From IMG/VR virus record IMGVR_UViG_3300002092_000038: DNA of 64,000 nt. One strand, 5' to 3'. The position numbers were made by a program, and so were the translations under genes. Positions 1 through 64,000 of the stretch are shown here, one piece after another. The notes beneath the pieces are model-generated. The model had not been told where the DNA came from. It did no database searches and worked only from the letters and a program-made list of their open reading frames with translations. Origin of the DNA: an uncultured virus (IMG/VR IMGVR_UViG_3300002092_000038) (lineage: Duplodnaviria > Heunggongvirae > Uroviricota > Caudoviricetes). Positions within the stretch are counted from its first letter, which is position 1. Each line of letters opens with the position of its first letter.

Positions 1-17
1 TAATTAGTTTAAATAAA

Positions 18-203
18 TTGCATGAAGATTCTCTTTTTCAAATACATAAAGATTATAATAAAACTATAAATCTTCAAGATAAAAGAATACTAGAATTAGA
101 AGGCAAAGAAGTGGATTATACTAAGGATGAAATTATTTCTAAACTTAAACAAGAAATAGAACAATTAAAACTTAAACAAAGTTTTTGGTCTTTTTTACAT
201 TAA
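18..203 (+). CDS. hypothetical coiled-coil protein (may begin before the window)
   Basis: ORF abuts the next gene; heptad-like IISKLKQEIEQLK. Confidence 0.5.
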   Translation: MHEDSLFQIHKDYNKTINLQDKRILELEGKEVDYTKDEIISKLKQEIEQLKLKQSFWSFLH

Positions 204-204
204 A

Positions 205-1266
205 ATGGAAAATACAGAATTAATAGAATTGGGAGAAGCTGACTATAGAAAGTTAGCTCTCCTTTCTTATTCTTCACTTAAAGATTTTATTAAAAATCCT
301 ATGTATTATTATAGGAAACATATTCTTAAGGAGAAGATGAAAGAAATAGATACCCAAAATAATGACAATATTAGAATGGGTAATTTAGTAGATTGTTTAT
401 TAAGTTGTCCTGAAGAATTTGAAACCCGTTATATTGTTACTACAGCTTCTAAACCAATAGGTTTAATGGGAAATTTTGTAGATTTATTATACAAAGAAAC
501 TCTTTTAAATACTAATGAATTTGGTGTTTTTTGTGGTAATTTAGATAATCTTATAGAAATTTGTTATGAAAAAACTGGATTTGGTAGGGATAAAATAGAT
601 ACAGTTAAAAAGAAATTTTTAGAGGATCATATAGGATATGATTATTATATAGAACTAACAAGTAAAGGTAATAAAACTGTAATAGAACTTTCAGAATTAG
701 AATGGGGACAAAAAATAGCTGATTGGTTAAAGCAACATCCTTATTCAAGAAGATTTATAGATATACCTAATGGAGAAAAATACATAGTTTATAATCAGTT
801 AATGTTGACTTGTTTTATAAATGGTGTTAAAATTAAACTTATGATTGATAAGTTAATTTTAAATACAGAAACTATGGTAGCTACTCCTATAGATTATAAG
901 TGTACTGGTTCTATAACTATGTTTCCTTATAATTATCTTAAATTAGGATATTGGTTACAAATGGCTATTTATACTACAGCTATAAGACAACATTTTCCTG
1001 GTTATGAAGTTAAACCTTTATCTTTTCTTATTTTTGATAAATACATGAAGGAAACTCCTGTATTTGTAAAAATAACTGAAAAGCAATATGAAGAAGCAAT
1101 GAATGGTTTTACTACTATATTAGGAAAACCTTATGCAGGATTATTAAAAATACTGGATAATTATAAATGGCATTGTGAAAGAGATATATGGAATACTACT
1201 AAAGATATTTTTGACAATAATGGTATTATTGAATTACAATTAAATAATTTTGAAACAGAAGAATAA
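205..1266 (+). CDS. PD-(D/E)xK exonuclease (RecE/exonuclease VIII-like)
   Basis: LSYSSLK, MGNLVD, KLMIDKL...IDYK, YWLQMAIY motifs. Confidence 0.8.
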   Translation: MENTELIELGEADYRKLALLSYSSLKDFIKNPMYYYRKHILKEKMKEIDTQNNDNIRMGNLVDCLLSCPEEFETRYIVTTASKPIGLMGNFVDLLYKETLLNTNEFGVFCGNLDNLIEICYEKTGFGRDKIDTVKKKFLEDHIGYDYYIELTSKGNKTVIELSELEWGQKIADWLKQHPYSRRFIDIPNGEKYIVYNQLMLTCFINGVKIKLMIDKLILNTETMVATPIDYKCTGSITMFPYNYLKLGYWLQMAIYTTAIRQHFPGYEVKPLSFLIFDKYMKETPVFVKITEKQYEEAMNGFTTILGKPYAGLLKILDNYKWHCERDIWNTTKDIFDNNGIIELQLNNFETEE

Positions 1267-1901
1267 TGGTAATGGAAGAAGCTAAAAGCAAGGATATAAT
1301 AGCGCAAGAAATAAAGCTTAAAAAAAGTTTAAATGATACAAGTATGTTTTTATTACCTGTATTTAGGTTAAAAATAGAGTCTTGGTTCAAACTTGGGTTT
1401 ATAAATGCTTTTTTAAAAGATAAAAATAGAGAAAAGGTAAATGATAAAGATATTCATATATATTTATTGTTTAAACCTAATGCTAAACAAAAAGTCTTAC
1501 TAGACAAGAAAATTGAAGTTTTAGAAGAAACTGATGTAGAACATATCAATTATTTAGAAGATTATGATATTGAAGGAGGTTATACTGTATTAGTATTAAA
1601 ATTTCCAGAAAAATTTAGAAAAGATTATGATAGGTTTTTAAAAGGTAAATATTCTTATTTTTCTAAAGATTTTCAAGATATTTATCCTGAAGATATGGTT
1701 GTAGATTTTATTAATGAAAATAATAAGGTTGAAAAACTAGCTGGTAAATCTTTACCCTGGATGATTATTAATAGAGATATTAGGATGAAAAAATTTACTG
1801 AAAAAAAATATGATATAACTCTAGATGATGATGATGAAGTTTATCATAGGTATGTAGAAAAGGATGAAACTTTAGACAGTGATCTTTTAAATAATGATTA
1901 A
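1266..1901 (+). CDS. hypothetical protein, replication module
   Basis: 211-aa ORF coupled to the upstream gene (TAATG overlap). Confidence 0.7.
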   Translation: MVMEEAKSKDIIAQEIKLKKSLNDTSMFLLPVFRLKIESWFKLGFINAFLKDKNREKVNDKDIHIYLLFKPNAKQKVLLDKKIEVLEETDVEHINYLEDYDIEGGYTVLVLKFPEKFRKDYDRFLKGKYSYFSKDFQDIYPEDMVVDFINENNKVEKLAGKSLPWMIINRDIRMKKFTEKKYDITLDDDDEVYHRYVEKDETLDSDLLNND

Positions 1902-1907
1902 ATAAAA

Positions 1908-2234
1908 ATGAACAAACAAATTATAGAAACAAAATATACTAAAAGTTATAACTTGTTAAAACAATTTATAATTGATAGTATGAAAAGTTCAGGAGTTCCT
2001 GAAAGTACTATAGCTCTTCTTCCTATAGAAACAATTATAGAAACTACTGTTAAAATGAATCAAAGATTTCTTTATGATTTTTTTGATAAATATGATATAC
2101 TTTTGTGTATAGACAACGAAGGTGTTGACAAATGGTTTGTAAATGGTTTAGGACATGGTTTTAAATCTAGAAAAAGTGCTGAAGAGTATGCTTTTAATGT
2201 GGGATTTGAATTATTAGAACAAAAACTTAGTTAG
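1908..2234 (+). CDS. hypothetical protein
   Basis: 108-aa ORF in the operon. Confidence 0.65.
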   Translation: MNKQIIETKYTKSYNLLKQFIIDSMKSSGVPESTIALLPIETIIETTVKMNQRFLYDFFDKYDILLCIDNEGVDKWFVNGLGHGFKSRKSAEEYAFNVGFELLEQKLS

Positions 2235-2235
2235 T

Positions 2236-2391
2236 ATGGAAGATAGTAAACAAAAATGGGAAGAAAGATTTGAACAGTTATCAGATTCAATTCTTTACAT
2301 GAATGGTTTTAGTAAAGAAGAGATTGAAACTATGACTGATGATCAAAAAATAATGGAATTACAAAAATTAGATACTTTAACTGAATGTTAA
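2236..2391 (+). CDS. small hypothetical protein, 51 aa (MEDSKQKWEE...), below ORF-track cutoff
   Basis: Read by eye; ATG 2236 to TAA 2391 with 1-nt spacing on both sides. Confidence 0.6.
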   Translation: MEDSKQKWEERFEQLSDSILYMNGFSKEEIETMTDDQKIMELQKLDTLTEC

Positions 2392-2392
2392 T

Positions 2393-2560
2393 ATGATAGA
2401 AGGATTTGTAGATTTTTTAGAATTTCTAGAAAATAATGCTAGATATAGAGAAGAAACTAGACAATGGCAAATTCCAGATAAGAATAATAATGGAATTTGG
2501 AAAGATATATTAAAAAATAATTTAGTAATGGAATTTCTAGCTTATAAAGCACATCAATAA
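2393..2560 (+). CDS. small hypothetical protein, 55 aa (MIEGFVDFLE...), below ORF-track cutoff
   Basis: Read by eye; stop overlaps the polymerase start (TAATG). Confidence 0.6.
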   Translation: MIEGFVDFLEFLENNARYREETRQWQIPDKNNNGIWKDILKNNLVMEFLAYKAHQ

Positions 2561-4740
2561 TGGAAAGTAAAATACATTTTGTATCTAATTATAAAGTAGA
2601 AGGAGTAGATGACTATGCTACTATAGAAAATGTTTTTAACTATTGCAAGGATAAAACAGAATTAGGAATAGATATAGAAACATCTTATAAATATCCTAAA
2701 AATACTTATAGTAATGAAAATATCTATAAACCTGGTCTTGATCCTTATCTTAGTAGAGTTATAATGCTTCAATTAGGAGATTTGGAGAATATCTTTGTAA
2801 TAGATACAAGATGTATTGATATTTCAATATTAATACCATTAATGAGTGGTAAAGATATTCTTTGGGTGGGTCATAATCTTAGGTTTGAAAGTAAGCATTT
2901 AAAACATACTTACAATGCAATTTTCAAAACTATTTGGGATACTATGATAGTTGAAATGAATCTTACTAATGGGTTAAGACCTGGATATTCATTGGCTAAT
3001 TTATCAGAAAAATATTTAGGCATTAAAAATGTTAAAGATAGAGATTTATTTACTATAGGAGAAGATGAAAATGAAGAGGATATTGTTTATATAGATAAAT
3101 CAACTAGATTAGGATTTCTTCATATTGAAGATAAGCCTTTTACTAGTATACAAATATTATATGGTGCAGATGATATAGAATATCCTTTAAGAATAAGAAA
3201 AAAACAATTAGAAGGTGGTTTTAATTTTAATCCTCTTAAATTACATCAAATGGAAAATGAATTCTGTTTGGTATTGGCTGATATTGAACTAAGAGGTTTA
3301 TATTTTGATCCTAAACAATGGTTAAAAACAGCAGAAGAAAAAAAATTAATCTATAAGAAAAGGTTAAAAATTATGAATGATTATGTAATAGCTAATCATT
3401 CTAATTTTACTAAAGGACCTGATTTATTTAATCAAGATCAAAAAGAATTTGTTTGTAATGTACAATGGTCTTCTTCTACTCAAGTAGTTGAATTATTTAA
3501 GCATATTGGATTTTGTCCAAAAGAAAAAAGCAAACAAACTAAAAAAATGGAATATTCTGTAGGATCAAAAGCATTGGCAAAGCTTTTACCTAAAGAGTTT
3601 AAAGATGATTTGATGAATGGCAAAGATAAGCCTATTATAGATATTAATACATTAATTTTGGCTTATCTTTTACTTAAACAGAGTGAACAGGCAATAACAA
3701 CTTTTGGAAAAGATTTCTTAAAATATATTCATCCTATTACAGGTAGAATGCATACTTCATATAAACAAATACTAAATACTGGTAGAATAAGTAGTAGTAA
3801 TCCTAATTTACAAAATATACCCCAAGGAAAAGAATACAGAATGGCTTATTGCGCTCCTATAGGATATAAATTGGTAGATTGTGATTATTCTGCTCAAGAA
3901 GCTAGAGACTTAGCTGAAGTATCAGGTGATCAAACCATGATAAACTTTTTTAATTTAGGAGATCCTATTTTTGGAGATGATTATCATAGTATGGTTGCTA
4001 CTAAAATGTTTAGAATTATTAGAAATGATCCTACTTTAATTTGTTTAAAGAAAACACATCCTGAAGAAAGAAATGCAGCAAAAAGTATTGGTTTCAAATT
4101 AGCTTATGGTGGTTCTGCATATACACTTAAAGATGATTTTGGAGTTTCTGAAGAAGTAGCTGAAGAGTTTCTTGAAGGTTATTTTAATGCCTTTCCTTCT
4201 CTTAGAGATGATTTTGAAAAAGCAAAAGAAAAAGCAGTAGAGTTAGGATATATTGAGATAGATCCAATTACTCAAAGAAGATGGTTTTTTAAAGAGTTTA
4301 ATTATATGAATTCTTTAAGTAAGAAAGCCTGGGACTATTATCCTAAAGATTATAGTAAAATGTCTCAAGAAAAAAAAGATGCTTTTAAATTAGATTTAAA
4401 AGAAAAACATCCTGAAGTAAAACAGCTTTGGAGTGAATATTTTAGTTTAAAAGGTAAACTTGAGAGAGATGCATTAAACTATCGTATACAAGGATTAGCT
4501 GGATCACAACTTAAAATGGCTGGTATTATTTTTAGAAGATATATTATAAACAATAATCTTGAAGGTAAGGTAGCTTTAGTTTCTTTAATACATGATGAAA
4601 TATTAGTTGAATGTATAGAAGAATTAGTAGAATCTACTAAAATTGAAGTTGAAAAAGCTATGATAGTTGGAGGAAATAAATTTTGTAAAAAAGTAAAAAT
4701 GGGTGCTGAAGGAGTTATTGGAGAATTTTGGTATCACTAA
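2560..4740 (+). CDS. polA: family A DNA polymerase with 3'-5' exonuclease domain
   Basis: Exo motifs DIET, HNLRFE, YGADD; TGRISSSNPNLQNIP; motif A DYSAQE; motif B RNAAKSIGFKLAYG; motif C IHDE. Confidence 0.95.
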   Translation: MESKIHFVSNYKVEGVDDYATIENVFNYCKDKTELGIDIETSYKYPKNTYSNENIYKPGLDPYLSRVIMLQLGDLENIFVIDTRCIDISILIPLMSGKDILWVGHNLRFESKHLKHTYNAIFKTIWDTMIVEMNLTNGLRPGYSLANLSEKYLGIKNVKDRDLFTIGEDENEEDIVYIDKSTRLGFLHIEDKPFTSIQILYGADDIEYPLRIRKKQLEGGFNFNPLKLHQMENEFCLVLADIELRGLYFDPKQWLKTAEEKKLIYKKRLKIMNDYVIANHSNFTKGPDLFNQDQKEFVCNVQWSSSTQVVELFKHIGFCPKEKSKQTKKMEYSVGSKALAKLLPKEFKDDLMNGKDKPIIDINTLILAYLLLKQSEQAITTFGKDFLKYIHPITGRMHTSYKQILNTGRISSSNPNLQNIPQGKEYRMAYCAPIGYKLVDCDYSAQEARDLAEVSGDQTMINFFNLGDPIFGDDYHSMVATKMFRIIRNDPTLICLKKTHPEERNAAKSIGFKLAYGGSAYTLKDDFGVSEEVAEEFLEGYFNAFPSLRDDFEKAKEKAVELGYIEIDPITQRRWFFKEFNYMNSLSKKAWDYYPKDYSKMSQEKKDAFKLDLKEKHPEVKQLWSEYFSLKGKLERDALNYRIQGLAGSQLKMAGIIFRRYIINNNLEGKVALVSLIHDEILVECIEELVESTKIEVEKAMIVGGNKFCKKVKMGAEGVIGEFWYH

Positions 4741-4754
4741 AAATAATTATATAA

Positions 4755-7070
4755 ATGAATAAACAAGTAGGTAAAAAGTTCCTTTCAGATTTGAAATTAT
4801 TTTCAGATTTTTTAGGTTATAATGAAGATCTAAATAGATATGAAACTTATGAGGAAGCTATAGATGATATATTTGATAGCACACATAAAGTAAGGTATGC
4901 AGATGTATGGGATAAACTTACTTCTTATACAGAGTTTGCAAAACAAATGTGTAAGGAAAAGAGAGTACTTCCAGCTATGAGACATCTTCAATTTAGAGGA
5001 GAAGATATATTTAAACACCCATTCAGAGGATACAATTGTCTTGTGATGTATGCAGATAAGCCAGAATGGTTGGGTAACGCCTTCTATTTGTCTTTATGTG
5101 GTTGTGGTGTAGGCGTGAATATGATGCTCCCATTTGTCAAAAGAATGCCTGATATAGCTAATAGAACATTAGGTACAAAAACTTTTGTAATTCCTGATTC
5201 TGTAGAAGGATGGACAGATGCAGCACATGCTCTTATTAGTTCTTATATATTTAATCCTGAAAATTCTATAAAAGGATATGAACAATATAATGGATATGAA
5301 CTTAAGTTTGATTATTCTAAAATAAGACCTAAAGGAGCAAAAGTAGGAAGAAAATTTTTAGCTCCTGGCTCTGATGGTTTAAGAAATGCTTTAGATAAAA
5401 TAGAACAATTATTAAATAGTATAGTAAATAGTGATAGTAATAATCATAAATTTACAACAATATTACAATATGATTGTTTTATGCACTTAATGAATGCCGT
5501 TTTGTCAGGAGGTATTCGTAGAGCTGCTGCTTCTGTAATATTCTCTCCTGAAGATGAAGCAATGCTTAATTGTAAGTTTGGAGATTGGTATACAAACAAT
5601 AAACAAAGAGAAAGATCTAATAATTCTGTTGGTTTAGTAAAAGGAAAGTTTACCAAAGAAGATTTTCTTAAGATTATTGCTTTTAATAAAGATGGTAATG
5701 ATGTAGGATTTGTATTCATGAATAATATATTTGAAATATATAATCCATGTTTTGAAATTGGTTTTACACCTCTTTATTTTGAAGAAAAAGATTTTATGGT
5801 TCTAGAAGAATTAAAAAATAGAATTATGGAATCTGATATTACAGTATTAGATGATGGTGTTAGAACAGCTATACAATGTTGTAATCTTACTGAAGGCAAC
5901 GGAGCTATGATTAAAACTAAGGATGACTTTTTTAATATGTGTAAAGCACAAGCTATTATAGGTACTCTTCAAGCTGGTTATACTGGATTTTTTCATATTA
6001 AAGGTTGTCTAAAAGAAACTATATCTATTTGTGAACAAGAGTCTTTATTAGGTGTTTCTATAGCAGGTATAATGAATTCTCCTTGGATATTAGATCATCC
6101 AGAAATGTTACAAATAGGAGCAATGCTTGTATTACAAGTTAATAAAGAAATTTCTGAAATAATAGGAATTAATCCTTGTGCTAGAGGTACTTGTATTAAA
6201 CCTGGTGGTGATGGTCCTACTGTTCTTGAATGTGAACCTTCTACGATGGGCGCACACTCTAAAAGAGGATTTAGAATCATGCAATTAAATAAAACTACAG
6301 AAACAGCTAAATATCTTGAGGAAAGTATGGCTTTTATTATTGAAGAAAGTGATCACTCAGAAAATAATACTGATTATGTAGTTTTTACTCCTTATGAAAA
6401 TAATGATTCCACTAAATTTAAAAGTGAAATTAAAGGAAAACATCATTTGGAATTAGTTAAAATTATAATGGATAATTGGGTAGCATATGGTAAAGTAGAA
6501 GAAAGATGTATTATTCCTACTACTTCTCATAATGTTTCAAATACAATTATAGTAGATGATAGTGACTATCAAGAAGTAGTTGATTATATATTTGAAAACC
6601 AAGATAGTTTTAGATGTGTAGCATTTATTTCTTCTTCAGGAGATAAGGATTATAATCAAGCTCCTTTTACTTCTGTATTAACAGGGCAAGAAATAATGGA
6701 AAAGTATGGAGAAGCTAGTATGTTTGCTAGTGGACTTATAGTAGACGCTCTTCATGCCTTTGATAATAACTTATGGAATGCTTGTAAAGCTTCTATTAAT
6801 AAAGAATTTAAACTCACTGGAGATAGAGTGACAGTTCTCCTAAAGAAGGAAATTGTTAGAAGATTTAAACAGTATGCCAAAAATTACTTTAAAGGTAATA
6901 TGGAAGAAATGATTTATTGTTTAAAAGATGTACATCTTTACCATAAATGGAGAACTATAACTAGACAAATTAAAGAAGTGGATTTTACACAAATACTTAC
7001 TAAGCCTACTTATATAGAAATAGATTCTATAGGAGCAAAAGCTTGTAATGGTATAAGTTGTTCTCTTTAA
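4755..7070 (+). CDS. nrdJ: class II (adenosylcobalamin-dependent) ribonucleotide reductase
   Basis: GYNC, GCGVG, IPDSVEGW, GGIRRAA, NPCFEI, CNLTE, TCIKP, YNQAPF, C-terminal CNGISC; no beta subunit gene nearby. Confidence 0.85.
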   Translation: MNKQVGKKFLSDLKLFSDFLGYNEDLNRYETYEEAIDDIFDSTHKVRYADVWDKLTSYTEFAKQMCKEKRVLPAMRHLQFRGEDIFKHPFRGYNCLVMYADKPEWLGNAFYLSLCGCGVGVNMMLPFVKRMPDIANRTLGTKTFVIPDSVEGWTDAAHALISSYIFNPENSIKGYEQYNGYELKFDYSKIRPKGAKVGRKFLAPGSDGLRNALDKIEQLLNSIVNSDSNNHKFTTILQYDCFMHLMNAVLSGGIRRAAASVIFSPEDEAMLNCKFGDWYTNNKQRERSNNSVGLVKGKFTKEDFLKIIAFNKDGNDVGFVFMNNIFEIYNPCFEIGFTPLYFEEKDFMVLEELKNRIMESDITVLDDGVRTAIQCCNLTEGNGAMIKTKDDFFNMCKAQAIIGTLQAGYTGFFHIKGCLKETISICEQESLLGVSIAGIMNSPWILDHPEMLQIGAMLVLQVNKEISEIIGINPCARGTCIKPGGDGPTVLECEPSTMGAHSKRGFRIMQLNKTTETAKYLEESMAFIIEESDHSENNTDYVVFTPYENNDSTKFKSEIKGKHHLELVKIIMDNWVAYGKVEERCIIPTTSHNVSNTIIVDDSDYQEVVDYIFENQDSFRCVAFISSSGDKDYNQAPFTSVLTGQEIMEKYGEASMFASGLIVDALHAFDNNLWNACKASINKEFKLTGDRVTVLLKKEIVRRFKQYAKNYFKGNMEEMIYCLKDVHLYHKWRTITRQIKEVDFTQILTKPTYIEIDSIGAKACNGISCSL

Positions 7071-7086
7071 TAACTTTTACTAAATA

Positions 7087-7124
7087 AAAAATAGGGATTT
7101 ATTACAAGATAGGTCCCTATTTTT
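7087..7124 (+). terminator. intrinsic terminator-like hairpin after nrdJ
   Basis: AAAAATAGGGA ... TCCCTATTTTT inverted repeat. Confidence 0.7.
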
Positions 7125-7138
7125 ATTTAAAAATTTCG

Positions 7139-7146
7139 TAACTTTG
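7139..7146 (+). promoter_or_regulatory. Bacteroidota-type -7 box (TAACTTTG)
   Basis: Matches TAnnTTTG; 5 nt upstream of ATG 7152, just after a terminator. Confidence 0.5.
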
Positions 7147-7151
7147 TAATA

Positions 7152-7370
7152 ATGACACAACCAAAATATCAACATGGTGACACAGTATATTTTTTAAATA
7201 ATGGTGCAATTAATAGTGGTAAAATTTATTCTGGTAGTGCTTCTTGGACTGCTTTTGAAAAAATGTATATTCATTATTATTTAATTTTGAATAACAAAAT
7301 TCATGACGAAAAACCATTTAAAGAAGAAATACTATTTGAATCAATAGAAAAATTAAAAGAAAATTTATAA
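7152..7370 (+). CDS. small SH3/KOW-like hypothetical protein
   Basis: KYQHGDTVYF pattern typical of small phage beta-barrel proteins. Confidence 0.55.
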   Translation: MTQPKYQHGDTVYFLNNGAINSGKIYSGSASWTAFEKMYIHYYLILNNKIHDEKPFKEEILFESIEKLKENL

Positions 7371-7371
7371 T

Positions 7372-8367
7372 ATGGCTAAAAAAGCAGAAGAAAAAATAGA
7401 AAAGAAAAGTTATGAAGAACAATTAAAAGAATTAAGAAAATCTCTTAATCCTCCTTCACTAACTGATATATATGTTAGTTCTGGTAGCCTAACTTTAGAT
7501 ATTGCTTTAGGAGGTCATGGATGGAAATTAGGAAAACAAGCCTCTTTAGTAGCATGGTGGGGAGCTGGTAAAACAACTCTTTGTTTAGAAACTATTCATC
7601 AAGCTGAATTAATAGGTTTAGAATATGCTTATATAGATGTAGAACATAGTTTAGATCCTGTATATATTACTAATTTAGGAATAGATTGGGAAAAATTTTC
7701 AGACAGATTATTCCAACCTAATTCTTTAGAAGAAGCAATTGAGTTAGCTAAAAAATTAATTTTAGCTGGTGCTAAAGTAATTGTTTTTGATTCTGTTTCT
7801 GGTATGCTTCCACAAAAAATGATTGATGGAGAAGCAGGTAGTAATGCATTAGGTCTACAAGCCAGGGTATTAGGTCCAGAAGTAGTTAAACTTAAAAATT
7901 TAGCTTATAGAAATAATTGTCTTATTATTTATATTAATCAAATAAGAGAAAAAGTAGGAGTAATGTTTGGTACTCCTGAAACAGCTCAAGGAGGCCATGC
8001 TATACCTTTCTTTGATGATTATAGGGTAGAAATAAGAAAGACTATTGAAAAAGATAACGGAGACAAAGAAGAGGCTACTGGTGTAACTAGTAGATTTAAA
8101 ATAGTTAAAAATAAAGTAGCTCCTCCTTTTAAAACAGGAGAATACTCTATTAAATTTGGAGAAGGTATAGATAAAATTAAAGAAATAATAGAATTAGCTT
8201 CAGAATTAGATATTGTTTATAAACATGGTGATACTATTAAAATAAATAAAGATACTCCTGAAGAAGAAAAATATGATCTTGAAGTATTCTATGATCTTCT
8301 CAAGACTAATCCTGAGTTTTATAAAACAATGAAAACTAAAATATTAACTAAATTAGGTATAGAATGA
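7372..8367 (+). CDS. recA: RecA/UvsX-like recombinase
   Basis: SSGSLTLDIALG, Walker A AWWGAGKTT, IVFDSV, INQIREKVGVMFGTPE, KNKVAPPFK. Confidence 0.95.
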   Translation: MAKKAEEKIEKKSYEEQLKELRKSLNPPSLTDIYVSSGSLTLDIALGGHGWKLGKQASLVAWWGAGKTTLCLETIHQAELIGLEYAYIDVEHSLDPVYITNLGIDWEKFSDRLFQPNSLEEAIELAKKLILAGAKVIVFDSVSGMLPQKMIDGEAGSNALGLQARVLGPEVVKLKNLAYRNNCLIIYINQIREKVGVMFGTPETAQGGHAIPFFDDYRVEIRKTIEKDNGDKEEATGVTSRFKIVKNKVAPPFKTGEYSIKFGEGIDKIKEIIELASELDIVYKHGDTIKINKDTPEEEKYDLEVFYDLLKTNPEFYKTMKTKILTKLGIE

Positions 8368-8648
8368 ATATAAAGGAAATAACAGAGTTAATAGAAATAG
8401 TAAATTATTTTAACAGTATTGCAGAAGAAAGTGATAAACTAGCTTGTGATGCTAAAATACTATTAGCAGTAACTACTACTGGATATTATACTGTAGTAGA
8501 TTTCGGTACTATTGTATTATGGTGTTCAGAAAATGATGAAAGAGAATATGATGAGAAAAATGATAAATATGAAGAGTGGATTCCTTTCTTTAAAAGAAGA
8601 TTACAAGAGATTTCTAGTTATATAGACCTTTTCAAAAAAATTAAATAA
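8364..8648 (+). CDS. hypothetical protein
   Basis: 94-aa ORF overlapping neighbours; LWCSENDEREY motif. Confidence 0.65.
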   Translation: MNIKEITELIEIVNYFNSIAEESDKLACDAKILLAVTTTGYYTVVDFGTIVLWCSENDEREYDEKNDKYEEWIPFFKRRLQEISSYIDLFKKIK

Positions 8649-8962
8649 TGAAAGAGATAAATATTTATTTAGGACTTAAAGATAAATTTGGCCATGCTCT
8701 TATTAAAGAAAATGTTATAGATTTTTTAAATAAAACTATAAGAAAAATTTTTAATAGTTATACTATTTTAGAAGGGACAGGCATGTGGGGAACAGTAGAA
8801 GAACCTATGCTTATTATTCAAATAGTAGGCCCTATAACAGATGTAGAAAATATAAAAAACAAATTATCTAATATATCTTTAATGTATTGTGAGCAATTTA
8901 ACCAAGAAGCCGTATTAAATACTATTAAAGATATAGAAATTCATATGTTTTACAAAAATTAA
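8648..8962 (+). CDS. DUF3574/phage SAM lyase-like ferredoxin-fold protein
   Basis: YLGL, GxGxW...EE, YxxxFxQEAVL pattern. Confidence 0.55.
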   Translation: MKEINIYLGLKDKFGHALIKENVIDFLNKTIRKIFNSYTILEGTGMWGTVEEPMLIIQIVGPITDVENIKNKLSNISLMYCEQFNQEAVLNTIKDIEIHMFYKN

Positions 8963-8964
8963 TT

Positions 8965-10062
8965 ATGATATTAGCAACACTTTATAAAAAAAATAAAGAA
9001 AAAATACAAGTTTGGCAAATTGAAGTTGATAATTCTAAATATAGAAGTATTGAAGGATTTCAAGATGGTGTTAAAACTACTTCAGAATGGTCTATAGCAA
9101 AAGGAAAAAATATAGGCAAAGCAAATGAAGTTTATTCAGACCAACAAGCTATAATAGAAGCAGAAGCTAAAGTTAAACTAAAGATTAATAAAGGTTATGT
9201 AAAAAATATAGCTGATATTAATAATGAAAAAAGATTTGAACCCATGTTAGCAGAAAAATGGAAAGACTTTAAACATAAAATTGTTTATCCATGCTATGCT
9301 CAACCTAAGCTTGATGGTATGAGGTGTAATACTATTCGTGACGGTTCTTTTTCTAGAGAAGGTAAGCCTGTTAATTCTGTTCCACATATTACTGGTTTAT
9401 TTACTAAATTAGATCAAGGAATAGTAGTTGATGGAGAATTATATAACCACGAATTACATGATGATTTTAATCAAATTATTTCTATAGCCAAAAAATTAAA
9501 ACCTTCTACAGAAGATCTTAAATTATCTAAAGAAAAACTTAAGTATTATATTTATGATGCTTATTTTGCTGAAAGTCCTGATATGATTTTTAGTCAAAGA
9601 TTTTTTAAGTTACTTTCTATGTTTAATAGTTTAGAGCATGTAGTCATAGTTCCTACTATAGGAATACATGACGAACAAGAATTAGAAAAATTCTATGATG
9701 CTTGTCTTAGTCAAGGTTATGAAGGCATGATGATCAGAAATGATGTTCCTTATTTTCAAAAAAGAACAACTAATCTTCTTAAAAGAAAAGAATGGTTAGA
9801 TGATGAATTTGAAATAGTAGATATTACTGAAGGTAAAGGTAATAGATCAGGAATGATGGGAAGAATAGTTCTTAAAACTAAATCAGGAGAACAATTTGAA
9901 GCAGATGGTTCAGGGCTAGGAGGTCATGAAGCTTATAAAAAAATGTTAGTAGAAAAAAATAATTATATTGGTAAAATGGCTACAGTAAGATACCAAAATC
10001 TTACACCAGATAGACAAGTACCAAGATTTCCTAAAGTAGTAGCAATAAGAGATTACGAATGA
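8965..10062 (+). CDS. lig: ATP-dependent DNA ligase with N-terminal WGR-like extension
   Basis: PMLA, QPKLDGMR, DGELY, YIYD, EGMMIR, LLKRK, PRFP. Confidence 0.95.
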   Translation: MILATLYKKNKEKIQVWQIEVDNSKYRSIEGFQDGVKTTSEWSIAKGKNIGKANEVYSDQQAIIEAEAKVKLKINKGYVKNIADINNEKRFEPMLAEKWKDFKHKIVYPCYAQPKLDGMRCNTIRDGSFSREGKPVNSVPHITGLFTKLDQGIVVDGELYNHELHDDFNQIISIAKKLKPSTEDLKLSKEKLKYYIYDAYFAESPDMIFSQRFFKLLSMFNSLEHVVIVPTIGIHDEQELEKFYDACLSQGYEGMMIRNDVPYFQKRTTNLLKRKEWLDDEFEIVDITEGKGNRSGMMGRIVLKTKSGEQFEADGSGLGGHEAYKKMLVEKNNYIGKMATVRYQNLTPDRQVPRFPKVVAIRDYE

Positions 10063-10493
10063 TAGTAAAATTTAAGAAATTACATCCTGATGCAGTAATA
10101 CCACAATATGCACATCCAGGTGAAGACGCTGGATTGGATTTAACTTGTATAAATGTTTATTCAAATACTGGTTATATAGGTTATAAAACAGGAATAGCTG
10201 TAGAAATACCACAAGGTTATGTAGGATATTTATTTCCTAGAAGTAGTAATTGTAAAAAAGATCTTTTACTTACAAATTCTGTAGGAGTAGTAGATAGTGG
10301 GTATCGTGGAGAAATTGAATTCAGATTTAAACATATCCCTAATAGAAATACTTCAATTGGTGATTATTATGGTATAGGAGACAAAGTAGGACAACTAGTT
10401 ATTATGCCTTATCCTTTTATAGAACCTATAGAAGTAGAAGAATTATCAGAATCAAATCGTGGTACTAATGGATATGGATCAAGTGGAAATTAA
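10059..10493 (+). CDS. dut: trimeric dUTPase
   Basis: AGLDL, PRSS, GVVDSGYRGE, GQLV, RGTNGYGSSG. Confidence 0.95.
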   Translation: MIVKFKKLHPDAVIPQYAHPGEDAGLDLTCINVYSNTGYIGYKTGIAVEIPQGYVGYLFPRSSNCKKDLLLTNSVGVVDSGYRGEIEFRFKHIPNRNTSIGDYYGIGDKVGQLVIMPYPFIEPIEVEELSESNRGTNGYGSSGN

Positions 10494-10779
10494 TGAACAT
10501 ATATTTGATGTACCTCTAACACCAGAAGAATGTTTTAATTTAGATGTTCCTTTAGAAGAAGAGCATAGAAAAGGAAAAGATAGTAGGACTTGGGGCAAAA
10601 ATGTATTAGAAGATTCTACAAAATCTGGTGTAGGAGGTAGAATACATGAATTACTTTCAGATAAACCTACTACTAGAGAATGGAAAAAACTTCAAGATTG
10701 GAAAAAAGAACTAGAAGAACTATATGAAAAATATAATGAGCTTGTTGGTTTTGAAGCTTTTGGTAAAGATTTTGATTAA
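10459..10779 (+). CDS. hypothetical protein (true start may be a later Met)
   Basis: ORF overlapping the dut end. Confidence 0.6.
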   Translation: MVLMDMDQVEINEHIFDVPLTPEECFNLDVPLEEEHRKGKDSRTWGKNVLEDSTKSGVGGRIHELLSDKPTTREWKKLQDWKKELEELYEKYNELVGFEAFGKDFD

Positions 10780-10795
10780 TTTATAAAATAAACTA

Positions 10796-11209
10796 ATGGA
10801 ATTAGAATTTAGACAAAGTGTGTTTACACATTATTATACAAATAAACAAGGACAAAGTATTAAATTTGAACTATTGGACGATAAACATACTTGTGTAGTC
10901 TCAGATTGTCCTTCAGGAGTAATTAGAAAAGGGGAAGAAGAACAGTCAGCAATAGTAAAGAAAAACCAACCTAATAGAGAGATTAAATTAATTTTTGCAG
11001 AACCTTTAGGGGGTCCTTTTATAGCTTTAGGTTTTAATTTAGAAGATTTTTTATTAAGTAAACAAGCTTTTTTAGAATCTAAAACTAAAAAAACTATTAA
11101 TAAAATAGAAGTAATAGATAGTAAAATCTACATAACTTATGAAGAAAGTCCCATTAGAAAAGAGTCAAAAACCACTGAAAAGAACACCACTCAAGAAACA
11201 GAATCTTAA
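10796..11209 (+). CDS. hypothetical protein
   Basis: 137-aa ORF. Confidence 0.6.
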   Translation: MELEFRQSVFTHYYTNKQGQSIKFELLDDKHTCVVSDCPSGVIRKGEEEQSAIVKKNQPNREIKLIFAEPLGGPFIALGFNLEDFLLSKQAFLESKTKKTINKIEVIDSKIYITYEESPIRKESKTTEKNTTQETES

Positions 11210-11534
11210 TTCTGCTAAAATAAAACAAGAAGAAAGAGCTGTAACACGTTTAGAAGATAGTATATTTTATAATGAAATATGGACAAAAAGAAGTCAAAAA
11301 TCAGATTTAACAGGTAATTGGTTAGGTAATCAATTATTAACTTCTTATTTTCACCATCTACTACCTAAAAGTTTATATCCTCAATATAGACATAAAAAAT
11401 GGAATATACTTCTTTGTGAAGATTTCTATCATAATCAAATAGAAATAAAAGAAACAGGACTTCCAAAAGAAATATATGATAAATTTATTAATATTTTAAA
11501 TCAAGCAAAAAAGAAAGCTGGACTATTAATTTAG
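11139..11534 (+). CDS. HNH-like nuclease
   Basis: HHLLPKSLYP...NILLC...H; basic N-terminus KRTPLKK. Confidence 0.55.
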   Translation: MKKVPLEKSQKPLKRTPLKKQNLNSAKIKQEERAVTRLEDSIFYNEIWTKRSQKSDLTGNWLGNQLLTSYFHHLLPKSLYPQYRHKKWNILLCEDFYHNQIEIKETGLPKEIYDKFINILNQAKKKAGLLI

Positions 11535-11546
11535 TCCAGCTTTTTT
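11514..11546. terminator. bidirectional terminator at the convergence of the two gene blocks
   Basis: AAAGCTGGACTA-6nt-TAGTCCAGCTTT flanked by A and T runs. Confidence 0.85.
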
Positions 11547-11563
11547 ATTTTATACTTTTAAAA

Positions 11564-12061
11564 TTAGTCTACAAAAGTCTTATCTAATTCTACTTGATCA
11601 GAATCTATATGTTCATCTAATGGTATCCCAGGAATTACTTCTCCCATAATTTCTGGACTAGATTCTATAAATTCAACACCCTCACTTAATGGCCTATCAA
11701 GAATTGGTTCTGATTTCTTACCTACAGGAAATTCTTTATTTCTAGACATTGCTTGTTCCATATCCATTTGTTTTTTATTAAGTTTCCTAACTTGTCCTGT
11801 AGCAGCATAAGCTTCCATTTTCTTATTTACTAATTCTTGTAAAGAAGCTATAGATAAAGTATTTTGTGCTTCTAATAACTTAGCTGTAAATTCAGGATTT
11901 TCTGTTATTCTCTTTAAACTATTAGATAATAATGCAAATTCTTCTCCAGTAAAAACAAACCTATCATCAGGTTCCCATTTATAATAAAGACTATCATTCA
12001 TATCTTTATTATTGGCTGAATTATTCTTATTTATAAGATCGTTTGTTAATGTCTTTTTCAT
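11564..12061 (-). CDS. hypothetical protein
   Basis: 165-aa ORF. Confidence 0.6.
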   Translation of the reverse strand: MKKTLTNDLINKNNSANNKDMNDSLYYKWEPDDRFVFTGEEFALLSNSLKRITENPEFTAKLLEAQNTLSIASLQELVNKKMEAYAATGQVRKLNKKQMDMEQAMSRNKEFPVGKKSEPILDRPLSEGVEFIESSPEIMGEVIPGIPLDEHIDSDQVELDKTFVD

Positions 12062-12321
12062 ATTTTTTGTGTATTTGAATTAATTGTTTGAATATCATTA
12101 TTGGAACAAATAGAACTTGGTTGTTGTAAATATTCTACTTCTGCTAATTTCATTGGACATTGTGTAGTATTATATACAATTTCTTTATTTTTTAAAAAGT
12201 ATATTTCATTATGTAACATTTCTATTTCATCATAAAATTCTTCATAGGTTTTTTTTACTTTGTTAAAGTACATTTCTTCTATACCTATACCTATTAAAAG
12301 ACCTACTATTACTTCAATCAT
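12058..12321 (-). CDS. small protein with N-terminal hydrophobic segment
   Basis: MIEVIVGLLIGIGI. Confidence 0.55.
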   Translation of the reverse strand: MIEVIVGLLIGIGIEEMYFNKVKKTYEEFYDEIEMLHNEIYFLKNKEIVYNTTQCPMKLAEVEYLQQPSSICSNNDIQTINSNTQKI

Positions 12322-12722
12322 ATATTAATATCTGTAGGATTATCTAATATTTCTTTTTTCATAGAATCTTTCTTTTCTTGTTCTGATTTCATGAATTTTT
12401 CCATAGCATTAACCATAAGCATTTTTTGAATCTGATGTTTATATTTTTGAAGAGATTGACAAAACCTTCTTCTTACTTTATAATTTTCATATTCTTCGTC
12501 TTCTAACCTTACTACAGGTAAATCATGAAAATATAAATAATCTTCCCTAGTAAATTCTCCTTGCTTTATAAACAAAAGAATTTTAGTAAGATTTTTACTA
12601 CCGAATTCATATACACCCATAATTTTTTCAGGTGCAATTAAATCCCAACTATTGTAAATTAATTTGTTTGGGCCTCTTTCTTCTGTAGGAGAAGTTGTCA
12701 TTGGCTGTGTTTCTTGTATCAT
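12318..12722 (-). CDS. hypothetical protein (start placed at ATG 12722, MIQETQ)
   Basis: ORF; a promoter-like motif covers the track's upstream start. Confidence 0.55.
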   Translation of the reverse strand: MIQETQPMTTSPTEERGPNKLIYNSWDLIAPEKIMGVYEFGSKNLTKILLFIKQGEFTREDYLYFHDLPVVRLEDEEYENYKVRRRFCQSLQKYKHQIQKMLMVNAMEKFMKSEQEKKDSMKKEILDNPTDINI

Positions 12723-12726
12723 GATG

Positions 12727-12756
12727 TAAAGGTACAACAAATTTTAATTGTACCAA
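12727..12756 (-). promoter_or_regulatory. Bacteroidota-type promoter variant TTGGTA-N16-TACCTTTA
   Basis: Near match to the repeated motif at 18320, 44056 and 56376. Confidence 0.5.
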
Positions 12757-12771
12757 CTTTTAAATTGTTAA

Positions 12772-13053
12772 TTATATTACAATTTCAAAAGAAATAATAT
12801 GAGATATAGCTAAACTTTTAGAAAAAGTTATTTTAATACCTAAATGTTTATTTATCCATAATAGATTATCTATTATTTCTTTTTTATAATCTTGATTAGA
12901 AGGAGTAATATGTACTATTACTTTTTCAGGATTACAAATAACTTTAGTTTTAAAATCAGGATCAGAAAATCTAATTATTTCTATTATTACAGATAACAAT
13001 TCTAAAGAAGAATCTGATATTTTGCTTGGTCCTAAATATTCCACTTGATTCAT
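12772..13053 (-). CDS. hypothetical protein
   Basis: 93-aa ORF. Confidence 0.55.
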   Translation of the reverse strand: MNQVEYLGPSKISDSSLELLSVIIEIIRFSDPDFKTKVICNPEKVIVHITPSNQDYKKEIIDNLLWINKHLGIKITFSKSLAISHIISFEIVI

Positions 13054-13766
13054 TTCTTTGATTTTATAGCTATTAAATTATAAGTAATTCCCAATCCTAT
13101 AAAAGGCATAAATTTACCAGTAGAAGGTATGTACTGTACTCCTAAAGATGGTCCTATAACAAATCTTTCTTTTGGTACTTTTATAGTATAACTTTCTCCT
13201 ACAGTAGTATTAACTAACTGATTAGAATGTTTTAAAAAAGTAGTATAAACAGAAGATTTGAATAAATAATTCTTTTTTATAGTTAAAGCACTTAAAGTAT
13301 CATTAGTTAAATGTAAATAAAAGTTACCATATTTTGTTTTAGAATTACCTGTAAAAGTTACTTCATAATACCTACTAGAATCCTTAGCAAAAATACTGTG
13401 AGCAGTATCATTAATATAAAAAGGTACAGGTTTTAATATAGTGTCTACGCTACCTACATATTGTAAAAAAGATTGTGTTTTTCCTTTTACTTTCCATATT
13501 TTTTTAATAGAATCTGTTAAGTTGTTTATATCTTTTTGAGTATAAAAGTGTTCTTCAATAGCAGACACTACTTTGCCATCTTTACCTAAATGGTTTTGTA
13601 CTTGTTCTAATTTAGGTTTTTCTGTATTACTTATAGGTTTATTTATTTTATGTATACCAAAAAGTATTAATAAAATTACTCCTAATAATAAGACTAGATC
13701 TTTAATAGGTATAGTTTTGTTGCCTATTATTTTTAAAAAAGAAAAAAATTGAGTTATGTAAATCAT
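13050..13766 (-). CDS. membrane protein with N-terminal TM and C-terminal amphipathic beta-hairpin; spanin candidate
   Basis: LVLLLGVILLILFGI; RFVIGPSLGVQY...PFIGLGITYNL. Confidence 0.5.
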   Translation of the reverse strand: MIYITQFFSFLKIIGNKTIPIKDLVLLLGVILLILFGIHKINKPISNTEKPKLEQVQNHLGKDGKVVSAIEEHFYTQKDINNLTDSIKKIWKVKGKTQSFLQYVGSVDTILKPVPFYINDTAHSIFAKDSSRYYEVTFTGNSKTKYGNFYLHLTNDTLSALTIKKNYLFKSSVYTTFLKHSNQLVNTTVGESYTIKVPKERFVIGPSLGVQYIPSTGKFMPFIGLGITYNLIAIKSKK

Positions 13767-13776
13767 GATATTATTT

Positions 13777-14082
13777 TTAATTTATTAATGTAATTGGTAT
13801 TTTATTAGCTATAAAAGAGTAAACAAAAGAACTATCTCCTATCCAATTTTTATAATCTTCACCGCCAATAGTTAAAGTACCAGTATAAAGCATAATAGCT
13901 TTATTTTCTGTTTCAGTAATTTCTAAATTATATAAAACATATTTAATAACACTAGCATTTTCTAAATTATCATCTATTATAGAAGCAGTTAAAACATTTG
14001 CTTGTATTAAATCTATGAAAGTAATAGTTATTGGTTGTATAGGTACATAATTACCTATTAAATCATTTTTAAGTATATTCAT
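13777..14082 (-). CDS. hypothetical fibre-associated protein
   Basis: 101-aa ORF downstream of fibre genes. Confidence 0.55.
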   Translation of the reverse strand: MNILKNDLIGNYVPIQPITITFIDLIQANVLTASIIDDNLENASVIKYVLYNLEITETENKAIMLYTGTLTIGGEDYKNWIGDSSFVYSFIANKIPITLIN

Positions 14083-14086
14083 AATT

Positions 14087-14725
14087 TTAGTTTTTATATG
14101 AAGCTATCATACATCCAGTATAGTGCATTGTTGTACCTGTAAATGTTACATTTTCTGTTTGTATGTATTGTTGAGTTTTATAATATAAAACAAGTCCTTG
14201 CCAACTACCTGCAAGAAAGGGTAAATTTACTAATGTATATCCTGTAACTGCTGCTGGTGTACCAGAAGGTAATGTACCTGTAGCAGCAGATGCAATTATT
14301 AAATCTCCATTTAATGTAGGAGTTATTGCTCCTGTAGAAAAAGTTGCCTGATTAGTAGAGTTATTACCATTCTGAACATCAAAAGAAGGAGTAGGTATTG
14401 TAGATCCTGTAAAGCATCCAACCCATACAGACCATGCACTTGCTGTTATATTAAATGTCATAGAACTTGTTGTTACAGGATTAACTATATACCCTTGTCT
14501 AGTATATACCCCACTACCATAAGCAGTACTATAACTATAAAGATTACTTGAACTGTCTGTAAATGCTGGTGCTGCTGAACCTGAACCTATTACAACTACA
14601 ATTAAAGTTGTATTTGAAGGAATGCCTGTTACAACAACAGACCCATTAGTTAATGAGTGTCCTGTATTTGAAGCTACCAGTGTGTATTGGGGTGTAGTGT
14701 TATAAAGTAATAATCTCTTTCCCAT
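14087..14725 (-). CDS. putative fibre tip or adhesin protein
   Basis: Ser/Thr/Gly-rich beta-type sequence (ITPTLNGDLIIA); coupled to the fibre gene. Confidence 0.55.
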   Translation of the reverse strand: MGKRLLLYNTTPQYTLVASNTGHSLTNGSVVVTGIPSNTTLIVVVIGSGSAAPAFTDSSSNLYSYSTAYGSGVYTRQGYIVNPVTTSSMTFNITASAWSVWVGCFTGSTIPTPSFDVQNGNNSTNQATFSTGAITPTLNGDLIIASAATGTLPSGTPAAVTGYTLVNLPFLAGSWQGLVLYYKTQQYIQTENVTFTGTTMHYTGCMIASYKN

Positions 14726-16263
14726 TATGTTCTTGTATATTTAATTGTAGCTTGTAAATTTACAAGGCTACTATTACTTGATATAACAAGTGTTACTTTA
14801 TCACCAACAACAACAGTATTAGCAGCAGAAGCTGTACCTGTAGCAATAGTTGATGATACTGAAGTTGCAGATATACCAGTAACATTTGTACCATTAATTT
14901 TTAATGCAGCAGTACATGTTCCTGAAGTACTTATAATTTTAAGTTCATTTATTGTGTATCCATATTCTGCATATAATTCTAAAGTATATGTTTGTGCTGG
15001 AATGGCTGATCCTATATCATTAAGAGAAATAGATTCTACCATACCTGTATAAGCAGAAGGCACTGCAGTTATAGTTATATTACCTGTACCATCGAAAGAT
15101 ACTCCATTAATAGTCCTGGCTGTTTGTAATTTAGGAGCAGATACTATTGTTATAACTGGAGTTGTAGTTGTTGTAGCTACTGTAGCATTACCGTCTGCTG
15201 ATGTTACACTTGTTACTGTACCAGATCCTCCACCACCAGTAGCTGTTAAAGTAGTTCCTGATAGTGATAATCCTGAACCTATTGTTATTTCTTGAATAGG
15301 AGTTGTTGTAGAACTACTACCTAAAAGTTTGGACGTAGTAGAAACAGCTTGCATTTTAGCATAAGTAACTGCATTGGAAGCTATTGTAGATGCTACAGAG
15401 CCAGGACCAGAAGCAGTTACATCACCTGTAAGAGCAGTTATATAGTTGCCTGATGCTTGTTTGTTATTAAATATATTCCAATCAGTTGATGATAAATAAC
15501 CATCTGTACTAGTAGTAGATTGTGTTATACTAAAAACACCTGTTGTATTATTATATGATATAGGAGCTATTGATGATAATGATGTAAGTGATATGCCTCC
15601 TAAACCTGCTAAGGTATAAGTTGGTATATTTAAAACATTAGAAATCAATGTAGCAGAGCCACTTGCACCTGTTGTAGTTAATGATGTTATCCTATTAGTA
15701 TAAGCAGTATTCCAGTTAGTAGCACTTGTTATTCTACTATCTGCTAGTGTACCTGTCCATCCTAGTGTTAAACTTACAGATTGTAATAATGAAGTAGCAG
15801 GAGTACCTCCTAAAGTAAGAGTTACATTTGTATCGTCTGTTTTAGTAAGGGCAGCAGGAACTACTGTAGAAGGAGAAGTATTAGTTATTGTAAAATTTGG
15901 ATATGTTCCTGAAATAGTTATACCAGTACCATTGTTAAGAACAACAGTTTGGTCAGGAGCTGTATTAGTAACTAATATAGAGCCTGATGTGGTTATAGGA
16001 CCACCAGAAACACTTATACCAGTACCAGAAGTTAAATCAACACTAGTTACAGTACCAGAACCAGAAGAAACAGATTGATTTACCCAAATACCACTTTGAT
16101 ATGTTAAAACCTGTCCATTTGTAGGAGAAGTAATAGTAACATCAGTTAATTGCTCTAAATAAAGACCAACTAAGGCATACAATTCTGCAAATGTATACCA
16201 TTGTCTTACAGAAGAAGAATCTGTAGCAGCTATTCTATTTGGTAATGGTGTTGAAGATGGCAT
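14725..16263 (-). CDS. tail or head fibre protein
   Basis: LTDVTITSPTNGQVL, two GSGTVTSV repeats, TDGYLSSTDW, LQTARTINGVSFDGTGNITI fibre motifs. Confidence 0.8.
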   Translation of the reverse strand: MPSSTPLPNRIAATDSSSVRQWYTFAELYALVGLYLEQLTDVTITSPTNGQVLTYQSGIWVNQSVSSGSGTVTSVDLTSGTGISVSGGPITTSGSILVTNTAPDQTVVLNNGTGITISGTYPNFTITNTSPSTVVPAALTKTDDTNVTLTLGGTPATSLLQSVSLTLGWTGTLADSRITSATNWNTAYTNRITSLTTTGASGSATLISNVLNIPTYTLAGLGGISLTSLSSIAPISYNNTTGVFSITQSTTSTDGYLSSTDWNIFNNKQASGNYITALTGDVTASGPGSVASTIASNAVTYAKMQAVSTTSKLLGSSSTTTPIQEITIGSGLSLSGTTLTATGGGGSGTVTSVTSADGNATVATTTTTPVITIVSAPKLQTARTINGVSFDGTGNITITAVPSAYTGMVESISLNDIGSAIPAQTYTLELYAEYGYTINELKIISTSGTCTAALKINGTNVTGISATSVSSTIATGTASAANTVVVGDKVTLVISSNSSLVNLQATIKYTRT

Positions 16264-16269
16264 ATGCTT

Positions 16270-16315
16270 AAAATAAAAATACTGTCACCATTTTGAATAA
16301 AAAAAGTGACAGTAT
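16270..16315 (-). terminator. intrinsic terminator-like hairpin
   Basis: ATACTGTCAC ... GTGACAGTAT followed by a T tract on the minus strand. Confidence 0.6.
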
Positions 16316-16333
16316 CAAGTTATTTCATAATAT

Positions 16334-16678
16334 TTATTTATTTAAAATTGTTGTAAAAATATTAGCTATGTTTTGAGGCATTTTATCTATTTTGTCTGAG
16401 AGATCTCTATGAGAATCTTTTAGATTCTGTTCTAATTCTGCCATCTTGTTTTCTACCTTAGAATAACTATCTTTCATATTATTCTCTAATTTTGAATGAT
16501 TTTCCTTGGTATTTTCTTTAAAGTTAGCAAAATCGTTTTTCATTAAATCCACTTTACTATTTAATCTAAAGTAACAAGCTACCAAAGAAATTATTCCTCC
16601 TATTATTTCTATTAAATGTACAGTTAATTCTGATACAGAACCTACTAAAGTTAAATTTTCAGCTTGTAATAATAACAT
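16334..16678 (-). CDS. single-TM coiled-coil protein, holin-like
   Basis: LIEIIGGIISLVACYF followed by a coiled coil. Confidence 0.5.
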   Translation of the reverse strand: MLLLQAENLTLVGSVSELTVHLIEIIGGIISLVACYFRLNSKVDLMKNDFANFKENTKENHSKLENNMKDSYSKVENKMAELEQNLKDSHRDLSDKIDKMPQNIANIFTTILNK

Positions 16679-16737
16679 GAGTTTATAAGTTTAAAAGTTT
16701 AAAAAGTAGTAACAAAAATAAGCTTATAAACTTAAAA

Positions 16738-17244
16738 TTAATCATCAGATAAAACTACAGTATACTGTGATCTAGGACTAATAGAAGTAGTAAATACTGT
16801 AGATTTAGTACTGCCAACTAAAAGAGAAGGTGATGCAGCAGATATAGTTCCTGTACCTACTATAGTAGCAGTATTTACATCTACACCTCCTGTAAGAGTC
16901 CCTGTTAAAGTAAGAGTAAACGTCATATTATATCCATTTGGTATAATAAATGACCTAATACCACCAGATTGTGCAATAGTACCACTAAAATTAATAGTAT
17001 CATCACTTGATACTAAAGAAGCAACTACGCCTCCAGGATTACTACCATTGGTAGAATTATTAATTACTGTCAATATAGCATCTTCACTACCACAACAGAC
17101 ATTAGGAGTACCTTCACTACGCCAAGTGCCATCTCTAGGAGACCCCAATTTAACATTTCTTGTACATTCTGTGCCTGGAATTTTATTTCCGTTTCCATCT
17201 ATTCTATACCAAACAACTAATTTTGCTGTATTTTGATCTGCCAT
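16738..17244 (-). CDS. putative head decoration protein
   Basis: N-terminal WYRIDGNGNKIPG...W...CC module followed by an Ig-like beta region. Confidence 0.5.
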   Translation of the reverse strand: MADQNTAKLVVWYRIDGNGNKIPGTECTRNVKLGSPRDGTWRSEGTPNVCCGSEDAILTVINNSTNGSNPGGVVASLVSSDDTINFSGTIAQSGGIRSFIIPNGYNMTFTLTLTGTLTGGVDVNTATIVGTGTISAASPSLLVGSTKSTVFTTSISPRSQYTVVLSDD

Positions 17245-17250
17245 AATATT

Positions 17251-18288
17251 TTATTTAACTATTTCTATTTGATTAATTTTTGTTATTGCTGTATCTTTCA
17301 TATCTTGAATAATTTTCCAATAATTAAAAATACAAAAATCTTTATTCATTTGTCCCCAAATTTCCACGTTCCAAGGAGTACACAAGTTACTACGAAAATA
17401 AGAATGAGACTTATCGAAAAACATAAATTCATGTGTTTTTTTAAAATCTTCTGTTAACCCTGAATTATGAAATATATAATTTTTATTCCAATCTTCTATA
17501 GGAGAAGTTGCCCATGAGAAATTTAATTCTTTTGGTGTAGAAAGAGATTTTTGTGTTAACAATAAATTCCACCAAACTACAAAAAGATCTGTACACCAAG
17601 ATTGAAATCCTAATTTTTCATTAGGAAAGTATTCTCTATTTATTTCATCTAAATAAAGTTTTACTTTAAAGCAATCATTTTGTACTTTTTCCCAAAATCT
17701 CCAATCTATATTTTTAAGAATATATTGACAGCCTCCCATTATACCAGCTTTTTCAATAATTTCTCTATTTATTCCTATTAGTTTTGCACACTTATCAAGT
17801 ACATCTATTTCAGTATACTTAGCTTGTTTATGCAACATTACATCTTTCTTTTTAGAATCGAAATAATGGTGATCATTATAAGAACTAATATCACTGGCAT
17901 AAATCTTATCATCATTTAGATAAGGAGTAAAGTCAAATTTTTTAGTGAATATTACATCACTATCTATATAATAAATAGTTTTTTCTTCTAAAAATGGAAA
18001 AATTTTAAAATATTCTTTAAGGCAATAAGGTCTGATAATTGGGAGATATACTTTGATCATATTTTTTATCTCCGAGACATCAAAGTAATTAAAAATTACT
18101 TCAGAGTATTTATTAGATAAAGGTTGCCAATATTTTTCTATACAATCTTCAGTTTGAGAATTATAAGCTATTAAAACAGTAGCCTTTTGTGATAAATTAA
18201 ATTTTCTTAAACTTTCAACCCAAACTTCAATTTCCCAACAAAAAGCTAAATCAGCAGGAACTACCGTTATAATATTTAATTCTTTCAT
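17251..18288 (-). CDS. GT-A fold glycosyltransferase
   Basis: IRPY, YYIDSDVIF (DxD), GGCQY, WCTDL, FHNSG motifs. Confidence 0.7.
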   Translation of the reverse strand: MKELNIITVVPADLAFCWEIEVWVESLRKFNLSQKATVLIAYNSQTEDCIEKYWQPLSNKYSEVIFNYFDVSEIKNMIKVYLPIIRPYCLKEYFKIFPFLEEKTIYYIDSDVIFTKKFDFTPYLNDDKIYASDISSYNDHHYFDSKKKDVMLHKQAKYTEIDVLDKCAKLIGINREIIEKAGIMGGCQYILKNIDWRFWEKVQNDCFKVKLYLDEINREYFPNEKLGFQSWCTDLFVVWWNLLLTQKSLSTPKELNFSWATSPIEDWNKNYIFHNSGLTEDFKKTHEFMFFDKSHSYFRSNLCTPWNVEIWGQMNKDFCIFNYWKIIQDMKDTAITKINQIEIVK

Positions 18289-18319
18289 ATATAAATCGTA
18301 TCTTTGAATTATTAAAACC

Positions 18320-18351
18320 CAAAGATACGATTAAATTAGTTAAATACCAAA
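18320..18351 (-). promoter_or_regulatory. Bacteroidota-type promoter TTTGGTA-N17-TATCTTTG for the glycosyltransferase
   Basis: Exact -33/-7 consensus; overlaps the 13-bp inverted repeat 18294-18332. Confidence 0.7.
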
Positions 18352-19347
18352 TTATGCTGCTACACCTTTTACAACTACGACATTGAAAACAGGAGCTTCT
18401 GAAGTAGTACCTGTTAAGTCTGTTATTGTAAGTTTATAAGAACCTGCTGATACATTAGAAACTACTGCTGAATAAGCATCTGTACCAGATTTCTGATTTA
18501 CTATAATCACATCAGTAGCTGCTACTAAAGTATTAGTTACTGTAAAAGAAAATGGGGTAGCAGAACCTGCTGCTGAGAAAAGTGTGATTGCTCCAGAAGT
18601 CTTAGATAATGTTACACCAGTTGTTCTAGAAGTAGCTTGTGATACTGTACCACCAGCACCTGTAGCATAACCTATACCTGCTGTACCAGAAGAAGTTATC
18701 AAACCAGTAACAGCCATAGATGTACCAGATGCTACCCCAACATTAGGAGTAGTAAGAGTAGGAGAAGTAGCAAATACTAAGTTTCCTGTACCTGTAGCTC
18801 CTGTAGGAGTAACACTTTCTATTGTAGCATGACCACTTATAACAGGAGAAGTCATTGTCTGAACACCTGTAAAAGTATTAGCTGCATCACTTCTAGCTAT
18901 AGTAGCATTTGTAGCGGGGAAAGTCATGGTAGTACCATCAGTACCTGCCAATGTCAATGTATTATTAACAGAAAAAGTTTTACCACCAGCCACTGTTACA
19001 TTGGTTGCTCCTGAAGAAGTACCAACAACACCATAAGCTGCACCTGTCCACTCTATTAAAACACCTGAGTTAGGGTTTAAAACAGTACTTAATACTGTAA
19101 AAGATGTAGAACCTATATTAAATAATGGGAAAACAGTTTTACCTGCTGCCGTATTAGTAGGGTTTGGTACAGTAATAGTTTGTCCTGAAGTTGTTTGGTT
19201 TACATAAATAGTAGAAGCCACATCTACTGTAGTAGCTGCTGTACCTATTGTGCCACCTGAAGCCAAGTTAGCAATAGTTACTGCATTATCATTAAGTATT
19301 GATAGTTCTGTTCTTTTTACGTATTGATCTGTATTATTAAAAGTCAT
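18352..19347 (-). CDS. virion fibre or decoration protein
   Basis: Thr/Gly/Ala-rich; TGTGNLVFATSPTLTTP, GYATGAGGTVSQATS. Confidence 0.7.
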   Translation of the reverse strand: MTFNNTDQYVKRTELSILNDNAVTIANLASGGTIGTAATTVDVASTIYVNQTTSGQTITVPNPTNTAAGKTVFPLFNIGSTSFTVLSTVLNPNSGVLIEWTGAAYGVVGTSSGATNVTVAGGKTFSVNNTLTLAGTDGTTMTFPATNATIARSDAANTFTGVQTMTSPVISGHATIESVTPTGATGTGNLVFATSPTLTTPNVGVASGTSMAVTGLITSSGTAGIGYATGAGGTVSQATSRTTGVTLSKTSGAITLFSAAGSATPFSFTVTNTLVAATDVIIVNQKSGTDAYSAVVSNVSAGSYKLTITDLTGTTSEAPVFNVVVVKGVAA

Positions 19348-19384
19348 TTTAAATTTGTTTTTATTAATTAATTAATATTTATAA

Positions 19385-19786
19385 TTACCTAGTAGCTTGA
19401 ACTAATATTCTATTTTGACCATCTGAAAGTACACCAGGAACAGTAAATAAAAATGGAGTAGCTATTATTTTACCTCCTGAATTTACATTAACATTAGATC
19501 CTAAAGGATAACTAATAGAAGTTAGTCCTCCATCAGTAGAAACTGCTACTGAACCTAGTACAACTTGAAAAGAAATAGTTCTATAAGTATTAGCGTCTAA
19601 TCCTTGTTGATTAGCTGATAATAGGTTATACTGTTTAAAATCAACTGTTTTATCATTTTCTTCAGCTATAACAGAACTGTTATTTTTTAAAGCTTCTAAT
19701 ATAAGAGATAACCAAACAGATTCTTGAGAAGAATTGATTGTAATATGTTTACCTTTATTAGAAACTCCTATACCTGCTCTTACCAT
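19385..19786 (-). CDS. hypothetical protein, probably structural
   Basis: 133-aa ORF; a -7 box TATCTTTG lies at 19809-19816. Confidence 0.55.
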   Translation of the reverse strand: MVRAGIGVSNKGKHITINSSQESVWLSLILEALKNNSSVIAEENDKTVDFKQYNLLSANQQGLDANTYRTISFQVVLGSVAVSTDGGLTSISYPLGSNVNVNSGGKIIATPFLFTVPGVLSDGQNRILVQATR

Positions 19787-19871
19787 TTTGTCATTTTTAT
19801 AATTTAAGCAAAGATAGTGTATACCAATAATATATACTATATTTTATCATTTTAATTGATTTTTTCTTTCA

Positions 19872-22800
19872 TTATTTAACTTGTGGTTCAGGATTTAAAA
19901 CTGTACCAGTATTTTCTTTATACCATACAGGGAATATTACTGAACCAACATCATAAATTGCTTTACCATTAGGCAAAGTATGTATGATTTGAGGTATAAA
20001 ATGCATTTTTTCTGTATCATCCCCTGTAGCTACACCATAACCATATTTAGCTAAATGAGATATAGCAGCAGTTAATTCTCCAAATACTCCTAATACAGGT
20101 AATTTAGAACCAGAACCAAACTCAGCAAATTTTAAAGGATTAAAAAACATTTCTAATTCATCCTTACCTCTATTGATTACTCTTTTTATATAAGAAAAAT
20201 ATCCTTGAGCATTTTCCCATTCAGGATCATCTTTTTTAGGTAAAGCAGCAGACAAACCTACAGATAGACCAATAAAAGTTAATAAAGCTAATAATTCTTT
20301 ACTTTGAATTTTAATATTTTCCCTAACCATATCATAAAATTCGTCAGGTGTCATATGTAATTCTGTACCGTTTTTTCTTAAAAATTCTGCTTTATGTTCT
20401 TCATACATTCTATGTAACCCTTTTACTCCTTCATCATTAGCTTTATATAAATCTGATAAGTTTTTTATTTTTTTAATTACATTAAAAGTATTTCCTTCAG
20501 AATTAACCCAAATATTAGCTAACATTCTCATTCTACCATATTCATAAGCCTGAATACCTTGATTATAAGCTAATCCACCAAATCTTTGATCTATAGATTG
20601 TGGCAACCAGTTAGTAAATAAGAACATTTGCCTAGCTACTGCGTTAGTTCTTATATGAGATTGATCGTTTTCAGAAATATTACCAGCTAACATTCTACCT
20701 TGAGTTCTGATCATGTTTTTAAAGTCTATAACTGAAAAATCATTTAAATCTAAACCGTCTATAGATAGTTTTCCTTTATCATCTACTTTAGAATGTTTTA
20801 TTAAACCATATTTATCTACTAATTCAGAAACTGTTTTATCTAAACTTTTTTCAAAATCTTTTCTTTCTGTAGAAGAGAGTTCATACTTTTTGGAAAGTCT
20901 ATTAGCGTATTCTCTTGCATTCATTAATTTACCATTTACTATAATAGCATTTTCCATATGAGTAAGGTAATTAACATACTGCACTATATTGTGGGCAGAT
21001 TTAACCATCTTCATAGAAAAAGCTTGAAAGTCAGCATCTGCTATTTTACTACCAGCTAAATGATCTAAATCTAATTTTAAATTTTCATCAACTGGTAAAA
21101 ATTCCCTCATTAATTTAGTTGTAAGAGAAGCATCATTTCTAAAAGTAGCAAAATTAGTAAAATTTGCATAATTCTGTAAAAATTCTTTACTATTATAATA
21201 TTTACCAGAGTTAAACCAACCTGTAGTACCTGTAGTTAAACTTCTGAATATAGATGTTACAGTATTTAAACCTAATACATTATATGAAAAATAAGCTTTA
21301 AGAGTATCTAATGTTTTTCTAACATCATATTCTCTTTCTTCTCCATCTATTGTTACATGACCTCCTTTTAAGTCTAATTTAGAAAGAATACTTTTATCAT
21401 TTATATGTACTTCTAAATAATCTATTAAATGTTGTATGTTTAAGTTTACATCAGAATGACCTACTATATTTTTACGAGAATCTGTTATAAGCATTCCTTT
21501 AGATTCTTCTACTATTTTTAAAGCCTCTAAAGTACTTTCAATATCTCTTTTAGACCTATAATCTATCACAGCTTCTGCAAAAATACCAACATTTTTTATA
21601 AGATCATCTGCTACATTAGAATAATCTTTACTACCATCAGGATTTTCTCTTGATATTTCTCTTACAAAATATTTAGGTATCTTAGAAATAACTTTATTAG
21701 TAAAAGGATCTATAGCTTCTGCAGTTTCTCCTTGTTTAATAGATGTAAAACCTTTTCTAACTTGATCCCAAAGATTCCATCTTCCTCCATATTCTACTTT
21801 ATCAGCCAAAGATTTTTCTATCCAAGGTAAAAAAGTACTAATATGAGCATGATGAAACATACCAGCAGCAGCAGCTTGTTTATTTATATCAGTAACAAAA
21901 TTATAAAAATCTAAAGCAGGTTTATTTTCTGGTTTAAGCATTTCTTTATATTCTTTACTTCTTAAATCATCTTTAAGAAAGTTTTTAAGTCTACTTAAAT
22001 TAGACATAGAATATTCACTACTCCAGGTAGTTTCTGACATTACTTTTTCTATAGCATCTTGTTTTCTTTCTTCTGCTGTTTTTCCTAGATAAGGAAGCCA
22101 TTGAGAAGCATTAATTTGCTTGATTTGTTGTTCTCTAAAAGGCATAGCCCAAGCATTAAACTTTTTATCGTCTAATAATTCTCTAGTTTCTTTTGGTTTT
22201 TTATCAGCTATGGTTTTTTCTAATTTAGTATAAGTTTCTGTTGAAAATTCATTTATAAGTCTGTTAGTACCTTTATCGTTTTTATCTTTAGCTTCTACTA
22301 TTTCAGATAATTTTTTAACACCTCCCCATTCTTTAGTAACTGCTTCCCATATTGGTTTTAATTTAGCTACCATTTCATTAGTTTCAGTTTCTACTTTATT
22401 TAATCTTATATTATTAAGATCATAAGCTGCTCTAATAACTGTTGAAGGAGATTTACTAGGTGTTCTAAATTCTTTAGCTAAATAATCTAATAAAACTTGT
22501 GGTTTTAATATATCCCAAATAGATCTACTATCAGCCCAAGATTTCATATATTGATTCAACAAAGTTTTAGCACCTATCCTACTATCATTATCTGATAGCA
22601 AATAAGCTGCATTTCTAGATAAACTACCTAAATCTTCTCTTTGCTTTTTTCCTTCTTCTGTACTATCATCTATAAAATCTCTGAGTTTTCCTAAAGAACT
22701 ATATAATTCAAGAGACTTGATTATATCTATTAATGGTTCTAATTTTTCATCTAATTCTGAAATATTTTTAATATCTTTAAAAGGAAAATTTTGATAATCT

Positions 22801-25295
22801 TCCCTTATTTTTTTCATATTATCAATAGTTTGTCTATTGAATCCTTTAACTTGTTCTAAGAAAGGTCTAAAATCTTGTGCTAATTGTAAATGTAAAATAG
22901 CTTTTTCTAAGTTTTCTATTTTATTTTTTCTAACGATAATATCTTTTTCATTAGAGCCTTTAGCAGCAGTTAAATTTAAAGTGTGTGTTAAAGCTGTAAT
23001 AAGAGTTTGTATAGGAGTAGATTTATTCTGCTCAGAAGATGTTACATAAGGTAACAAATAAGGAGTTTTTTCATTTTTATAATCTGTTGTACCTATATTT
23101 AAAGCTAAAACTTCTCCTTCATGACCTTTTTCTTCATTATATTTTACAGATACAGGAATCATTCTTACTTTCTCTATATCATTTAAACTAACACCGTATG
23201 TAGGAGAAGTTAATATTTTTACATAACCAGCCATTTGTTTATCATAGGCTTTTTTCATGTAATCTCTTACTCCACCATGTTTAGCTAAAGAACCTATAAA
23301 TTTCCAGTCAAATACACTAACTTTTCCTATAGGAGTGATAGCCATAAAGTCTATTGTTCCTGCTAATCCTTTAGTAGACTTTTTACCTTCTGTATCATAT
23401 ACTTTTAATGTTGGATCATAAACAGTTTTTTCCCACATAAATTTAGTACCTTCAGGAAAATCTACTTTATTAGTTATCATTCCTTCATGATGAATTCCTC
23501 CTTCATCTGTATAACCATACAAATAACCTTCTAAAACTTTATAATTAGCTTTATCTTCATCAGAATGTTCTGCAAAATAAGTAGAATCAAAATCTATAGG
23601 TATAGTGTTTTCTCTTAATAAGCCTGTAAGAGGGTCAATATGTCTTTCATGCATATTTTCCATATCTTTATGCCTAGCAGTACCATATTGTTTCTTAAAC
23701 TCATTAAGAACAGTATCCAGATTTTCTTTAAGTTCTTTATTTTTAAACAAATCAGTTAAAAAATTCTTTACTAAATCTGTTACCCTGGCTATTTTGTTAC
23801 CAGCACCATCTTCATAGTGATTACTTCCATTAGTTTCTTCTTTTTTCTCTACTATAGGTGGTTTAGATAATTTATCAAACAATTCTTCTTGTTTTTTTTC
23901 TTCTTCTGTTTTTTGTTTAAAAATATCTTTAAAACCTAATTCGTCTCTGATAATAGAAGCTGTACTTTTAGTTCTTGTAGTATCTGTAGATATTACATTA
24001 GTAACACCTAATTCTTTAAGTTCTTGTGCAGCTTTTTTAGCATCTTCTATACCTTTTTCATTTATAGGAGTAGTTACTTCATTATCTACTTTGGTAATAT
24101 TATTGTCTGTTTGACCATGCCTTACAAAATATAAAGTCTTACCATTTACTTCTTTAGTATAAACTTCACCATTTTTAGTATTTTTAGTTTTACCATCCAA
24201 ACCTTTTAATAAACCTATAACAGTCCCGTGAGTAATAATAGCTGTTTTGTCTGGTACATTAGCTGCAATATTCTGTATCTCAGTAAGAGTACGTGATTTA
24301 AAATCTTCATAACTTTCATCTTTTTTTCTATCAGTTAAATCTTTAATAGGATTTTCTTTATCTAATTCGCCTTTAGTAAATTTTTTAGCTGTTTTTTCTA
24401 AAGGATCAAAAGTAGGATCAAAACCAATTTTAGTTAATAGATTTTTAATCATTTCTTTTACTTTATCAAACCAAGTATTAGCTTTAGCTAATAATTCTGG
24501 TTTTTCAGTTTTTCCTTCTAATCTTTTAATAACTAACTCATTAAAAATTTTACCAGCAGTTTCTTCTTTAAGTTTTGGTATATTAGGTTTACCATCTATC
24601 ATATAGTCAGGATCATTTTTATACTGATCTATTACACTAGCGTAAAGTTCGTATTTTCCAACATTATTCATAATTTCTTTAAATAATGCTGGTTCTGATT
24701 CTTTAACCATTCTAATAATACCATGACCTACTTCTTCACCTGTTACTATATCTTCTTTTCCTTTGGCAATACTTATAATTTTACCAAATAAATCTATAGT
24801 ACCATTTGTACCTATTTTATCACCATTAATATCAGTAAGTTCTTCTAAAGATTTCCAATCATATCCTGCTCTTTGCGCCCATTCTTTATATTTACTTTGT
24901 GTTTCTAGTGATGCTTTTGAAGGGGTAGTTTTTCCTGTAGAATCTTCTAACTGTTTTAAAACATCTTCTTTAGGAGAAAATATTGCTTTAGTTACATCCT
25001 TAATATCATATTCTCCCTTGTCGTTTTTGGGTAAACCTAATTTAGTAAAATTAGGAGAAGTAGTTTGAGCATAAACAGCTAAAGCTAAGTGTTTATTATT
25101 ATCTAAATCACCTACAATACCACTAGATTCCCAGGATTTATATTTATCCTGAAGTTTTTCTTTTTGTTCTTTTGGCAAGTCTTTAACTAAGTCTAATATA
25201 TCTCCATAAAGTTTACTTTCTTCTCCTTTAGGAGTAAGTACTTTAGAAATCATTTTACCATTAGTTTTAACTAAACCACAATTTACTCCAAACAT
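19872..25295 (-). CDS. large virion cargo protein with degenerate zincin, permuted histidine phosphatase and PD-(D/E)xK domains
   Basis: EEVGH; THG...RHG...R; AGTIDFM...DWK...YDKQ; lies downstream of the RNAP as in crAss-like cargo loci. Confidence 0.75.
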   Translation of the reverse strand: MFGVNCGLVKTNGKMISKVLTPKGEESKLYGDILDLVKDLPKEQKEKLQDKYKSWESSGIVGDLDNNKHLALAVYAQTTSPNFTKLGLPKNDKGEYDIKDVTKAIFSPKEDVLKQLEDSTGKTTPSKASLETQSKYKEWAQRAGYDWKSLEELTDINGDKIGTNGTIDLFGKIISIAKGKEDIVTGEEVGHGIIRMVKESEPALFKEIMNNVGKYELYASVIDQYKNDPDYMIDGKPNIPKLKEETAGKIFNELVIKRLEGKTEKPELLAKANTWFDKVKEMIKNLLTKIGFDPTFDPLEKTAKKFTKGELDKENPIKDLTDRKKDESYEDFKSRTLTEIQNIAANVPDKTAIITHGTVIGLLKGLDGKTKNTKNGEVYTKEVNGKTLYFVRHGQTDNNITKVDNEVTTPINEKGIEDAKKAAQELKELGVTNVISTDTTRTKSTASIIRDELGFKDIFKQKTEEEKKQEELFDKLSKPPIVEKKEETNGSNHYEDGAGNKIARVTDLVKNFLTDLFKNKELKENLDTVLNEFKKQYGTARHKDMENMHERHIDPLTGLLRENTIPIDFDSTYFAEHSDEDKANYKVLEGYLYGYTDEGGIHHEGMITNKVDFPEGTKFMWEKTVYDPTLKVYDTEGKKSTKGLAGTIDFMAITPIGKVSVFDWKFIGSLAKHGGVRDYMKKAYDKQMAGYVKILTSPTYGVSLNDIEKVRMIPVSVKYNEEKGHEGEVLALNIGTTDYKNEKTPYLLPYVTSSEQNKSTPIQTLITALTHTLNLTAAKGSNEKDIIVRKNKIENLEKAILHLQLAQDFRPFLEQVKGFNRQTIDNMKKIREDYQNFPFKDIKNISELDEKLEPLIDIIKSLELYSSLGKLRDFIDDSTEEGKKQREDLGSLSRNAAYLLSDNDSRIGAKTLLNQYMKSWADSRSIWDILKPQVLLDYLAKEFRTPSKSPSTVIRAAYDLNNIRLNKVETETNEMVAKLKPIWEAVTKEWGGVKKLSEIVEAKDKNDKGTNRLINEFSTETYTKLEKTIADKKPKETRELLDDKKFNAWAMPFREQQIKQINASQWLPYLGKTAEERKQDAIEKVMSETTWSSEYSMSNLSRLKNFLKDDLRSKEYKEMLKPENKPALDFYNFVTDINKQAAAAGMFHHAHISTFLPWIEKSLADKVEYGGRWNLWDQVRKGFTSIKQGETAEAIDPFTNKVISKIPKYFVREISRENPDGSKDYSNVADDLIKNVGIFAEAVIDYRSKRDIESTLEALKIVEESKGMLITDSRKNIVGHSDVNLNIQHLIDYLEVHINDKSILSKLDLKGGHVTIDGEEREYDVRKTLDTLKAYFSYNVLGLNTVTSIFRSLTTGTTGWFNSGKYYNSKEFLQNYANFTNFATFRNDASLTTKLMREFLPVDENLKLDLDHLAGSKIADADFQAFSMKMVKSAHNIVQYVNYLTHMENAIIVNGKLMNAREYANRLSKKYELSSTERKDFEKSLDKTVSELVDKYGLIKHSKVDDKGKLSIDGLDLNDFSVIDFKNMIRTQGRMLAGNISENDQSHIRTNAVARQMFLFTNWLPQSIDQRFGGLAYNQGIQAYEYGRMRMLANIWVNSEGNTFNVIKKIKNLSDLYKANDEGVKGLHRMYEEHKAEFLRKNGTELHMTPDEFYDMVRENIKIQSKELLALLTFIGLSVGLSAALPKKDDPEWENAQGYFSYIKRVINRGKDELEMFFNPLKFAEFGSGSKLPVLGVFGELTAAISHLAKYGYGVATGDDTEKMHFIPQIIHTLPNGKAIYDVGSVIFPVWYKENTGTVLNPEPQVK

Positions 25296-25296
25296 A

Positions 25297-25617
25297 TTAA
25301 TAAGCTTTTAATTTTAAACGTGTAAGATGTAAAATATTTTCATCTTTATTTATACCTTGTAAAGTTATATGATTAGGCATAAACCTCATTAACATTCTTT
25401 CAGGTTCATTAAACAAATGAGGAGCAGTTTCTAAAAAGAAATCTACACCATCATGTATAATAGTATACTGATGTATTATTGGATTTTTATCTTTACCAAA
25501 AATTTGTAAAGTTCCTTGAGGTATAAACTTAAAAAGAAGACCTGGAAACTCTGTACAAACCCAATCATGCATAGATATTTCTCTTTTTAGTTGTGTTAAT
25601 CCTTCTATTTTAACCAT
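25297..25617 (-). CDS. hypothetical beta-rich protein
   Basis: 106-aa ORF overlapping the ATP-grasp gene. Confidence 0.55.
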   Translation of the reverse strand: MVKIEGLTQLKREISMHDWVCTEFPGLLFKFIPQGTLQIFGKDKNPIIHQYTIIHDGVDFFLETAPHLFNEPERMLMRFMPNHITLQGINKDENILHLTRLKLKAY

Positions 25618-26887
25618 TATCTTTCATCATTTTACAAAAGGCTTCATAAGCATCATCTAGATCTTTCATATCTATTTTAATACCATAACCTTTAATTTCT
25701 GGTATTATTTTTTCCATTTGTTTTTTACAATCTTCATATGAATCTCCACAAACACAAACAGATCCTATTTCAGGAAAATGATTAATATTAATTACACTAT
25801 ACTTTCCATCTACTTTGCAAGGATATGAAAGTTTTACATTGTCTCTATATTCTTTAGGAAAGTATATAGGCTGATTAGCCTCATCATTATCTGTAGATAT
25901 AGTTAAGTATAACCCACATTTTGCATTTGGTGTTATATCTACTATTTCTCCATTAGCTATATTCCAAATAATTTCTCCTAAATTTTTATACATTATAGAA
26001 TATAAAGGTGAAGGAGGCATAGGTAGTCTAGCTGTAAAATCAGTAAGATAATTTTTGTTTGATGTTGTTCTTACTTCAGTTGAAAAAAAACCTTTATAAC
26101 TATATTTCTTTAGAATAGGAGAAATTTGATTTGTAGTTTTTTGTATGCCTTTTGATAACTTAGTATAAGGCATTATTTCACCATAATAAGCTTTATCTTT
26201 TACTTCTGTTCCTGCTAATGTGTTTTTAGGATATTGACCATCCACAGTATAACAATCTATACCTTCTTCTACAATAGCTTCTATAGGATCAAAAATTAGA
26301 AATTCTATAGTTTCTTTTATAGAACCTAATTCAAATTCCATTTTTTCTAAAATAGGCATAGAAAGTTCATAATTTTCATGATGAAAAGTTTCTACTAGTT
26401 TTCTATATTTAGAAATTTTGATCCATTTATCTTTAACTCCTTTAAGATGTTCTCTTAATTTAGTAGTTCCTATTACTTTAACAATTTGAGTAGGAACATC
26501 CATTCCTTGCTCTTTAAACTCCTGCATAGCTAACCACCTGTCTAACTCTATTATCTGCCCAGCACCACTACCACAAACAGGATAACCTAGCTCTCTAAGA
26601 TGTTCCATTAAAGAGCCTTGATAGCAATCTGTAAAAAATACTAAATCAGCTTCTTTTAAAGCCTCATAAAAATCTTCTACTTGTTTAAAATTTTTACCAT
26701 CAAAAGTTTCTAGTTGTTCACCATTAACCCATTCAGAACCTATTCTTGCTTTATCTGGTTTAGGAAAACCAGCATAATCCCAAGGACAATAATATAAAAC
26801 TTGTTTATACTCATTAGTAAGAGCTAAACAAATTTCAAAAAAGCTTCCAGAATCAAAGCACAGTATAGTTTTATTTTTTAAATTCAT
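25610..26887 (-). CDS. PurD-like ATP-grasp ligase
   Basis: ADLVFF, GYPVCG, ELDR...GMDVPT, WIK, YKGFFSTE, DFTARLP. Confidence 0.7.
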   Translation of the reverse strand: MNLKNKTILCFDSGSFFEICLALTNEYKQVLYYCPWDYAGFPKPDKARIGSEWVNGEQLETFDGKNFKQVEDFYEALKEADLVFFTDCYQGSLMEHLRELGYPVCGSGAGQIIELDRWLAMQEFKEQGMDVPTQIVKVIGTTKLREHLKGVKDKWIKISKYRKLVETFHHENYELSMPILEKMEFELGSIKETIEFLIFDPIEAIVEEGIDCYTVDGQYPKNTLAGTEVKDKAYYGEIMPYTKLSKGIQKTTNQISPILKKYSYKGFFSTEVRTTSNKNYLTDFTARLPMPPSPLYSIMYKNLGEIIWNIANGEIVDITPNAKCGLYLTISTDNDEANQPIYFPKEYRDNVKLSYPCKVDGKYSVININHFPEIGSVCVCGDSYEDCKKQMEKIIPEIKGYGIKIDMKDLDDAYEAFCKMMKDNG

Positions 26888-27789
26888 ATTTTTAAATCAT
26901 TTTCATATTTTTTCCAATCTAATCCTAATTCTTTACAAAGTTGCCTTTCAATAGACTCGGCAAAAACATGTTCTTTATGATAACAAGCATCTAATTCATT
27001 TCCTGGTTCTATTTCAAGTTTATAGTTACCATCTTTAAATTTTCTATTCCATTCTATATCAAAATCTGATATATCTTGTTCTTTTATTCCTCTTTTTTTG
27101 CAAAGATACCACTCTATTATCTCATGAACAAATATTAGATTTACATATTCTTGTTTTTCTTGTTCTGTTATAAATACTACCAATAAACCATCTTCTGTTT
27201 CTTGATAATTTCCACAAGTAGGATATTCTTGAAATTCAGATCTAATTATCCTACCCATAATAAACATGCTTCCTAAATTTTCTGAAGCAGGAAATCTATT
27301 ACCTTTAGTCCAGCAATTATCATTCTCTTTATGGCATTTTTTACATAATGTAACTCCGTTCATTCTAAGCCAAGCCGTTCTTCTGCTTTCTGATATAGGA
27401 ATTATATGATGAACTTGTAAATTTTCTATAGAACCACATATTTTACATTTGTGGTGATCTCTTTCAAGACAATGATTTCTCCATTTTGTATACTCTCCAT
27501 AATTTGATAGTCTATAATTATGATATTCTTCTGTTTTACCCCCTTTCCAGTTTCCATTTTTTTCTTTAGAGACCTCTTTAGGAAGATTATTAGTGTATAA
27601 AGCTAGGGCTTCTTCTGGATTTTCTTCTTGCCATTTTTTTAAACCTTTTAACATTTCTGTAACATCTCTTGGTTTTCCTTTTCTATATTCTACACTACAA
27701 TTTTTAGAGCAAAAAGTAGATAGGGGTTTTTGAGATAGGTATTCTTTATTACATTGAGTACAATTATGTGGATATTTTAATTTTCCCAT
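26884..27789 (-). CDS. HNH endonuclease fused to a C-terminal zincin-like domain
   Basis: CxxC...FCSxxC, NWKGG, CKICG...HHI...NGVTLCKKCH; then HEIIE...EPG...EH. Confidence 0.7.
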   Translation of the reverse strand: MGKLKYPHNCTQCNKEYLSQKPLSTFCSKNCSVEYRKGKPRDVTEMLKGLKKWQEENPEEALALYTNNLPKEVSKEKNGNWKGGKTEEYHNYRLSNYGEYTKWRNHCLERDHHKCKICGSIENLQVHHIIPISESRRTAWLRMNGVTLCKKCHKENDNCWTKGNRFPASENLGSMFIMGRIIRSEFQEYPTCGNYQETEDGLLVVFITEQEKQEYVNLIFVHEIIEWYLCKKRGIKEQDISDFDIEWNRKFKDGNYKLEIEPGNELDACYHKEHVFAESIERQLCKELGLDWKKYENDLKI

Positions 27790-27833
27790 ATGAATTTTAT
27801 ATTTATATCTTTATTTCCAGTCATAATTTAATT

Positions 27834-30800
27834 TTAAAAAGGACATTGTTCAGGTTCATCACCTTTTTCTAAAGAACTAGGTTCATCAAACATTTCTTTT
27901 GTTATTAAACCATCATCTACTGCTTTAGCCATAGCATCATAAAAATCTGATGGTTCTTCAGAATTTCCTAATTCTTCAGGTTCTGAAGTCTGAGTATCTT
28001 CCTCTTCTTCTGTAATTGTTTCTTTTGTTTCTTTGTTTAAATCTTCTATATTTACAATATGAGATCCTTTTTGATCTTTTTTATATTTTTCTAAGAATTC
28101 TTCATCGGATAATTCATTGACTTTTATATTCTTATCTAGTACAGAAGGTCTAGCATCAGTATAGAATTCTCCCATATTTCTACCATCTCCCCAAAGATTA
28201 ATAGATTTATACAAATATTTATAAATAGGATTTTCTATTGAACCTATATTAATTATTACTTTTTGTCCGTTATTATCTAATACTTGTTGATACCCTTCAT
28301 TTTGATAAAGATTTTCTTTAAAGTCTTGATTATTATTTCTCATATCAGCTAATTCTTGTTCATTAGCTTCTCTTACTTTATTAGTTTCTTTATCTAATAC
28401 ATCTACTGGTCTTTTAATTTTTACTACAGGAGAGTGTTCGTACATTCTACCTGATTTTGCTACTACAGGCAAATGTACAACATTTTCACCAGATTCTAAT
28501 TTAAATTTATCAGTTTTATATCTTTTTGGTACTAACCTATCATCATTATAATTAGTTCTCCACAATACTTTTAACTTATCATAAACATTTAATAAAGGAT
28601 TATTATCAGCTATTGCCTGTAAAGCCTGATTTGTATAATTCTCATAATCTTGATAAGGAATCAAAGAACTTATAGAATTTCTATTAGAACCTGTACCAGA
28701 CTGAATTAAATTAGCTTTAAGTAAGTCTTCATAAAAATCTCTATATTGAGGATGATCTTTTAATTCTTCTAAAGCTGTTGTGAAATCATCTGCTTCATTA
28801 GAACCATTAGGCTTACTATCAAAACCAACCATTCTAGGGTTTTTAGGATTTGAAATCATAGCTGTTAATTTTCTAAAAGCAGAGTTTTTTATAATATCAG
28901 GTTCTTGTGGAATTTCAGTTCCTTCTTTTTTAGCTTTTCTTACTTCTTTATTATACTGTTTTTCTAATTTTTCTAAAGTATTTTTTACATCTTCTAACCT
29001 ATTTGCCATAGATTTATCTCCTAACATAAGTCTAGAAATTTCTTCATTAAGAGGTTTACCATTTTTATCTTTTGCAAAAATTTGAGTAGCAAAGTTCATA
29101 AAATTAGTCTTAACATTATTAAGCATTCTGGTTTTTTCATCTACACCGCCTTTGATAATAAGGTCAGAAATAAATTCCATAGCACTTCTTGTTTGTCTCT
29201 CTACTACAGGAGCAGATAATTTAAATAAAGCAGAAGAAATGTTAGTAGAAAGATCAGAAACAGTATTTTTAAGAGTACCAAACCAACTTTTATCAAAATT
29301 ATCTTGTAAACCTATAAAATTATCATTTTTACCAGCTCTATCATAAACTCTATTTTTCAAATAAGTATTATTATAAGTAGCTTTTCTAACATTACCCCAA
29401 TAACTACCACTCTGTTGTTCAAACATTTCACTAGCTAAAGAATCATATTTTAAAAATTCTTCTAAGATTGCTCTTTGCATTGCTCTCTTAGATTCTGACA
29501 TTTTTTTAACACTACCATAATCTTTATTATAAGAAGCTAAAATATCTTTTAAACCAGTACCTTTTTCGTTAGTTAATTCTAACTGATCTATACTTACTTC
29601 GTCTCCTCCTTTATAATTATTTATAATTCTATTTTTAAGAACAGATAGCTTAACTTTTTTATCTGCACCTTTACCATCTTCTGATTTACTATTATTTTTC
29701 TTTTTTTCTCTTACATAATCTTGAATAATAGGCTGTTTTAAGAAAAAGAAAGTATGCATAGGATCTACACCTGACCTTATTAAAAATAAAGCTTGTGAAA
29801 ACACATCTATAGAAGGAAGTAATTTCATCAATATAGGATTATTCACAGCATCCACTGTTGTATTCACTAATTGTGAAAGTATTTCTGATATAGGTTGTTT
29901 AACTTTATTAATAGTCCCTGCTAAACTAGTAGCAAATACTCCTTTTTCTACTTCTATTTTTTGATGTGGTAATTTAATTTGAATTTTAGGATTAAGATAG
30001 AAAGGGAAACTTTGCATCATAGCATGAGAAGTAACAGCATTTGCTGATACAGATGTTGCATTTTTAGCTTCTAATACTTCTTGTCTTTTTTGGTTAACCC
30101 ATTGCATATTCAAGAAATCAGTGTAATTTATATCACCTTTTTCTCTTTTAGCGTCTGCTTTTGGATCAATTTTGTCCATTTCTGCCTCTACTTCTTCAAG
30201 AAATTCTGTACTATTAGGAGTAAGTAATTTTTCCAAATTACTTTCATGTATAATACTTTCAGCAAGAAGCTCAAAATATTTATTATCTATAGCTTCTCTA
30301 GCATTTACTAAATAAGGATCTTTTCCTTTGTTATTTTTTATGAATTCATTTATACTTTCTATTTCTGTTTGAGAATCTTTCATTATTTTTTTAAGATCAT
30401 CAAACTCTACTTTAGTTACATCTTCAATATTTTTACCTAATTCTATAAAAGCTTCTTTAGTAAGATCCTCTAACTGAGTATCTTCCATAGCTTTATGTTG
30501 TTCCCATATTTTTTCAAGAACTTCTTCTGAATTAGTATCTTCAAAAAATTCTACTCTTTTTGGTAATCCTGTTTCTTTATCTATATAAAAATTCTTAAGA
30601 TAAGTATTTAATTTATCCACGTCAAAGTCAGAACCTACTTTAGTAGTAATTTCACTAGGTACGACAACAACTCCTCCTAAAGAATCATCTGTAAAACCTA
30701 CTATTTTTAATACATCAAAAGAGTTCAAACCTTGAGAAGGAATTCTGAATCCTACACCTTCAAGAAGTTTTCTACCTGCATCACTATTAAGATATTTAAG

Positions 30801-33800
30801 TAATTCTTCATCTGAAGCTATTTCTTTATTATTTTTAGTAGCCCATTTATACATCTTTTCTTTAAAGTGATTATTCACTTTAATTTCCATACCTAAAATT
30901 TCTCCATTTTCTCCTTCTCTATAAAATTTAAGTTCATTAGATGTAAGTTGTATTCTTTGTCCTGCTGCTTTAGCTGCATCAAATTTTTCTTTAGTATCTA
31001 AAGTAGTCCAAGTACCATCTTCATTTTTAGCTACAGCATTTCTGCCATTCTTTTCCCATAATTCTCCTGAAATTAATATTTTTGGACCACCATTTATTTT
31101 TGGCCTAATAACATGTTTCTCTATTAAAGAATTGATTATATACTCTAAACTTTGTCTATTTGCTAATTGGTCTATATTGATTACATCTTTACCATTTTCA
31201 TCCTTAGTTATTCTTATAGCATCTTTTAAGTTAGCTGGTAAATTATAGAGATTAGTCATTTGTTTCAAAAACTTTAAAAGTTTTTCTGGATTAGAAACTT
31301 CATACTTACCATTTTTATTAGATACACCAAGTTTTTTATATATAATAGGTTCTCCTTGTTTAATCATACCTTTTAAACAATTATTCATATCACTATGAAT
31401 TCTATAAAGGTCTGAATCACTTCTTTTTTGTTCTTCAGAAAGATTATCCCATTCTGCTTTTTGTTGAAAGAAGTTTTTAGAAGAATCATACCAATCTCCA
31501 GGCAAACCTGCATTCATCATATCTACAGTAGCTTGTACTCTTAACTGAGTACCTATTGTACCTTCATCATGCTGTCCTGCAGTTTCTACTATTTTATTAT
31601 AGTTTTCTAAAGGTTGTTCATAGGTTTGTTTTTGAACTTCTTCAGGAGAAAGATCATGTAAAGCTAATTTACCTACAGAATCATAATTTGAGTCTATATG
31701 ATATAAATTTTTAGCTTTATTTATTCTACCAAATTTTTGTTGTGATTTTGGCCCTATATAATCAATACCATTTTTCTGCATAAAGAAATAAAGTTCTTCT
31801 AATGGTGTATTTTCTATAGCTTCATTACCAAACAACTCCATAGTAGAAGTTTTAAGACCATTAGGCACATTAAAATCTTCATTACCAGAAAATCCTGCTC
31901 CTAAATACTTTTTAACATTAAATAATGCAGCATATTCAGGATTATTATCTATTTTTTTAGATAACTCATTTACTATCTGTTCATCTGCATGTTTTAATTC
32001 TTTACCGTGAACATCTTCTGAATATATCCTTTCTCTACCTAAGATTCTTGCTAAATCAGGATTTTTTTCTTTATCTTTTAATCTTTCTTCAAGTCTTAAT
32101 CTTTCTTGTGCTTTTTTAAGTTGAAACAGTTCTTCATGTTTAGTAGTCCAAGTACCTGCTTTAATAGCAAATTCTCTAGCTGCATCTATAGTAGCATGTG
32201 ACTGAGCATCTATAGGATTATTCTTATCTTCGTATTGTTTAGCTGCTTTATTTCCTATATGTTTTTTAATAAATTCTATTGATTTAGAAACTACTGTAGT
32301 TTTCTTATCAGTATCACCATAATCATAAGTCATACCTTTCATATTATGAGAAGCTTTCCTATAACCATAATCACCTTCTTCTAATTCTACTTCAGTATCT
32401 CCTGTTTTAGCTTTATTAAATTCTTTATTGAAATGTAAATTAAACTCATCAGAATGGAAATTCCTTTCTGTACCTGAGTTATACATTTTAGCTCTTTTTA
32501 AGAAGTCTTTATAATTAGCAGGATCACCATAAAAAAGTTTAGATAATTCTATATTATGAATTTGATAATTAGAATTAGCAAAAGACAAAATTTCTTTTAA
32601 TTCTGCATCAGTATAGAAATAATCTTCTACTTCGTTTATTTTTCTTCTAGATTGTCCCCATTCTTTTAAAAAGTCTGTATTAAGACCTTTAAACTTAGAA
32701 TAAACATCATTAACTCTTACTATAGCACTTTCTCTATGTAAAGTAGCTAAATGATCTTCTACCATTTTATTTAAAAACTTTTCTACTTCTATATTAAACT
32801 TACCTTCTACAGTTTTAAAGAATTCTTCATAACTTAAAGAAGCTAAAGAACCCTTACCATTAGCATAATCAGTAACTAGTTTAACAAGATCTGGATTTTT
32901 ACCAAATACATCTTTGAAATATCTTAATTGTTCTCCTCTAGGAGAGCCATTAACTACTTTAGCCAGTTCTTCATAATCTGCTCTGTTTTTAGATTGATTA
33001 GGATTTTTAAAATCCTTAATCATATTAATTTCATCTTCTAAATATCCTTTAAATATACCTTGATATTTTTTAATACCAGAATCTTTAAAAGCAGAAACAG
33101 GAATATAATGTTCTATTTCCATACCAAAGTCACTACTTTGATCGGCTGGAGCTGCCATTTGAAATATACCTTTACCACCATTTTCTTTTCTACCAAAAAG
33201 AAGACCGTTTAATGTATATAACATTCTTTGAGATCCTGTCATTTCTGACAATAGTACCCTATTATTATTTTCATCAACTATACCATTATCCAGTATCATT
33301 GATATTTTTTTAGGTTTACCTTCTTTATCAAAAAATTGATTTCCTTCTTTTAGTAATAAAGAATTTTTTACACCTACATCATTTTTTAATCTAGGGTTTT
33401 TATTTAAGAAATCTTCTAAATTCAAAGCTTTTCTTACAGAGCCTAATAATCTAGCATAAAAGTTTTGATTAATGTTAGTTTGAACAAATTCTTTATCCAA
33501 TCTTTGATACTGTGAAGCATATTTATCTATAGTCATATTAGCTACTATTTCTGCTAATTTTCTTATAGATGTACCTGCACCAAAAATATCTTTACCTAAA
33601 ATAGGATATTGATTTTTTTGAGCATTTAAAACATTACTATAAATAGTCTTAACTAATTCTGAAAATCCTTTAGTTAAATCTGATTTAGGATTAGAATTTA
33701 CATAATCCTCATACCTTTCCTGATCTAAACCAGTAAAGCCTATTTCTTCAAGAAATTCAAACCTTTTTTTAGTAGTAGTTGGTTCAGTGAATTTAGCACC

Positions 33801-36800
33801 TGGAGCAACAGTAAATGTTTTAGTTTGTGGATTATAATATGCTGCCTTTTTAGATTTAAAATTAGTTTCCCAATTATTTTGTAAATGTGTTACTAAACCA
33901 TCTGAATTAGCAGAAGTAGTGAAATTATTACCTGCTTCATCCCTTCTTTGCATTATACTTTCTGGAGCATATTTAGAAAAAGTTTTGAAAAACTTAGTTA
34001 ATAAATCCCAGTGTTGAGGTGTTCTATTAGCTGCTTCAACTCCAAATAAATACTTGTAAGTAGGCACTAAAGAAGGTACTCTAGTAGCCAAATCTTTCAT
34101 AGCATCATCCATTTCTTGAAGTGTACCACAATAAGATAAAGCACTCATATTTTGATAAAACAAACTATTATCTTCTACTACAGTATTGAATAACATAGCA
34201 TTATAATCATACTGAGGATCTTCTAAATTTTTATTATTAGAAGGAACACTGTCTGTAATACATTTAAATATAGTATTAAATAAAAATTGTATTTCTTTAG
34301 GAGAAGTAGCTTTAGCGTCTATTTTAAGTGTTTCTCCTCCCCAAACTTGTTTATTAGTATTTTTAGTAACTTCATCTGTACTAGCTGTTTCTGGTACAGA
34401 AGAAACATTATCTCCTACTTCTTCTTCAGTATTTTGTAAATCTAACCATTCATTTCCTGGTACAATTTTCAAACCTAAAGTAGCAAGTTTTTCTTTTATT
34501 TTATTTTCAACCAAATAATCCCATTTTTCATCATCTAACTGATAATAAGGACCATATTCGTCTTCATATTGTTTAACTAATGGTTGCATAGTTTTTGCGA
34601 AACCATCTAATTGTCCTTGACTAAATTTTTCATCAGGATACATCAACTGTTCGTTAATATCTTCTTTAATATTATTAAGAAGTTTTTTAACATCAATTTT
34701 ACCATCAGTAATAGCTGCTAAACCTCCATTATCAATACCTAAGTATTTATGAATTTTTCCTATAACACCTTCAAATAAAGCTCTACCAGTTTGAGTAGTA
34801 ATAGATGTACCATCTTTAAATTGGATCATATCTCTTACAGGTGCAAATTTTCTATCAAAAAATTTAGCATCTTTAAAATATCCTGCATTTATTTTATTAA
34901 ATAAATCTTTTTGTGTTACAGTAGTACCTAAACCAAAGAAATCTTTAATAAATTTCTTTAATTTCATAAAGAAACTCATTTTAACAGGTTCTTCAAAGAC
35001 CTTACCAGTTATATTATGTTCCCTGAATTCATCGGCAAGTTGTTCCATTATTTCCAAATCTGTATGAAGATCTGAATATTTCTTAGTTTCACCAAACCTA
35101 TTAGTATATTCTCCTTTTTTATTCTTAAACTCATTAAGTATAGCTCTTTGTTCTTTAGGAGAAAGATAACTATCAAATACAGCATGGAAAGCTTCATGGA
35201 ATCCAGTACCTTCTATTGCTCCTAAACCTAATGATATAGTTTTATAAGCATCATTATATTGTCCCCAAGAATATCCACCTGCACTATTCCTAAGCATATA
35301 AGGAAGATCACTTACTAAAAATCCAGGCAATACTTTTTCCATCCAATCTTTAAAAGCCTGGACATTTTCAAGTTTAGCTCCTTTTTCAAGTTCACTAATA
35401 GACATATTTTTAATAACATTGTCTCTATCACCTGAAGGTCTTTTATTTTGCCTTTTTCTCATAGCAGAAGCTACTGCTTCAGCATTTTCATTAGCCTGAA
35501 CAGGATTTTCAGAAGGTTTAATTTCTTCTATTTTTGTCTCTGGTTGTTGTTCAAGTGCTTTTAGCTCGGCATCATATCTGTTATAGATAGTGTCCCAACT
35601 AGTACTCCCCCAACCATCTCCAGGTCTACGTCCTTCTAACTCTTGATCTCTTCTTTGTCTTATCTCTTCTCTCTTAGCTTCTATATCTGTAACAGGTACT
35701 TTAATCTCTTCTTTAGGAACTTCTTTAACTGGTTCTACTGTTTGTTTATCTAATTCAGCTTGTATATTCTTAGTAAGAAAGTTTTTAATAGTAGCAGCCA
35801 TAGTATTCCAATTCTCTTCAGGTTTTGGATCGTATGTACCACCAATACTTTCTACTACTTCTTTAGATAATTCACCAGCCAGGGTATTATTAAGTTGTAA
35901 AATATCAATAACAGGCTTATTATCTACTATTTCAACAGTGTAATGTATATCTCCTGCTCCTTGTATTTTACTTATTAAAACATTTTCTGTTTTACCGTCT
36001 GTTACAAGATCATCAGTAGTTTTATCTCCTATAGGAAAAGTAACTTTGATAGAAGAAGGACTTTCAACAGAGGTTTTATCTGTATTTGTTGATTCTGTTT
36101 TAGTAGCATTTATAGGTTCATATTTCTTAGGTTCATGGTTTGGTTTATCTAAAACTTCTTTAGATACCTGACCATTACCTGTAGTAATATAAACACCTGA
36201 TAAATTAGGTTTACCATTAACAGACTCATCACTATTAACAGTTAAAGGTACTTCTGTATTATCTCTACCTTCTGAAGAAGTAAGATATTCAGTGTAATTA
36301 CTCCATTCTTTTGTGATAGGTAGATTTTTATCATCAAACCCAGTTACTTCATAATAAGTTAAATTAGCATCACCTCTTTTAGCTTTTAAAAGTTCTTGAG
36401 AAAGTACTACATGGTGTAAACCTTCAATAAAAGCTGTTATTTTTTCTTTATTAGCTTCTAAAGCATCAGGAGTAAAAGGAATTCTTTCTTTATTACCTAA
36501 CATTAAATATGGTAAATTAGTTCTTCTATTTACTAAAATAGAAACTTGATTATCATACCTATTTTTTGGAAAACCTTCACTATCTACAGTATACTCAATT
36601 GTTTTAGCATTAGGATCTTTTGCTTCTGGTCTATTATTAAAAAATATAACAGAAGAAAGGAATTTCTGAACATTATATTTTTTACTTTTTCTAACTGCAT
36701 CAGGATCTTCTTTACCACTTTCTACATCAGCAAGAGCTGAAGTACTAGCTAACCATTCTAAACATTTGTATATAACACTTACATTTTTAGGTGTAAATCT

Positions 36801-39800
36801 TTTACTATCCAAAACTTGTACAGAAGAACCTCTAACCCAAAAAGGTATACCAGTAGGAACCATTACTTCTTTATCTCCTATGAAAATACCTTTACCTCCT
36901 AAAGTACTTATTTGTACCATAGGATAAGCTAAATTGTTATTATCAACTAGACCAGTTTTAGATAATGGCGTAGTTCTTTTTTTACCTCCTACAGGTTTAT
37001 CAATAAAACCATTAGATATTTCAAATACATGTTCTATAGGATTTTCAGCAGTACTATTAAATATTAATTTATTTTCTTCATGAAACTGTTTTGTATATTT
37101 ATCTACATCTTCAGCAGAAGTATCTTGAAAACTGTTAGTACCATCTTCCCATTTTAAATCACTAGGTCTAGCAGTATAAATCATACTGCTATAATCTTCT
37201 TCAGTATGTTCTGTTCCTACTTCTTTAAGCTTTTTACCATTATTATCAATAGTCCATTTCTTATTATCCTTATCAGTATGAACCAATATCATATAAACAG
37301 GATCGGGATAATTTGAATTGGTTTTTCTTTTTTCAGCAGCATTAGTTAAATCAGCTTCAGTTATAAAGCCTTTTAAACCTAATTTTTCTTGATTTCCTGA
37401 ATGAATAAATAAAACAGTAGGCTGCTGATAATTTCCATTTTTATACTTAAGATCTGTATTTTTCCAAAAATTAATTTTAGAAGTATCAGAAATTTTAGAT
37501 AAAAAAGTATTAGCTCTTTCTGCCCATCTATTTCTTGATTCTAACCATGTTTTTAAGCTAGGATACTTTGATATTAAAAACTGAGTATCAAGCACTATTG
37601 AAGACCTAATAGCTCTGTTAATAGGTTTTTTTGCGCCTTTTTGTCCACTAGGTTTGCCTGTAGCTTTTTGGATAGCTTCGTTAGCTTTAGATTGAGCAGT
37701 TTCTTTAACAGTGTCAGGAGCATCTACTTCATATGAAGCTTTTCCAGGTTCCCAATAAGAGTTTTTATCTACTAGATCAAGTTCTTTTTCAATATTTTCA
37801 GCTTTAGCTTTTAATATTTCTTCTACTTTCCTATTATCTTCTTCTTTATCTCCATTTTTAAAGAAATCTTTATCTTCTTCTGACCAAGAAGAACCGTCCA
37901 TTTTTGTTACTTTACCATTGGCAAATTCTTCTACATTAATATCTTCTTCTTTGTTGTCTTGTGTTACAAATTTTAATTTATTATCTGTAGGAGAGTATTC
38001 TAGTATACCTGTTTCAGTATTTGCTTTTTGTAATTCTTCTAGTTTTTTATCATAAAGGTCTCTATATTCTTTTCTAAGATCTTCTAATTGTTTTTGTCTT
38101 TTATCTTCTAATTTAGATTTTTCAAAATCTAAATCAATATTGTTTCCTTGTGCTAATTGTTCTTTTTTCTTTTTTAAACCTTCATTATAATCGTTATCTA
38201 TAGCATTAGAAGCTTTAGCAAAAGCTATTCTAGCTTTATTATCTAGTCTATTTTTTAAATCAGGAATACTGATATTAAGTTCTTTTTTAAGATCTTCTAA
38301 TCTTTTCTGTTCAGCATCATAATATTTATGTATTCTAAAATGTTCATCTTCTAAGCTATTTTTAGCTTCTAACATTTTTTTTCTAATATCTTCTATATCA
38401 GTATCTTTTTGTTTAGAAGATGGTTGTGACTGAAGTTTCTTCCAATCTTCTTCTAACTTAGCATAAGAATCCTTGTGAGCTTCTTCTGATGAATTTATGG
38501 CCCATTCTCTTTCTTCTTCTAAAGAAGCTTGTTTAGTTTCAATTACTTCTGTTTTAGTTTCTTTAGTCTTATCTTTAGATTCTCTAACAACTCTTTTAAA
38601 CTTGTTTCTATCATAAAATTTAGCTCTTTTAGTCATACTTTTAGTCTGACCTATATCATGTTTTTTAAGAAAATCTTTTTCTACAGGAAGTATATCTCCT
38701 TTCTCAGTTTTAATTAAGAGTTTACCAGCATCTTCTCCTTCTTTAATTTCTCTGATGATTTTAAATTTTCTAAAACCTATTTCTTGACCATTACTTATAG
38801 CTTTAATAGGAGAACCAGAATAATATTCTTCTCCTAATTCTATATCTTTAGCTCCTGTTTTAGTTTCTATTCCCCCAATTCTAGGATTTAATGTGTTTTT
38901 TAAAGCATAATCATAATCCTCACCATAATTTTCTGTATAAGGATTAATCATAGAAAATTTTCTATCAGTATTATACTTTTTAGGATTATTAGTTATATCA
39001 TGATATTCTTTAAGGTAATCTCTTCTAGAACTATTTAATCTAACAAGATCATTAACTTTATTTCTTAATTCTTCTTTTTGAGTATCATCTATTAATAAAC
39101 CATCTATTTTAGCAATAATACCATCATAGATTTCATGGGCTTTTATTTTCTTTTCCCCTTCTTCATTTCTAACTACAGTATTTCTACTTTCAGCAGTTAA
39201 TAACCTAGTTATATCTGTAGTAGGATTATAGGTAGAAAAACCACCATTGTCTTTATTTACAGCAGTATTTAAAAAACTATCTTGAAGTCTTTTATCTCCT
39301 CTTAATTCCTCAGCTAAAGTCTTAACTCTTTCTGTAGCATTATCAGTCATTTGAGAAAGATACAATAGTTTTTCTATATGAGAATCTGAAAAACCATTAG
39401 TTTTACCATATCTCATAGAAACTGCTTTGTAATTTTTTTCCATTTTATCTGCCATATCTTCCATATGGTCCAGATATTTTGTTAACTGGGCTTTAGCTTC
39501 TTCAGGTTTACCTTCTATATTAAATTCTTTTTGTAAAGTAGCAACTCCTTCAGGAGTAGACAATTGATCTCTGTAAGTTTTCAATTCTTTAGTTACCAAG
39601 TTTCTCATACCAAATTTAACTCTAGGAAACAAATAATTAATTAATCTTTGTTCTCTAATGTTATACTTACTAAAATCATCTTGATTAGCTATAACTGTTT
39701 GTTCATCAGTATTAAGAGATTTATCTCTTATAATACTGTTCATATTCTCATTAAGAAAAGTTTTTGCTGTTACATCATTAAATTTAGAAATAGCGTTCTT

Positions 39801-41387
39801 AGTATTTAAACCTTTTTCTTTTTGTTCTTTAAATTTTCTACCAGCTTCAAAAGGAGCAGAACCTATCATACCTAAAAAGAAAGTACTCATACCTTCTTTG
39901 GTAAATAATTTATCTACATTAGGACCTAATGCATCTTCAATTAAATCTGCTTTTCCTGTATCATATTTCTTTTTATAATAGTTTTCAACAGAGGGACCCA
40001 TAAGACTAAACTCAGCAAGTCCTATACCAGCCCAAGGATCTACTAATTTTCCTGCAAATTTACCACCTTGATAAATTTTATTACCTGCCCATTTAGCAGA
40101 TTTTAAAGCTTTATTATCTGTAGCTCCTACTTCAAAAGGAAGTTTCTTTTCTCCATATTGAACAGCACCATTAACGGATTCTTTATTAATAATGTTATTA
40201 GTTTCATCTAAAACTACTTTTTCAGCATCTTTTCCTATCATGCCTTTTAAAAGACCATGAAAAGAAAAAGCACTCATTACAGTTCCTAAACCAAATGTCC
40301 ACTGCCCTACAGTAGATGCCATTTCTTTTATTTTCTGTTTTTCTTCTGGTGTAGCTTCTCTTCCTTCTTTAGATTCTATTTCTTGAATCATAGACTCAGC
40401 AAACTGAGTATTAGCTTGAGAAGCCATACCAGCATTCATTCCTAACATAGAAGCAGCACCATAAACTTTTCCTTTAGCTCCTTGTATAGTAGCCATTTTA
40501 CTAGCATATGTAGCATTAATTTCATCAAAAGATGCTGTTAACTGTTCTAACTTTTCTGCTTCAGGAATTGTTTGTGACCATATTTGATTTGCTTTTTGAA
40601 TTAAGGTTGTTCCTACTTCTTCACTATTTTCAAGTTTTGATATAATAGAAGTACTTTCAGCTAATTTATCAATAGCGTTTAAATAACTAGCTGTTACTTT
40701 AGTTCCTGTACCAATACCTAAACCTTCTCCTAATCCACCAGTAAGCCAAGCAGTACCTGCTAAACCAGCACCCATACCAATAAACTCAGCCAAATGTACC
40801 CAAGAATTACCGTACTTAATCTGTCCTAAAAAAGAAGAATTTTTTTCTGCTTCTGTTGTATATAATGGTAAATTTTTATCTACCATTTTATCATAACTTT
40901 CTAACCAATCATTATAATCATTTTTAATAAAGTTACCACCAGCAGCTAAATAACCTAAACCTACTACAGGAGCAGTAAGTCCTTGAAGTAATGTTTTTGT
41001 AGCAGTACCTATAACTCTAGGTACAGTATAAGCAGCTTTTTCTAAACCTGATTGAGACCTACCATAAATATCTTCATTATCTAAACCAGGAAAATATCCT
41101 TTAGAAAACTTATCCTTAGCTTCTTTAGGTACAGTATTTTCTGTTACAGAACCTTCATCCCAAGGATTAGGTTTATATTTAGACTGAGAAAATTTATCTT
41201 CTAAAGAAGAAGTAGCTGATTTAAGATCGAACTTATCATCTTGTATGTTTAACGAAGGCAATTGTTCTACAGGTACAACAGGTTTATTAAAAAAGTCTTG
41301 CCTTTCTGATCCAGCACTTTCTTGACTTAATTCTAATCCTTTATTTATATCTAAATTATTATCAGCTAATATGTTTTTTTCTGGCAT
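27834..41387 (-). CDS. giant virion-packaged RNA polymerase (crAss-like), 4517 aa
   Basis: FRIPSQ and GSDFDVDKL catalytic loop (~30615-30634); zincin HEAFH (~35184-35198); N-terminal Gly-rich hydrophobic helices. Confidence 0.9.
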   Translation of the reverse strand: MPEKNILADNNLDINKGLELSQESAGSERQDFFNKPVVPVEQLPSLNIQDDKFDLKSATSSLEDKFSQSKYKPNPWDEGSVTENTVPKEAKDKFSKGYFPGLDNEDIYGRSQSGLEKAAYTVPRVIGTATKTLLQGLTAPVVGLGYLAAGGNFIKNDYNDWLESYDKMVDKNLPLYTTEAEKNSSFLGQIKYGNSWVHLAEFIGMGAGLAGTAWLTGGLGEGLGIGTGTKVTASYLNAIDKLAESTSIISKLENSEEVGTTLIQKANQIWSQTIPEAEKLEQLTASFDEINATYASKMATIQGAKGKVYGAASMLGMNAGMASQANTQFAESMIQEIESKEGREATPEEKQKIKEMASTVGQWTFGLGTVMSAFSFHGLLKGMIGKDAEKVVLDETNNIINKESVNGAVQYGEKKLPFEVGATDNKALKSAKWAGNKIYQGGKFAGKLVDPWAGIGLAEFSLMGPSVENYYKKKYDTGKADLIEDALGPNVDKLFTKEGMSTFFLGMIGSAPFEAGRKFKEQKEKGLNTKNAISKFNDVTAKTFLNENMNSIIRDKSLNTDEQTVIANQDDFSKYNIREQRLINYLFPRVKFGMRNLVTKELKTYRDQLSTPEGVATLQKEFNIEGKPEEAKAQLTKYLDHMEDMADKMEKNYKAVSMRYGKTNGFSDSHIEKLLYLSQMTDNATERVKTLAEELRGDKRLQDSFLNTAVNKDNGGFSTYNPTTDITRLLTAESRNTVVRNEEGEKKIKAHEIYDGIIAKIDGLLIDDTQKEELRNKVNDLVRLNSSRRDYLKEYHDITNNPKKYNTDRKFSMINPYTENYGEDYDYALKNTLNPRIGGIETKTGAKDIELGEEYYSGSPIKAISNGQEIGFRKFKIIREIKEGEDAGKLLIKTEKGDILPVEKDFLKKHDIGQTKSMTKRAKFYDRNKFKRVVRESKDKTKETKTEVIETKQASLEEEREWAINSSEEAHKDSYAKLEEDWKKLQSQPSSKQKDTDIEDIRKKMLEAKNSLEDEHFRIHKYYDAEQKRLEDLKKELNISIPDLKNRLDNKARIAFAKASNAIDNDYNEGLKKKKEQLAQGNNIDLDFEKSKLEDKRQKQLEDLRKEYRDLYDKKLEELQKANTETGILEYSPTDNKLKFVTQDNKEEDINVEEFANGKVTKMDGSSWSEEDKDFFKNGDKEEDNRKVEEILKAKAENIEKELDLVDKNSYWEPGKASYEVDAPDTVKETAQSKANEAIQKATGKPSGQKGAKKPINRAIRSSIVLDTQFLISKYPSLKTWLESRNRWAERANTFLSKISDTSKINFWKNTDLKYKNGNYQQPTVLFIHSGNQEKLGLKGFITEADLTNAAEKRKTNSNYPDPVYMILVHTDKDNKKWTIDNNGKKLKEVGTEHTEEDYSSMIYTARPSDLKWEDGTNSFQDTSAEDVDKYTKQFHEENKLIFNSTAENPIEHVFEISNGFIDKPVGGKKRTTPLSKTGLVDNNNLAYPMVQISTLGGKGIFIGDKEVMVPTGIPFWVRGSSVQVLDSKRFTPKNVSVIYKCLEWLASTSALADVESGKEDPDAVRKSKKYNVQKFLSSVIFFNNRPEAKDPNAKTIEYTVDSEGFPKNRYDNQVSILVNRRTNLPYLMLGNKERIPFTPDALEANKEKITAFIEGLHHVVLSQELLKAKRGDANLTYYEVTGFDDKNLPITKEWSNYTEYLTSSEGRDNTEVPLTVNSDESVNGKPNLSGVYITTGNGQVSKEVLDKPNHEPKKYEPINATKTESTNTDKTSVESPSSIKVTFPIGDKTTDDLVTDGKTENVLISKIQGAGDIHYTVEIVDNKPVIDILQLNNTLAGELSKEVVESIGGTYDPKPEENWNTMAATIKNFLTKNIQAELDKQTVEPVKEVPKEEIKVPVTDIEAKREEIRQRRDQELEGRRPGDGWGSTSWDTIYNRYDAELKALEQQPETKIEEIKPSENPVQANENAEAVASAMRKRQNKRPSGDRDNVIKNMSISELEKGAKLENVQAFKDWMEKVLPGFLVSDLPYMLRNSAGGYSWGQYNDAYKTISLGLGAIEGTGFHEAFHAVFDSYLSPKEQRAILNEFKNKKGEYTNRFGETKKYSDLHTDLEIMEQLADEFREHNITGKVFEEPVKMSFFMKLKKFIKDFFGLGTTVTQKDLFNKINAGYFKDAKFFDRKFAPVRDMIQFKDGTSITTQTGRALFEGVIGKIHKYLGIDNGGLAAITDGKIDVKKLLNNIKEDINEQLMYPDEKFSQGQLDGFAKTMQPLVKQYEDEYGPYYQLDDEKWDYLVENKIKEKLATLGLKIVPGNEWLDLQNTEEEVGDNVSSVPETASTDEVTKNTNKQVWGGETLKIDAKATSPKEIQFLFNTIFKCITDSVPSNNKNLEDPQYDYNAMLFNTVVEDNSLFYQNMSALSYCGTLQEMDDAMKDLATRVPSLVPTYKYLFGVEAANRTPQHWDLLTKFFKTFSKYAPESIMQRRDEAGNNFTTSANSDGLVTHLQNNWETNFKSKKAAYYNPQTKTFTVAPGAKFTEPTTTKKRFEFLEEIGFTGLDQERYEDYVNSNPKSDLTKGFSELVKTIYSNVLNAQKNQYPILGKDIFGAGTSIRKLAEIVANMTIDKYASQYQRLDKEFVQTNINQNFYARLLGSVRKALNLEDFLNKNPRLKNDVGVKNSLLLKEGNQFFDKEGKPKKISMILDNGIVDENNNRVLLSEMTGSQRMLYTLNGLLFGRKENGGKGIFQMAAPADQSSDFGMEIEHYIPVSAFKDSGIKKYQGIFKGYLEDEINMIKDFKNPNQSKNRADYEELAKVVNGSPRGEQLRYFKDVFGKNPDLVKLVTDYANGKGSLASLSYEEFFKTVEGKFNIEVEKFLNKMVEDHLATLHRESAIVRVNDVYSKFKGLNTDFLKEWGQSRRKINEVEDYFYTDAELKEILSFANSNYQIHNIELSKLFYGDPANYKDFLKRAKMYNSGTERNFHSDEFNLHFNKEFNKAKTGDTEVELEEGDYGYRKASHNMKGMTYDYGDTDKKTTVVSKSIEFIKKHIGNKAAKQYEDKNNPIDAQSHATIDAAREFAIKAGTWTTKHEELFQLKKAQERLRLEERLKDKEKNPDLARILGRERIYSEDVHGKELKHADEQIVNELSKKIDNNPEYAALFNVKKYLGAGFSGNEDFNVPNGLKTSTMELFGNEAIENTPLEELYFFMQKNGIDYIGPKSQQKFGRINKAKNLYHIDSNYDSVGKLALHDLSPEEVQKQTYEQPLENYNKIVETAGQHDEGTIGTQLRVQATVDMMNAGLPGDWYDSSKNFFQQKAEWDNLSEEQKRSDSDLYRIHSDMNNCLKGMIKQGEPIIYKKLGVSNKNGKYEVSNPEKLLKFLKQMTNLYNLPANLKDAIRITKDENGKDVINIDQLANRQSLEYIINSLIEKHVIRPKINGGPKILISGELWEKNGRNAVAKNEDGTWTTLDTKEKFDAAKAAGQRIQLTSNELKFYREGENGEILGMEIKVNNHFKEKMYKWATKNNKEIASDEELLKYLNSDAGRKLLEGVGFRIPSQGLNSFDVLKIVGFTDDSLGGVVVVPSEITTKVGSDFDVDKLNTYLKNFYIDKETGLPKRVEFFEDTNSEEVLEKIWEQHKAMEDTQLEDLTKEAFIELGKNIEDVTKVEFDDLKKIMKDSQTEIESINEFIKNNKGKDPYLVNAREAIDNKYFELLAESIIHESNLEKLLTPNSTEFLEEVEAEMDKIDPKADAKREKGDINYTDFLNMQWVNQKRQEVLEAKNATSVSANAVTSHAMMQSFPFYLNPKIQIKLPHQKIEVEKGVFATSLAGTINKVKQPISEILSQLVNTTVDAVNNPILMKLLPSIDVFSQALFLIRSGVDPMHTFFFLKQPIIQDYVREKKKNNSKSEDGKGADKKVKLSVLKNRIINNYKGGDEVSIDQLELTNEKGTGLKDILASYNKDYGSVKKMSESKRAMQRAILEEFLKYDSLASEMFEQQSGSYWGNVRKATYNNTYLKNRVYDRAGKNDNFIGLQDNFDKSWFGTLKNTVSDLSTNISSALFKLSAPVVERQTRSAMEFISDLIIKGGVDEKTRMLNNVKTNFMNFATQIFAKDKNGKPLNEEISRLMLGDKSMANRLEDVKNTLEKLEKQYNKEVRKAKKEGTEIPQEPDIIKNSAFRKLTAMISNPKNPRMVGFDSKPNGSNEADDFTTALEELKDHPQYRDFYEDLLKANLIQSGTGSNRNSISSLIPYQDYENYTNQALQAIADNNPLLNVYDKLKVLWRTNYNDDRLVPKRYKTDKFKLESGENVVHLPVVAKSGRMYEHSPVVKIKRPVDVLDKETNKVREANEQELADMRNNNQDFKENLYQNEGYQQVLDNNGQKVIINIGSIENPIYKYLYKSINLWGDGRNMGEFYTDARPSVLDKNIKVNELSDEEFLEKYKKDQKGSHIVNIEDLNKETKETITEEEEDTQTSEPEELGNSEEPSDFYDAMAKAVDDGLITKEMFDEPSSLEKGDEPEQCPF

Positions 41388-41390
41388 AAA

Positions 41391-43988
41391 TTATTTTTTA
41401 TTCTTATTTTCTTTAATCCAAGAACTAATTGCTTCTTCTGCTTGTGAAATAGATCCTACAGGATCTAATTGTATCATAGATACTTCTTTTGGGTTATTAA
41501 TATTTTTGGTGTACAAATTTACGTAATAACCGTCTTGATTCCTCTGATAAATTGCTCTCACTTCATAATTTCCATTATTAATATATCCTTTAGGATCTGC
41601 ATTTTCAAAAGTCATAACTCCTCCTTTAGCACTATTAGAAGAACCAGAGCCATTATCATTAAGATCTAATTTCTTTTCTATTTGTTTATAAGGATTAGAA
41701 GCATCTAAATGCATTTGCATTGCTTGTACAGAAGTAATAGGAACATCTTCTTGTTGATCCCCATCACTGATTTTTAAATAATATTGATTTTTACTTTCAT
41801 CAAACCAATACCCTACACCAATATTTTCTTTATTCTTTTTTTCATCTTTAGAGGATAATATAGCACTAGCAATACTGTAAGGTTTATCCCCACCTTTTTT
41901 AGCAGCAGTTAAAATAGGAACAGCTATATTTTTTATAACATCTGTATTAGTTTCTGCTTTACCTGACGTAAGCATAGTTTCTTGTGGCCTATATAATCTA
42001 GAACCAGAAAGAACTTGATTATTTAAAAATGCTTCTCTATCTTCTGTAGACTGAGATACTCCATCTACAATATTTTTAGCATATACGGGTATAGCATCAT
42101 ATTTATCTTTTGTCATACCATATTTAGCTAAAATTTCAGCTTCATTTTCTTCTGCTTTAGTTAAATATTTAGGATCATTAGGTACAGCAGAAGAAGCTGG
42201 TATATTTTTAATTTCTTTTCTTATTTTAGAATATAATTCAACATCTTTACCTGTAATAGATACTCTTTCATTAGTAGATGGAGAATTTACTACTATAGGA
42301 TTATTATTCAAATCATCTATACCTTTGTATAATTTAATAGTTTCTGGATCTTCTTTAACATGCTGGTCCCAGGCTGCTTTTGCTCTAGTTATTTTAGCTT
42401 TAGACATTTCTTGAATATCTTCAAGATTTTTCTTTTGAACAAAATGATTAATTTGCATCTTATTCAATTGTACTGTACCATTTTTATAAGTACCACTATT
42501 AAAAGCATCTTGATATTTACCATAAAGATTATCTATATAAGAAGATATAGATATTTGAGAACCATCATCTTCAGGATCAGTTATAGTGCCACTTTTAAGA
42601 ATAATTTTATTATCTACTATAGGTTTAAAATATTTAGCTTTTTGATCTGGAGACATATTATCATACATAAACCTTAGTTTATTGTCTTTTAACATCTGAT
42701 CATTAGTATTTACTTCTCCTTGTAAATGTTCTGCAGCATTACCCATTAAAGTAGTATTAACTCCCAAATCTATTATGTGAGGAACACTTTCTTTCTTTTC
42801 TTTGGCTTCTTTTTCAGAGTCTTGTCTTTTTCTATATTCAAACTCTTCTCTTTTAAGTTGTGCTTCTTGCCATTTCATTTGTTTAGCAAATGAAGCTTCT
42901 CCTGCATAAGTTAAACTTTGTTCTCTACCAGAACTATATAAATCAGCTTGTTCATTTCTCCAATTATCCATATACATATCATGCTTAAGAGAATCTTTAT
43001 CTTCTTCAGAAGCTTGTTCGTATATAGACATTTTATTTCTCCACAAATTATGATCGTTAAGATTATTGTGTTTTTCAGTAATATAACCCTTTAATTTTTC
43101 TATTTGATCATTTATAGCAGAAATTTTAGAAGGATTATGTGTAAATAACAAATTTTCTTCTAACTGAGAAAGATGTTGTATACCACTTTGAAGCATTTTT
43201 TGTTCTACTTCATATCCTTTTTGAGCATATGACATACCATTAAAATCTTTAAACTGGTATTCAGCATTTATATGCAATTGATCTTGTAATCCTGGGGTAG
43301 TTTCTACAAATCTGTTTAACTCAGTTAAAACCTTATCTCTGTCTCTTCCTTTGTATTTTTTTATGATTTGATCATATGTACTCATTATAGGTATTTTCTT
43401 ACCTGTAACAGGATCTATTTGACCAGCTAATAAAGTATTTACATCTTCATCAGGCTTAAGTTCTTTCATAAAAGTTCTAACAGCTTTATCAGCATCCATA
43501 TAGGTAGTATATTTTCCTATAGGAGCATCACCTACTTTCCCTGAATTTGCCCATTTGTTATAACCTTGGTCTAATAATTTCCACTTGTTAGCTACATTAG
43601 CTCCTCCAGATTTTTCATCATCATCTTTTAAAGCAGAAAATTGATTTTTATAATAAGAAGCACTAGCAGTAGCTTGTACAATTTTAGGATCTTCAGCTAA
43701 TACTGTAGCGTGTGTAGCTATAGTATTTTGTAAATGTTGATCAGACCAATCTGTACCTTTCTGTTGATTTACATCAGAAGTTAGTTTATCTACAACACCT
43801 TGTAAGTATTCTCTATCAGTTTCTTTAGCTACTGGAAGACTAGCAATAGAAGAAAGTGTTTGGTCTACTTTCTTAACGCCTTCTTGATATTCAGTATTTT
43901 TTTGTGCTAAAGCTTTTCCATATACTTCACTATCTATTGATGGTGTATAAGGATTAAACTGTTTAGATTTAGAGGCAAATGAAGCCAT
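41391..43988 (-). CDS. virion cargo or ejection protein
   Basis: Helical protein starting FNPYTPSID; immediately upstream of the RNAP. Confidence 0.65.
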   Translation of the reverse strand: MASFASKSKQFNPYTPSIDSEVYGKALAQKNTEYQEGVKKVDQTLSSIASLPVAKETDREYLQGVVDKLTSDVNQQKGTDWSDQHLQNTIATHATVLAEDPKIVQATASASYYKNQFSALKDDDEKSGGANVANKWKLLDQGYNKWANSGKVGDAPIGKYTTYMDADKAVRTFMKELKPDEDVNTLLAGQIDPVTGKKIPIMSTYDQIIKKYKGRDRDKVLTELNRFVETTPGLQDQLHINAEYQFKDFNGMSYAQKGYEVEQKMLQSGIQHLSQLEENLLFTHNPSKISAINDQIEKLKGYITEKHNNLNDHNLWRNKMSIYEQASEEDKDSLKHDMYMDNWRNEQADLYSSGREQSLTYAGEASFAKQMKWQEAQLKREEFEYRKRQDSEKEAKEKKESVPHIIDLGVNTTLMGNAAEHLQGEVNTNDQMLKDNKLRFMYDNMSPDQKAKYFKPIVDNKIILKSGTITDPEDDGSQISISSYIDNLYGKYQDAFNSGTYKNGTVQLNKMQINHFVQKKNLEDIQEMSKAKITRAKAAWDQHVKEDPETIKLYKGIDDLNNNPIVVNSPSTNERVSITGKDVELYSKIRKEIKNIPASSAVPNDPKYLTKAEENEAEILAKYGMTKDKYDAIPVYAKNIVDGVSQSTEDREAFLNNQVLSGSRLYRPQETMLTSGKAETNTDVIKNIAVPILTAAKKGGDKPYSIASAILSSKDEKKNKENIGVGYWFDESKNQYYLKISDGDQQEDVPITSVQAMQMHLDASNPYKQIEKKLDLNDNGSGSSNSAKGGVMTFENADPKGYINNGNYEVRAIYQRNQDGYYVNLYTKNINNPKEVSMIQLDPVGSISQAEEAISSWIKENKNKK

Positions 43989-44055
43989 ATATTATATGTT
44001 TTTAGAATTTTAATTTAATTAATTAGAATTACACTAGTTTAATTAAATAACATGA

Positions 44056-44087
44056 CAAAGGTACAAAAGTCTAGTGAAACTACCAAA
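44056..44087 (-). promoter_or_regulatory. Bacteroidota-type promoter TTTGGTA-N17-TACCTTTG
   Basis: Exact consensus; overlaps the 14-bp inverted repeat 44057-44101. Confidence 0.7.
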
Positions 44088-44122
44088 ACTTTTGTACCTT
44101 TAATTAATTTGAAATGTTAATA

Positions 44123-47100
44123 TTATTTAGCTATATATTTCTTTTTTTGACTAGGTTTTCTAGAAGCTATTTTTCCTCCAAAATAATCTTTTTCTGTATA
44201 AGTATTATCTTCATCTTCTGATTTTCTTTTCTTAGTATGAGATTCTTTTTTTGGATTAGTTACATTGGATATACCTACCCTTTGAGGCATAAATTCATGG
44301 TCTGGACCTATAAAATGTGGAGTACCATTTTTATCTATAACATAATGTTCCATTCCTTCATATATACCTAAAGTATTATTATCATGTTTAATTTTAGAAA
44401 CTTTATCAGCAAGACTTTCAGAAGCTCTAAATCTATTATCTTCTGTATTAGCTTTTGCTTGTGCTTGTCTAACCATTTGTTCATCAGCTAACTTAATATT
44501 CATTTCTTTAGCTTGATTTATTATTCCTACATTAGTATTAGTAGTATCAGCTATAATTCCCTGATTTACTCTAAATTCGTCTGCTCTAGTACTATTATTA
44601 ATATTGTATTTTTGAGCAGATAAAGCTCCTAAAGCTGCAGGATTATGAGCTAAAGTTTTTTCCAAAGCATTAAAATCTCCTTGATTAGCAGCCATCCTAT
44701 CATCAAAAGATACTTGATAAGCATTTTTAAGAGTTGGATTAAGTTGTTGAGATCCTACAGGTTCTACTTTTTCAAAAATAGTAGATAATTCTGGTAATAC
44801 ATCAGAAATACCTAACCTATTTCTCATACCACTAAATTTAGTCTTATCTGTACCTTTTTCATTAGGTTTCTTTTCTGCAAAATTTTTAGTTTTATCCCTA
44901 TTTAACAAACTTTGATTAGCTTCTGTATCTGTTTGTCCTTTTCTCCATTCTTCAGGATCTTTATTAGTAATATGAGACATATCTACATATTCTACTCCAT
45001 GATCATTAGGAACATAAGGACCAGGAAGAGTACTATCATCTTCTGGAACACCTTCAGTTTCATCATAATTAATTTTAGGCATGTTACTAGCATAAGCAGC
45101 ATAAGGAATTTTTTCATCTTCTTTTTCTACAGGTTCTTCATCAAACCTAAATCCATCTTTAGCTTTTTGAATTCTTATACCATATTTAGCTTTACTATAC
45201 ATTTTAGTAAGTTCTTTAGGTTCTATACCCATTTTATCAGCTTTTTCTAAAATATGATTTTGTATATCAGCTAAATATTCTTTAGTATCCGCTATAGCAG
45301 TTTCTTTTTGAGCTATAGCATCCTGCATTACTTTTCCTGTATTAAATCTAGTAGAATAAAATTTATCTTTAGGATCTGAAGTAGTTACAAGATGAGTAGC
45401 TTTATCTTTCATTTTAGAAATTTTTTGTTCTTGTTTAGCAATATCTTTACCAGCATTTTTAAATTTCTTACTAGTTCCTGGTATTGTTAAATTTCCTAAT
45501 ACATTTAAGTTGCCTTCTTTATTTACAAAAGCAGTTTCTCCACCTTCAACCTCTACAGGTTTACCTGCATAATTAATATCTATTCCTCCTTTTGTATGTT
45601 TTGGTCCTACAAACTCAAGAGTATCCCCTGTTTCTCCATTCTGACCAATATTCATAGCTGCACCACCATCTACATATAAACCTTCTTCTCCTTGAGGTTG
45701 TATAAATCCTCCTTCATAAAGTTTTATACCATTTTCACCATAACCTCCTGATTTATCTTTAGTATACCAATTAGATTTTTGTTCTTTAGGAGTAGTTCTA
45801 GCTTTAGCTTTGGCTTCTTCCAAAGTAGGAAAACCTGTTGCTTTAAGTCCTTTAGGAGCATCAGGGGAAACTCCTTGAGGTATAGCACCAAACCCTGTAT
45901 TATTAGGTGCTTTATAATTCAAATCAGCTTTAGGATTACCAAATCCTTGAGATTCGTTAGTTTGTGAACTTACATTTTTACCTAAAGCATTATTAACATA
46001 AGCATTTCTTTTATCTACATCAGTACCAAAGTTTTGTTTATCTATAACATTTCCTTTAGCATCTTGATGTTGGAATTCATAATGTCTATATCTTTGTTGT
46101 GAAGTTTTATGTCCATAAAAATTATCAACTTTAGACAAACCCTCTGCACCAGCTCTTATTTGATCCGTACCTTGTTTATTTTGAAAATCTTGTTGTATAG
46201 CAGCTAATCTAGTAGGATCTACTCCTTGAGTTTGTAAAAAATTAGCTCCTTGTTGCTGATTATGATCATTTCCTGTGTAACCTTGTTGATAAGCTACTGA
46301 TTGTGCGGCTTCCCATTGATCTCTTTCTTGTGGAGTAACAGGCTGTGGTACTACACCCCCATCAGCAAAAGCAGCATGACTGCCTGTTCCTAATGGGTTA
46401 GGATTGTAAGCGTCTATAAGTTTCTTTTTATTATCTCTTACAGGTTTATTAGGTATTAAAGCATTAACTCCTTGAGCAATACCTGCTACCACATCAGTAG
46501 ATTTAACACCATTAAGCATTTTACCCACAGCATTACCAAATCTATTTTTTCTTTTAGGTTTATCTCCTTGAGGAGCAGTTTCTTGTGCTTGTTCTTCAGA
46601 AGTTTCTTGTTCTTCTATAGGTTGGGGTTGATTTGGATCATCCATTTCCATATCCATTCCTTCAGGTCCACTACCAGGAACATTTCCTGGCTGTCCTGCA
46701 ATAGTATAACTTTTATCATATTGATTCTGAGCTTGGTATATATTCTGTTGTCCTTCTGGTCCTACAGCATTCATTCCTGCTTCAGTATCCCTAGTTGGTA
46801 AACCTCCTACGGGTTGTATAACTCCTGTACCACCTATACTAGTAGCACCAGGTATAACATCCCCTTCTAAAGCTTTTCTAGCATAGTCTCTAGTAAATTT
46901 TTTACCTTTAGTTATATACTTCACAGTCTTACCTCCATTTTCTTGTTTTTGTTTATAAGTACCTTTCATAGCATCTTTTTGTTCTTTCCTACTATTATAA
47001 TGTTCTATATTAGTATTACCAGTAAAAGGATCTATTGTTTCTATATTATAATTATCATCATAAGGTTTATTATCATCTTCTTTTTCTTTCTTTTTGATTC

Positions 47101-47629
47101 TTTTAGCCTTATCTTTATAAGTAACTTCTTGAACAGGAGCAGGAAATTCAGGAATAAAATCTTTATTATTTAAAGGAGCATTAATCCATTTATGATCTTT
47201 ACCAACTTTTTGATATTCTGGAGCATTATAATGTCCTACTACTCTATCTTCTATTTCTTTACTTTGATATAAAGAAGGTTCTGATAGATAATAGTTAATA
47301 TCATTTGTTTTAAGATTGTTATTAATATTTGATAATAACTTGCCTTCTAAAGGAAGAATATTTTCTTGAAAAGCTTTAGATCTTTTGTCTACTACATCAG
47401 CAGATTCTGTTTTAACACCAGGAGTAATCTTAGTAGCATATCTGTTAAAAGGTACTGTATTTTTTTCTACATAGTTATCTATGTTTTTATTAAAATAAGT
47501 AGAAAGATTTTTATGAAGATAAGTACTGTCTTCATATTCTTTTTTTCTCTTATCATACAGTTTTTTATCACTAGTTACTAAAGGAGCTACTTTGTCTCCA
47601 TCTTTTGCAATATATTTCTTTTTTTTCAT
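44123..47629 (-). CDS. virion cargo protein (crAss cargo 1-like)
   Basis: GPKHTKGGI...EVEGGET motif; repeated AxxG/xxGG motifs; follows the muzzle gene. Confidence 0.7.
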   Translation of the reverse strand: MKKKKYIAKDGDKVAPLVTSDKKLYDKRKKEYEDSTYLHKNLSTYFNKNIDNYVEKNTVPFNRYATKITPGVKTESADVVDKRSKAFQENILPLEGKLLSNINNNLKTNDINYYLSEPSLYQSKEIEDRVVGHYNAPEYQKVGKDHKWINAPLNNKDFIPEFPAPVQEVTYKDKAKRIKKKEKEDDNKPYDDNYNIETIDPFTGNTNIEHYNSRKEQKDAMKGTYKQKQENGGKTVKYITKGKKFTRDYARKALEGDVIPGATSIGGTGVIQPVGGLPTRDTEAGMNAVGPEGQQNIYQAQNQYDKSYTIAGQPGNVPGSGPEGMDMEMDDPNQPQPIEEQETSEEQAQETAPQGDKPKRKNRFGNAVGKMLNGVKSTDVVAGIAQGVNALIPNKPVRDNKKKLIDAYNPNPLGTGSHAAFADGGVVPQPVTPQERDQWEAAQSVAYQQGYTGNDHNQQQGANFLQTQGVDPTRLAAIQQDFQNKQGTDQIRAGAEGLSKVDNFYGHKTSQQRYRHYEFQHQDAKGNVIDKQNFGTDVDKRNAYVNNALGKNVSSQTNESQGFGNPKADLNYKAPNNTGFGAIPQGVSPDAPKGLKATGFPTLEEAKAKARTTPKEQKSNWYTKDKSGGYGENGIKLYEGGFIQPQGEEGLYVDGGAAMNIGQNGETGDTLEFVGPKHTKGGIDINYAGKPVEVEGGETAFVNKEGNLNVLGNLTIPGTSKKFKNAGKDIAKQEQKISKMKDKATHLVTTSDPKDKFYSTRFNTGKVMQDAIAQKETAIADTKEYLADIQNHILEKADKMGIEPKELTKMYSKAKYGIRIQKAKDGFRFDEEPVEKEDEKIPYAAYASNMPKINYDETEGVPEDDSTLPGPYVPNDHGVEYVDMSHITNKDPEEWRKGQTDTEANQSLLNRDKTKNFAEKKPNEKGTDKTKFSGMRNRLGISDVLPELSTIFEKVEPVGSQQLNPTLKNAYQVSFDDRMAANQGDFNALEKTLAHNPAALGALSAQKYNINNSTRADEFRVNQGIIADTTNTNVGIINQAKEMNIKLADEQMVRQAQAKANTEDNRFRASESLADKVSKIKHDNNTLGIYEGMEHYVIDKNGTPHFIGPDHEFMPQRVGISNVTNPKKESHTKKRKSEDEDNTYTEKDYFGGKIASRKPSQKKKYIAK

Positions 47630-47631
47630 TT

Positions 47632-47979
47632 TTACTTATTTATAGTAGATAAAAATTTACTTACTTCTTCCCCTAAATACCCTATTAATAAAGCTTTTGC
47701 TTCTTCATCTACAACTGCTCTATCTCTTGAAATCCATTCCATTAAATGAAACACTTCGTGATATTTGGCCTTTTCATTTTTAATATAATTCAAATTAAAT
47801 AAAATATAGTAATGATCTACATCGAAACTAATAACAAAACCTTTCATATTTTGTTCTCCTTCCATAGTTTCTTTATGTTTCTTAAACAACTTTTTTCCTT
47901 CTAAAACAATATCATCAGTAACTATAATACTTATTTTACAATCTTCTTGTTTAGAATATATAGTTTTAACTGTTTTCAT
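47632..47979 (-). CDS. small zincin-like metalloprotease
   Basis: HEVFH...EEAKALLIGY. Confidence 0.7.
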   Translation of the reverse strand: MKTVKTIYSKQEDCKISIIVTDDIVLEGKKLFKKHKETMEGEQNMKGFVISFDVDHYYILFNLNYIKNEKAKYHEVFHLMEWISRDRAVVDEEAKALLIGYLGEEVSKFLSTINK

Positions 47980-47980
47980 T

Positions 47981-50900
47981 TTAAAAAGATTTTTGTGTTT
48001 GTTCTACTATAAACCTTGATATAAACTTATAATCACTCTTTAACAAAGTAGACCTTATTTTAGAATCTTTTGCTCTTAATAAGTACTTTTTATAAGACTG
48101 ATTATTATAATTCATATTAGTTTGATTGATTTTCTTTTCTCCTGCTGAAGGAGAGCAATTATCCAACCAATTCTGAATATTGAAATTTTTCACAACATCC
48201 CAAATCATATTATATTGATAAAAATTTTCATTCTTTGTAACAAGAATAGAAATACTATCTGTATTATATTTAGGATATTGTCTGTTTTGTTGTAAATTAG
48301 TATTACTTTTAATAATCAAATCCCTAACTCCACTATTTTGGTTATTATTATAAACTATAACAGAATCAAAATAAACAGGAGAATCTACTTCAATATATTG
48401 ATTATAAGAAGTATATTTAAGAATTGTACAATACTCTTTAATAGATTGTAAGATTTCATTTTCATATTTATAAGAATAAGGAGTTTCTATAATATAAGGA
48501 TAGGCAGTTCCTCTATAATTATTAAAAATAGAATAAGTACTATTATGATCCCATATATCTGCCTTATCTAAATTATAACCAGATTGAAAATAATTTTCAT
48601 AAGCAGTATAATAATTTGGAGTATAACTATGAAAACTACTCCAAGTGTTAGTTAAAAAAGAAAAACTCATTGTCCAAGACTGGTTACAAAAATAATTAGT
48701 ATCAGTTAGCTGCACTATTTGTTTGTATGTTTTAGTAGGAGGACAATCTATAGGTAAAGTTTTTGATGGTACACAAATTCCTGATCTGCTATCATACCAT
48801 TGTCCTTCAGGACAACATGTAGTAGAACCTGGCTCATTAGTAAAGATATAAAAATTAATACCATCGAAATAAATATCATCCCTTACAGGACTGTAATCTA
48901 ATTTAGTTATTATGAACCTATGATAATAAGCATCATAAGTACCATGTAAACCTATACCATTATAGTTATTATCAGTGTTTACACCAGGAAAACTTTCTAA
49001 AATCTTAAAAGGTAAATTATTAGTAAAAAACATAGAATTCAGATATTTAGGATCTGATAAATTTTCTATCTCATTACCTTTTAATAATATTATTTGTCCT
49101 CTTTTAGCGTCTACATAAATATGACCATGTTCTGTATTAATTATCCATTTATTTTGAGTACCTGCAAAACCTGTATCTGTAGTTTTTAAATCTAAAGGAG
49201 TACCACTAAACAATTCACCAGTTCCTAGAGAAGCAGTTAATTGAGAAGTTGCTACAGTAGCAAGAGCATTATATATTTGAGAATGGTTTTCATACCTAAC
49301 TAATACTGATCTATTTTCCAAATAGTCTAATGCTTGTAAATTACCAAAGTTTTTTGGAAATTCTTTCATGTTAGCTGGTCTGTATACCAACCAATTATTT
49401 TTAGTTTCCTCAAGATCTGATTTATCAGACCATATAGCTCTATTGTTATAATTAATATAACAAAGTTGGTCAGGTTGCCAATCTGGTCTTAACAAAGAAA
49501 AATAAGTTTCTTTATTTTGTTTTGAATATGTTTTATTATAATTATAAGTATTATCATAAATTATTGGCACATTAGTTTCTTGCAACCAAGAATCAGGTAT
49601 ATCACTACTAACTTGAGGATAAAAATTACCTTCTTTCATATTAGTAGCTTGTCTCATATCCGCATTAACCTCTGATTCACAAAAGTAATAAGGTATACCA
49701 TAAGCATACAAATAAGCCATACCAGTTTCCCACAATTGACTGGTAGAGTAATTATTACATTCTAAGTTTGTTACTTTTAAACCTAAGCCATTAAAAAATA
49801 CACCACCAAATAATTCAGCTACTAGTTGTAACATTACAGCTACAAGAGCTAAACCTCCTGTAAGTATTAATAATGCTATACCACCAGTTGTATTAAATAA
49901 GTTTGTTAGGTTAGTGATACCTGGACCAAAAGTGTTAGCTATATCTAAACTAACATTATCAGTAGAATAATACCATACAGGATAACCTATGTTACCTGTT
50001 TGAGTATAATCTTGAGAAGGTGTTGTAGGATCAGGATCTTGATTATAATTTACATCAGTACCATCTGGTTTATTGACAGAAGATATATTATAAAATGGTT
50101 GTTTAATTTTAAAAGCAAATCTATTTATAAAAATATCACCACCAAAAATAGTTGGTATAGAAGTTATTTCTACTCCTTTTTTATCTACAAAATTAGAATA
50201 AAAACCAGTATCTACAGGAGTATATGAAAATATTTCACCATACTGATCAGGTAAATATCTTTTAATACTTGCATAATAAGAAGCTATTTCAGTATAAAAA
50301 GGTTTGGTAGAATTACAAACATTAGCTTGTGAAGCTGTTTGTCTAGAATTATCATTACCAGCAAAGGGAAAACCTCCTTCTACAGAAAGATATACGGAAC
50401 TTTCTCTATTAGTATTATTAATAGGATAATTATCTCCAAAAGTACCGTTTAATCCTGAAGTAATATAACCTCCAAAATTAATATTTCTAATTTTATTACC
50501 ATTGTTAGGAACAGGTGTAGAATTACCATAAAATCCTAAACAGTTATACTGCCACCCATAATTAATCCAGGGAGATAATTTATCAAGTATCTCTAAAGTA
50601 GTATTATAGGTAGGAAAAAAGTTTTGTATATCTAATGTAGGAGTTACAGAATTAGTAGTAGTATCTAAATCTTCTGTACCTACAGTAGTAGCACTACTAT
50701 GATTAAATTGAATTCCTATAGTAGAAAGTATACCAGTTATGAACGCTATTTCTAAAGCATATTTAGTTCTGATTTTTTCTCTAGCATTATCTTGTACTGG
50801 TACAAAATGACATTTAGCTGTACCAGTTTCTATAGTTTCTAATTTTAAATAAGAACCTTCTATTCCATTAGGTTGATAAAAATGAGTATCAGGACTATGA

Positions 50901-52816
50901 AAAGTAAACCTATTTTGTTGAAAATCTTTTAAAGGTGTTGGTGTTGTTCCTGATTTATTTGGTACAGGAGTAGAAGAAATAAAATGATCAGGATTAGTAT
51001 CATTTAAAGGATAATTAGCATAATAATAGTCTTGACCGTCTTTATTATAATGCCCACAATTATATACTACTCCTTTAGCTACAATAGATTTTTCTGCACC
51101 TCTGTCTCCTCTCATTATTTTAAATCCTACTATAGATCTTTTTTGAGCATCAGTAAGACTAGAATTATTAATAGCTTCTCTTAAACTATTAATATCAACT
51201 TTAAATCCTATAGGATATATATTATGTACATAATTATTATATGAAGAACTTCCTATTGGATAAGGATTCTCGTCATGTATAGGACAAATAGATACATCAG
51301 GAAATTTATGATGCCTCATAGGTTTGTCTGCCAAGTCTCCCCAAATAATAGGATTATTAGGATAATGTTTAGTAGATTCCCAATAAGACATTTCTCCATA
51401 TTGATATGGTTGAGGACAATTATATCCAGGATTATAATCAGGTTCTGTATTAGTAACAGATCCTGTATTATATACTTGCCATCTAGGTACAGTAGTAGGT
51501 ACAGGCTGACAAGTAGAAGTAATATATCCTTCTACATCAGGATTAGATGTTGATATTGGTTCTAAATCAAAAGCAGTAGCTACTCTAGCAGGAATAGTAC
51601 ATCTAGGAGTTTCCATACCATTATCTAAAGTAAAACATCCTTCTAAAGGATATACTTCATCCCTATGGTGTCCTCTAAGATTAGCACTAGTTATACCGTT
51701 AGCATAATCTTCTAGAGAAGTTTCTGGTACTTTCCAAGTTCCCCAACCTACCTTAACTTTAGCCCAAATAGCTTGATAATTTAAAGGATCTTCTTTAGTT
51801 AATCCTCCCCAAACAATAGTATTATCAACTTGACATAATGTAGTAGATAAATCATAATAAGGGAATTGTTCCAGTATATCGGTAATAGTTAGTTTTATAT
51901 TAGCTCCACTAGCCTCATTTCCTGTATAAGTGTATTTATAAGTATCTGATTGTATACTGAAATTTCCTACAAATTCTACAGTAGTAATAGCATTAATAGT
52001 CTTAATTACTGCTAATGTTATGTAACTATATAAACCAGAAGTATCTATGTTATCTATAACTATAGATATTGCTTTGTTAGTAATATCATTAAAATTAGGA
52101 GAAATTATGCCTTTATTAAAAATAGATACAGGATTAGATGCAGAAGAATAAGCTGTTAGTTTATTAGAACTAATATCAGAATAACATGCTGCAAACTGGT
52201 AAGTACCTTCTACTACATTACCTCCTACACTTTCTTCTGTAGGAGTAATATGCATTACTTTAAAATTAGGCTGTACTTTAATTTTATTACTATCAATTTG
52301 ACCTATTTGAGGTACTAATATTCCCCCTACAAGTAAATCTTTCCAAGGAAGATTATTAAAATCTAAAAATCTTCTAGGATTAAAAGCGTCTGTAAAATAA
52401 ACTTGAGTAGAGCAATTTGTAGTTTTTACTTCAAATTTTAAGATAGGATGATCTATACTTAACTTAAGAAGATCACTTCCAGGTATAGAATCATCTAGTA
52501 AAATTTCAAACTTACAATTATTATTTAAAACATAACCTACCAAAGAATTTCCTGTTATAGGATTGGTAAGCATGTATAATACTTCATTTAATTGTGGTAT
52601 ATACTCTCTACCTATTACTACATAGTCTTTAGGTATATTCAAACAAAATACAGAACCTTCTTCATTTTGATAAGACAAAGAATGCCCATCCCAAGAAAGA
52701 ATTATACCATTAAGACAGTCTGTAACATATCCTTTCTGTATTTGGTCTATAATATTATCTGTGTTTAACCCTACACGAGTATAATTTATTTCTCTGTTGA
52801 TATTTGATTCAGCCAT
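47981..52816 (-). CDS. tail muzzle / stabilization protein
   Basis: GLNTD, NEEG, YFTD, GTYQFA, HHKFPD, FTFHSPD, FGGDIFI, WSSFHSY; crAss-like tail synteny. Confidence 0.8.
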   Translation of the reverse strand: MAESNINREINYTRVGLNTDNIIDQIQKGYVTDCLNGIILSWDGHSLSYQNEEGSVFCLNIPKDYVVIGREYIPQLNEVLYMLTNPITGNSLVGYVLNNNCKFEILLDDSIPGSDLLKLSIDHPILKFEVKTTNCSTQVYFTDAFNPRRFLDFNNLPWKDLLVGGILVPQIGQIDSNKIKVQPNFKVMHITPTEESVGGNVVEGTYQFAACYSDISSNKLTAYSSASNPVSIFNKGIISPNFNDITNKAISIVIDNIDTSGLYSYITLAVIKTINAITTVEFVGNFSIQSDTYKYTYTGNEASGANIKLTITDILEQFPYYDLSTTLCQVDNTIVWGGLTKEDPLNYQAIWAKVKVGWGTWKVPETSLEDYANGITSANLRGHHRDEVYPLEGCFTLDNGMETPRCTIPARVATAFDLEPISTSNPDVEGYITSTCQPVPTTVPRWQVYNTGSVTNTEPDYNPGYNCPQPYQYGEMSYWESTKHYPNNPIIWGDLADKPMRHHKFPDVSICPIHDENPYPIGSSSYNNYVHNIYPIGFKVDINSLREAINNSSLTDAQKRSIVGFKIMRGDRGAEKSIVAKGVVYNCGHYNKDGQDYYYANYPLNDTNPDHFISSTPVPNKSGTTPTPLKDFQQNRFTFHSPDTHFYQPNGIEGSYLKLETIETGTAKCHFVPVQDNAREKIRTKYALEIAFITGILSTIGIQFNHSSATTVGTEDLDTTTNSVTPTLDIQNFFPTYNTTLEILDKLSPWINYGWQYNCLGFYGNSTPVPNNGNKIRNINFGGYITSGLNGTFGDNYPINNTNRESSVYLSVEGGFPFAGNDNSRQTASQANVCNSTKPFYTEIASYYASIKRYLPDQYGEIFSYTPVDTGFYSNFVDKKGVEITSIPTIFGGDIFINRFAFKIKQPFYNISSVNKPDGTDVNYNQDPDPTTPSQDYTQTGNIGYPVWYYSTDNVSLDIANTFGPGITNLTNLFNTTGGIALLILTGGLALVAVMLQLVAELFGGVFFNGLGLKVTNLECNNYSTSQLWETGMAYLYAYGIPYYFCESEVNADMRQATNMKEGNFYPQVSSDIPDSWLQETNVPIIYDNTYNYNKTYSKQNKETYFSLLRPDWQPDQLCYINYNNRAIWSDKSDLEETKNNWLVYRPANMKEFPKNFGNLQALDYLENRSVLVRYENHSQIYNALATVATSQLTASLGTGELFSGTPLDLKTTDTGFAGTQNKWIINTEHGHIYVDAKRGQIILLKGNEIENLSDPKYLNSMFFTNNLPFKILESFPGVNTDNNYNGIGLHGTYDAYYHRFIITKLDYSPVRDDIYFDGINFYIFTNEPGSTTCCPEGQWYDSRSGICVPSKTLPIDCPPTKTYKQIVQLTDTNYFCNQSWTMSFSFLTNTWSSFHSYTPNYYTAYENYFQSGYNLDKADIWDHNSTYSIFNNYRGTAYPYIIETPYSYKYENEILQSIKEYCTILKYTSYNQYIEVDSPVYFDSVIVYNNNQNSGVRDLIIKSNTNLQQNRQYPKYNTDSISILVTKNENFYQYNMIWDVVKNFNIQNWLDNCSPSAGEKKINQTNMNYNNQSYKKYLLRAKDSKIRSTLLKSDYKFISRFIVEQTQKSF

Positions 52817-53748
52817 TATCTAATCTTAAAACGATTATTTCTATTGTAACTTCTTATAATTGATTTCTCTACATCATAAATATCTCCTGCTATAGCATAA
52901 TTCTTAGCATTAATATAAGCAGTCCACATTAAAGATTCTTCATCTTGTCTTTTATCTTTCAGTATTTTATAATCGTCTCCTGAAGATTGTGCTGTTAATT
53001 CTGCTAAAACTTGATATTTTAAATAATGCAGTAAATATTTTTTAAAAGGCTCATTATTAGGTATCTCATAATAACCAGATTCTGTAATATAAGGTTTAGC
53101 ATAATAAGCCATAAATACAGTACCGCTTCTAAAAGAAGTAATTAAATGATTACCTATTATATCGAATGTGTCTATACATTGAGCTTCCCTATTAGGAGAA
53201 TGTGTTCCACATTTACCAAATGTTTTAAAATTTCTAGGTTTTAATAAAGCTGATAATTTAAAATCAAAACTCATTTGAGACATTACTTTATGAGTAACCC
53301 TATATTCATCAGGAACACCACAAAGGTCAGGTAAAGCTACTGGAGGAGGACTTTGATCATGAGGAGTACATTGGTATCCTTCAGTACATTCTGAACAAGA
53401 ATTTCCTTTAGGAGCAGCAGGATTAATTCTACAATCTGTTTGATAATAATAAACAAAAGGAGAAACTATTGGTCCTTTATTATAAGTGGCACAAATCCAT
53501 ACTTCTTGAGCAGAATCAAAATTACAAGGTAACTCACATTTACCATCACAAACATCCATTACACAATCTTCTATAGGATAATAAGTATTTTCCATCTTAT
53601 TAATACAGTCTAAAGTCCATTCAGGAAACATCAGATCATCAATAGAGTTAGTATTAAAAAAGCTTTTAAGTTCTTCTTTAACTCTTGCATATACTTTATC
53701 AGGATTAATAAAGTTTCTATTACTACCTACTTCATCGTTATAAGCCAT
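52816..53748 (-). CDS. tail ring protein
   Basis: TSFRSGTVFMAYYA...IP; lies between the IHF-like and muzzle genes. Confidence 0.65.
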   Translation of the reverse strand: MAYNDEVGSNRNFINPDKVYARVKEELKSFFNTNSIDDLMFPEWTLDCINKMENTYYPIEDCVMDVCDGKCELPCNFDSAQEVWICATYNKGPIVSPFVYYYQTDCRINPAAPKGNSCSECTEGYQCTPHDQSPPPVALPDLCGVPDEYRVTHKVMSQMSFDFKLSALLKPRNFKTFGKCGTHSPNREAQCIDTFDIIGNHLITSFRSGTVFMAYYAKPYITESGYYEIPNNEPFKKYLLHYLKYQVLAELTAQSSGDDYKILKDKRQDEESLMWTAYINAKNYAIAGDIYDVEKSIIRSYNRNNRFKIR

Positions 53749-53749
53749 A

Positions 53750-54280
53750 TTAATATTTATATCTTCTTTTTTTAACAGAATTAAATTCAGAATAATTTTG
53801 ATAACAAGTTTTTCCTTTTTCTTTTAAAGTACTGGATAATAAAGTTTTACCAGATTTGCAAACTTTTAACCCCCATATATTCATCATTTTAATCTTAGAG
53901 TTATATTTTAACCAGCACCATCTACAATTATATCCATCTGTATTTTGATTAAAATGAAAAACTCTTTCTTCTTGTTTTTTAGTCTCATCCCAATTTATAG
54001 GTAGGTTTATGTGTGTACCATTATGGTCTGTAAAAGTTTTTTTGGGTTTTCTTTTACTAATAGTTAAACAACCTAAACCAAAAGGTAATTTAACTATACG
54101 TCCTGTTTCTATAATATAAGTAATATAAGCTGTATTCAGTTTTCTAATAATAGAATCATATTCTTTGAATGTTAAATCTATAGCTGGATTCTCCTCAAGA
54201 AACTCTTTATAAACTTTTACTGAACTACTTCGCCACTCTATACGAGGACGACCTCCCTTATATTTTTTATCAAAATTCAT
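53750..54280 (-). CDS. IHF/HU-like protein
   Basis: VKLPFGLGCLTISKRK, INWDETKK; crAss-like tail locus position. Confidence 0.7.
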   Translation of the reverse strand: MNFDKKYKGGRPRIEWRSSSVKVYKEFLEENPAIDLTFKEYDSIIRKLNTAYITYIIETGRIVKLPFGLGCLTISKRKPKKTFTDHNGTHINLPINWDETKKQEERVFHFNQNTDGYNCRWCWLKYNSKIKMMNIWGLKVCKSGKTLLSSTLKEKGKTCYQNYSEFNSVKKRRYKY

Positions 54281-54281
54281 A

Positions 54282-55031
54282 TTACTTTGTTATACCAGTT
54301 GTTTTATTAACTTCTACAGCTCTTCCATAAGTTTCTGTAAATTCCTTTTCTAATGCTTTTAGCACATCTTCATACAAGTAACCAGGACAAGGAAATTCTT
54401 TATCATAAGGATTTGGAGGGCAACATAAACTCATATCATTTATATTAGTAGTTTCTGAGGAAGCAGGGCAGCAACCTACTAAACCTATATTACCACAATA
54501 ATTAGGAAAACCTATTAGTTCTTGTGGTATATCTTCTTCAAAACAAGCCGATATTTTTACTTTTTCTATACTATCTGTACCAAGATATAAATACCTATCT
54601 AAAATCCAATAGTGTACTTGATCTGTATGTAGCCCCAAAGAAAGACTATTAGTATACCTATTAGGATCACTCTCAAGAAAACGTCTTGAAATAGTATCTA
54701 TAGACCATAAACCTTGTATTAATAATTTAAAGTCACTTCCTTGTGCTATTTTAGGTAATCTAAATTTAGATCTTTTAATAGTACAATCAGATTGATAAGC
54801 ACAACATTCTGCTATAGGAACAGATATTAAAGGGACGCAAGGTATTTGTTCAAATATAGAAGGAGCATTGAATAATGATCTCCTATCAGTTCTTTGTTTT
54901 ACGAATAAAAGAGCTATGTTTTTTAATTTAGATAGTATAAATCTATCAGATAAAAGAGCTTCTGCGTCTTTATTAACCAGTTTAAACAACCCTCTAAATT
55001 CTCCTACAATTTCTCTATTTGTTTTATTCAT
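54282..55031 (-). CDS. tail ring / tubular protein
   Basis: LSDRFI, RSKFRLPKI, YWILDRYLY, FPCPGYL. Confidence 0.65.
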   Translation of the reverse strand: MNKTNREIVGEFRGLFKLVNKDAEALLSDRFILSKLKNIALLFVKQRTDRRSLFNAPSIFEQIPCVPLISVPIAECCAYQSDCTIKRSKFRLPKIAQGSDFKLLIQGLWSIDTISRRFLESDPNRYTNSLSLGLHTDQVHYWILDRYLYLGTDSIEKVKISACFEEDIPQELIGFPNYCGNIGLVGCCPASSETTNINDMSLCCPPNPYDKEFPCPGYLYEDVLKALEKEFTETYGRAVEVNKTTGITK

Positions 55032-55033
55032 TC

Positions 55034-56341
55034 TTAGTCTTTTAAAAATATTCTATGTTCTATTTCTCCACATTTACCAGTATTTTTAGCATACCATCTA
55101 CAAATTCCAGCAGAAATACCCACATCCATTAAACCATCTTTCTCCCAAAGACTATTATCTGTAAGAGAAGGTGTCATAAAAACTCTTACTCCTGCAAACT
55201 CGTCTTCTGTAGGTTTTATTTTTTGTTCCCAAGACCTTTTAACATGTTTATCTCCTATAGCTATTTCTTGAAATTTACTCCCTCCCCATTCTTTACTATA
55301 TTTTTTTGCAAAATATAAAGGAAGATTTTCAGGCTTAGTATCACCATGATGCATTCCTATAAAATTATTACCATAAGTATATACTTTAGTATTAGTAGCT
55401 TCTCTATCAAAAATTATATTCTTATCTGAATGGAAATAAACATCTAAAGCATGTACAAGATAAAAACCTTTAGTTCTATCATGGTTGCCTGGAACAAATT
55501 TAACATGTAATTTATTACAAAACTGTTTTAGTTTATTGATAGCTTTAACTTGCATATCAAATATTCTTTCGTAGGATTCATCATACATTACATTATCATG
55601 TTGCTGAGTACCTGCTGTAGTTTCTGTAAAATAAGTATCACTATTAAAAAGATCATTACCTATAACATAAACTATTTCATCAACAAAATTACAACAGAAA
55701 CTTTTCATTACTAAGTATTCTATTGTTTCTAAATACTGATTGACAGCATCTTTAATATTTCTACCGTGAGTAGTTAGTCTATCTAAATGTGCATCTGTTA
55801 AAGATATATATAAAGCTACAGGTTCTGTATATTTATTATTTTGTATAATATTTTCTTTGGTTAAAGGTATATAGGAAGTTTTATAATTCTTTAGGAGAGA
55901 ATCAATTCTTTGGGTAGTATTATCTATATGATTACTTGGTTTTAATTTGAAATCTGCTGAATAAATCCATCCTCCAGATCTTTTTTTATGCCAAATTTGT
56001 GTCATAACCCATTTAACTGGGTCCATTTTACATTCTTTATATATTTCTACTTCAGTAAGAGTTTCTTTAGTAGAAATCCATTTTACAGAACTTATTCCTT
56101 TTTCATTATTTATTTTTGATTCATAATCTGTTGATGATAAGTCTGGTCTTTTTGGAGAAAAAATATCATTATGGGAAGTGTCTTTTAATAATTTTTTATT
56201 TTGATTTCTTTTATAATAACTTCTAGTAGCATCTGCACTTGAAAATCCAAACTTCTTACTCAAAGTGTCCCAAGATTCATTTTCTGTTTTACCATTTTTT
56301 TTAAGGTAAGAAAGTAAACCTTCTCTGTTATTTTGACTCAT
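55034..56341 (-). CDS. calcineurin-like metallophosphoesterase with N-terminal HTH
   Basis: DAH, GND, GNHD, HHGD, GDKH motifs. Confidence 0.85.
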   Translation of the reverse strand: MSQNNREGLLSYLKKNGKTENESWDTLSKKFGFSSADATRSYYKRNQNKKLLKDTSHNDIFSPKRPDLSSTDYESKINNEKGISSVKWISTKETLTEVEIYKECKMDPVKWVMTQIWHKKRSGGWIYSADFKLKPSNHIDNTTQRIDSLLKNYKTSYIPLTKENIIQNNKYTEPVALYISLTDAHLDRLTTHGRNIKDAVNQYLETIEYLVMKSFCCNFVDEIVYVIGNDLFNSDTYFTETTAGTQQHDNVMYDESYERIFDMQVKAINKLKQFCNKLHVKFVPGNHDRTKGFYLVHALDVYFHSDKNIIFDREATNTKVYTYGNNFIGMHHGDTKPENLPLYFAKKYSKEWGGSKFQEIAIGDKHVKRSWEQKIKPTEDEFAGVRVFMTPSLTDNSLWEKDGLMDVGISAGICRWYAKNTGKCGEIEHRIFLKD

Positions 56342-56375
56342 GCTTTTGTTTTAAATTACAAAATTTTATGAAATA

Positions 56376-56407
56376 CAAAGGTATACATAATATATGATAT
56401 TACCAAA
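56376..56407 (-). promoter_or_regulatory. Bacteroidota-type promoter TTTGGTA-N17-TACCTTTG
   Basis: Exact consensus upstream of the phosphoesterase. Confidence 0.7.
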
Positions 56408-56442
56408 ACTGTAAACCATCTTTTAACATTTAATATTAGATA

Positions 56443-56476
56443 AAAGCTCCCTAATTCACTAAGAATAGGGAGCTTT
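56443..56476 (-). terminator. intrinsic terminator
   Basis: AAAGCTCCCTA ... TAGGGAGCTTT, 11-bp stem. Confidence 0.75.
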
Positions 56477-56497
56477 ATATAAAAATGTTAAATATAA

Positions 56498-56875
56498 TTA
56501 TTTAGTAACATCAGGAGTATCTGGCCCATTTGGAGGACTGGCTACATCAGAAGCATCTTTAGAATCTGGAGATTCTGTATCTACTACAGTATCTTCTACA
56601 GTAGGTTTACCTGCTATTAACTTATTAGCTGTAGTTGCTCCTACACCTCCTGTTAATACTACTACAGCATAACTACAAATAGTAGTAGCAGTAGCTATAC
56701 CAAATAAAGCTGCTATACTAGATATAATGAAGATAAACATACCCCCAAAAACAGTTGTAGCTGCTAATATAGAGGTTATTGATGTTTTCCCTGTTCTATC
56801 ACTAAAAGCTTGCGCCCAACTAAAAGTAGAAGGGTCTCCAAGCATTTTAAGTTTTTTAATTATTCTTGTTTTCAT
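56498..56875 (-). CDS. multi-TM membrane protein, holin candidate
   Basis: Two hydrophobic helices after SDRTGKTS; acidic tail. Confidence 0.55.
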   Translation of the reverse strand: MKTRIIKKLKMLGDPSTFSWAQAFSDRTGKTSITSILAATTVFGGMFIFIISSIAALFGIATATTICSYAVVVLTGGVGATTANKLIAGKPTVEDTVVDTESPDSKDASDVASPPNGPDTPDVTK

Positions 56876-56876
56876 C

Positions 56877-58703
56877 TTATGAACTAATTATAACACCAGC
56901 TAAATTACACATAGCTCCTAACTGACTAGCATCATCACTATAAAGAGTTACACCATTTATCAAAGTACCATATCTCCATTTCACATGATAAGTACCAGCA
57001 GCTTGAGCAGTAAAATTAACATTAGGAGTAAGTCCTGTAGCTGTTTTAGAATCTACTACTACATTAAAAGCATTAAGTAATTGATATTGAATAGTGTCTA
57101 TAGTAGGAAGTATTGGTTGATTAACAGAAATTACACCTCCTACTATAGTGGCTGTTAATGTTTTACATTGGTAAATAATACTTTCATATACGTTAGAACC
57201 ATTACTTACACCAGAACAATTACTATTAATCTGGAATTGGTAGACAATATTAGTATCTAAGTTATCTACACTAGAAGTAGTAGCAGAATTAGTTTGGGGG
57301 TTAGGACTATCTATATTAACATTTGAAATCCAATCAGCACTACCTCTTTGTCTGTAAGCTACTGTTTGAGATATTGGAGAACCTCCTACTGACCAAGTAA
57401 GATCAAAAGAACTTCCTGCTAAGGCTACTGTTAATCCAGTAGGAGCAGCACAAGAACAACCAGCACATTGAGCTTGTAATGCACAAAATTGTGCTAACAA
57501 ATCAGGATCAGTAGATACATACTCCATCCAACTAGAAGTAAATAATGCTGGATCTATTATTTGAGGTGTAAGATAAAGTTGAGAATTATCAGGACTAGGA
57601 GAAGCTATAATAGCCATACCCCATGTTCCTGCTTTAGATGGTATTTTATCTACTAAATAATTAGCAATATTATCAGAAGCATTTATTTTAACTTTATTAG
57701 TTTCTGGATTAGCTACAGTAATATCTAATTTATGACCAGATATATTCATGTTTAAAGAACCATCACTACTTTCTAATTTAGCATCTAAAAACCCTGCATC
57801 AGCAGGATTATCTCCTGAAGAAAGCATTGTTTTATATAATCCTGTATAACTAGTATCTAAAGCTACCCTATAGCCACTACAACTGCCTACAGAAGTAGAT
57901 GTTAATCCTGTTCCTGTAGCGGTATAATAGTTAGTATTAATATCTGTTACAGAAGCCATTATATTATTAAGGGTCTGTTCTAAAGTAGTAGCTGTTGTAA
58001 CACAACCAAAATTTAAATTAGTATCATCTAAAGTAGGCAAAGAACATACATAAGTAATAAGTTGGGCTACTGTACTTCTAATACTATCAGAAGAGCCTCC
58101 AGCTAAACAATTAGTACTATTATCAAAATTAGCTATAGCTGCTTGTTTACCTGCTATAGCAGTAGTTAAAGATACACCATAAGTTATTACTGAATTAAAT
58201 GCACTATTTATATTAGTAGGTGAACTAATACCCCAAGAAGACCAGGTACTACCAGGAGCATTAAGTAAAGCTAATATAGATCCAACTCCTATGTACGTAG
58301 CTGTTAATACTTGATTCCTAGTCATACCAGAAGAAATTGTTATACTTCCTCCCCCACCAGAATAAGAATAAGACAATCCTGGTACTTGTAAAGCATTTAT
58401 AGCAGTAGTAAAAGCATCTATATCTGCTGGATAACTAGTATTAACAAAATCACTGTATTCAGTATGAAAATCACATAAGTTTTTACTTATACCTTCTGCA
58501 AAATTTTGAGTATTTGTAGGATGTGTAGTACCATCTATTTGTTTTACACAATACAAATTATACCCTGAGTAATTAGGAGCAGAAGAAGAACTATTAACTG
58601 CTGTATTTATTTCCTGTAAAATAATATCTAATTGCTGATTAGACGTTACCCCTATATAATTAAGATCAATTCCTGTATATTTTACTTGACTTGCGTTTGT
58701 CAT
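56877..58703 (-). CDS. Cys-rich tail fibre or hub protein with FN3-like domain
   Basis: VKYTG start; APTGL...LTW...YR...NL...YQFQI. Confidence 0.6.
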   Translation of the reverse strand: MTNASQVKYTGIDLNYIGVTSNQQLDIILQEINTAVNSSSSAPNYSGYNLYCVKQIDGTTHPTNTQNFAEGISKNLCDFHTEYSDFVNTSYPADIDAFTTAINALQVPGLSYSYSGGGGSITISSGMTRNQVLTATYIGVGSILALLNAPGSTWSSWGISSPTNINSAFNSVITYGVSLTTAIAGKQAAIANFDNSTNCLAGGSSDSIRSTVAQLITYVCSLPTLDDTNLNFGCVTTATTLEQTLNNIMASVTDINTNYYTATGTGLTSTSVGSCSGYRVALDTSYTGLYKTMLSSGDNPADAGFLDAKLESSDGSLNMNISGHKLDITVANPETNKVKINASDNIANYLVDKIPSKAGTWGMAIIASPSPDNSQLYLTPQIIDPALFTSSWMEYVSTDPDLLAQFCALQAQCAGCSCAAPTGLTVALAGSSFDLTWSVGGSPISQTVAYRQRGSADWISNVNIDSPNPQTNSATTSSVDNLDTNIVYQFQINSNCSGVSNGSNVYESIIYQCKTLTATIVGGVISVNQPILPTIDTIQYQLLNAFNVVVDSKTATGLTPNVNFTAQAAGTYHVKWRYGTLINGVTLYSDDASQLGAMCNLAGVIISS

Positions 58704-59209
58704 TCTATACTATTTTTATTTTTTAAAACAAAATTTATTGGTGGATTAATTAAATTAGTAGCTAAAAATTTGTTTATTGTTCCTTTAGGTGTTACACCAT
58801 CTTCAGGATGGCAATCAGAACACTGTCTACTAAAAAAATCAAATGAAAATGATACAGGAAGACTGTCTGGACCACAAGTACCACACGTTTTACGTATTAC
58901 TGTTACACAAGCACAAGCTAAACAAGGAATTCTAGGAGTTACATCTTTTAAGTCTCTTCTTTCACATTGGGCATATATACTATCATAAGTATAACCTTCA
59001 GGACAACAAGGACACCCTATAGTCTCTATAGGAGAAGGTGTTGGAGGGACTGCCCAAGGCAGATTAGCTCCTAGATTAACTACAGTCATACACTTTCCTA
59101 CATTAGCAGGAGAAGGATTTCCTATTACTCCTGTAGTTGCTGTAAGAGGATTATAAAAAGAACCATCAGCATAAACATAAGTATAACCTTTAGGACAACA
59201 TCTTTGCAT
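58700..59209 (-). CDS. Cys-rich structural protein
   Basis: Two CCPxGYTY motifs and several CxxC motifs. Confidence 0.6.
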   Translation of the reverse strand: MQRCCPKGYTYVYADGSFYNPLTATTGVIGNPSPANVGKCMTVVNLGANLPWAVPPTPSPIETIGCPCCPEGYTYDSIYAQCERRDLKDVTPRIPCLACACVTVIRKTCGTCGPDSLPVSFSFDFFSRQCSDCHPEDGVTPKGTINKFLATNLINPPINFVLKNKNSIE

Positions 59210-59211
59210 AA

Positions 59212-60348
59212 TTAGAACATTCTTTGAATATAAATAACCCCTGTATAAGGTTGCATATTATTATGAGAACCATTACCTCCTCCTGTAGAACCATTAAATG
59301 TGCCGCTAGGTACAGTAAAAGGTATATTAACAGCATTGTGAGGATAAGCAGGACCACCGTATAAACCATAAGGATAAGAGATACCGTTATTACCTGAAGT
59401 ATTTGTTTTGAAACCTATTTGATCTCCTACATAAGCACTACCAGAAACACCTGGAGTTGTACCAGTAAAAGGTACAGACGGGATTTCTGCAGCTATTAAA
59501 GTATGTTTAGCTTCTCCCCCTTTATCACCATAAGCAGCTACAACTAATCCACTAGCATTGGCTGGTAAAGTACCTCCTATACCATTAGTAACTCCTACAG
59601 GAACTTGCCCCATCATATTAACAGTACCATTTAAACCATTAGCTATGTTCCATCCACACATTTGAGTATTAGATAATCCTACACCACTACTAAAATCAGA
59701 TAATGGTCCAGCATAAGGTATAATAGCTCCTATAGGAACAAATCCTCTAAATTGTATAGAGGCTGTATTACCAGTACCAGTTTTAACTAAATTACCTGTA
59801 CCACTACAAGTGACTAAATGAGACAAAAGATAATTACCAATATTAACATTGATATTATTAGTAATATCAGTAATAGCTGTTTGTAAATCTTCTATATCTG
59901 ATTCTGCTTTACATAATTCATAAATAATTTCTTGAATTATAGATGCTGTAGAAGAACTAGAAGTTACTCTAGCTAAACAAGCAGTATCAAAAGGTCCTGA
60001 TAAACCTTCTACAAGAGTGGTAAGATCTTGTATCATAGTGTATTCTGTACAAATAGCAGTATGATAACAATTTAATAAACAAGGCAAATCAGTACAAGTA
60101 CCACAACAACTGATACAGTCTGCAAATAAAGCCGCACATGCACCAGTAGTTAAATCTACATTAGTAATATGAATACCAACTCCTGTAGAAAAATTTACAA
60201 GAGTTTGAAGTATAACTTCGTCTACTTCATATAAAGAACTACTAGTACATATTCCTAAAGAAGGAATACTAGGACCAGTATAAACTATAGAAGTATCTGC
60301 TGGTCCTTTAGCATAAATTGAGCAATTAGAGGAATTACATCCTGACAT
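59212..60348 (-). CDS. tail-collar domain fibre protein
   Basis: VPIGAIIPYAG, GWNIANG, GGEAKHTL, HNNMQPY. Confidence 0.75.
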   Translation of the reverse strand: MSGCNSSNCSIYAKGPADTSIVYTGPSIPSLGICTSSSLYEVDEVILQTLVNFSTGVGIHITNVDLTTGACAALFADCISCCGTCTDLPCLLNCYHTAICTEYTMIQDLTTLVEGLSGPFDTACLARVTSSSSTASIIQEIIYELCKAESDIEDLQTAITDITNNINVNIGNYLLSHLVTCSGTGNLVKTGTGNTASIQFRGFVPIGAIIPYAGPLSDFSSGVGLSNTQMCGWNIANGLNGTVNMMGQVPVGVTNGIGGTLPANASGLVVAAYGDKGGEAKHTLIAAEIPSVPFTGTTPGVSGSAYVGDQIGFKTNTSGNNGISYPYGLYGGPAYPHNAVNIPFTVPSGTFNGSTGGGNGSHNNMQPYTGVIYIQRMF

Positions 60349-60358
60349 ATAATATTAT

Positions 60359-60652
60359 TTAACAAAAACTATTAGTAAGTTTCTGAATATTTGAAGTAAT
60401 ATAAATTAAAAAGGTTTCATTTCCACAATCTTCTAAACAATTGCATCCCAATAATTTATCTAATAATATTTCTTTATACTCACAAATAGTATCATATAAA
60501 TCATAATCTATACTTTTTGTGAATCCATAAATATCATTATAATATTGCCTTTTAGCTAAAGATAATATAGTATTATCTATATCGTCTAAAAGATCATTTA
60601 AACCATCATTGTTTAAATTGTTATTGGCCAGTCTTGGGTGTATTAGGAACAT
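60359..60652 (-). CDS. putative tail hub protein
   Basis: Helical 97-aa protein at the expected position in the tail locus. Confidence 0.5.
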   Translation of the reverse strand: MFLIHPRLANNNLNNDGLNDLLDDIDNTILSLAKRQYYNDIYGFTKSIDYDLYDTICEYKEILLDKLLGCNCLEDCGNETFLIYITSNIQKLTNSFC

Positions 60653-60773
60653 TGCTAGTAGTATTTGATTTTTGTTTTTCTTGGTAACATTTTGGACACA
60701 AGCCTTGTATCATTTGACAAGCTTGTAACTGTATAGTACAAACTGGATTACCACATTTTCTTATTGCACACAT
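60621..60773 (-). CDS. 50-aa Cys-rich zinc-finger-like protein, below ORF-track cutoff
   Basis: Read by eye: MCAIRKCGNPVCTIQLQACQMIQGLCPKCYQ... Confidence 0.6.
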   Translation of the reverse strand: MCAIRKCGNPVCTIQLQACQMIQGLCPKCYQEKQKSNTTSNVPNTPKTGQ

Positions 60774-60791
60774 AAGTATTATTTTTTATAT

Positions 60792-61436
60792 TTAATGACA
60801 ATTACACCCTATTAAACCCTGTCCTCTATTCCATCCTACACCAGTATTACAGTTACTATGCCAATTTATACTAGGAAATTTACAACATAAATGTTCTAAT
60901 ATATACATGGCTTTGTTATAAAACTCTTCTGCTAATACAAAGTTATTATTATTAGCTGATACTACACAACCATTTATATAGAGTTTTACTTTTTTTAATT
61001 GATTTAAATATTTTTCTATACCATGATCATGACAAGCAAACTCTACATTCAATTTTAAAAAAGCATGTTCATATTTACATTTTATATTATCAATCTTAAC
61101 AAAGTTTTGATTGATTGTTGCATTAGGTAATCCTCCTGAAGGTACAACCGTATAGATAACATTGTATATACCATCAGGCAAACTAGTACAACCTGTATCA
61201 CTACAAGTAATTCCTAAGTCTACACATTTGTAAACATTTACACTAAGAGGTGTAAAAGGTACATTTAAAGTAGGGTATCCTGGAGGAGTTATTTCCATTG
61301 ATAAATCTGCTGATGTAGGTATACTTAAATAAGAACTTACATCAGAAATAGCTATACAAGAACCGTCTCTTAAATCTACTAATTTTAAAGATAGTATTGG
61401 TAATTGTTCTACTAACATTATTTTTATTTTAAACAA
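60792..61436 (-). CDS. putative tail hub protein
   Basis: DVSSY, ITPPGY, LPDGIYNVIYTV motif typical of crAss-like hub genes. Confidence 0.65.
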   Translation of the reverse strand: MFKIKIMLVEQLPILSLKLVDLRDGSCIAISDVSSYLSIPTSADLSMEITPPGYPTLNVPFTPLSVNVYKCVDLGITCSDTGCTSLPDGIYNVIYTVVPSGGLPNATINQNFVKIDNIKCKYEHAFLKLNVEFACHDHGIEKYLNQLKKVKLYINGCVVSANNNNFVLAEEFYNKAMYILEHLCCKFPSINWHSNCNTGVGWNRGQGLIGCNCH

Positions 61437-62020
61437 GCATAAAACAATTTTGCATAACCTGCAATTGATTCTGCTTTATCTGTACCATTAATTATTTTCC
61501 TTGCTCCTATCCAATCTTCTGTAGAAGAATTGAAATACATTTCAAGACATTTGCCTGTAAAATCTCCAAAAGAAGAAGATCCTTTAAGCATACCCTCAAA
61601 CATTATTTTAACAGCTATACCACTATTTAAAGCTAATTCAGGCTTATTAAGTAAATCTACTCCTAGTAATCTTCCCATCAATTGATAGTTTTCAAACCAC
61701 GTAAGCTGTACCAATCCTCTACCATAATAAAGCTTGTCTGGAGAAATATAAGCTACTCTAGATCTTTTAACTTTTTTACCATAAGGATAATTCTTTCCTC
61801 TACCGTATTCTTCTATAGGAGACATTGTTCTAGCTGTTTCGTGATATACAGTAGCAAACATATAAGCTAACCATCTTAAATCACTAAGAGCCTCTCCATC
61901 AAAAGTGCCTTTTTCCCATTCGTTTAATATTGCATTTATACCATCTACTTGAGATTGGGAAAAAGCTAAAAACAATTTAGTAGTTTTTAAAGCAGTATAA
62001 AATTTTTGTTTATCTATCAT
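61424..62020 (-). CDS. glycoside hydrolase family 19 endolysin (start placed at ATG 62020, MIDKQ)
   Basis: AYMFATVYHET...EEYG, YYGRGLVQLTWFENY, ARKIING; the track's upstream ATG lies within a terminator. Confidence 0.85.
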   Translation of the reverse strand: MIDKQKFYTALKTTKLFLAFSQSQVDGINAILNEWEKGTFDGEALSDLRWLAYMFATVYHETARTMSPIEEYGRGKNYPYGKKVKRSRVAYISPDKLYYGRGLVQLTWFENYQLMGRLLGVDLLNKPELALNSGIAVKIMFEGMLKGSSSFGDFTGKCLEMYFNSSTEDWIGARKIINGTDKAESIAGYAKLFYACLK

Positions 62021-62030
62021 AGATATAAAA

Positions 62031-62070
62031 TAAAAAGCAGGATATAGGGTGTATTTCCCCATACCCTGCT
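62031..62070 (-). terminator. intrinsic terminator after the auxiliary capsid gene
   Basis: Minus strand AGCAGGGTATGGGG-loop-CCCTATATCCTGCT-TTTT. Confidence 0.75.
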
Positions 62071-62094
62071 AGGTTGTTATTAATACAACTCTTA

Positions 62095-63216
62095 TTATGG
62101 AGTTGTGTTAGTAGTAGTAGTTGTAGTAGTACTAGAAGTAGTAAAAGTACTAGTGGTACTAGGTGTAGCCAAATCATTATCTGCGGGACCAAACATAGCT
62201 GTCAATACATTAACTATAGCTGTTTCACCTGAATCTCCTTGAGGAAAAGCCAATATAACAGTTTCATCAATCTGAACATTTGGATTCCAAGCTTCATTTC
62301 CTGGCCTATAGAACTTCAAGTAATACAAATCGTAAGCTAAAGCAGAATCTACATAACTCTGGAACTCACCATTGTAATTAGGATTAGAGAAGATAGACTT
62401 GAAATCAGCTTGATTATACCAGAAATCCTTTTCTAACTGAGCAATTTCTGCTGGAGTAAGTTGTGGGAAAGAAGCTTTCTGTAAAATAGTAACAGTAGCT
62501 ACTGGACTACAATAATCATCAACTTCATAATCAGTAGTAAGTTCTGGACCATTCATTACAAATGTTCTAAACCACATCCTATCAAACTGATAAGGGAAGT
62601 TAGTAAGATCACAAGAACTACCGTATTGCTGTAAAGTAAGTCCCTGAATAACTATAGTTGTAGAAGCTCCTGAACCCTGAGTTCCTGCTACTACAAAGTT
62701 ATTAAGTATCTCATCATTATTAATAGCCTGAGCTAAAGATAACATAGTAGCTTCCACATCAGCAGGTTGCAAATCATCACAAGGATTACTTCCACAATTG
62801 CAGCATGGTGTAGTAACCATTACTGATCTAGTCAAACCGTTGAAGTATGCAGTATCAATATAAAAAGAGTGTAACCTCAATGTTATAGAAATATCTTCAT
62901 TACATCCTGCTGTAAGATTAGAAATACTTGTTACTTGTGTATTCTGTGACAATGATCCTGTTACCTTATACCAACTTATAAGATTCTTAGTATAAATATG
63001 ATCAGATTTCTTAGTTCCTTCATAAGGAGAATAAATATTTCTACCCTGAGCAAAACTGATGTACTTAGCAGATCCTACGTTAGAAACTGTAGCTGCTGCA
63101 TTACTAGGAAGGAATATACCTACCTGACCAGGAGTTAAAGAAGCAGAAGTACTAGATCCTGTTGGAAGAGTGTTCCCTGTAGGAACAACAAACATGGTTG
63201 TTAATGAAAAATCCAT
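62095..63216 (-). CDS. auxiliary capsid protein-like, with Thr-rich C-terminal tail
   Basis: Follows the ring protein gene and ends at a terminator; LTPGQVGIF, EIAQLEK. Confidence 0.65.
   Translation of the reverse strand: MDFSLTTMFVVPTGNTLPTGSSTSASLTPGQVGIFLPSNAAATVSNVGSAKYISFAQGRNIYSPYEGTKKSDHIYTKNLISWYKVTGSLSQNTQVTSISNLTAGCNEDISITLRLHSFYIDTAYFNGLTRSVMVTTPCCNCGSNPCDDLQPADVEATMLSLAQAINNDEILNNFVVAGTQGSGASTTIVIQGLTLQQYGSSCDLTNFPYQFDRMWFRTFVMNGPELTTDYEVDDYCSPVATVTILQKASFPQLTPAEIAQLEKDFWYNQADFKSIFSNPNYNGEFQSYVDSALAYDLYYLKFYRPGNEAWNPNVQIDETVILAFPQGDSGETAIVNVLTAMFGPADNDLATPSTTSTFTTSSTTTTTTTNTTP
62098..62167 (-). repeat. (ACT/ACA)n low-complexity tract encoding poly-Thr/Ser
   Basis: GTAGTAGTAG... 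on the + strand; encodes TPSTTSTFTTSSTTTTTTTNTTP. Confidence 0.8.
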
Positions 63217-63251
63217 ATTATTTTAAATTTTTGTTTTATTGTTTATTAAAT

Positions 63252-63980
63252 TTATTCTGTTTCTTTAGATCTTTCTCTGGACAATTGAGATTGTGATTGA
63301 TCTCCTATAGTGTCTGAAATTTCTGTTATTATTAATTCTAATAATTCGTTTTTAAGATAAGCATCTAGTTCACAATCTTGTAATACTGAAGGAGAACCAT
63401 CTATATGTGTGTAACCAGGAACATCTATTTCTTTAGGATATCTTAAATAAGATAAATAAAGATTGTCTATTTTAAATGTATTTTTAATATCTGGATAACT
63501 ATAAAAAACATTATTTGATATTACTCCTACACTTTCTTGATATTCAAAAGAAGGGGTCCAATGTGAAGATTTCAATTTAGTTTGAATATCTCCATGTTTA
63601 ACTATGTCTATAATATCTAATATTCTATTTTTACAATTTCCTTTTGAACATACTATATATGAATCAATAGGCATAAAATATTTAGAACTAGTATTACTTA
63701 AAGGTGTTTGATAACTATTAAAATTATCTCCAGGTGTAGATGTAACATCTAACTTTTCATAATAAACTATGAAAGCTTCTAAATCCTGGTATCTTTTCTT
63801 AAAAGCATCTAAACCAGACTGATAAACATTATTTAAACCTAATTTCTTTAATATCAGTTTTATTTGCGCCCTATTTGCAAAAGTTATTTTATCTTCATCA
63901 GGTATAAACTGCCCTTGTAAATTAGCATTTTTATTTAATTTTTCATCAATCTCAAATAAAAGATCATTTACTGGTATCAT
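63252..63980 (-). CDS. ring protein 1 / head-tail connector
   Basis: FANRAQ, LSYLRYP, DCELDAYL; crAss-like position downstream of the capsid gene. Confidence 0.7.
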   Translation of the reverse strand: MIPVNDLLFEIDEKLNKNANLQGQFIPDEDKITFANRAQIKLILKKLGLNNVYQSGLDAFKKRYQDLEAFIVYYEKLDVTSTPGDNFNSYQTPLSNTSSKYFMPIDSYIVCSKGNCKNRILDIIDIVKHGDIQTKLKSSHWTPSFEYQESVGVISNNVFYSYPDIKNTFKIDNLYLSYLRYPKEIDVPGYTHIDGSPSVLQDCELDAYLKNELLELIITEISDTIGDQSQSQLSRERSKETE

Positions 63981-64000
63981 TATTCTGATTTATATTAATT

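Follow-up and report, generated by a model that had tools for sequence, protein, structure and literature searches.

Histidine phosphatases of branch 1 (Pfam His_Phos_1, PF00300) include dPGM, PhoE, CobC and fructose-2,6-bisphosphatase. The last strand of the canonical chain lies antiparallel beside strand 1, and in PhoE and dPGM a glutamate in the loop after strand 3 acts as the proton donor. The conserved pocket of the superfamily has been described as R, H, R, H and N, with SixA as the minimal core (PMC12051542). A literature search found no published description of a circularly permuted histidine phosphatase.

Two groups of phage proteins provide the closest context for the protein reported here. 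Polyvalent proteins (Iyer et al., 2017; PMC5512222) are very large, occur in phage late-gene contexts and carry unrelated catalytic modules, features which our protein shares. Cassette-like variability has been reported for them and they were proposed to enter with the DNA by injection (PMC5512222). The main text of that paper contains neither 'phosphatase' nor 'phosphoglycerate mutase' nor 'permut', and thus a histidine phosphatase module is apparently not among the domains described there. In crAss001, mass spectrometry detected the cargo proteins gp45 and gp46 and the RNA polymerase proteins gp47, gp49 and gp50 in virions, and a transmembrane helix is predicted for gp45 (PMC10172136).

The window (the whole stretch of 64,000 nucleotides of an uncultured virus that was analysed) encodes on its minus strand a protein of 1807 aa (19872..25295), for which 40 homologues were found. 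Profile matches and a structural model support the assignment of aa 319-454 (23934..24341, minus strand) as a minimal, circularly permuted histidine-phosphatase domain. Taking all evidence together, we think it reasonably probable that this is a true circular permutant of a branch-1 histidine phosphatase, a putative phosphomonoesterase that serves as effector cassette in a likely delivered scaffold.

Reversed order of the two halves

An earlier note on this DNA had quoted six strings and proposed that the two halves of the phosphatase stand in reversed order. Both the strings and their order are borne out: all six lie in a single minus-strand frame, that of the 1807-aa ORF, namely ESYEDFKSR (aa 327-335), AIITHGTVI (aa 352-360), KNGEVY (aa 374-379), LYFVRHGQT (aa 388-396), PINEKGIEDAKKAAQEL (aa 410-426) and VISTDTTRTKSTA (aa 434-446). 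The coordinates given at that time, 23950-24320, correspond to aa 326-449; a plus-strand reading of the same span is ruled out by stops throughout.

PF00300 (gathering cut-off 21.7 bits) matched aa 300-470 in two stretches with 72.2 bits (E 5.9e-20), and the whole 1807-aa protein passed the cut-off with 65.1 bits. When the halves were scanned separately, both matched, in reversed order. The second half (aa 386-470) aligned at aa 388-456 to profile positions 1-69 (55.7 bits, E 6.7e-15), and the first (aa 300-385) aligned at aa 322-363 to positions 112-154 of 194 with 20.3 bits (E 4.7e-4), just below the cut-off. In a phmmer search of PDB sequences, PhoE (1h2e) showed this crossing again, query 386-451 corresponding to chain residues 2-68 and query 324-364 to 117-158, the latter stretch being weak by itself (i-E 66). 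The domain can be divided into piece A (aa 319-382; 24150..24341, minus strand), the canonical C-terminal part, and piece B (aa 383-454; 23934..24149, minus strand), the canonical N-terminal part. The cap segment, which had been said to be missing, is indeed absent, as profile positions ~70-111 and 155-194 are unmatched anywhere in the 1807-aa protein.

For the re-permuted sequence we used our own profile, canHP, which was built from matches to the query itself and whose 76 training sequences inadvertently include two permuted ones (P0073 and P0086). On the native sequence canHP gave two matches (41.6 bits for piece A at profile positions 115-185, and 94.5 bits); after scripted re-permutation, a check that the earlier note had called for, these became one continuous match over positions 12-185 with 136.9 bits, a result obtained with canHP and not with the Pfam profile. 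Re-permutation joined the matches in all eight permuted members tested. NCBIfam equivalog models (CobC, GpmB, SixA and others) gave sub-threshold partial matches only, none near its cut-off (sixA, 19.5 bits vs a cut-off of 74.5), and a PADLOC search with the domain gave no match.

AlphaFold2 predicted one compact, confident domain for aa 319-454, with a pLDDT of 93-98 over the corresponding model residues 70-205. According to DSSP, piece A of the model comprises H80-97, E102-106, H108-117 and E129-134, in turn the ES..R helix, strand 4 bearing His356-Gly, a further helix and strand 5, which is antiparallel. A tight hairpin of strands E129-134 and E137-143 leads into the RHG motif. Piece B follows with strand 1 carrying Arg392-His393-Gly, then Asn399, helix 1, strand 2, Arg441 and helix 2. 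Four strands make up the model, the antiparallel one being hairpinned to the RHG strand. Piece B superposes on residues 3-75 of 6s2q_A (rmsd 1.5 A over 72 residues) and also on residues 1-72 of SixA (1ujc_A). A fuller permuted relative was modelled as well (pLDDT 94.7), and its first part can be aligned to the C-terminal 60% of histidine phosphatases of known structure. Across the two models both halves superpose on canonical branch-1 structures, piece B in the window model and piece A in that of the relative. A Foldseek search of the PDB with both models returned no match at E <= 1e-3; against BFVD there was likewise no match, the best entry being a Yasminevirus histidine phosphatase family protein (E 4.5e-3, rmsd 14.6).

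Permutations usually arise by truncation of a duplicated domain, and canonical two-domain tandems do occur among the matches (e.g., P0009, P0012, P0014, P0029, P0043, P0072, P0103 and P0121). The two pieces might be leftovers of two decayed tandem copies that form no intrachain site, being either junk or halves that pair between subunits of a domain-swapped oligomer. This is highly improbable, since a tight hairpin, itself conserved, joins the pieces, the segment is predicted with high confidence to be a single domain in the window protein and in the relative, and the arrangement and the pocket residues are kept in 32 domains down to ~22% identity. Moreover, a profile search of the 1807-aa protein (--max) found no second copy of either half elsewhere.

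In a genuine permutant, the antiparallel strand would be tied by a two-residue turn straight to strand 1, and the former middle of the domain would have become the new termini. The resulting core would read, in chain order, strand 4, strand 5, strand 1 and strand 2. Compared with branch 1, the window domain shares the RHG motif, the Asn, the second Arg, the second His and the GES..R helix, but its halves are reversed and it lacks strand 3 and the loop with the Glu proton donor, as well as the cap and strand 6, the last of the fold. SixA (PDB 1UJC), a phospho-histidine protein phosphatase, has the canonical order and six strands, whereas the window domain has ~136 residues and four strands.

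Phosphate pocket and predicted catalysis

The four pocket residues claimed earlier, two arginines and two histidines, are present as Arg392, His393, Arg441 and His356, and the pocket asparagine is found as Asn399. The codons of Arg392 and of the predicted nucleophile His393 lie at 24117..24122 and that of Arg441 at 23973..23975, both on the minus strand. R392, H393, N399, G415, R441 and T445 are invariant in 19/19 sequences of alignment A1, whose identity to the window domain ranges from 22 to 63%. The second pocket histidine, His356 of the THG motif (24228..24230, minus strand), aligns to profile positions 112-154 and to the HG region of PhoE; this column holds His in 25 of 27 aligned permuted domains, with Ser in P0022 and Asn in P0052 as exceptions.

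From these residues it appears probable that the domain acts as a phosphomonoesterase via a phospho-His393 intermediate. The active site would be open and cap-less, as in SixA, and such a site would fit phospho-substrates that are bulky or macromolecular, or that have a good leaving group. Candidate substrates would be proteins phosphorylated on His or Asp, or nucleic acids or nucleotides with a terminal phosphate.

The acidic proton donor, a Glu in the loop after strand 3, was not found, profile positions ~70-111 being those that are unmatched throughout the protein, and fuller permuted relatives have Thr at the canonical Glu position. The domain could therefore be slow, or only a binder. Potentially, the permuted fold is a pseudo-phosphatase, a non-catalytic or very slow binder of phosphate or of a phospho-ligand that anchors the scaffold to a phosphorylated host molecule or to DNA or RNA ends. 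In addition to the missing Glu donor, strand 3 and cap, and to the Thr of the fuller relatives, the loss of pocket residues in a few members (YHG in P0045, PHG in P0108, TSS in P0022 and TNS in P0052) would agree with such a role. However, A1 shows no variation at the nucleophile His, at either Arg or at the Asn, as would be expected of a working site. Furthermore, proton donors are reported to differ between families of the superfamily (PMC12051542), and for this reason the absence of the Glu donor does not exclude catalysis. We consider a pure binding function unlikely and keep to a putative phosphatase.

The permuted family and the cassette slot

A tree was calculated from the best 150 of 1581 matches together with 38 orthologues. 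In this tree the permuted domains (n=32) form a single clade (support 0.848) that contains none of the 122 canonical domains, and the group of the window domain itself has 11 members (support 1.0). The permutation is thus a trait of a family of at least 32 domains and not a local oddity. Other permuted members are combined with ddrB-ParB, GNAT, PDDEXK_1 or Kinase-PolyVal domains. For one member (P0015) the matches extend to DarB-like and DdrB proteins of P1/P7-type phages, and in another (P0122) a kinase and the phosphatase are fused in one protein.

The 40 homologues of the 1807-aa protein share a conserved body of ~72% of its length and a variable N-terminal part, and the orthologues carry ART-PolyVal, Kinase-PolyVal or PDDEXK_1 domains (Pfam). 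In blastp, residues 1-312 of the window protein correspond to residues 3-305 of the kinase-bearing orthologue P0153 (45% identity) and residues 457-1804 to its residues 544-1879 (46% identity). The sole stretch that is not collinear between the two proteins is aa 313-456 (23928..24359, minus strand), and in this slot, which holds the permuted domain in the window protein, P0153 carries a Kinase-PolyVal domain (residues 364-535). A Kinase-PolyVal domain also occupies the slot in P0155, the slot is empty in P0157, and ART-PolyVal is added in P0152 and P0156. This comparison shows that the permuted phosphatase is a swappable cassette in a conserved scaffold, with Kinase-PolyVal, ART-PolyVal and an empty slot as the alternatives. 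Since collinear orthologues hold Kinase-PolyVal or nothing in the same slot, and some of them ART-PolyVal in addition, the scaffold can be regarded as a modular protein of the polyvalent type; ART-PolyVal and Kinase-PolyVal are the domains that define polyvalent proteins.

Downstream of the cassette lies a Lys/Glu-rich linker (aa 457-503; 23787..23927, minus strand) with lower pLDDT and only low-complexity profile alignment. A candidate continuation of the phosphatase domain past aa 459 (profile positions 86-148) was rejected as such a low-complexity Lys/Glu alignment. The linker is followed by a region resembling PD-(D/E)xK nucleases (aa 504-717; 23145..23786, minus strand) with the motifs TIDFMAI and VFDWKF. 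This region is 30% identical to residues 796-984 of P0090, in which Pfam places PDDEXK_1 at 823-1009; Pfam gave no PDDEXK_1 match on the window protein itself, and PDDEXK_1 occurs in 43% of the members of an Atlas neighbour cluster. Like polyvalent proteins, the window protein thus combines more than one effector module, the permuted His_Phos and the PD-(D/E)xK-like region. Residues 1668-1685 (20241..20294, minus strand) form a single hydrophobic, transmembrane-like segment, the only one above 1.5 in a Kyte-Doolittle plot with a 19-residue window.

Relatives with a genome context were also sought. When 50,697 phage records were searched by tblastn with the 1807-aa protein, no match was obtained, nor was homology to the known crAss001 cargo proteins found, and in the same records P0058 had only two short Listeria phage matches. 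Alignments A1 and A2 proved too divergent to serve as search patterns. The viral contig collection held no relative of the 1807-aa protein, of the domain or of P0001, and no PHROG was found for the body of the protein.

RNA polymerase neighbourhood, possible delivery and significance

The earlier note had proposed that the domain is delivered into the host with the virion RNA polymerase. A candidate for such a polymerase is encoded nearby: the neighbouring protein of 4517 aa (27834..41387, minus strand) is a homologue of crAss-type proteins annotated as putative RNA polymerase and matches 70 phage records in tblastn, among them PhiCrAssBcn 'putative RNA polymerase' (24.8% identity, E 8e-14) and cr4_1 (E 8e-33). 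Its DFDVD motif is encoded at 30615-30629 and its HEAFH motif at 35184-35198. The 1807-aa gene lies beside it within the late/structural gene block, and the two genes remain syntenic in a metagenome locus (L002). Given this position, the scaffold is most probably taken up into the virion and brought into the host as infection begins, where it would alter the phosphorylation state of the host. Packaging and ejection together with the RNA polymerase are here inferred from gene position and from the likeness to polyvalent and cargo proteins. The crAss001 cargo proteins and the 1807-aa protein are both large and encoded beside RNA polymerase genes, and one of the former has a predicted transmembrane helix (PMC10172136); however, no sequence similarity between them was found, and a cargo role of the 1807-aa protein would be an analogy.

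It might also be that the phosphatase is active but that the 1807-aa protein is not packaged and acts late in the producing cell, or as a membrane-anchored factor of the assembly or lysis stage. The gene is simply one of a long late operon, and the lack of homology to the crAss001 cargo proteins or to any of the searched phage records would fit such a function. Nevertheless, the PolyVal cassettes of the orthologous scaffolds, the conserved adjacency to the virion-type RNA polymerase, and the fusion of other permuted members to ddrB-ParB and their matches to DarB-like proteins, which belong to the packaged anti-restriction set of P1, argue against it. The large size and the single transmembrane-like segment also resemble those of ejection proteins, by analogy with the proteins described in PMC10172136. 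An unpackaged protein seems to us rather doubtful, and delivery with the virion is the reading that we follow.

One could go further and speculate, with low confidence, that the permuted, cap-less phosphatase is an injected counter-defence effector which, within seconds after the DNA has entered, erases a host phosphorylation mark or a signal carried by a phospho-nucleotide. The alternating kinase and phosphatase cassettes might then be alternative weapons directed at the same host phospho-switch. If true, these would represent a new class of phospho-signalling effectors, diversifying and delivered by the virion, that are based on a topology so far overlooked in the superfamily.

For the histidine phosphatase/phosphoglycerate-mutase superfamily, the finding would add a circularly permuted lineage, one member of which, with ~136 residues and four strands, would be the smallest form of the fold. 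Because standard tools see only two partial matches and Foldseek misses the domain, such domains are likely under-annotated in giant phage proteins. The repertoire of polyvalent and cargo proteins would gain a phosphatase module. Finally, the polymorphism of kinase, phosphatase or empty slot, confined to a single site while the rest of the protein is collinear, may offer a direct handle on which host phosphorylation event counts at the start of infection.

Permuted order of the histidine phosphatase domain

All six peptide strings quoted in the earlier note are present at aa 327-446 of the 1807-aa ORF on the minus strand (19872..25295), which contains the permuted domain; the plus-strand frame at 23950..24320 has stops throughout. 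Pfam His_Phos_1 (PF00300) recognised aa 300-470 above its cut-off of 21.7 bits (72.2 bits, E 5.9e-20), the match being split into two stretches. Scanned alone, aa 300-385 covered positions 112-154 of the 194-position profile (20.3 bits, E 4.7e-4, slightly below the cut-off) and aa 386-470 matched positions 1-69 (55.7 bits, E 6.7e-15). The pairing is also crossed with PhoE (1h2e; phmmer against PDB sequences), where chain residues 2-68 align with aa 386-451 and residues 117-158 with aa 324-364, the latter being weak by itself. Profile positions of about 70-111 and 155-194 have no counterpart anywhere in the 1807-aa protein. Since the profile matches are crossed and these positions unmatched, the order of the halves is reversed and the corresponding segments are absent. 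Thus, the reversed order and the missing cap proposed earlier were both borne out: strand 3, the segment with proton donor and cap, and the C-terminal strand are all absent from the profile matches. An extension of the domain beyond aa 459 was rejected, as it consisted only of a Lys/Glu-rich low-complexity alignment.

In addition, we trained a histidine phosphatase profile of our own, canHP, on 76 hits between 170 and 235 aa long. With this profile, whose source sequences are hits to the query itself and include two (P0073 and P0086) that turned out to be permuted, the window domain matched at positions 115-185 (41.6 bits) and 11-85 (94.5 bits). After the pieces aa 319-382 and aa 383-454 were swapped back by script, as the earlier note had proposed for a check, one continuous match was obtained (12-185, 136.9 bits), and two matches became one in all eight permuted proteins tested.

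Predicted fold and phosphate pocket

AlphaFold2 was run on aa 250-480 with a 19-sequence alignment (A1). Mean pLDDT was 82.4 overall and 93-98 across model residues 70-205 (aa 319-454), and the 70 residues upstream of the domain are helical and of low confidence. In chain order, the model shows a helix (329-346), the strand AIITH (351-355), a helix and a strand (378-383), followed by a two-residue turn, the RHG strand (386-392), a helix, a strand (433-437) and a helix. In SCOP, the canonical fold has the strand order 324156, with strand 5 antiparallel and adjoining strand 1. Given this order, linking the end of the antiparallel strand to the start of strand 1 would be the sterically simplest closure of the old termini, and the model indeed joins the antiparallel strand to the RHG strand in a hairpin, as that closure predicts. 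The canonical sheet comprises six strands, one of them antiparallel (PMC12051542). The pocket would be rebuilt from the two pieces; an unlikely alternative is that they represent a decayed tandem remnant or pair between subunits. A Foldseek search of the PDB with the window model gave no match at E <= 1e-3; the structure aligners used are sequential, and therefore a permutant can be matched only in part.

The two Arg and two His residues to which the earlier note assigned phosphate binding are all found (Arg392, His393, Arg441 and His356), together with Gly394 of the RHG motif, Asn399 and the structural residues Glu327 and Arg335. According to PMC12051542, the conserved pocket of a solved family member consists of R8, H9, R58, H149 and N15 and the likely proton donor is a Glu; proton donors differ from family to family, and SixA is the minimal core. 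R392, H393, N399, G415, R441 and T445 are invariant in 19/19 A1 sequences (22-63% identity to the window). Elsewhere in the permuted family, four homologues retrieved from the databases deviate: P0045 (YHG), P0108 (PHG), P0022 (TSS for TH-) and P0052 (TNS). The domain could be a pseudo-enzyme that only binds; most likely, it is a phosphomonoesterase acting through phospho-His393. Such a phosphomonoesterase would hold the phosphate with Arg392, Arg441, His356 and Asn399, and its active site would be open because the cap and the canonical acid are both absent. The best substrates would be bulky or macromolecular, or would have a good leaving group.

A family of permuted domains

A phmmer search of 1.84 billion representative proteins with aa 300-470 returned 1581 hits at E <= 1e-3, and the permuted order was found in 28 of the best 150. 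With the window's own record and three orthologues from the whole-protein search, this yields 32 permuted domains, in parent proteins of 176 to 3006 aa. In a FastTree phylogeny of profile-aligned domains, the permuted ones re-ordered computationally, all 32 form a single clade with 0/122 canonical domains inside (SH-like support 0.848), and the window's group of 11 has a support of 1.0. A junction motif is common to the permuted clade, and the permutation is a family trait and no one-off. Outside the window's group, most permuted members retain more of the domain: in these, the first piece begins at profile position about 80, and strand 3 and the 'L.E..G' loop are present, with Thr replacing Glu. 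Therefore, the window version descends, after further trimming, from an older permuted lineage. The giant proteins P0013, P0109 and P0117 (1324-2647 aa) have a canonical-order histidine phosphatase in which profile positions of about 93-117 (the cap) are deleted; thus, cap-less versions arose in both topologies. The orthologue P0003 carries an insertion of about 75 Ser/Asn/Asp-rich residues (aa about 400-475) directly after the RHG..N motif, within the canonical N-terminal part.

Carrier protein, genome context and proposed role

The whole 1807-aa protein retrieved 40 homologues. Conservation among them extends over the C-terminal body, which makes up about 72% of the length; the N-terminal region is variable. 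Stored Pfam annotation places PF00300 on six, Kinase-PolyVal on two (P0153, P0155), PDDEXK_1 on one (P0186) and ART-PolyVal, alongside the phosphatase, on two (P0152, P0156); 31 carry no stored family. Among the 38 proteins new in this search, canHP gave a permuted match pair in four and no match in 34. By blastp, window aa 1-312 align with P0153 3-305 (45% identity) and aa 457-1804 with 544-1879 (46%). The slot between these collinear blocks holds the phosphatase in the window and Kinase-PolyVal (364-535) in P0153, and is empty in P0157. On these alignments, the phosphatase is a clean cassette in the carrier protein. Residues 504-717 of the 1807-aa protein are similar (30% identity) to the part of P0090 assigned to PDDEXK_1, and an Atlas search with aa 480-1807 matched hypothetical-protein clusters, one with PDDEXK_1 in 43% of members and another with ART-PolyVal in 23%. 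The protein has one transmembrane-like segment (aa 1668-1685) and a 'GEExxH' motif conserved in most orthologues (aa 186-191; 24723-24740, minus strand). This motif may mark a zincin peptidase module that has degenerated; Pfam and NCBIfam gave no family at this site. A true HExxH occurs within the first 700 residues of two remote homologues, P0187 and P0188, perhaps at the equivalent position.

In other proteins, the fusion partners of the permuted domain are ddrB-ParB (P0015), GNAT (P0035), PDDEXK_1 (P0090) and Kinase-PolyVal (P0122). P0015 is also similar to DarB-like and DdrB proteins from P1/P7-type phages. In the short P0122 (680 aa), one chain joins the permuted phosphatase (52-236) directly with Kinase-PolyVal (305-449), so that kinase and phosphatase are deployed together. 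The same hallmark partners characterize polyvalent proteins; the paper that introduced this name argued that they enter with injected DNA and remarked upon their cassette-like variability (PMC5512222), and the terms 'phosphatase', 'phosphoglycerate mutase' and 'permut' are absent from its main text. The N-terminus of P0015 (2755 aa; aa 28-150) shares 44.7% identity with a hypothetical protein of Leptolyngbya phage Lbo-JY46 (81372-81740), encoded beside that phage's counterpart of the 1611-aa structural protein in the window; this hints at an N-terminal module common to related phages.

The window is phage DNA of 28.9% G+C, with replication genes on the plus strand (205-11534) and a long minus-strand block of virion, tail and lysis genes. 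Relatives of the 1611-aa structural protein occur in Lbo-JY46, Cellulophaga phages phi4:1 and phi17:2, and Flavobacterium FpV4. On the minus strand, the 4517-aa protein (27834-41387) matches crAss-type 'putative RNA polymerase' in 70 phage records (for example cr4_1, E 8e-33; PhiCrAssBcn, 24.8% identity, E 8e-14), its C-terminal 2918 aa aligning at 22-25% identity. It contains the HExxH-type motif HEAFH (aa 2064; 35184-35198, minus strand) and a DFDVD motif (aa 3587; 30615-30629, minus strand), and Pfam gave no family at E <= 0.01. From these motifs and matches, it may be a zincin-like peptidase fused to a virion RNA polymerase. Between this gene and the 1807-aa gene lie minus-strand ORFs of 425 aa (25610-26887) and 106 aa (25297-25617), neither with a PHROG; the 425-aa protein has a below-threshold Colicin/Pyocin DNase match (20.6 bits vs 27). 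Between the RNA polymerase and 425-aa genes, a 301-aa HNH endonuclease ORF (26884-27789, minus strand), with matches to 14 PHROG families, has the appearance of a mobile insertion. Gene order is kept in the syntenic metagenome locus L002: giant ORF, small ORF (186 aa, in place of the HNH ORF), ORFs of 424 and 110 aa, which correspond to those of 425 and 106 aa, and a 1927-aa orthologue (69% identity to the 1807-aa protein).

Both the enzyme superfamily and the concept of polyvalent proteins are already known. No account of a circularly permuted histidine phosphatase or, judged by title and abstract, phosphoglycerate mutase was found in the literature searched, which excludes most subscription journals, and no relevant work linking histidine phosphatase to crAss was found, by title, among the matches listed; phosphoglycerate mutase and polyvalent proteins were named together in one paper, on BREX. 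So far, no description appears to exist of the permuted topology, its minimal version with four strands or the kinase/phosphatase polymorphism of the cassette.

Mass spectrometry of crAss001 virions detected RNA polymerase proteins and cargo proteins, one of the latter with a predicted transmembrane helix (PMC10172136). For the 1807-aa protein, a cargo role is an analogy with crAss001; relatives of this protein were not detectable among 50,697 phage records. The 1807-aa protein could also be unpackaged and active late. Delivery, like catalysis and substrate, is inferred: the scaffold protein is probably packaged and delivered early, and the phosphatase would be one among a set of effector cassettes that can replace each other on it.
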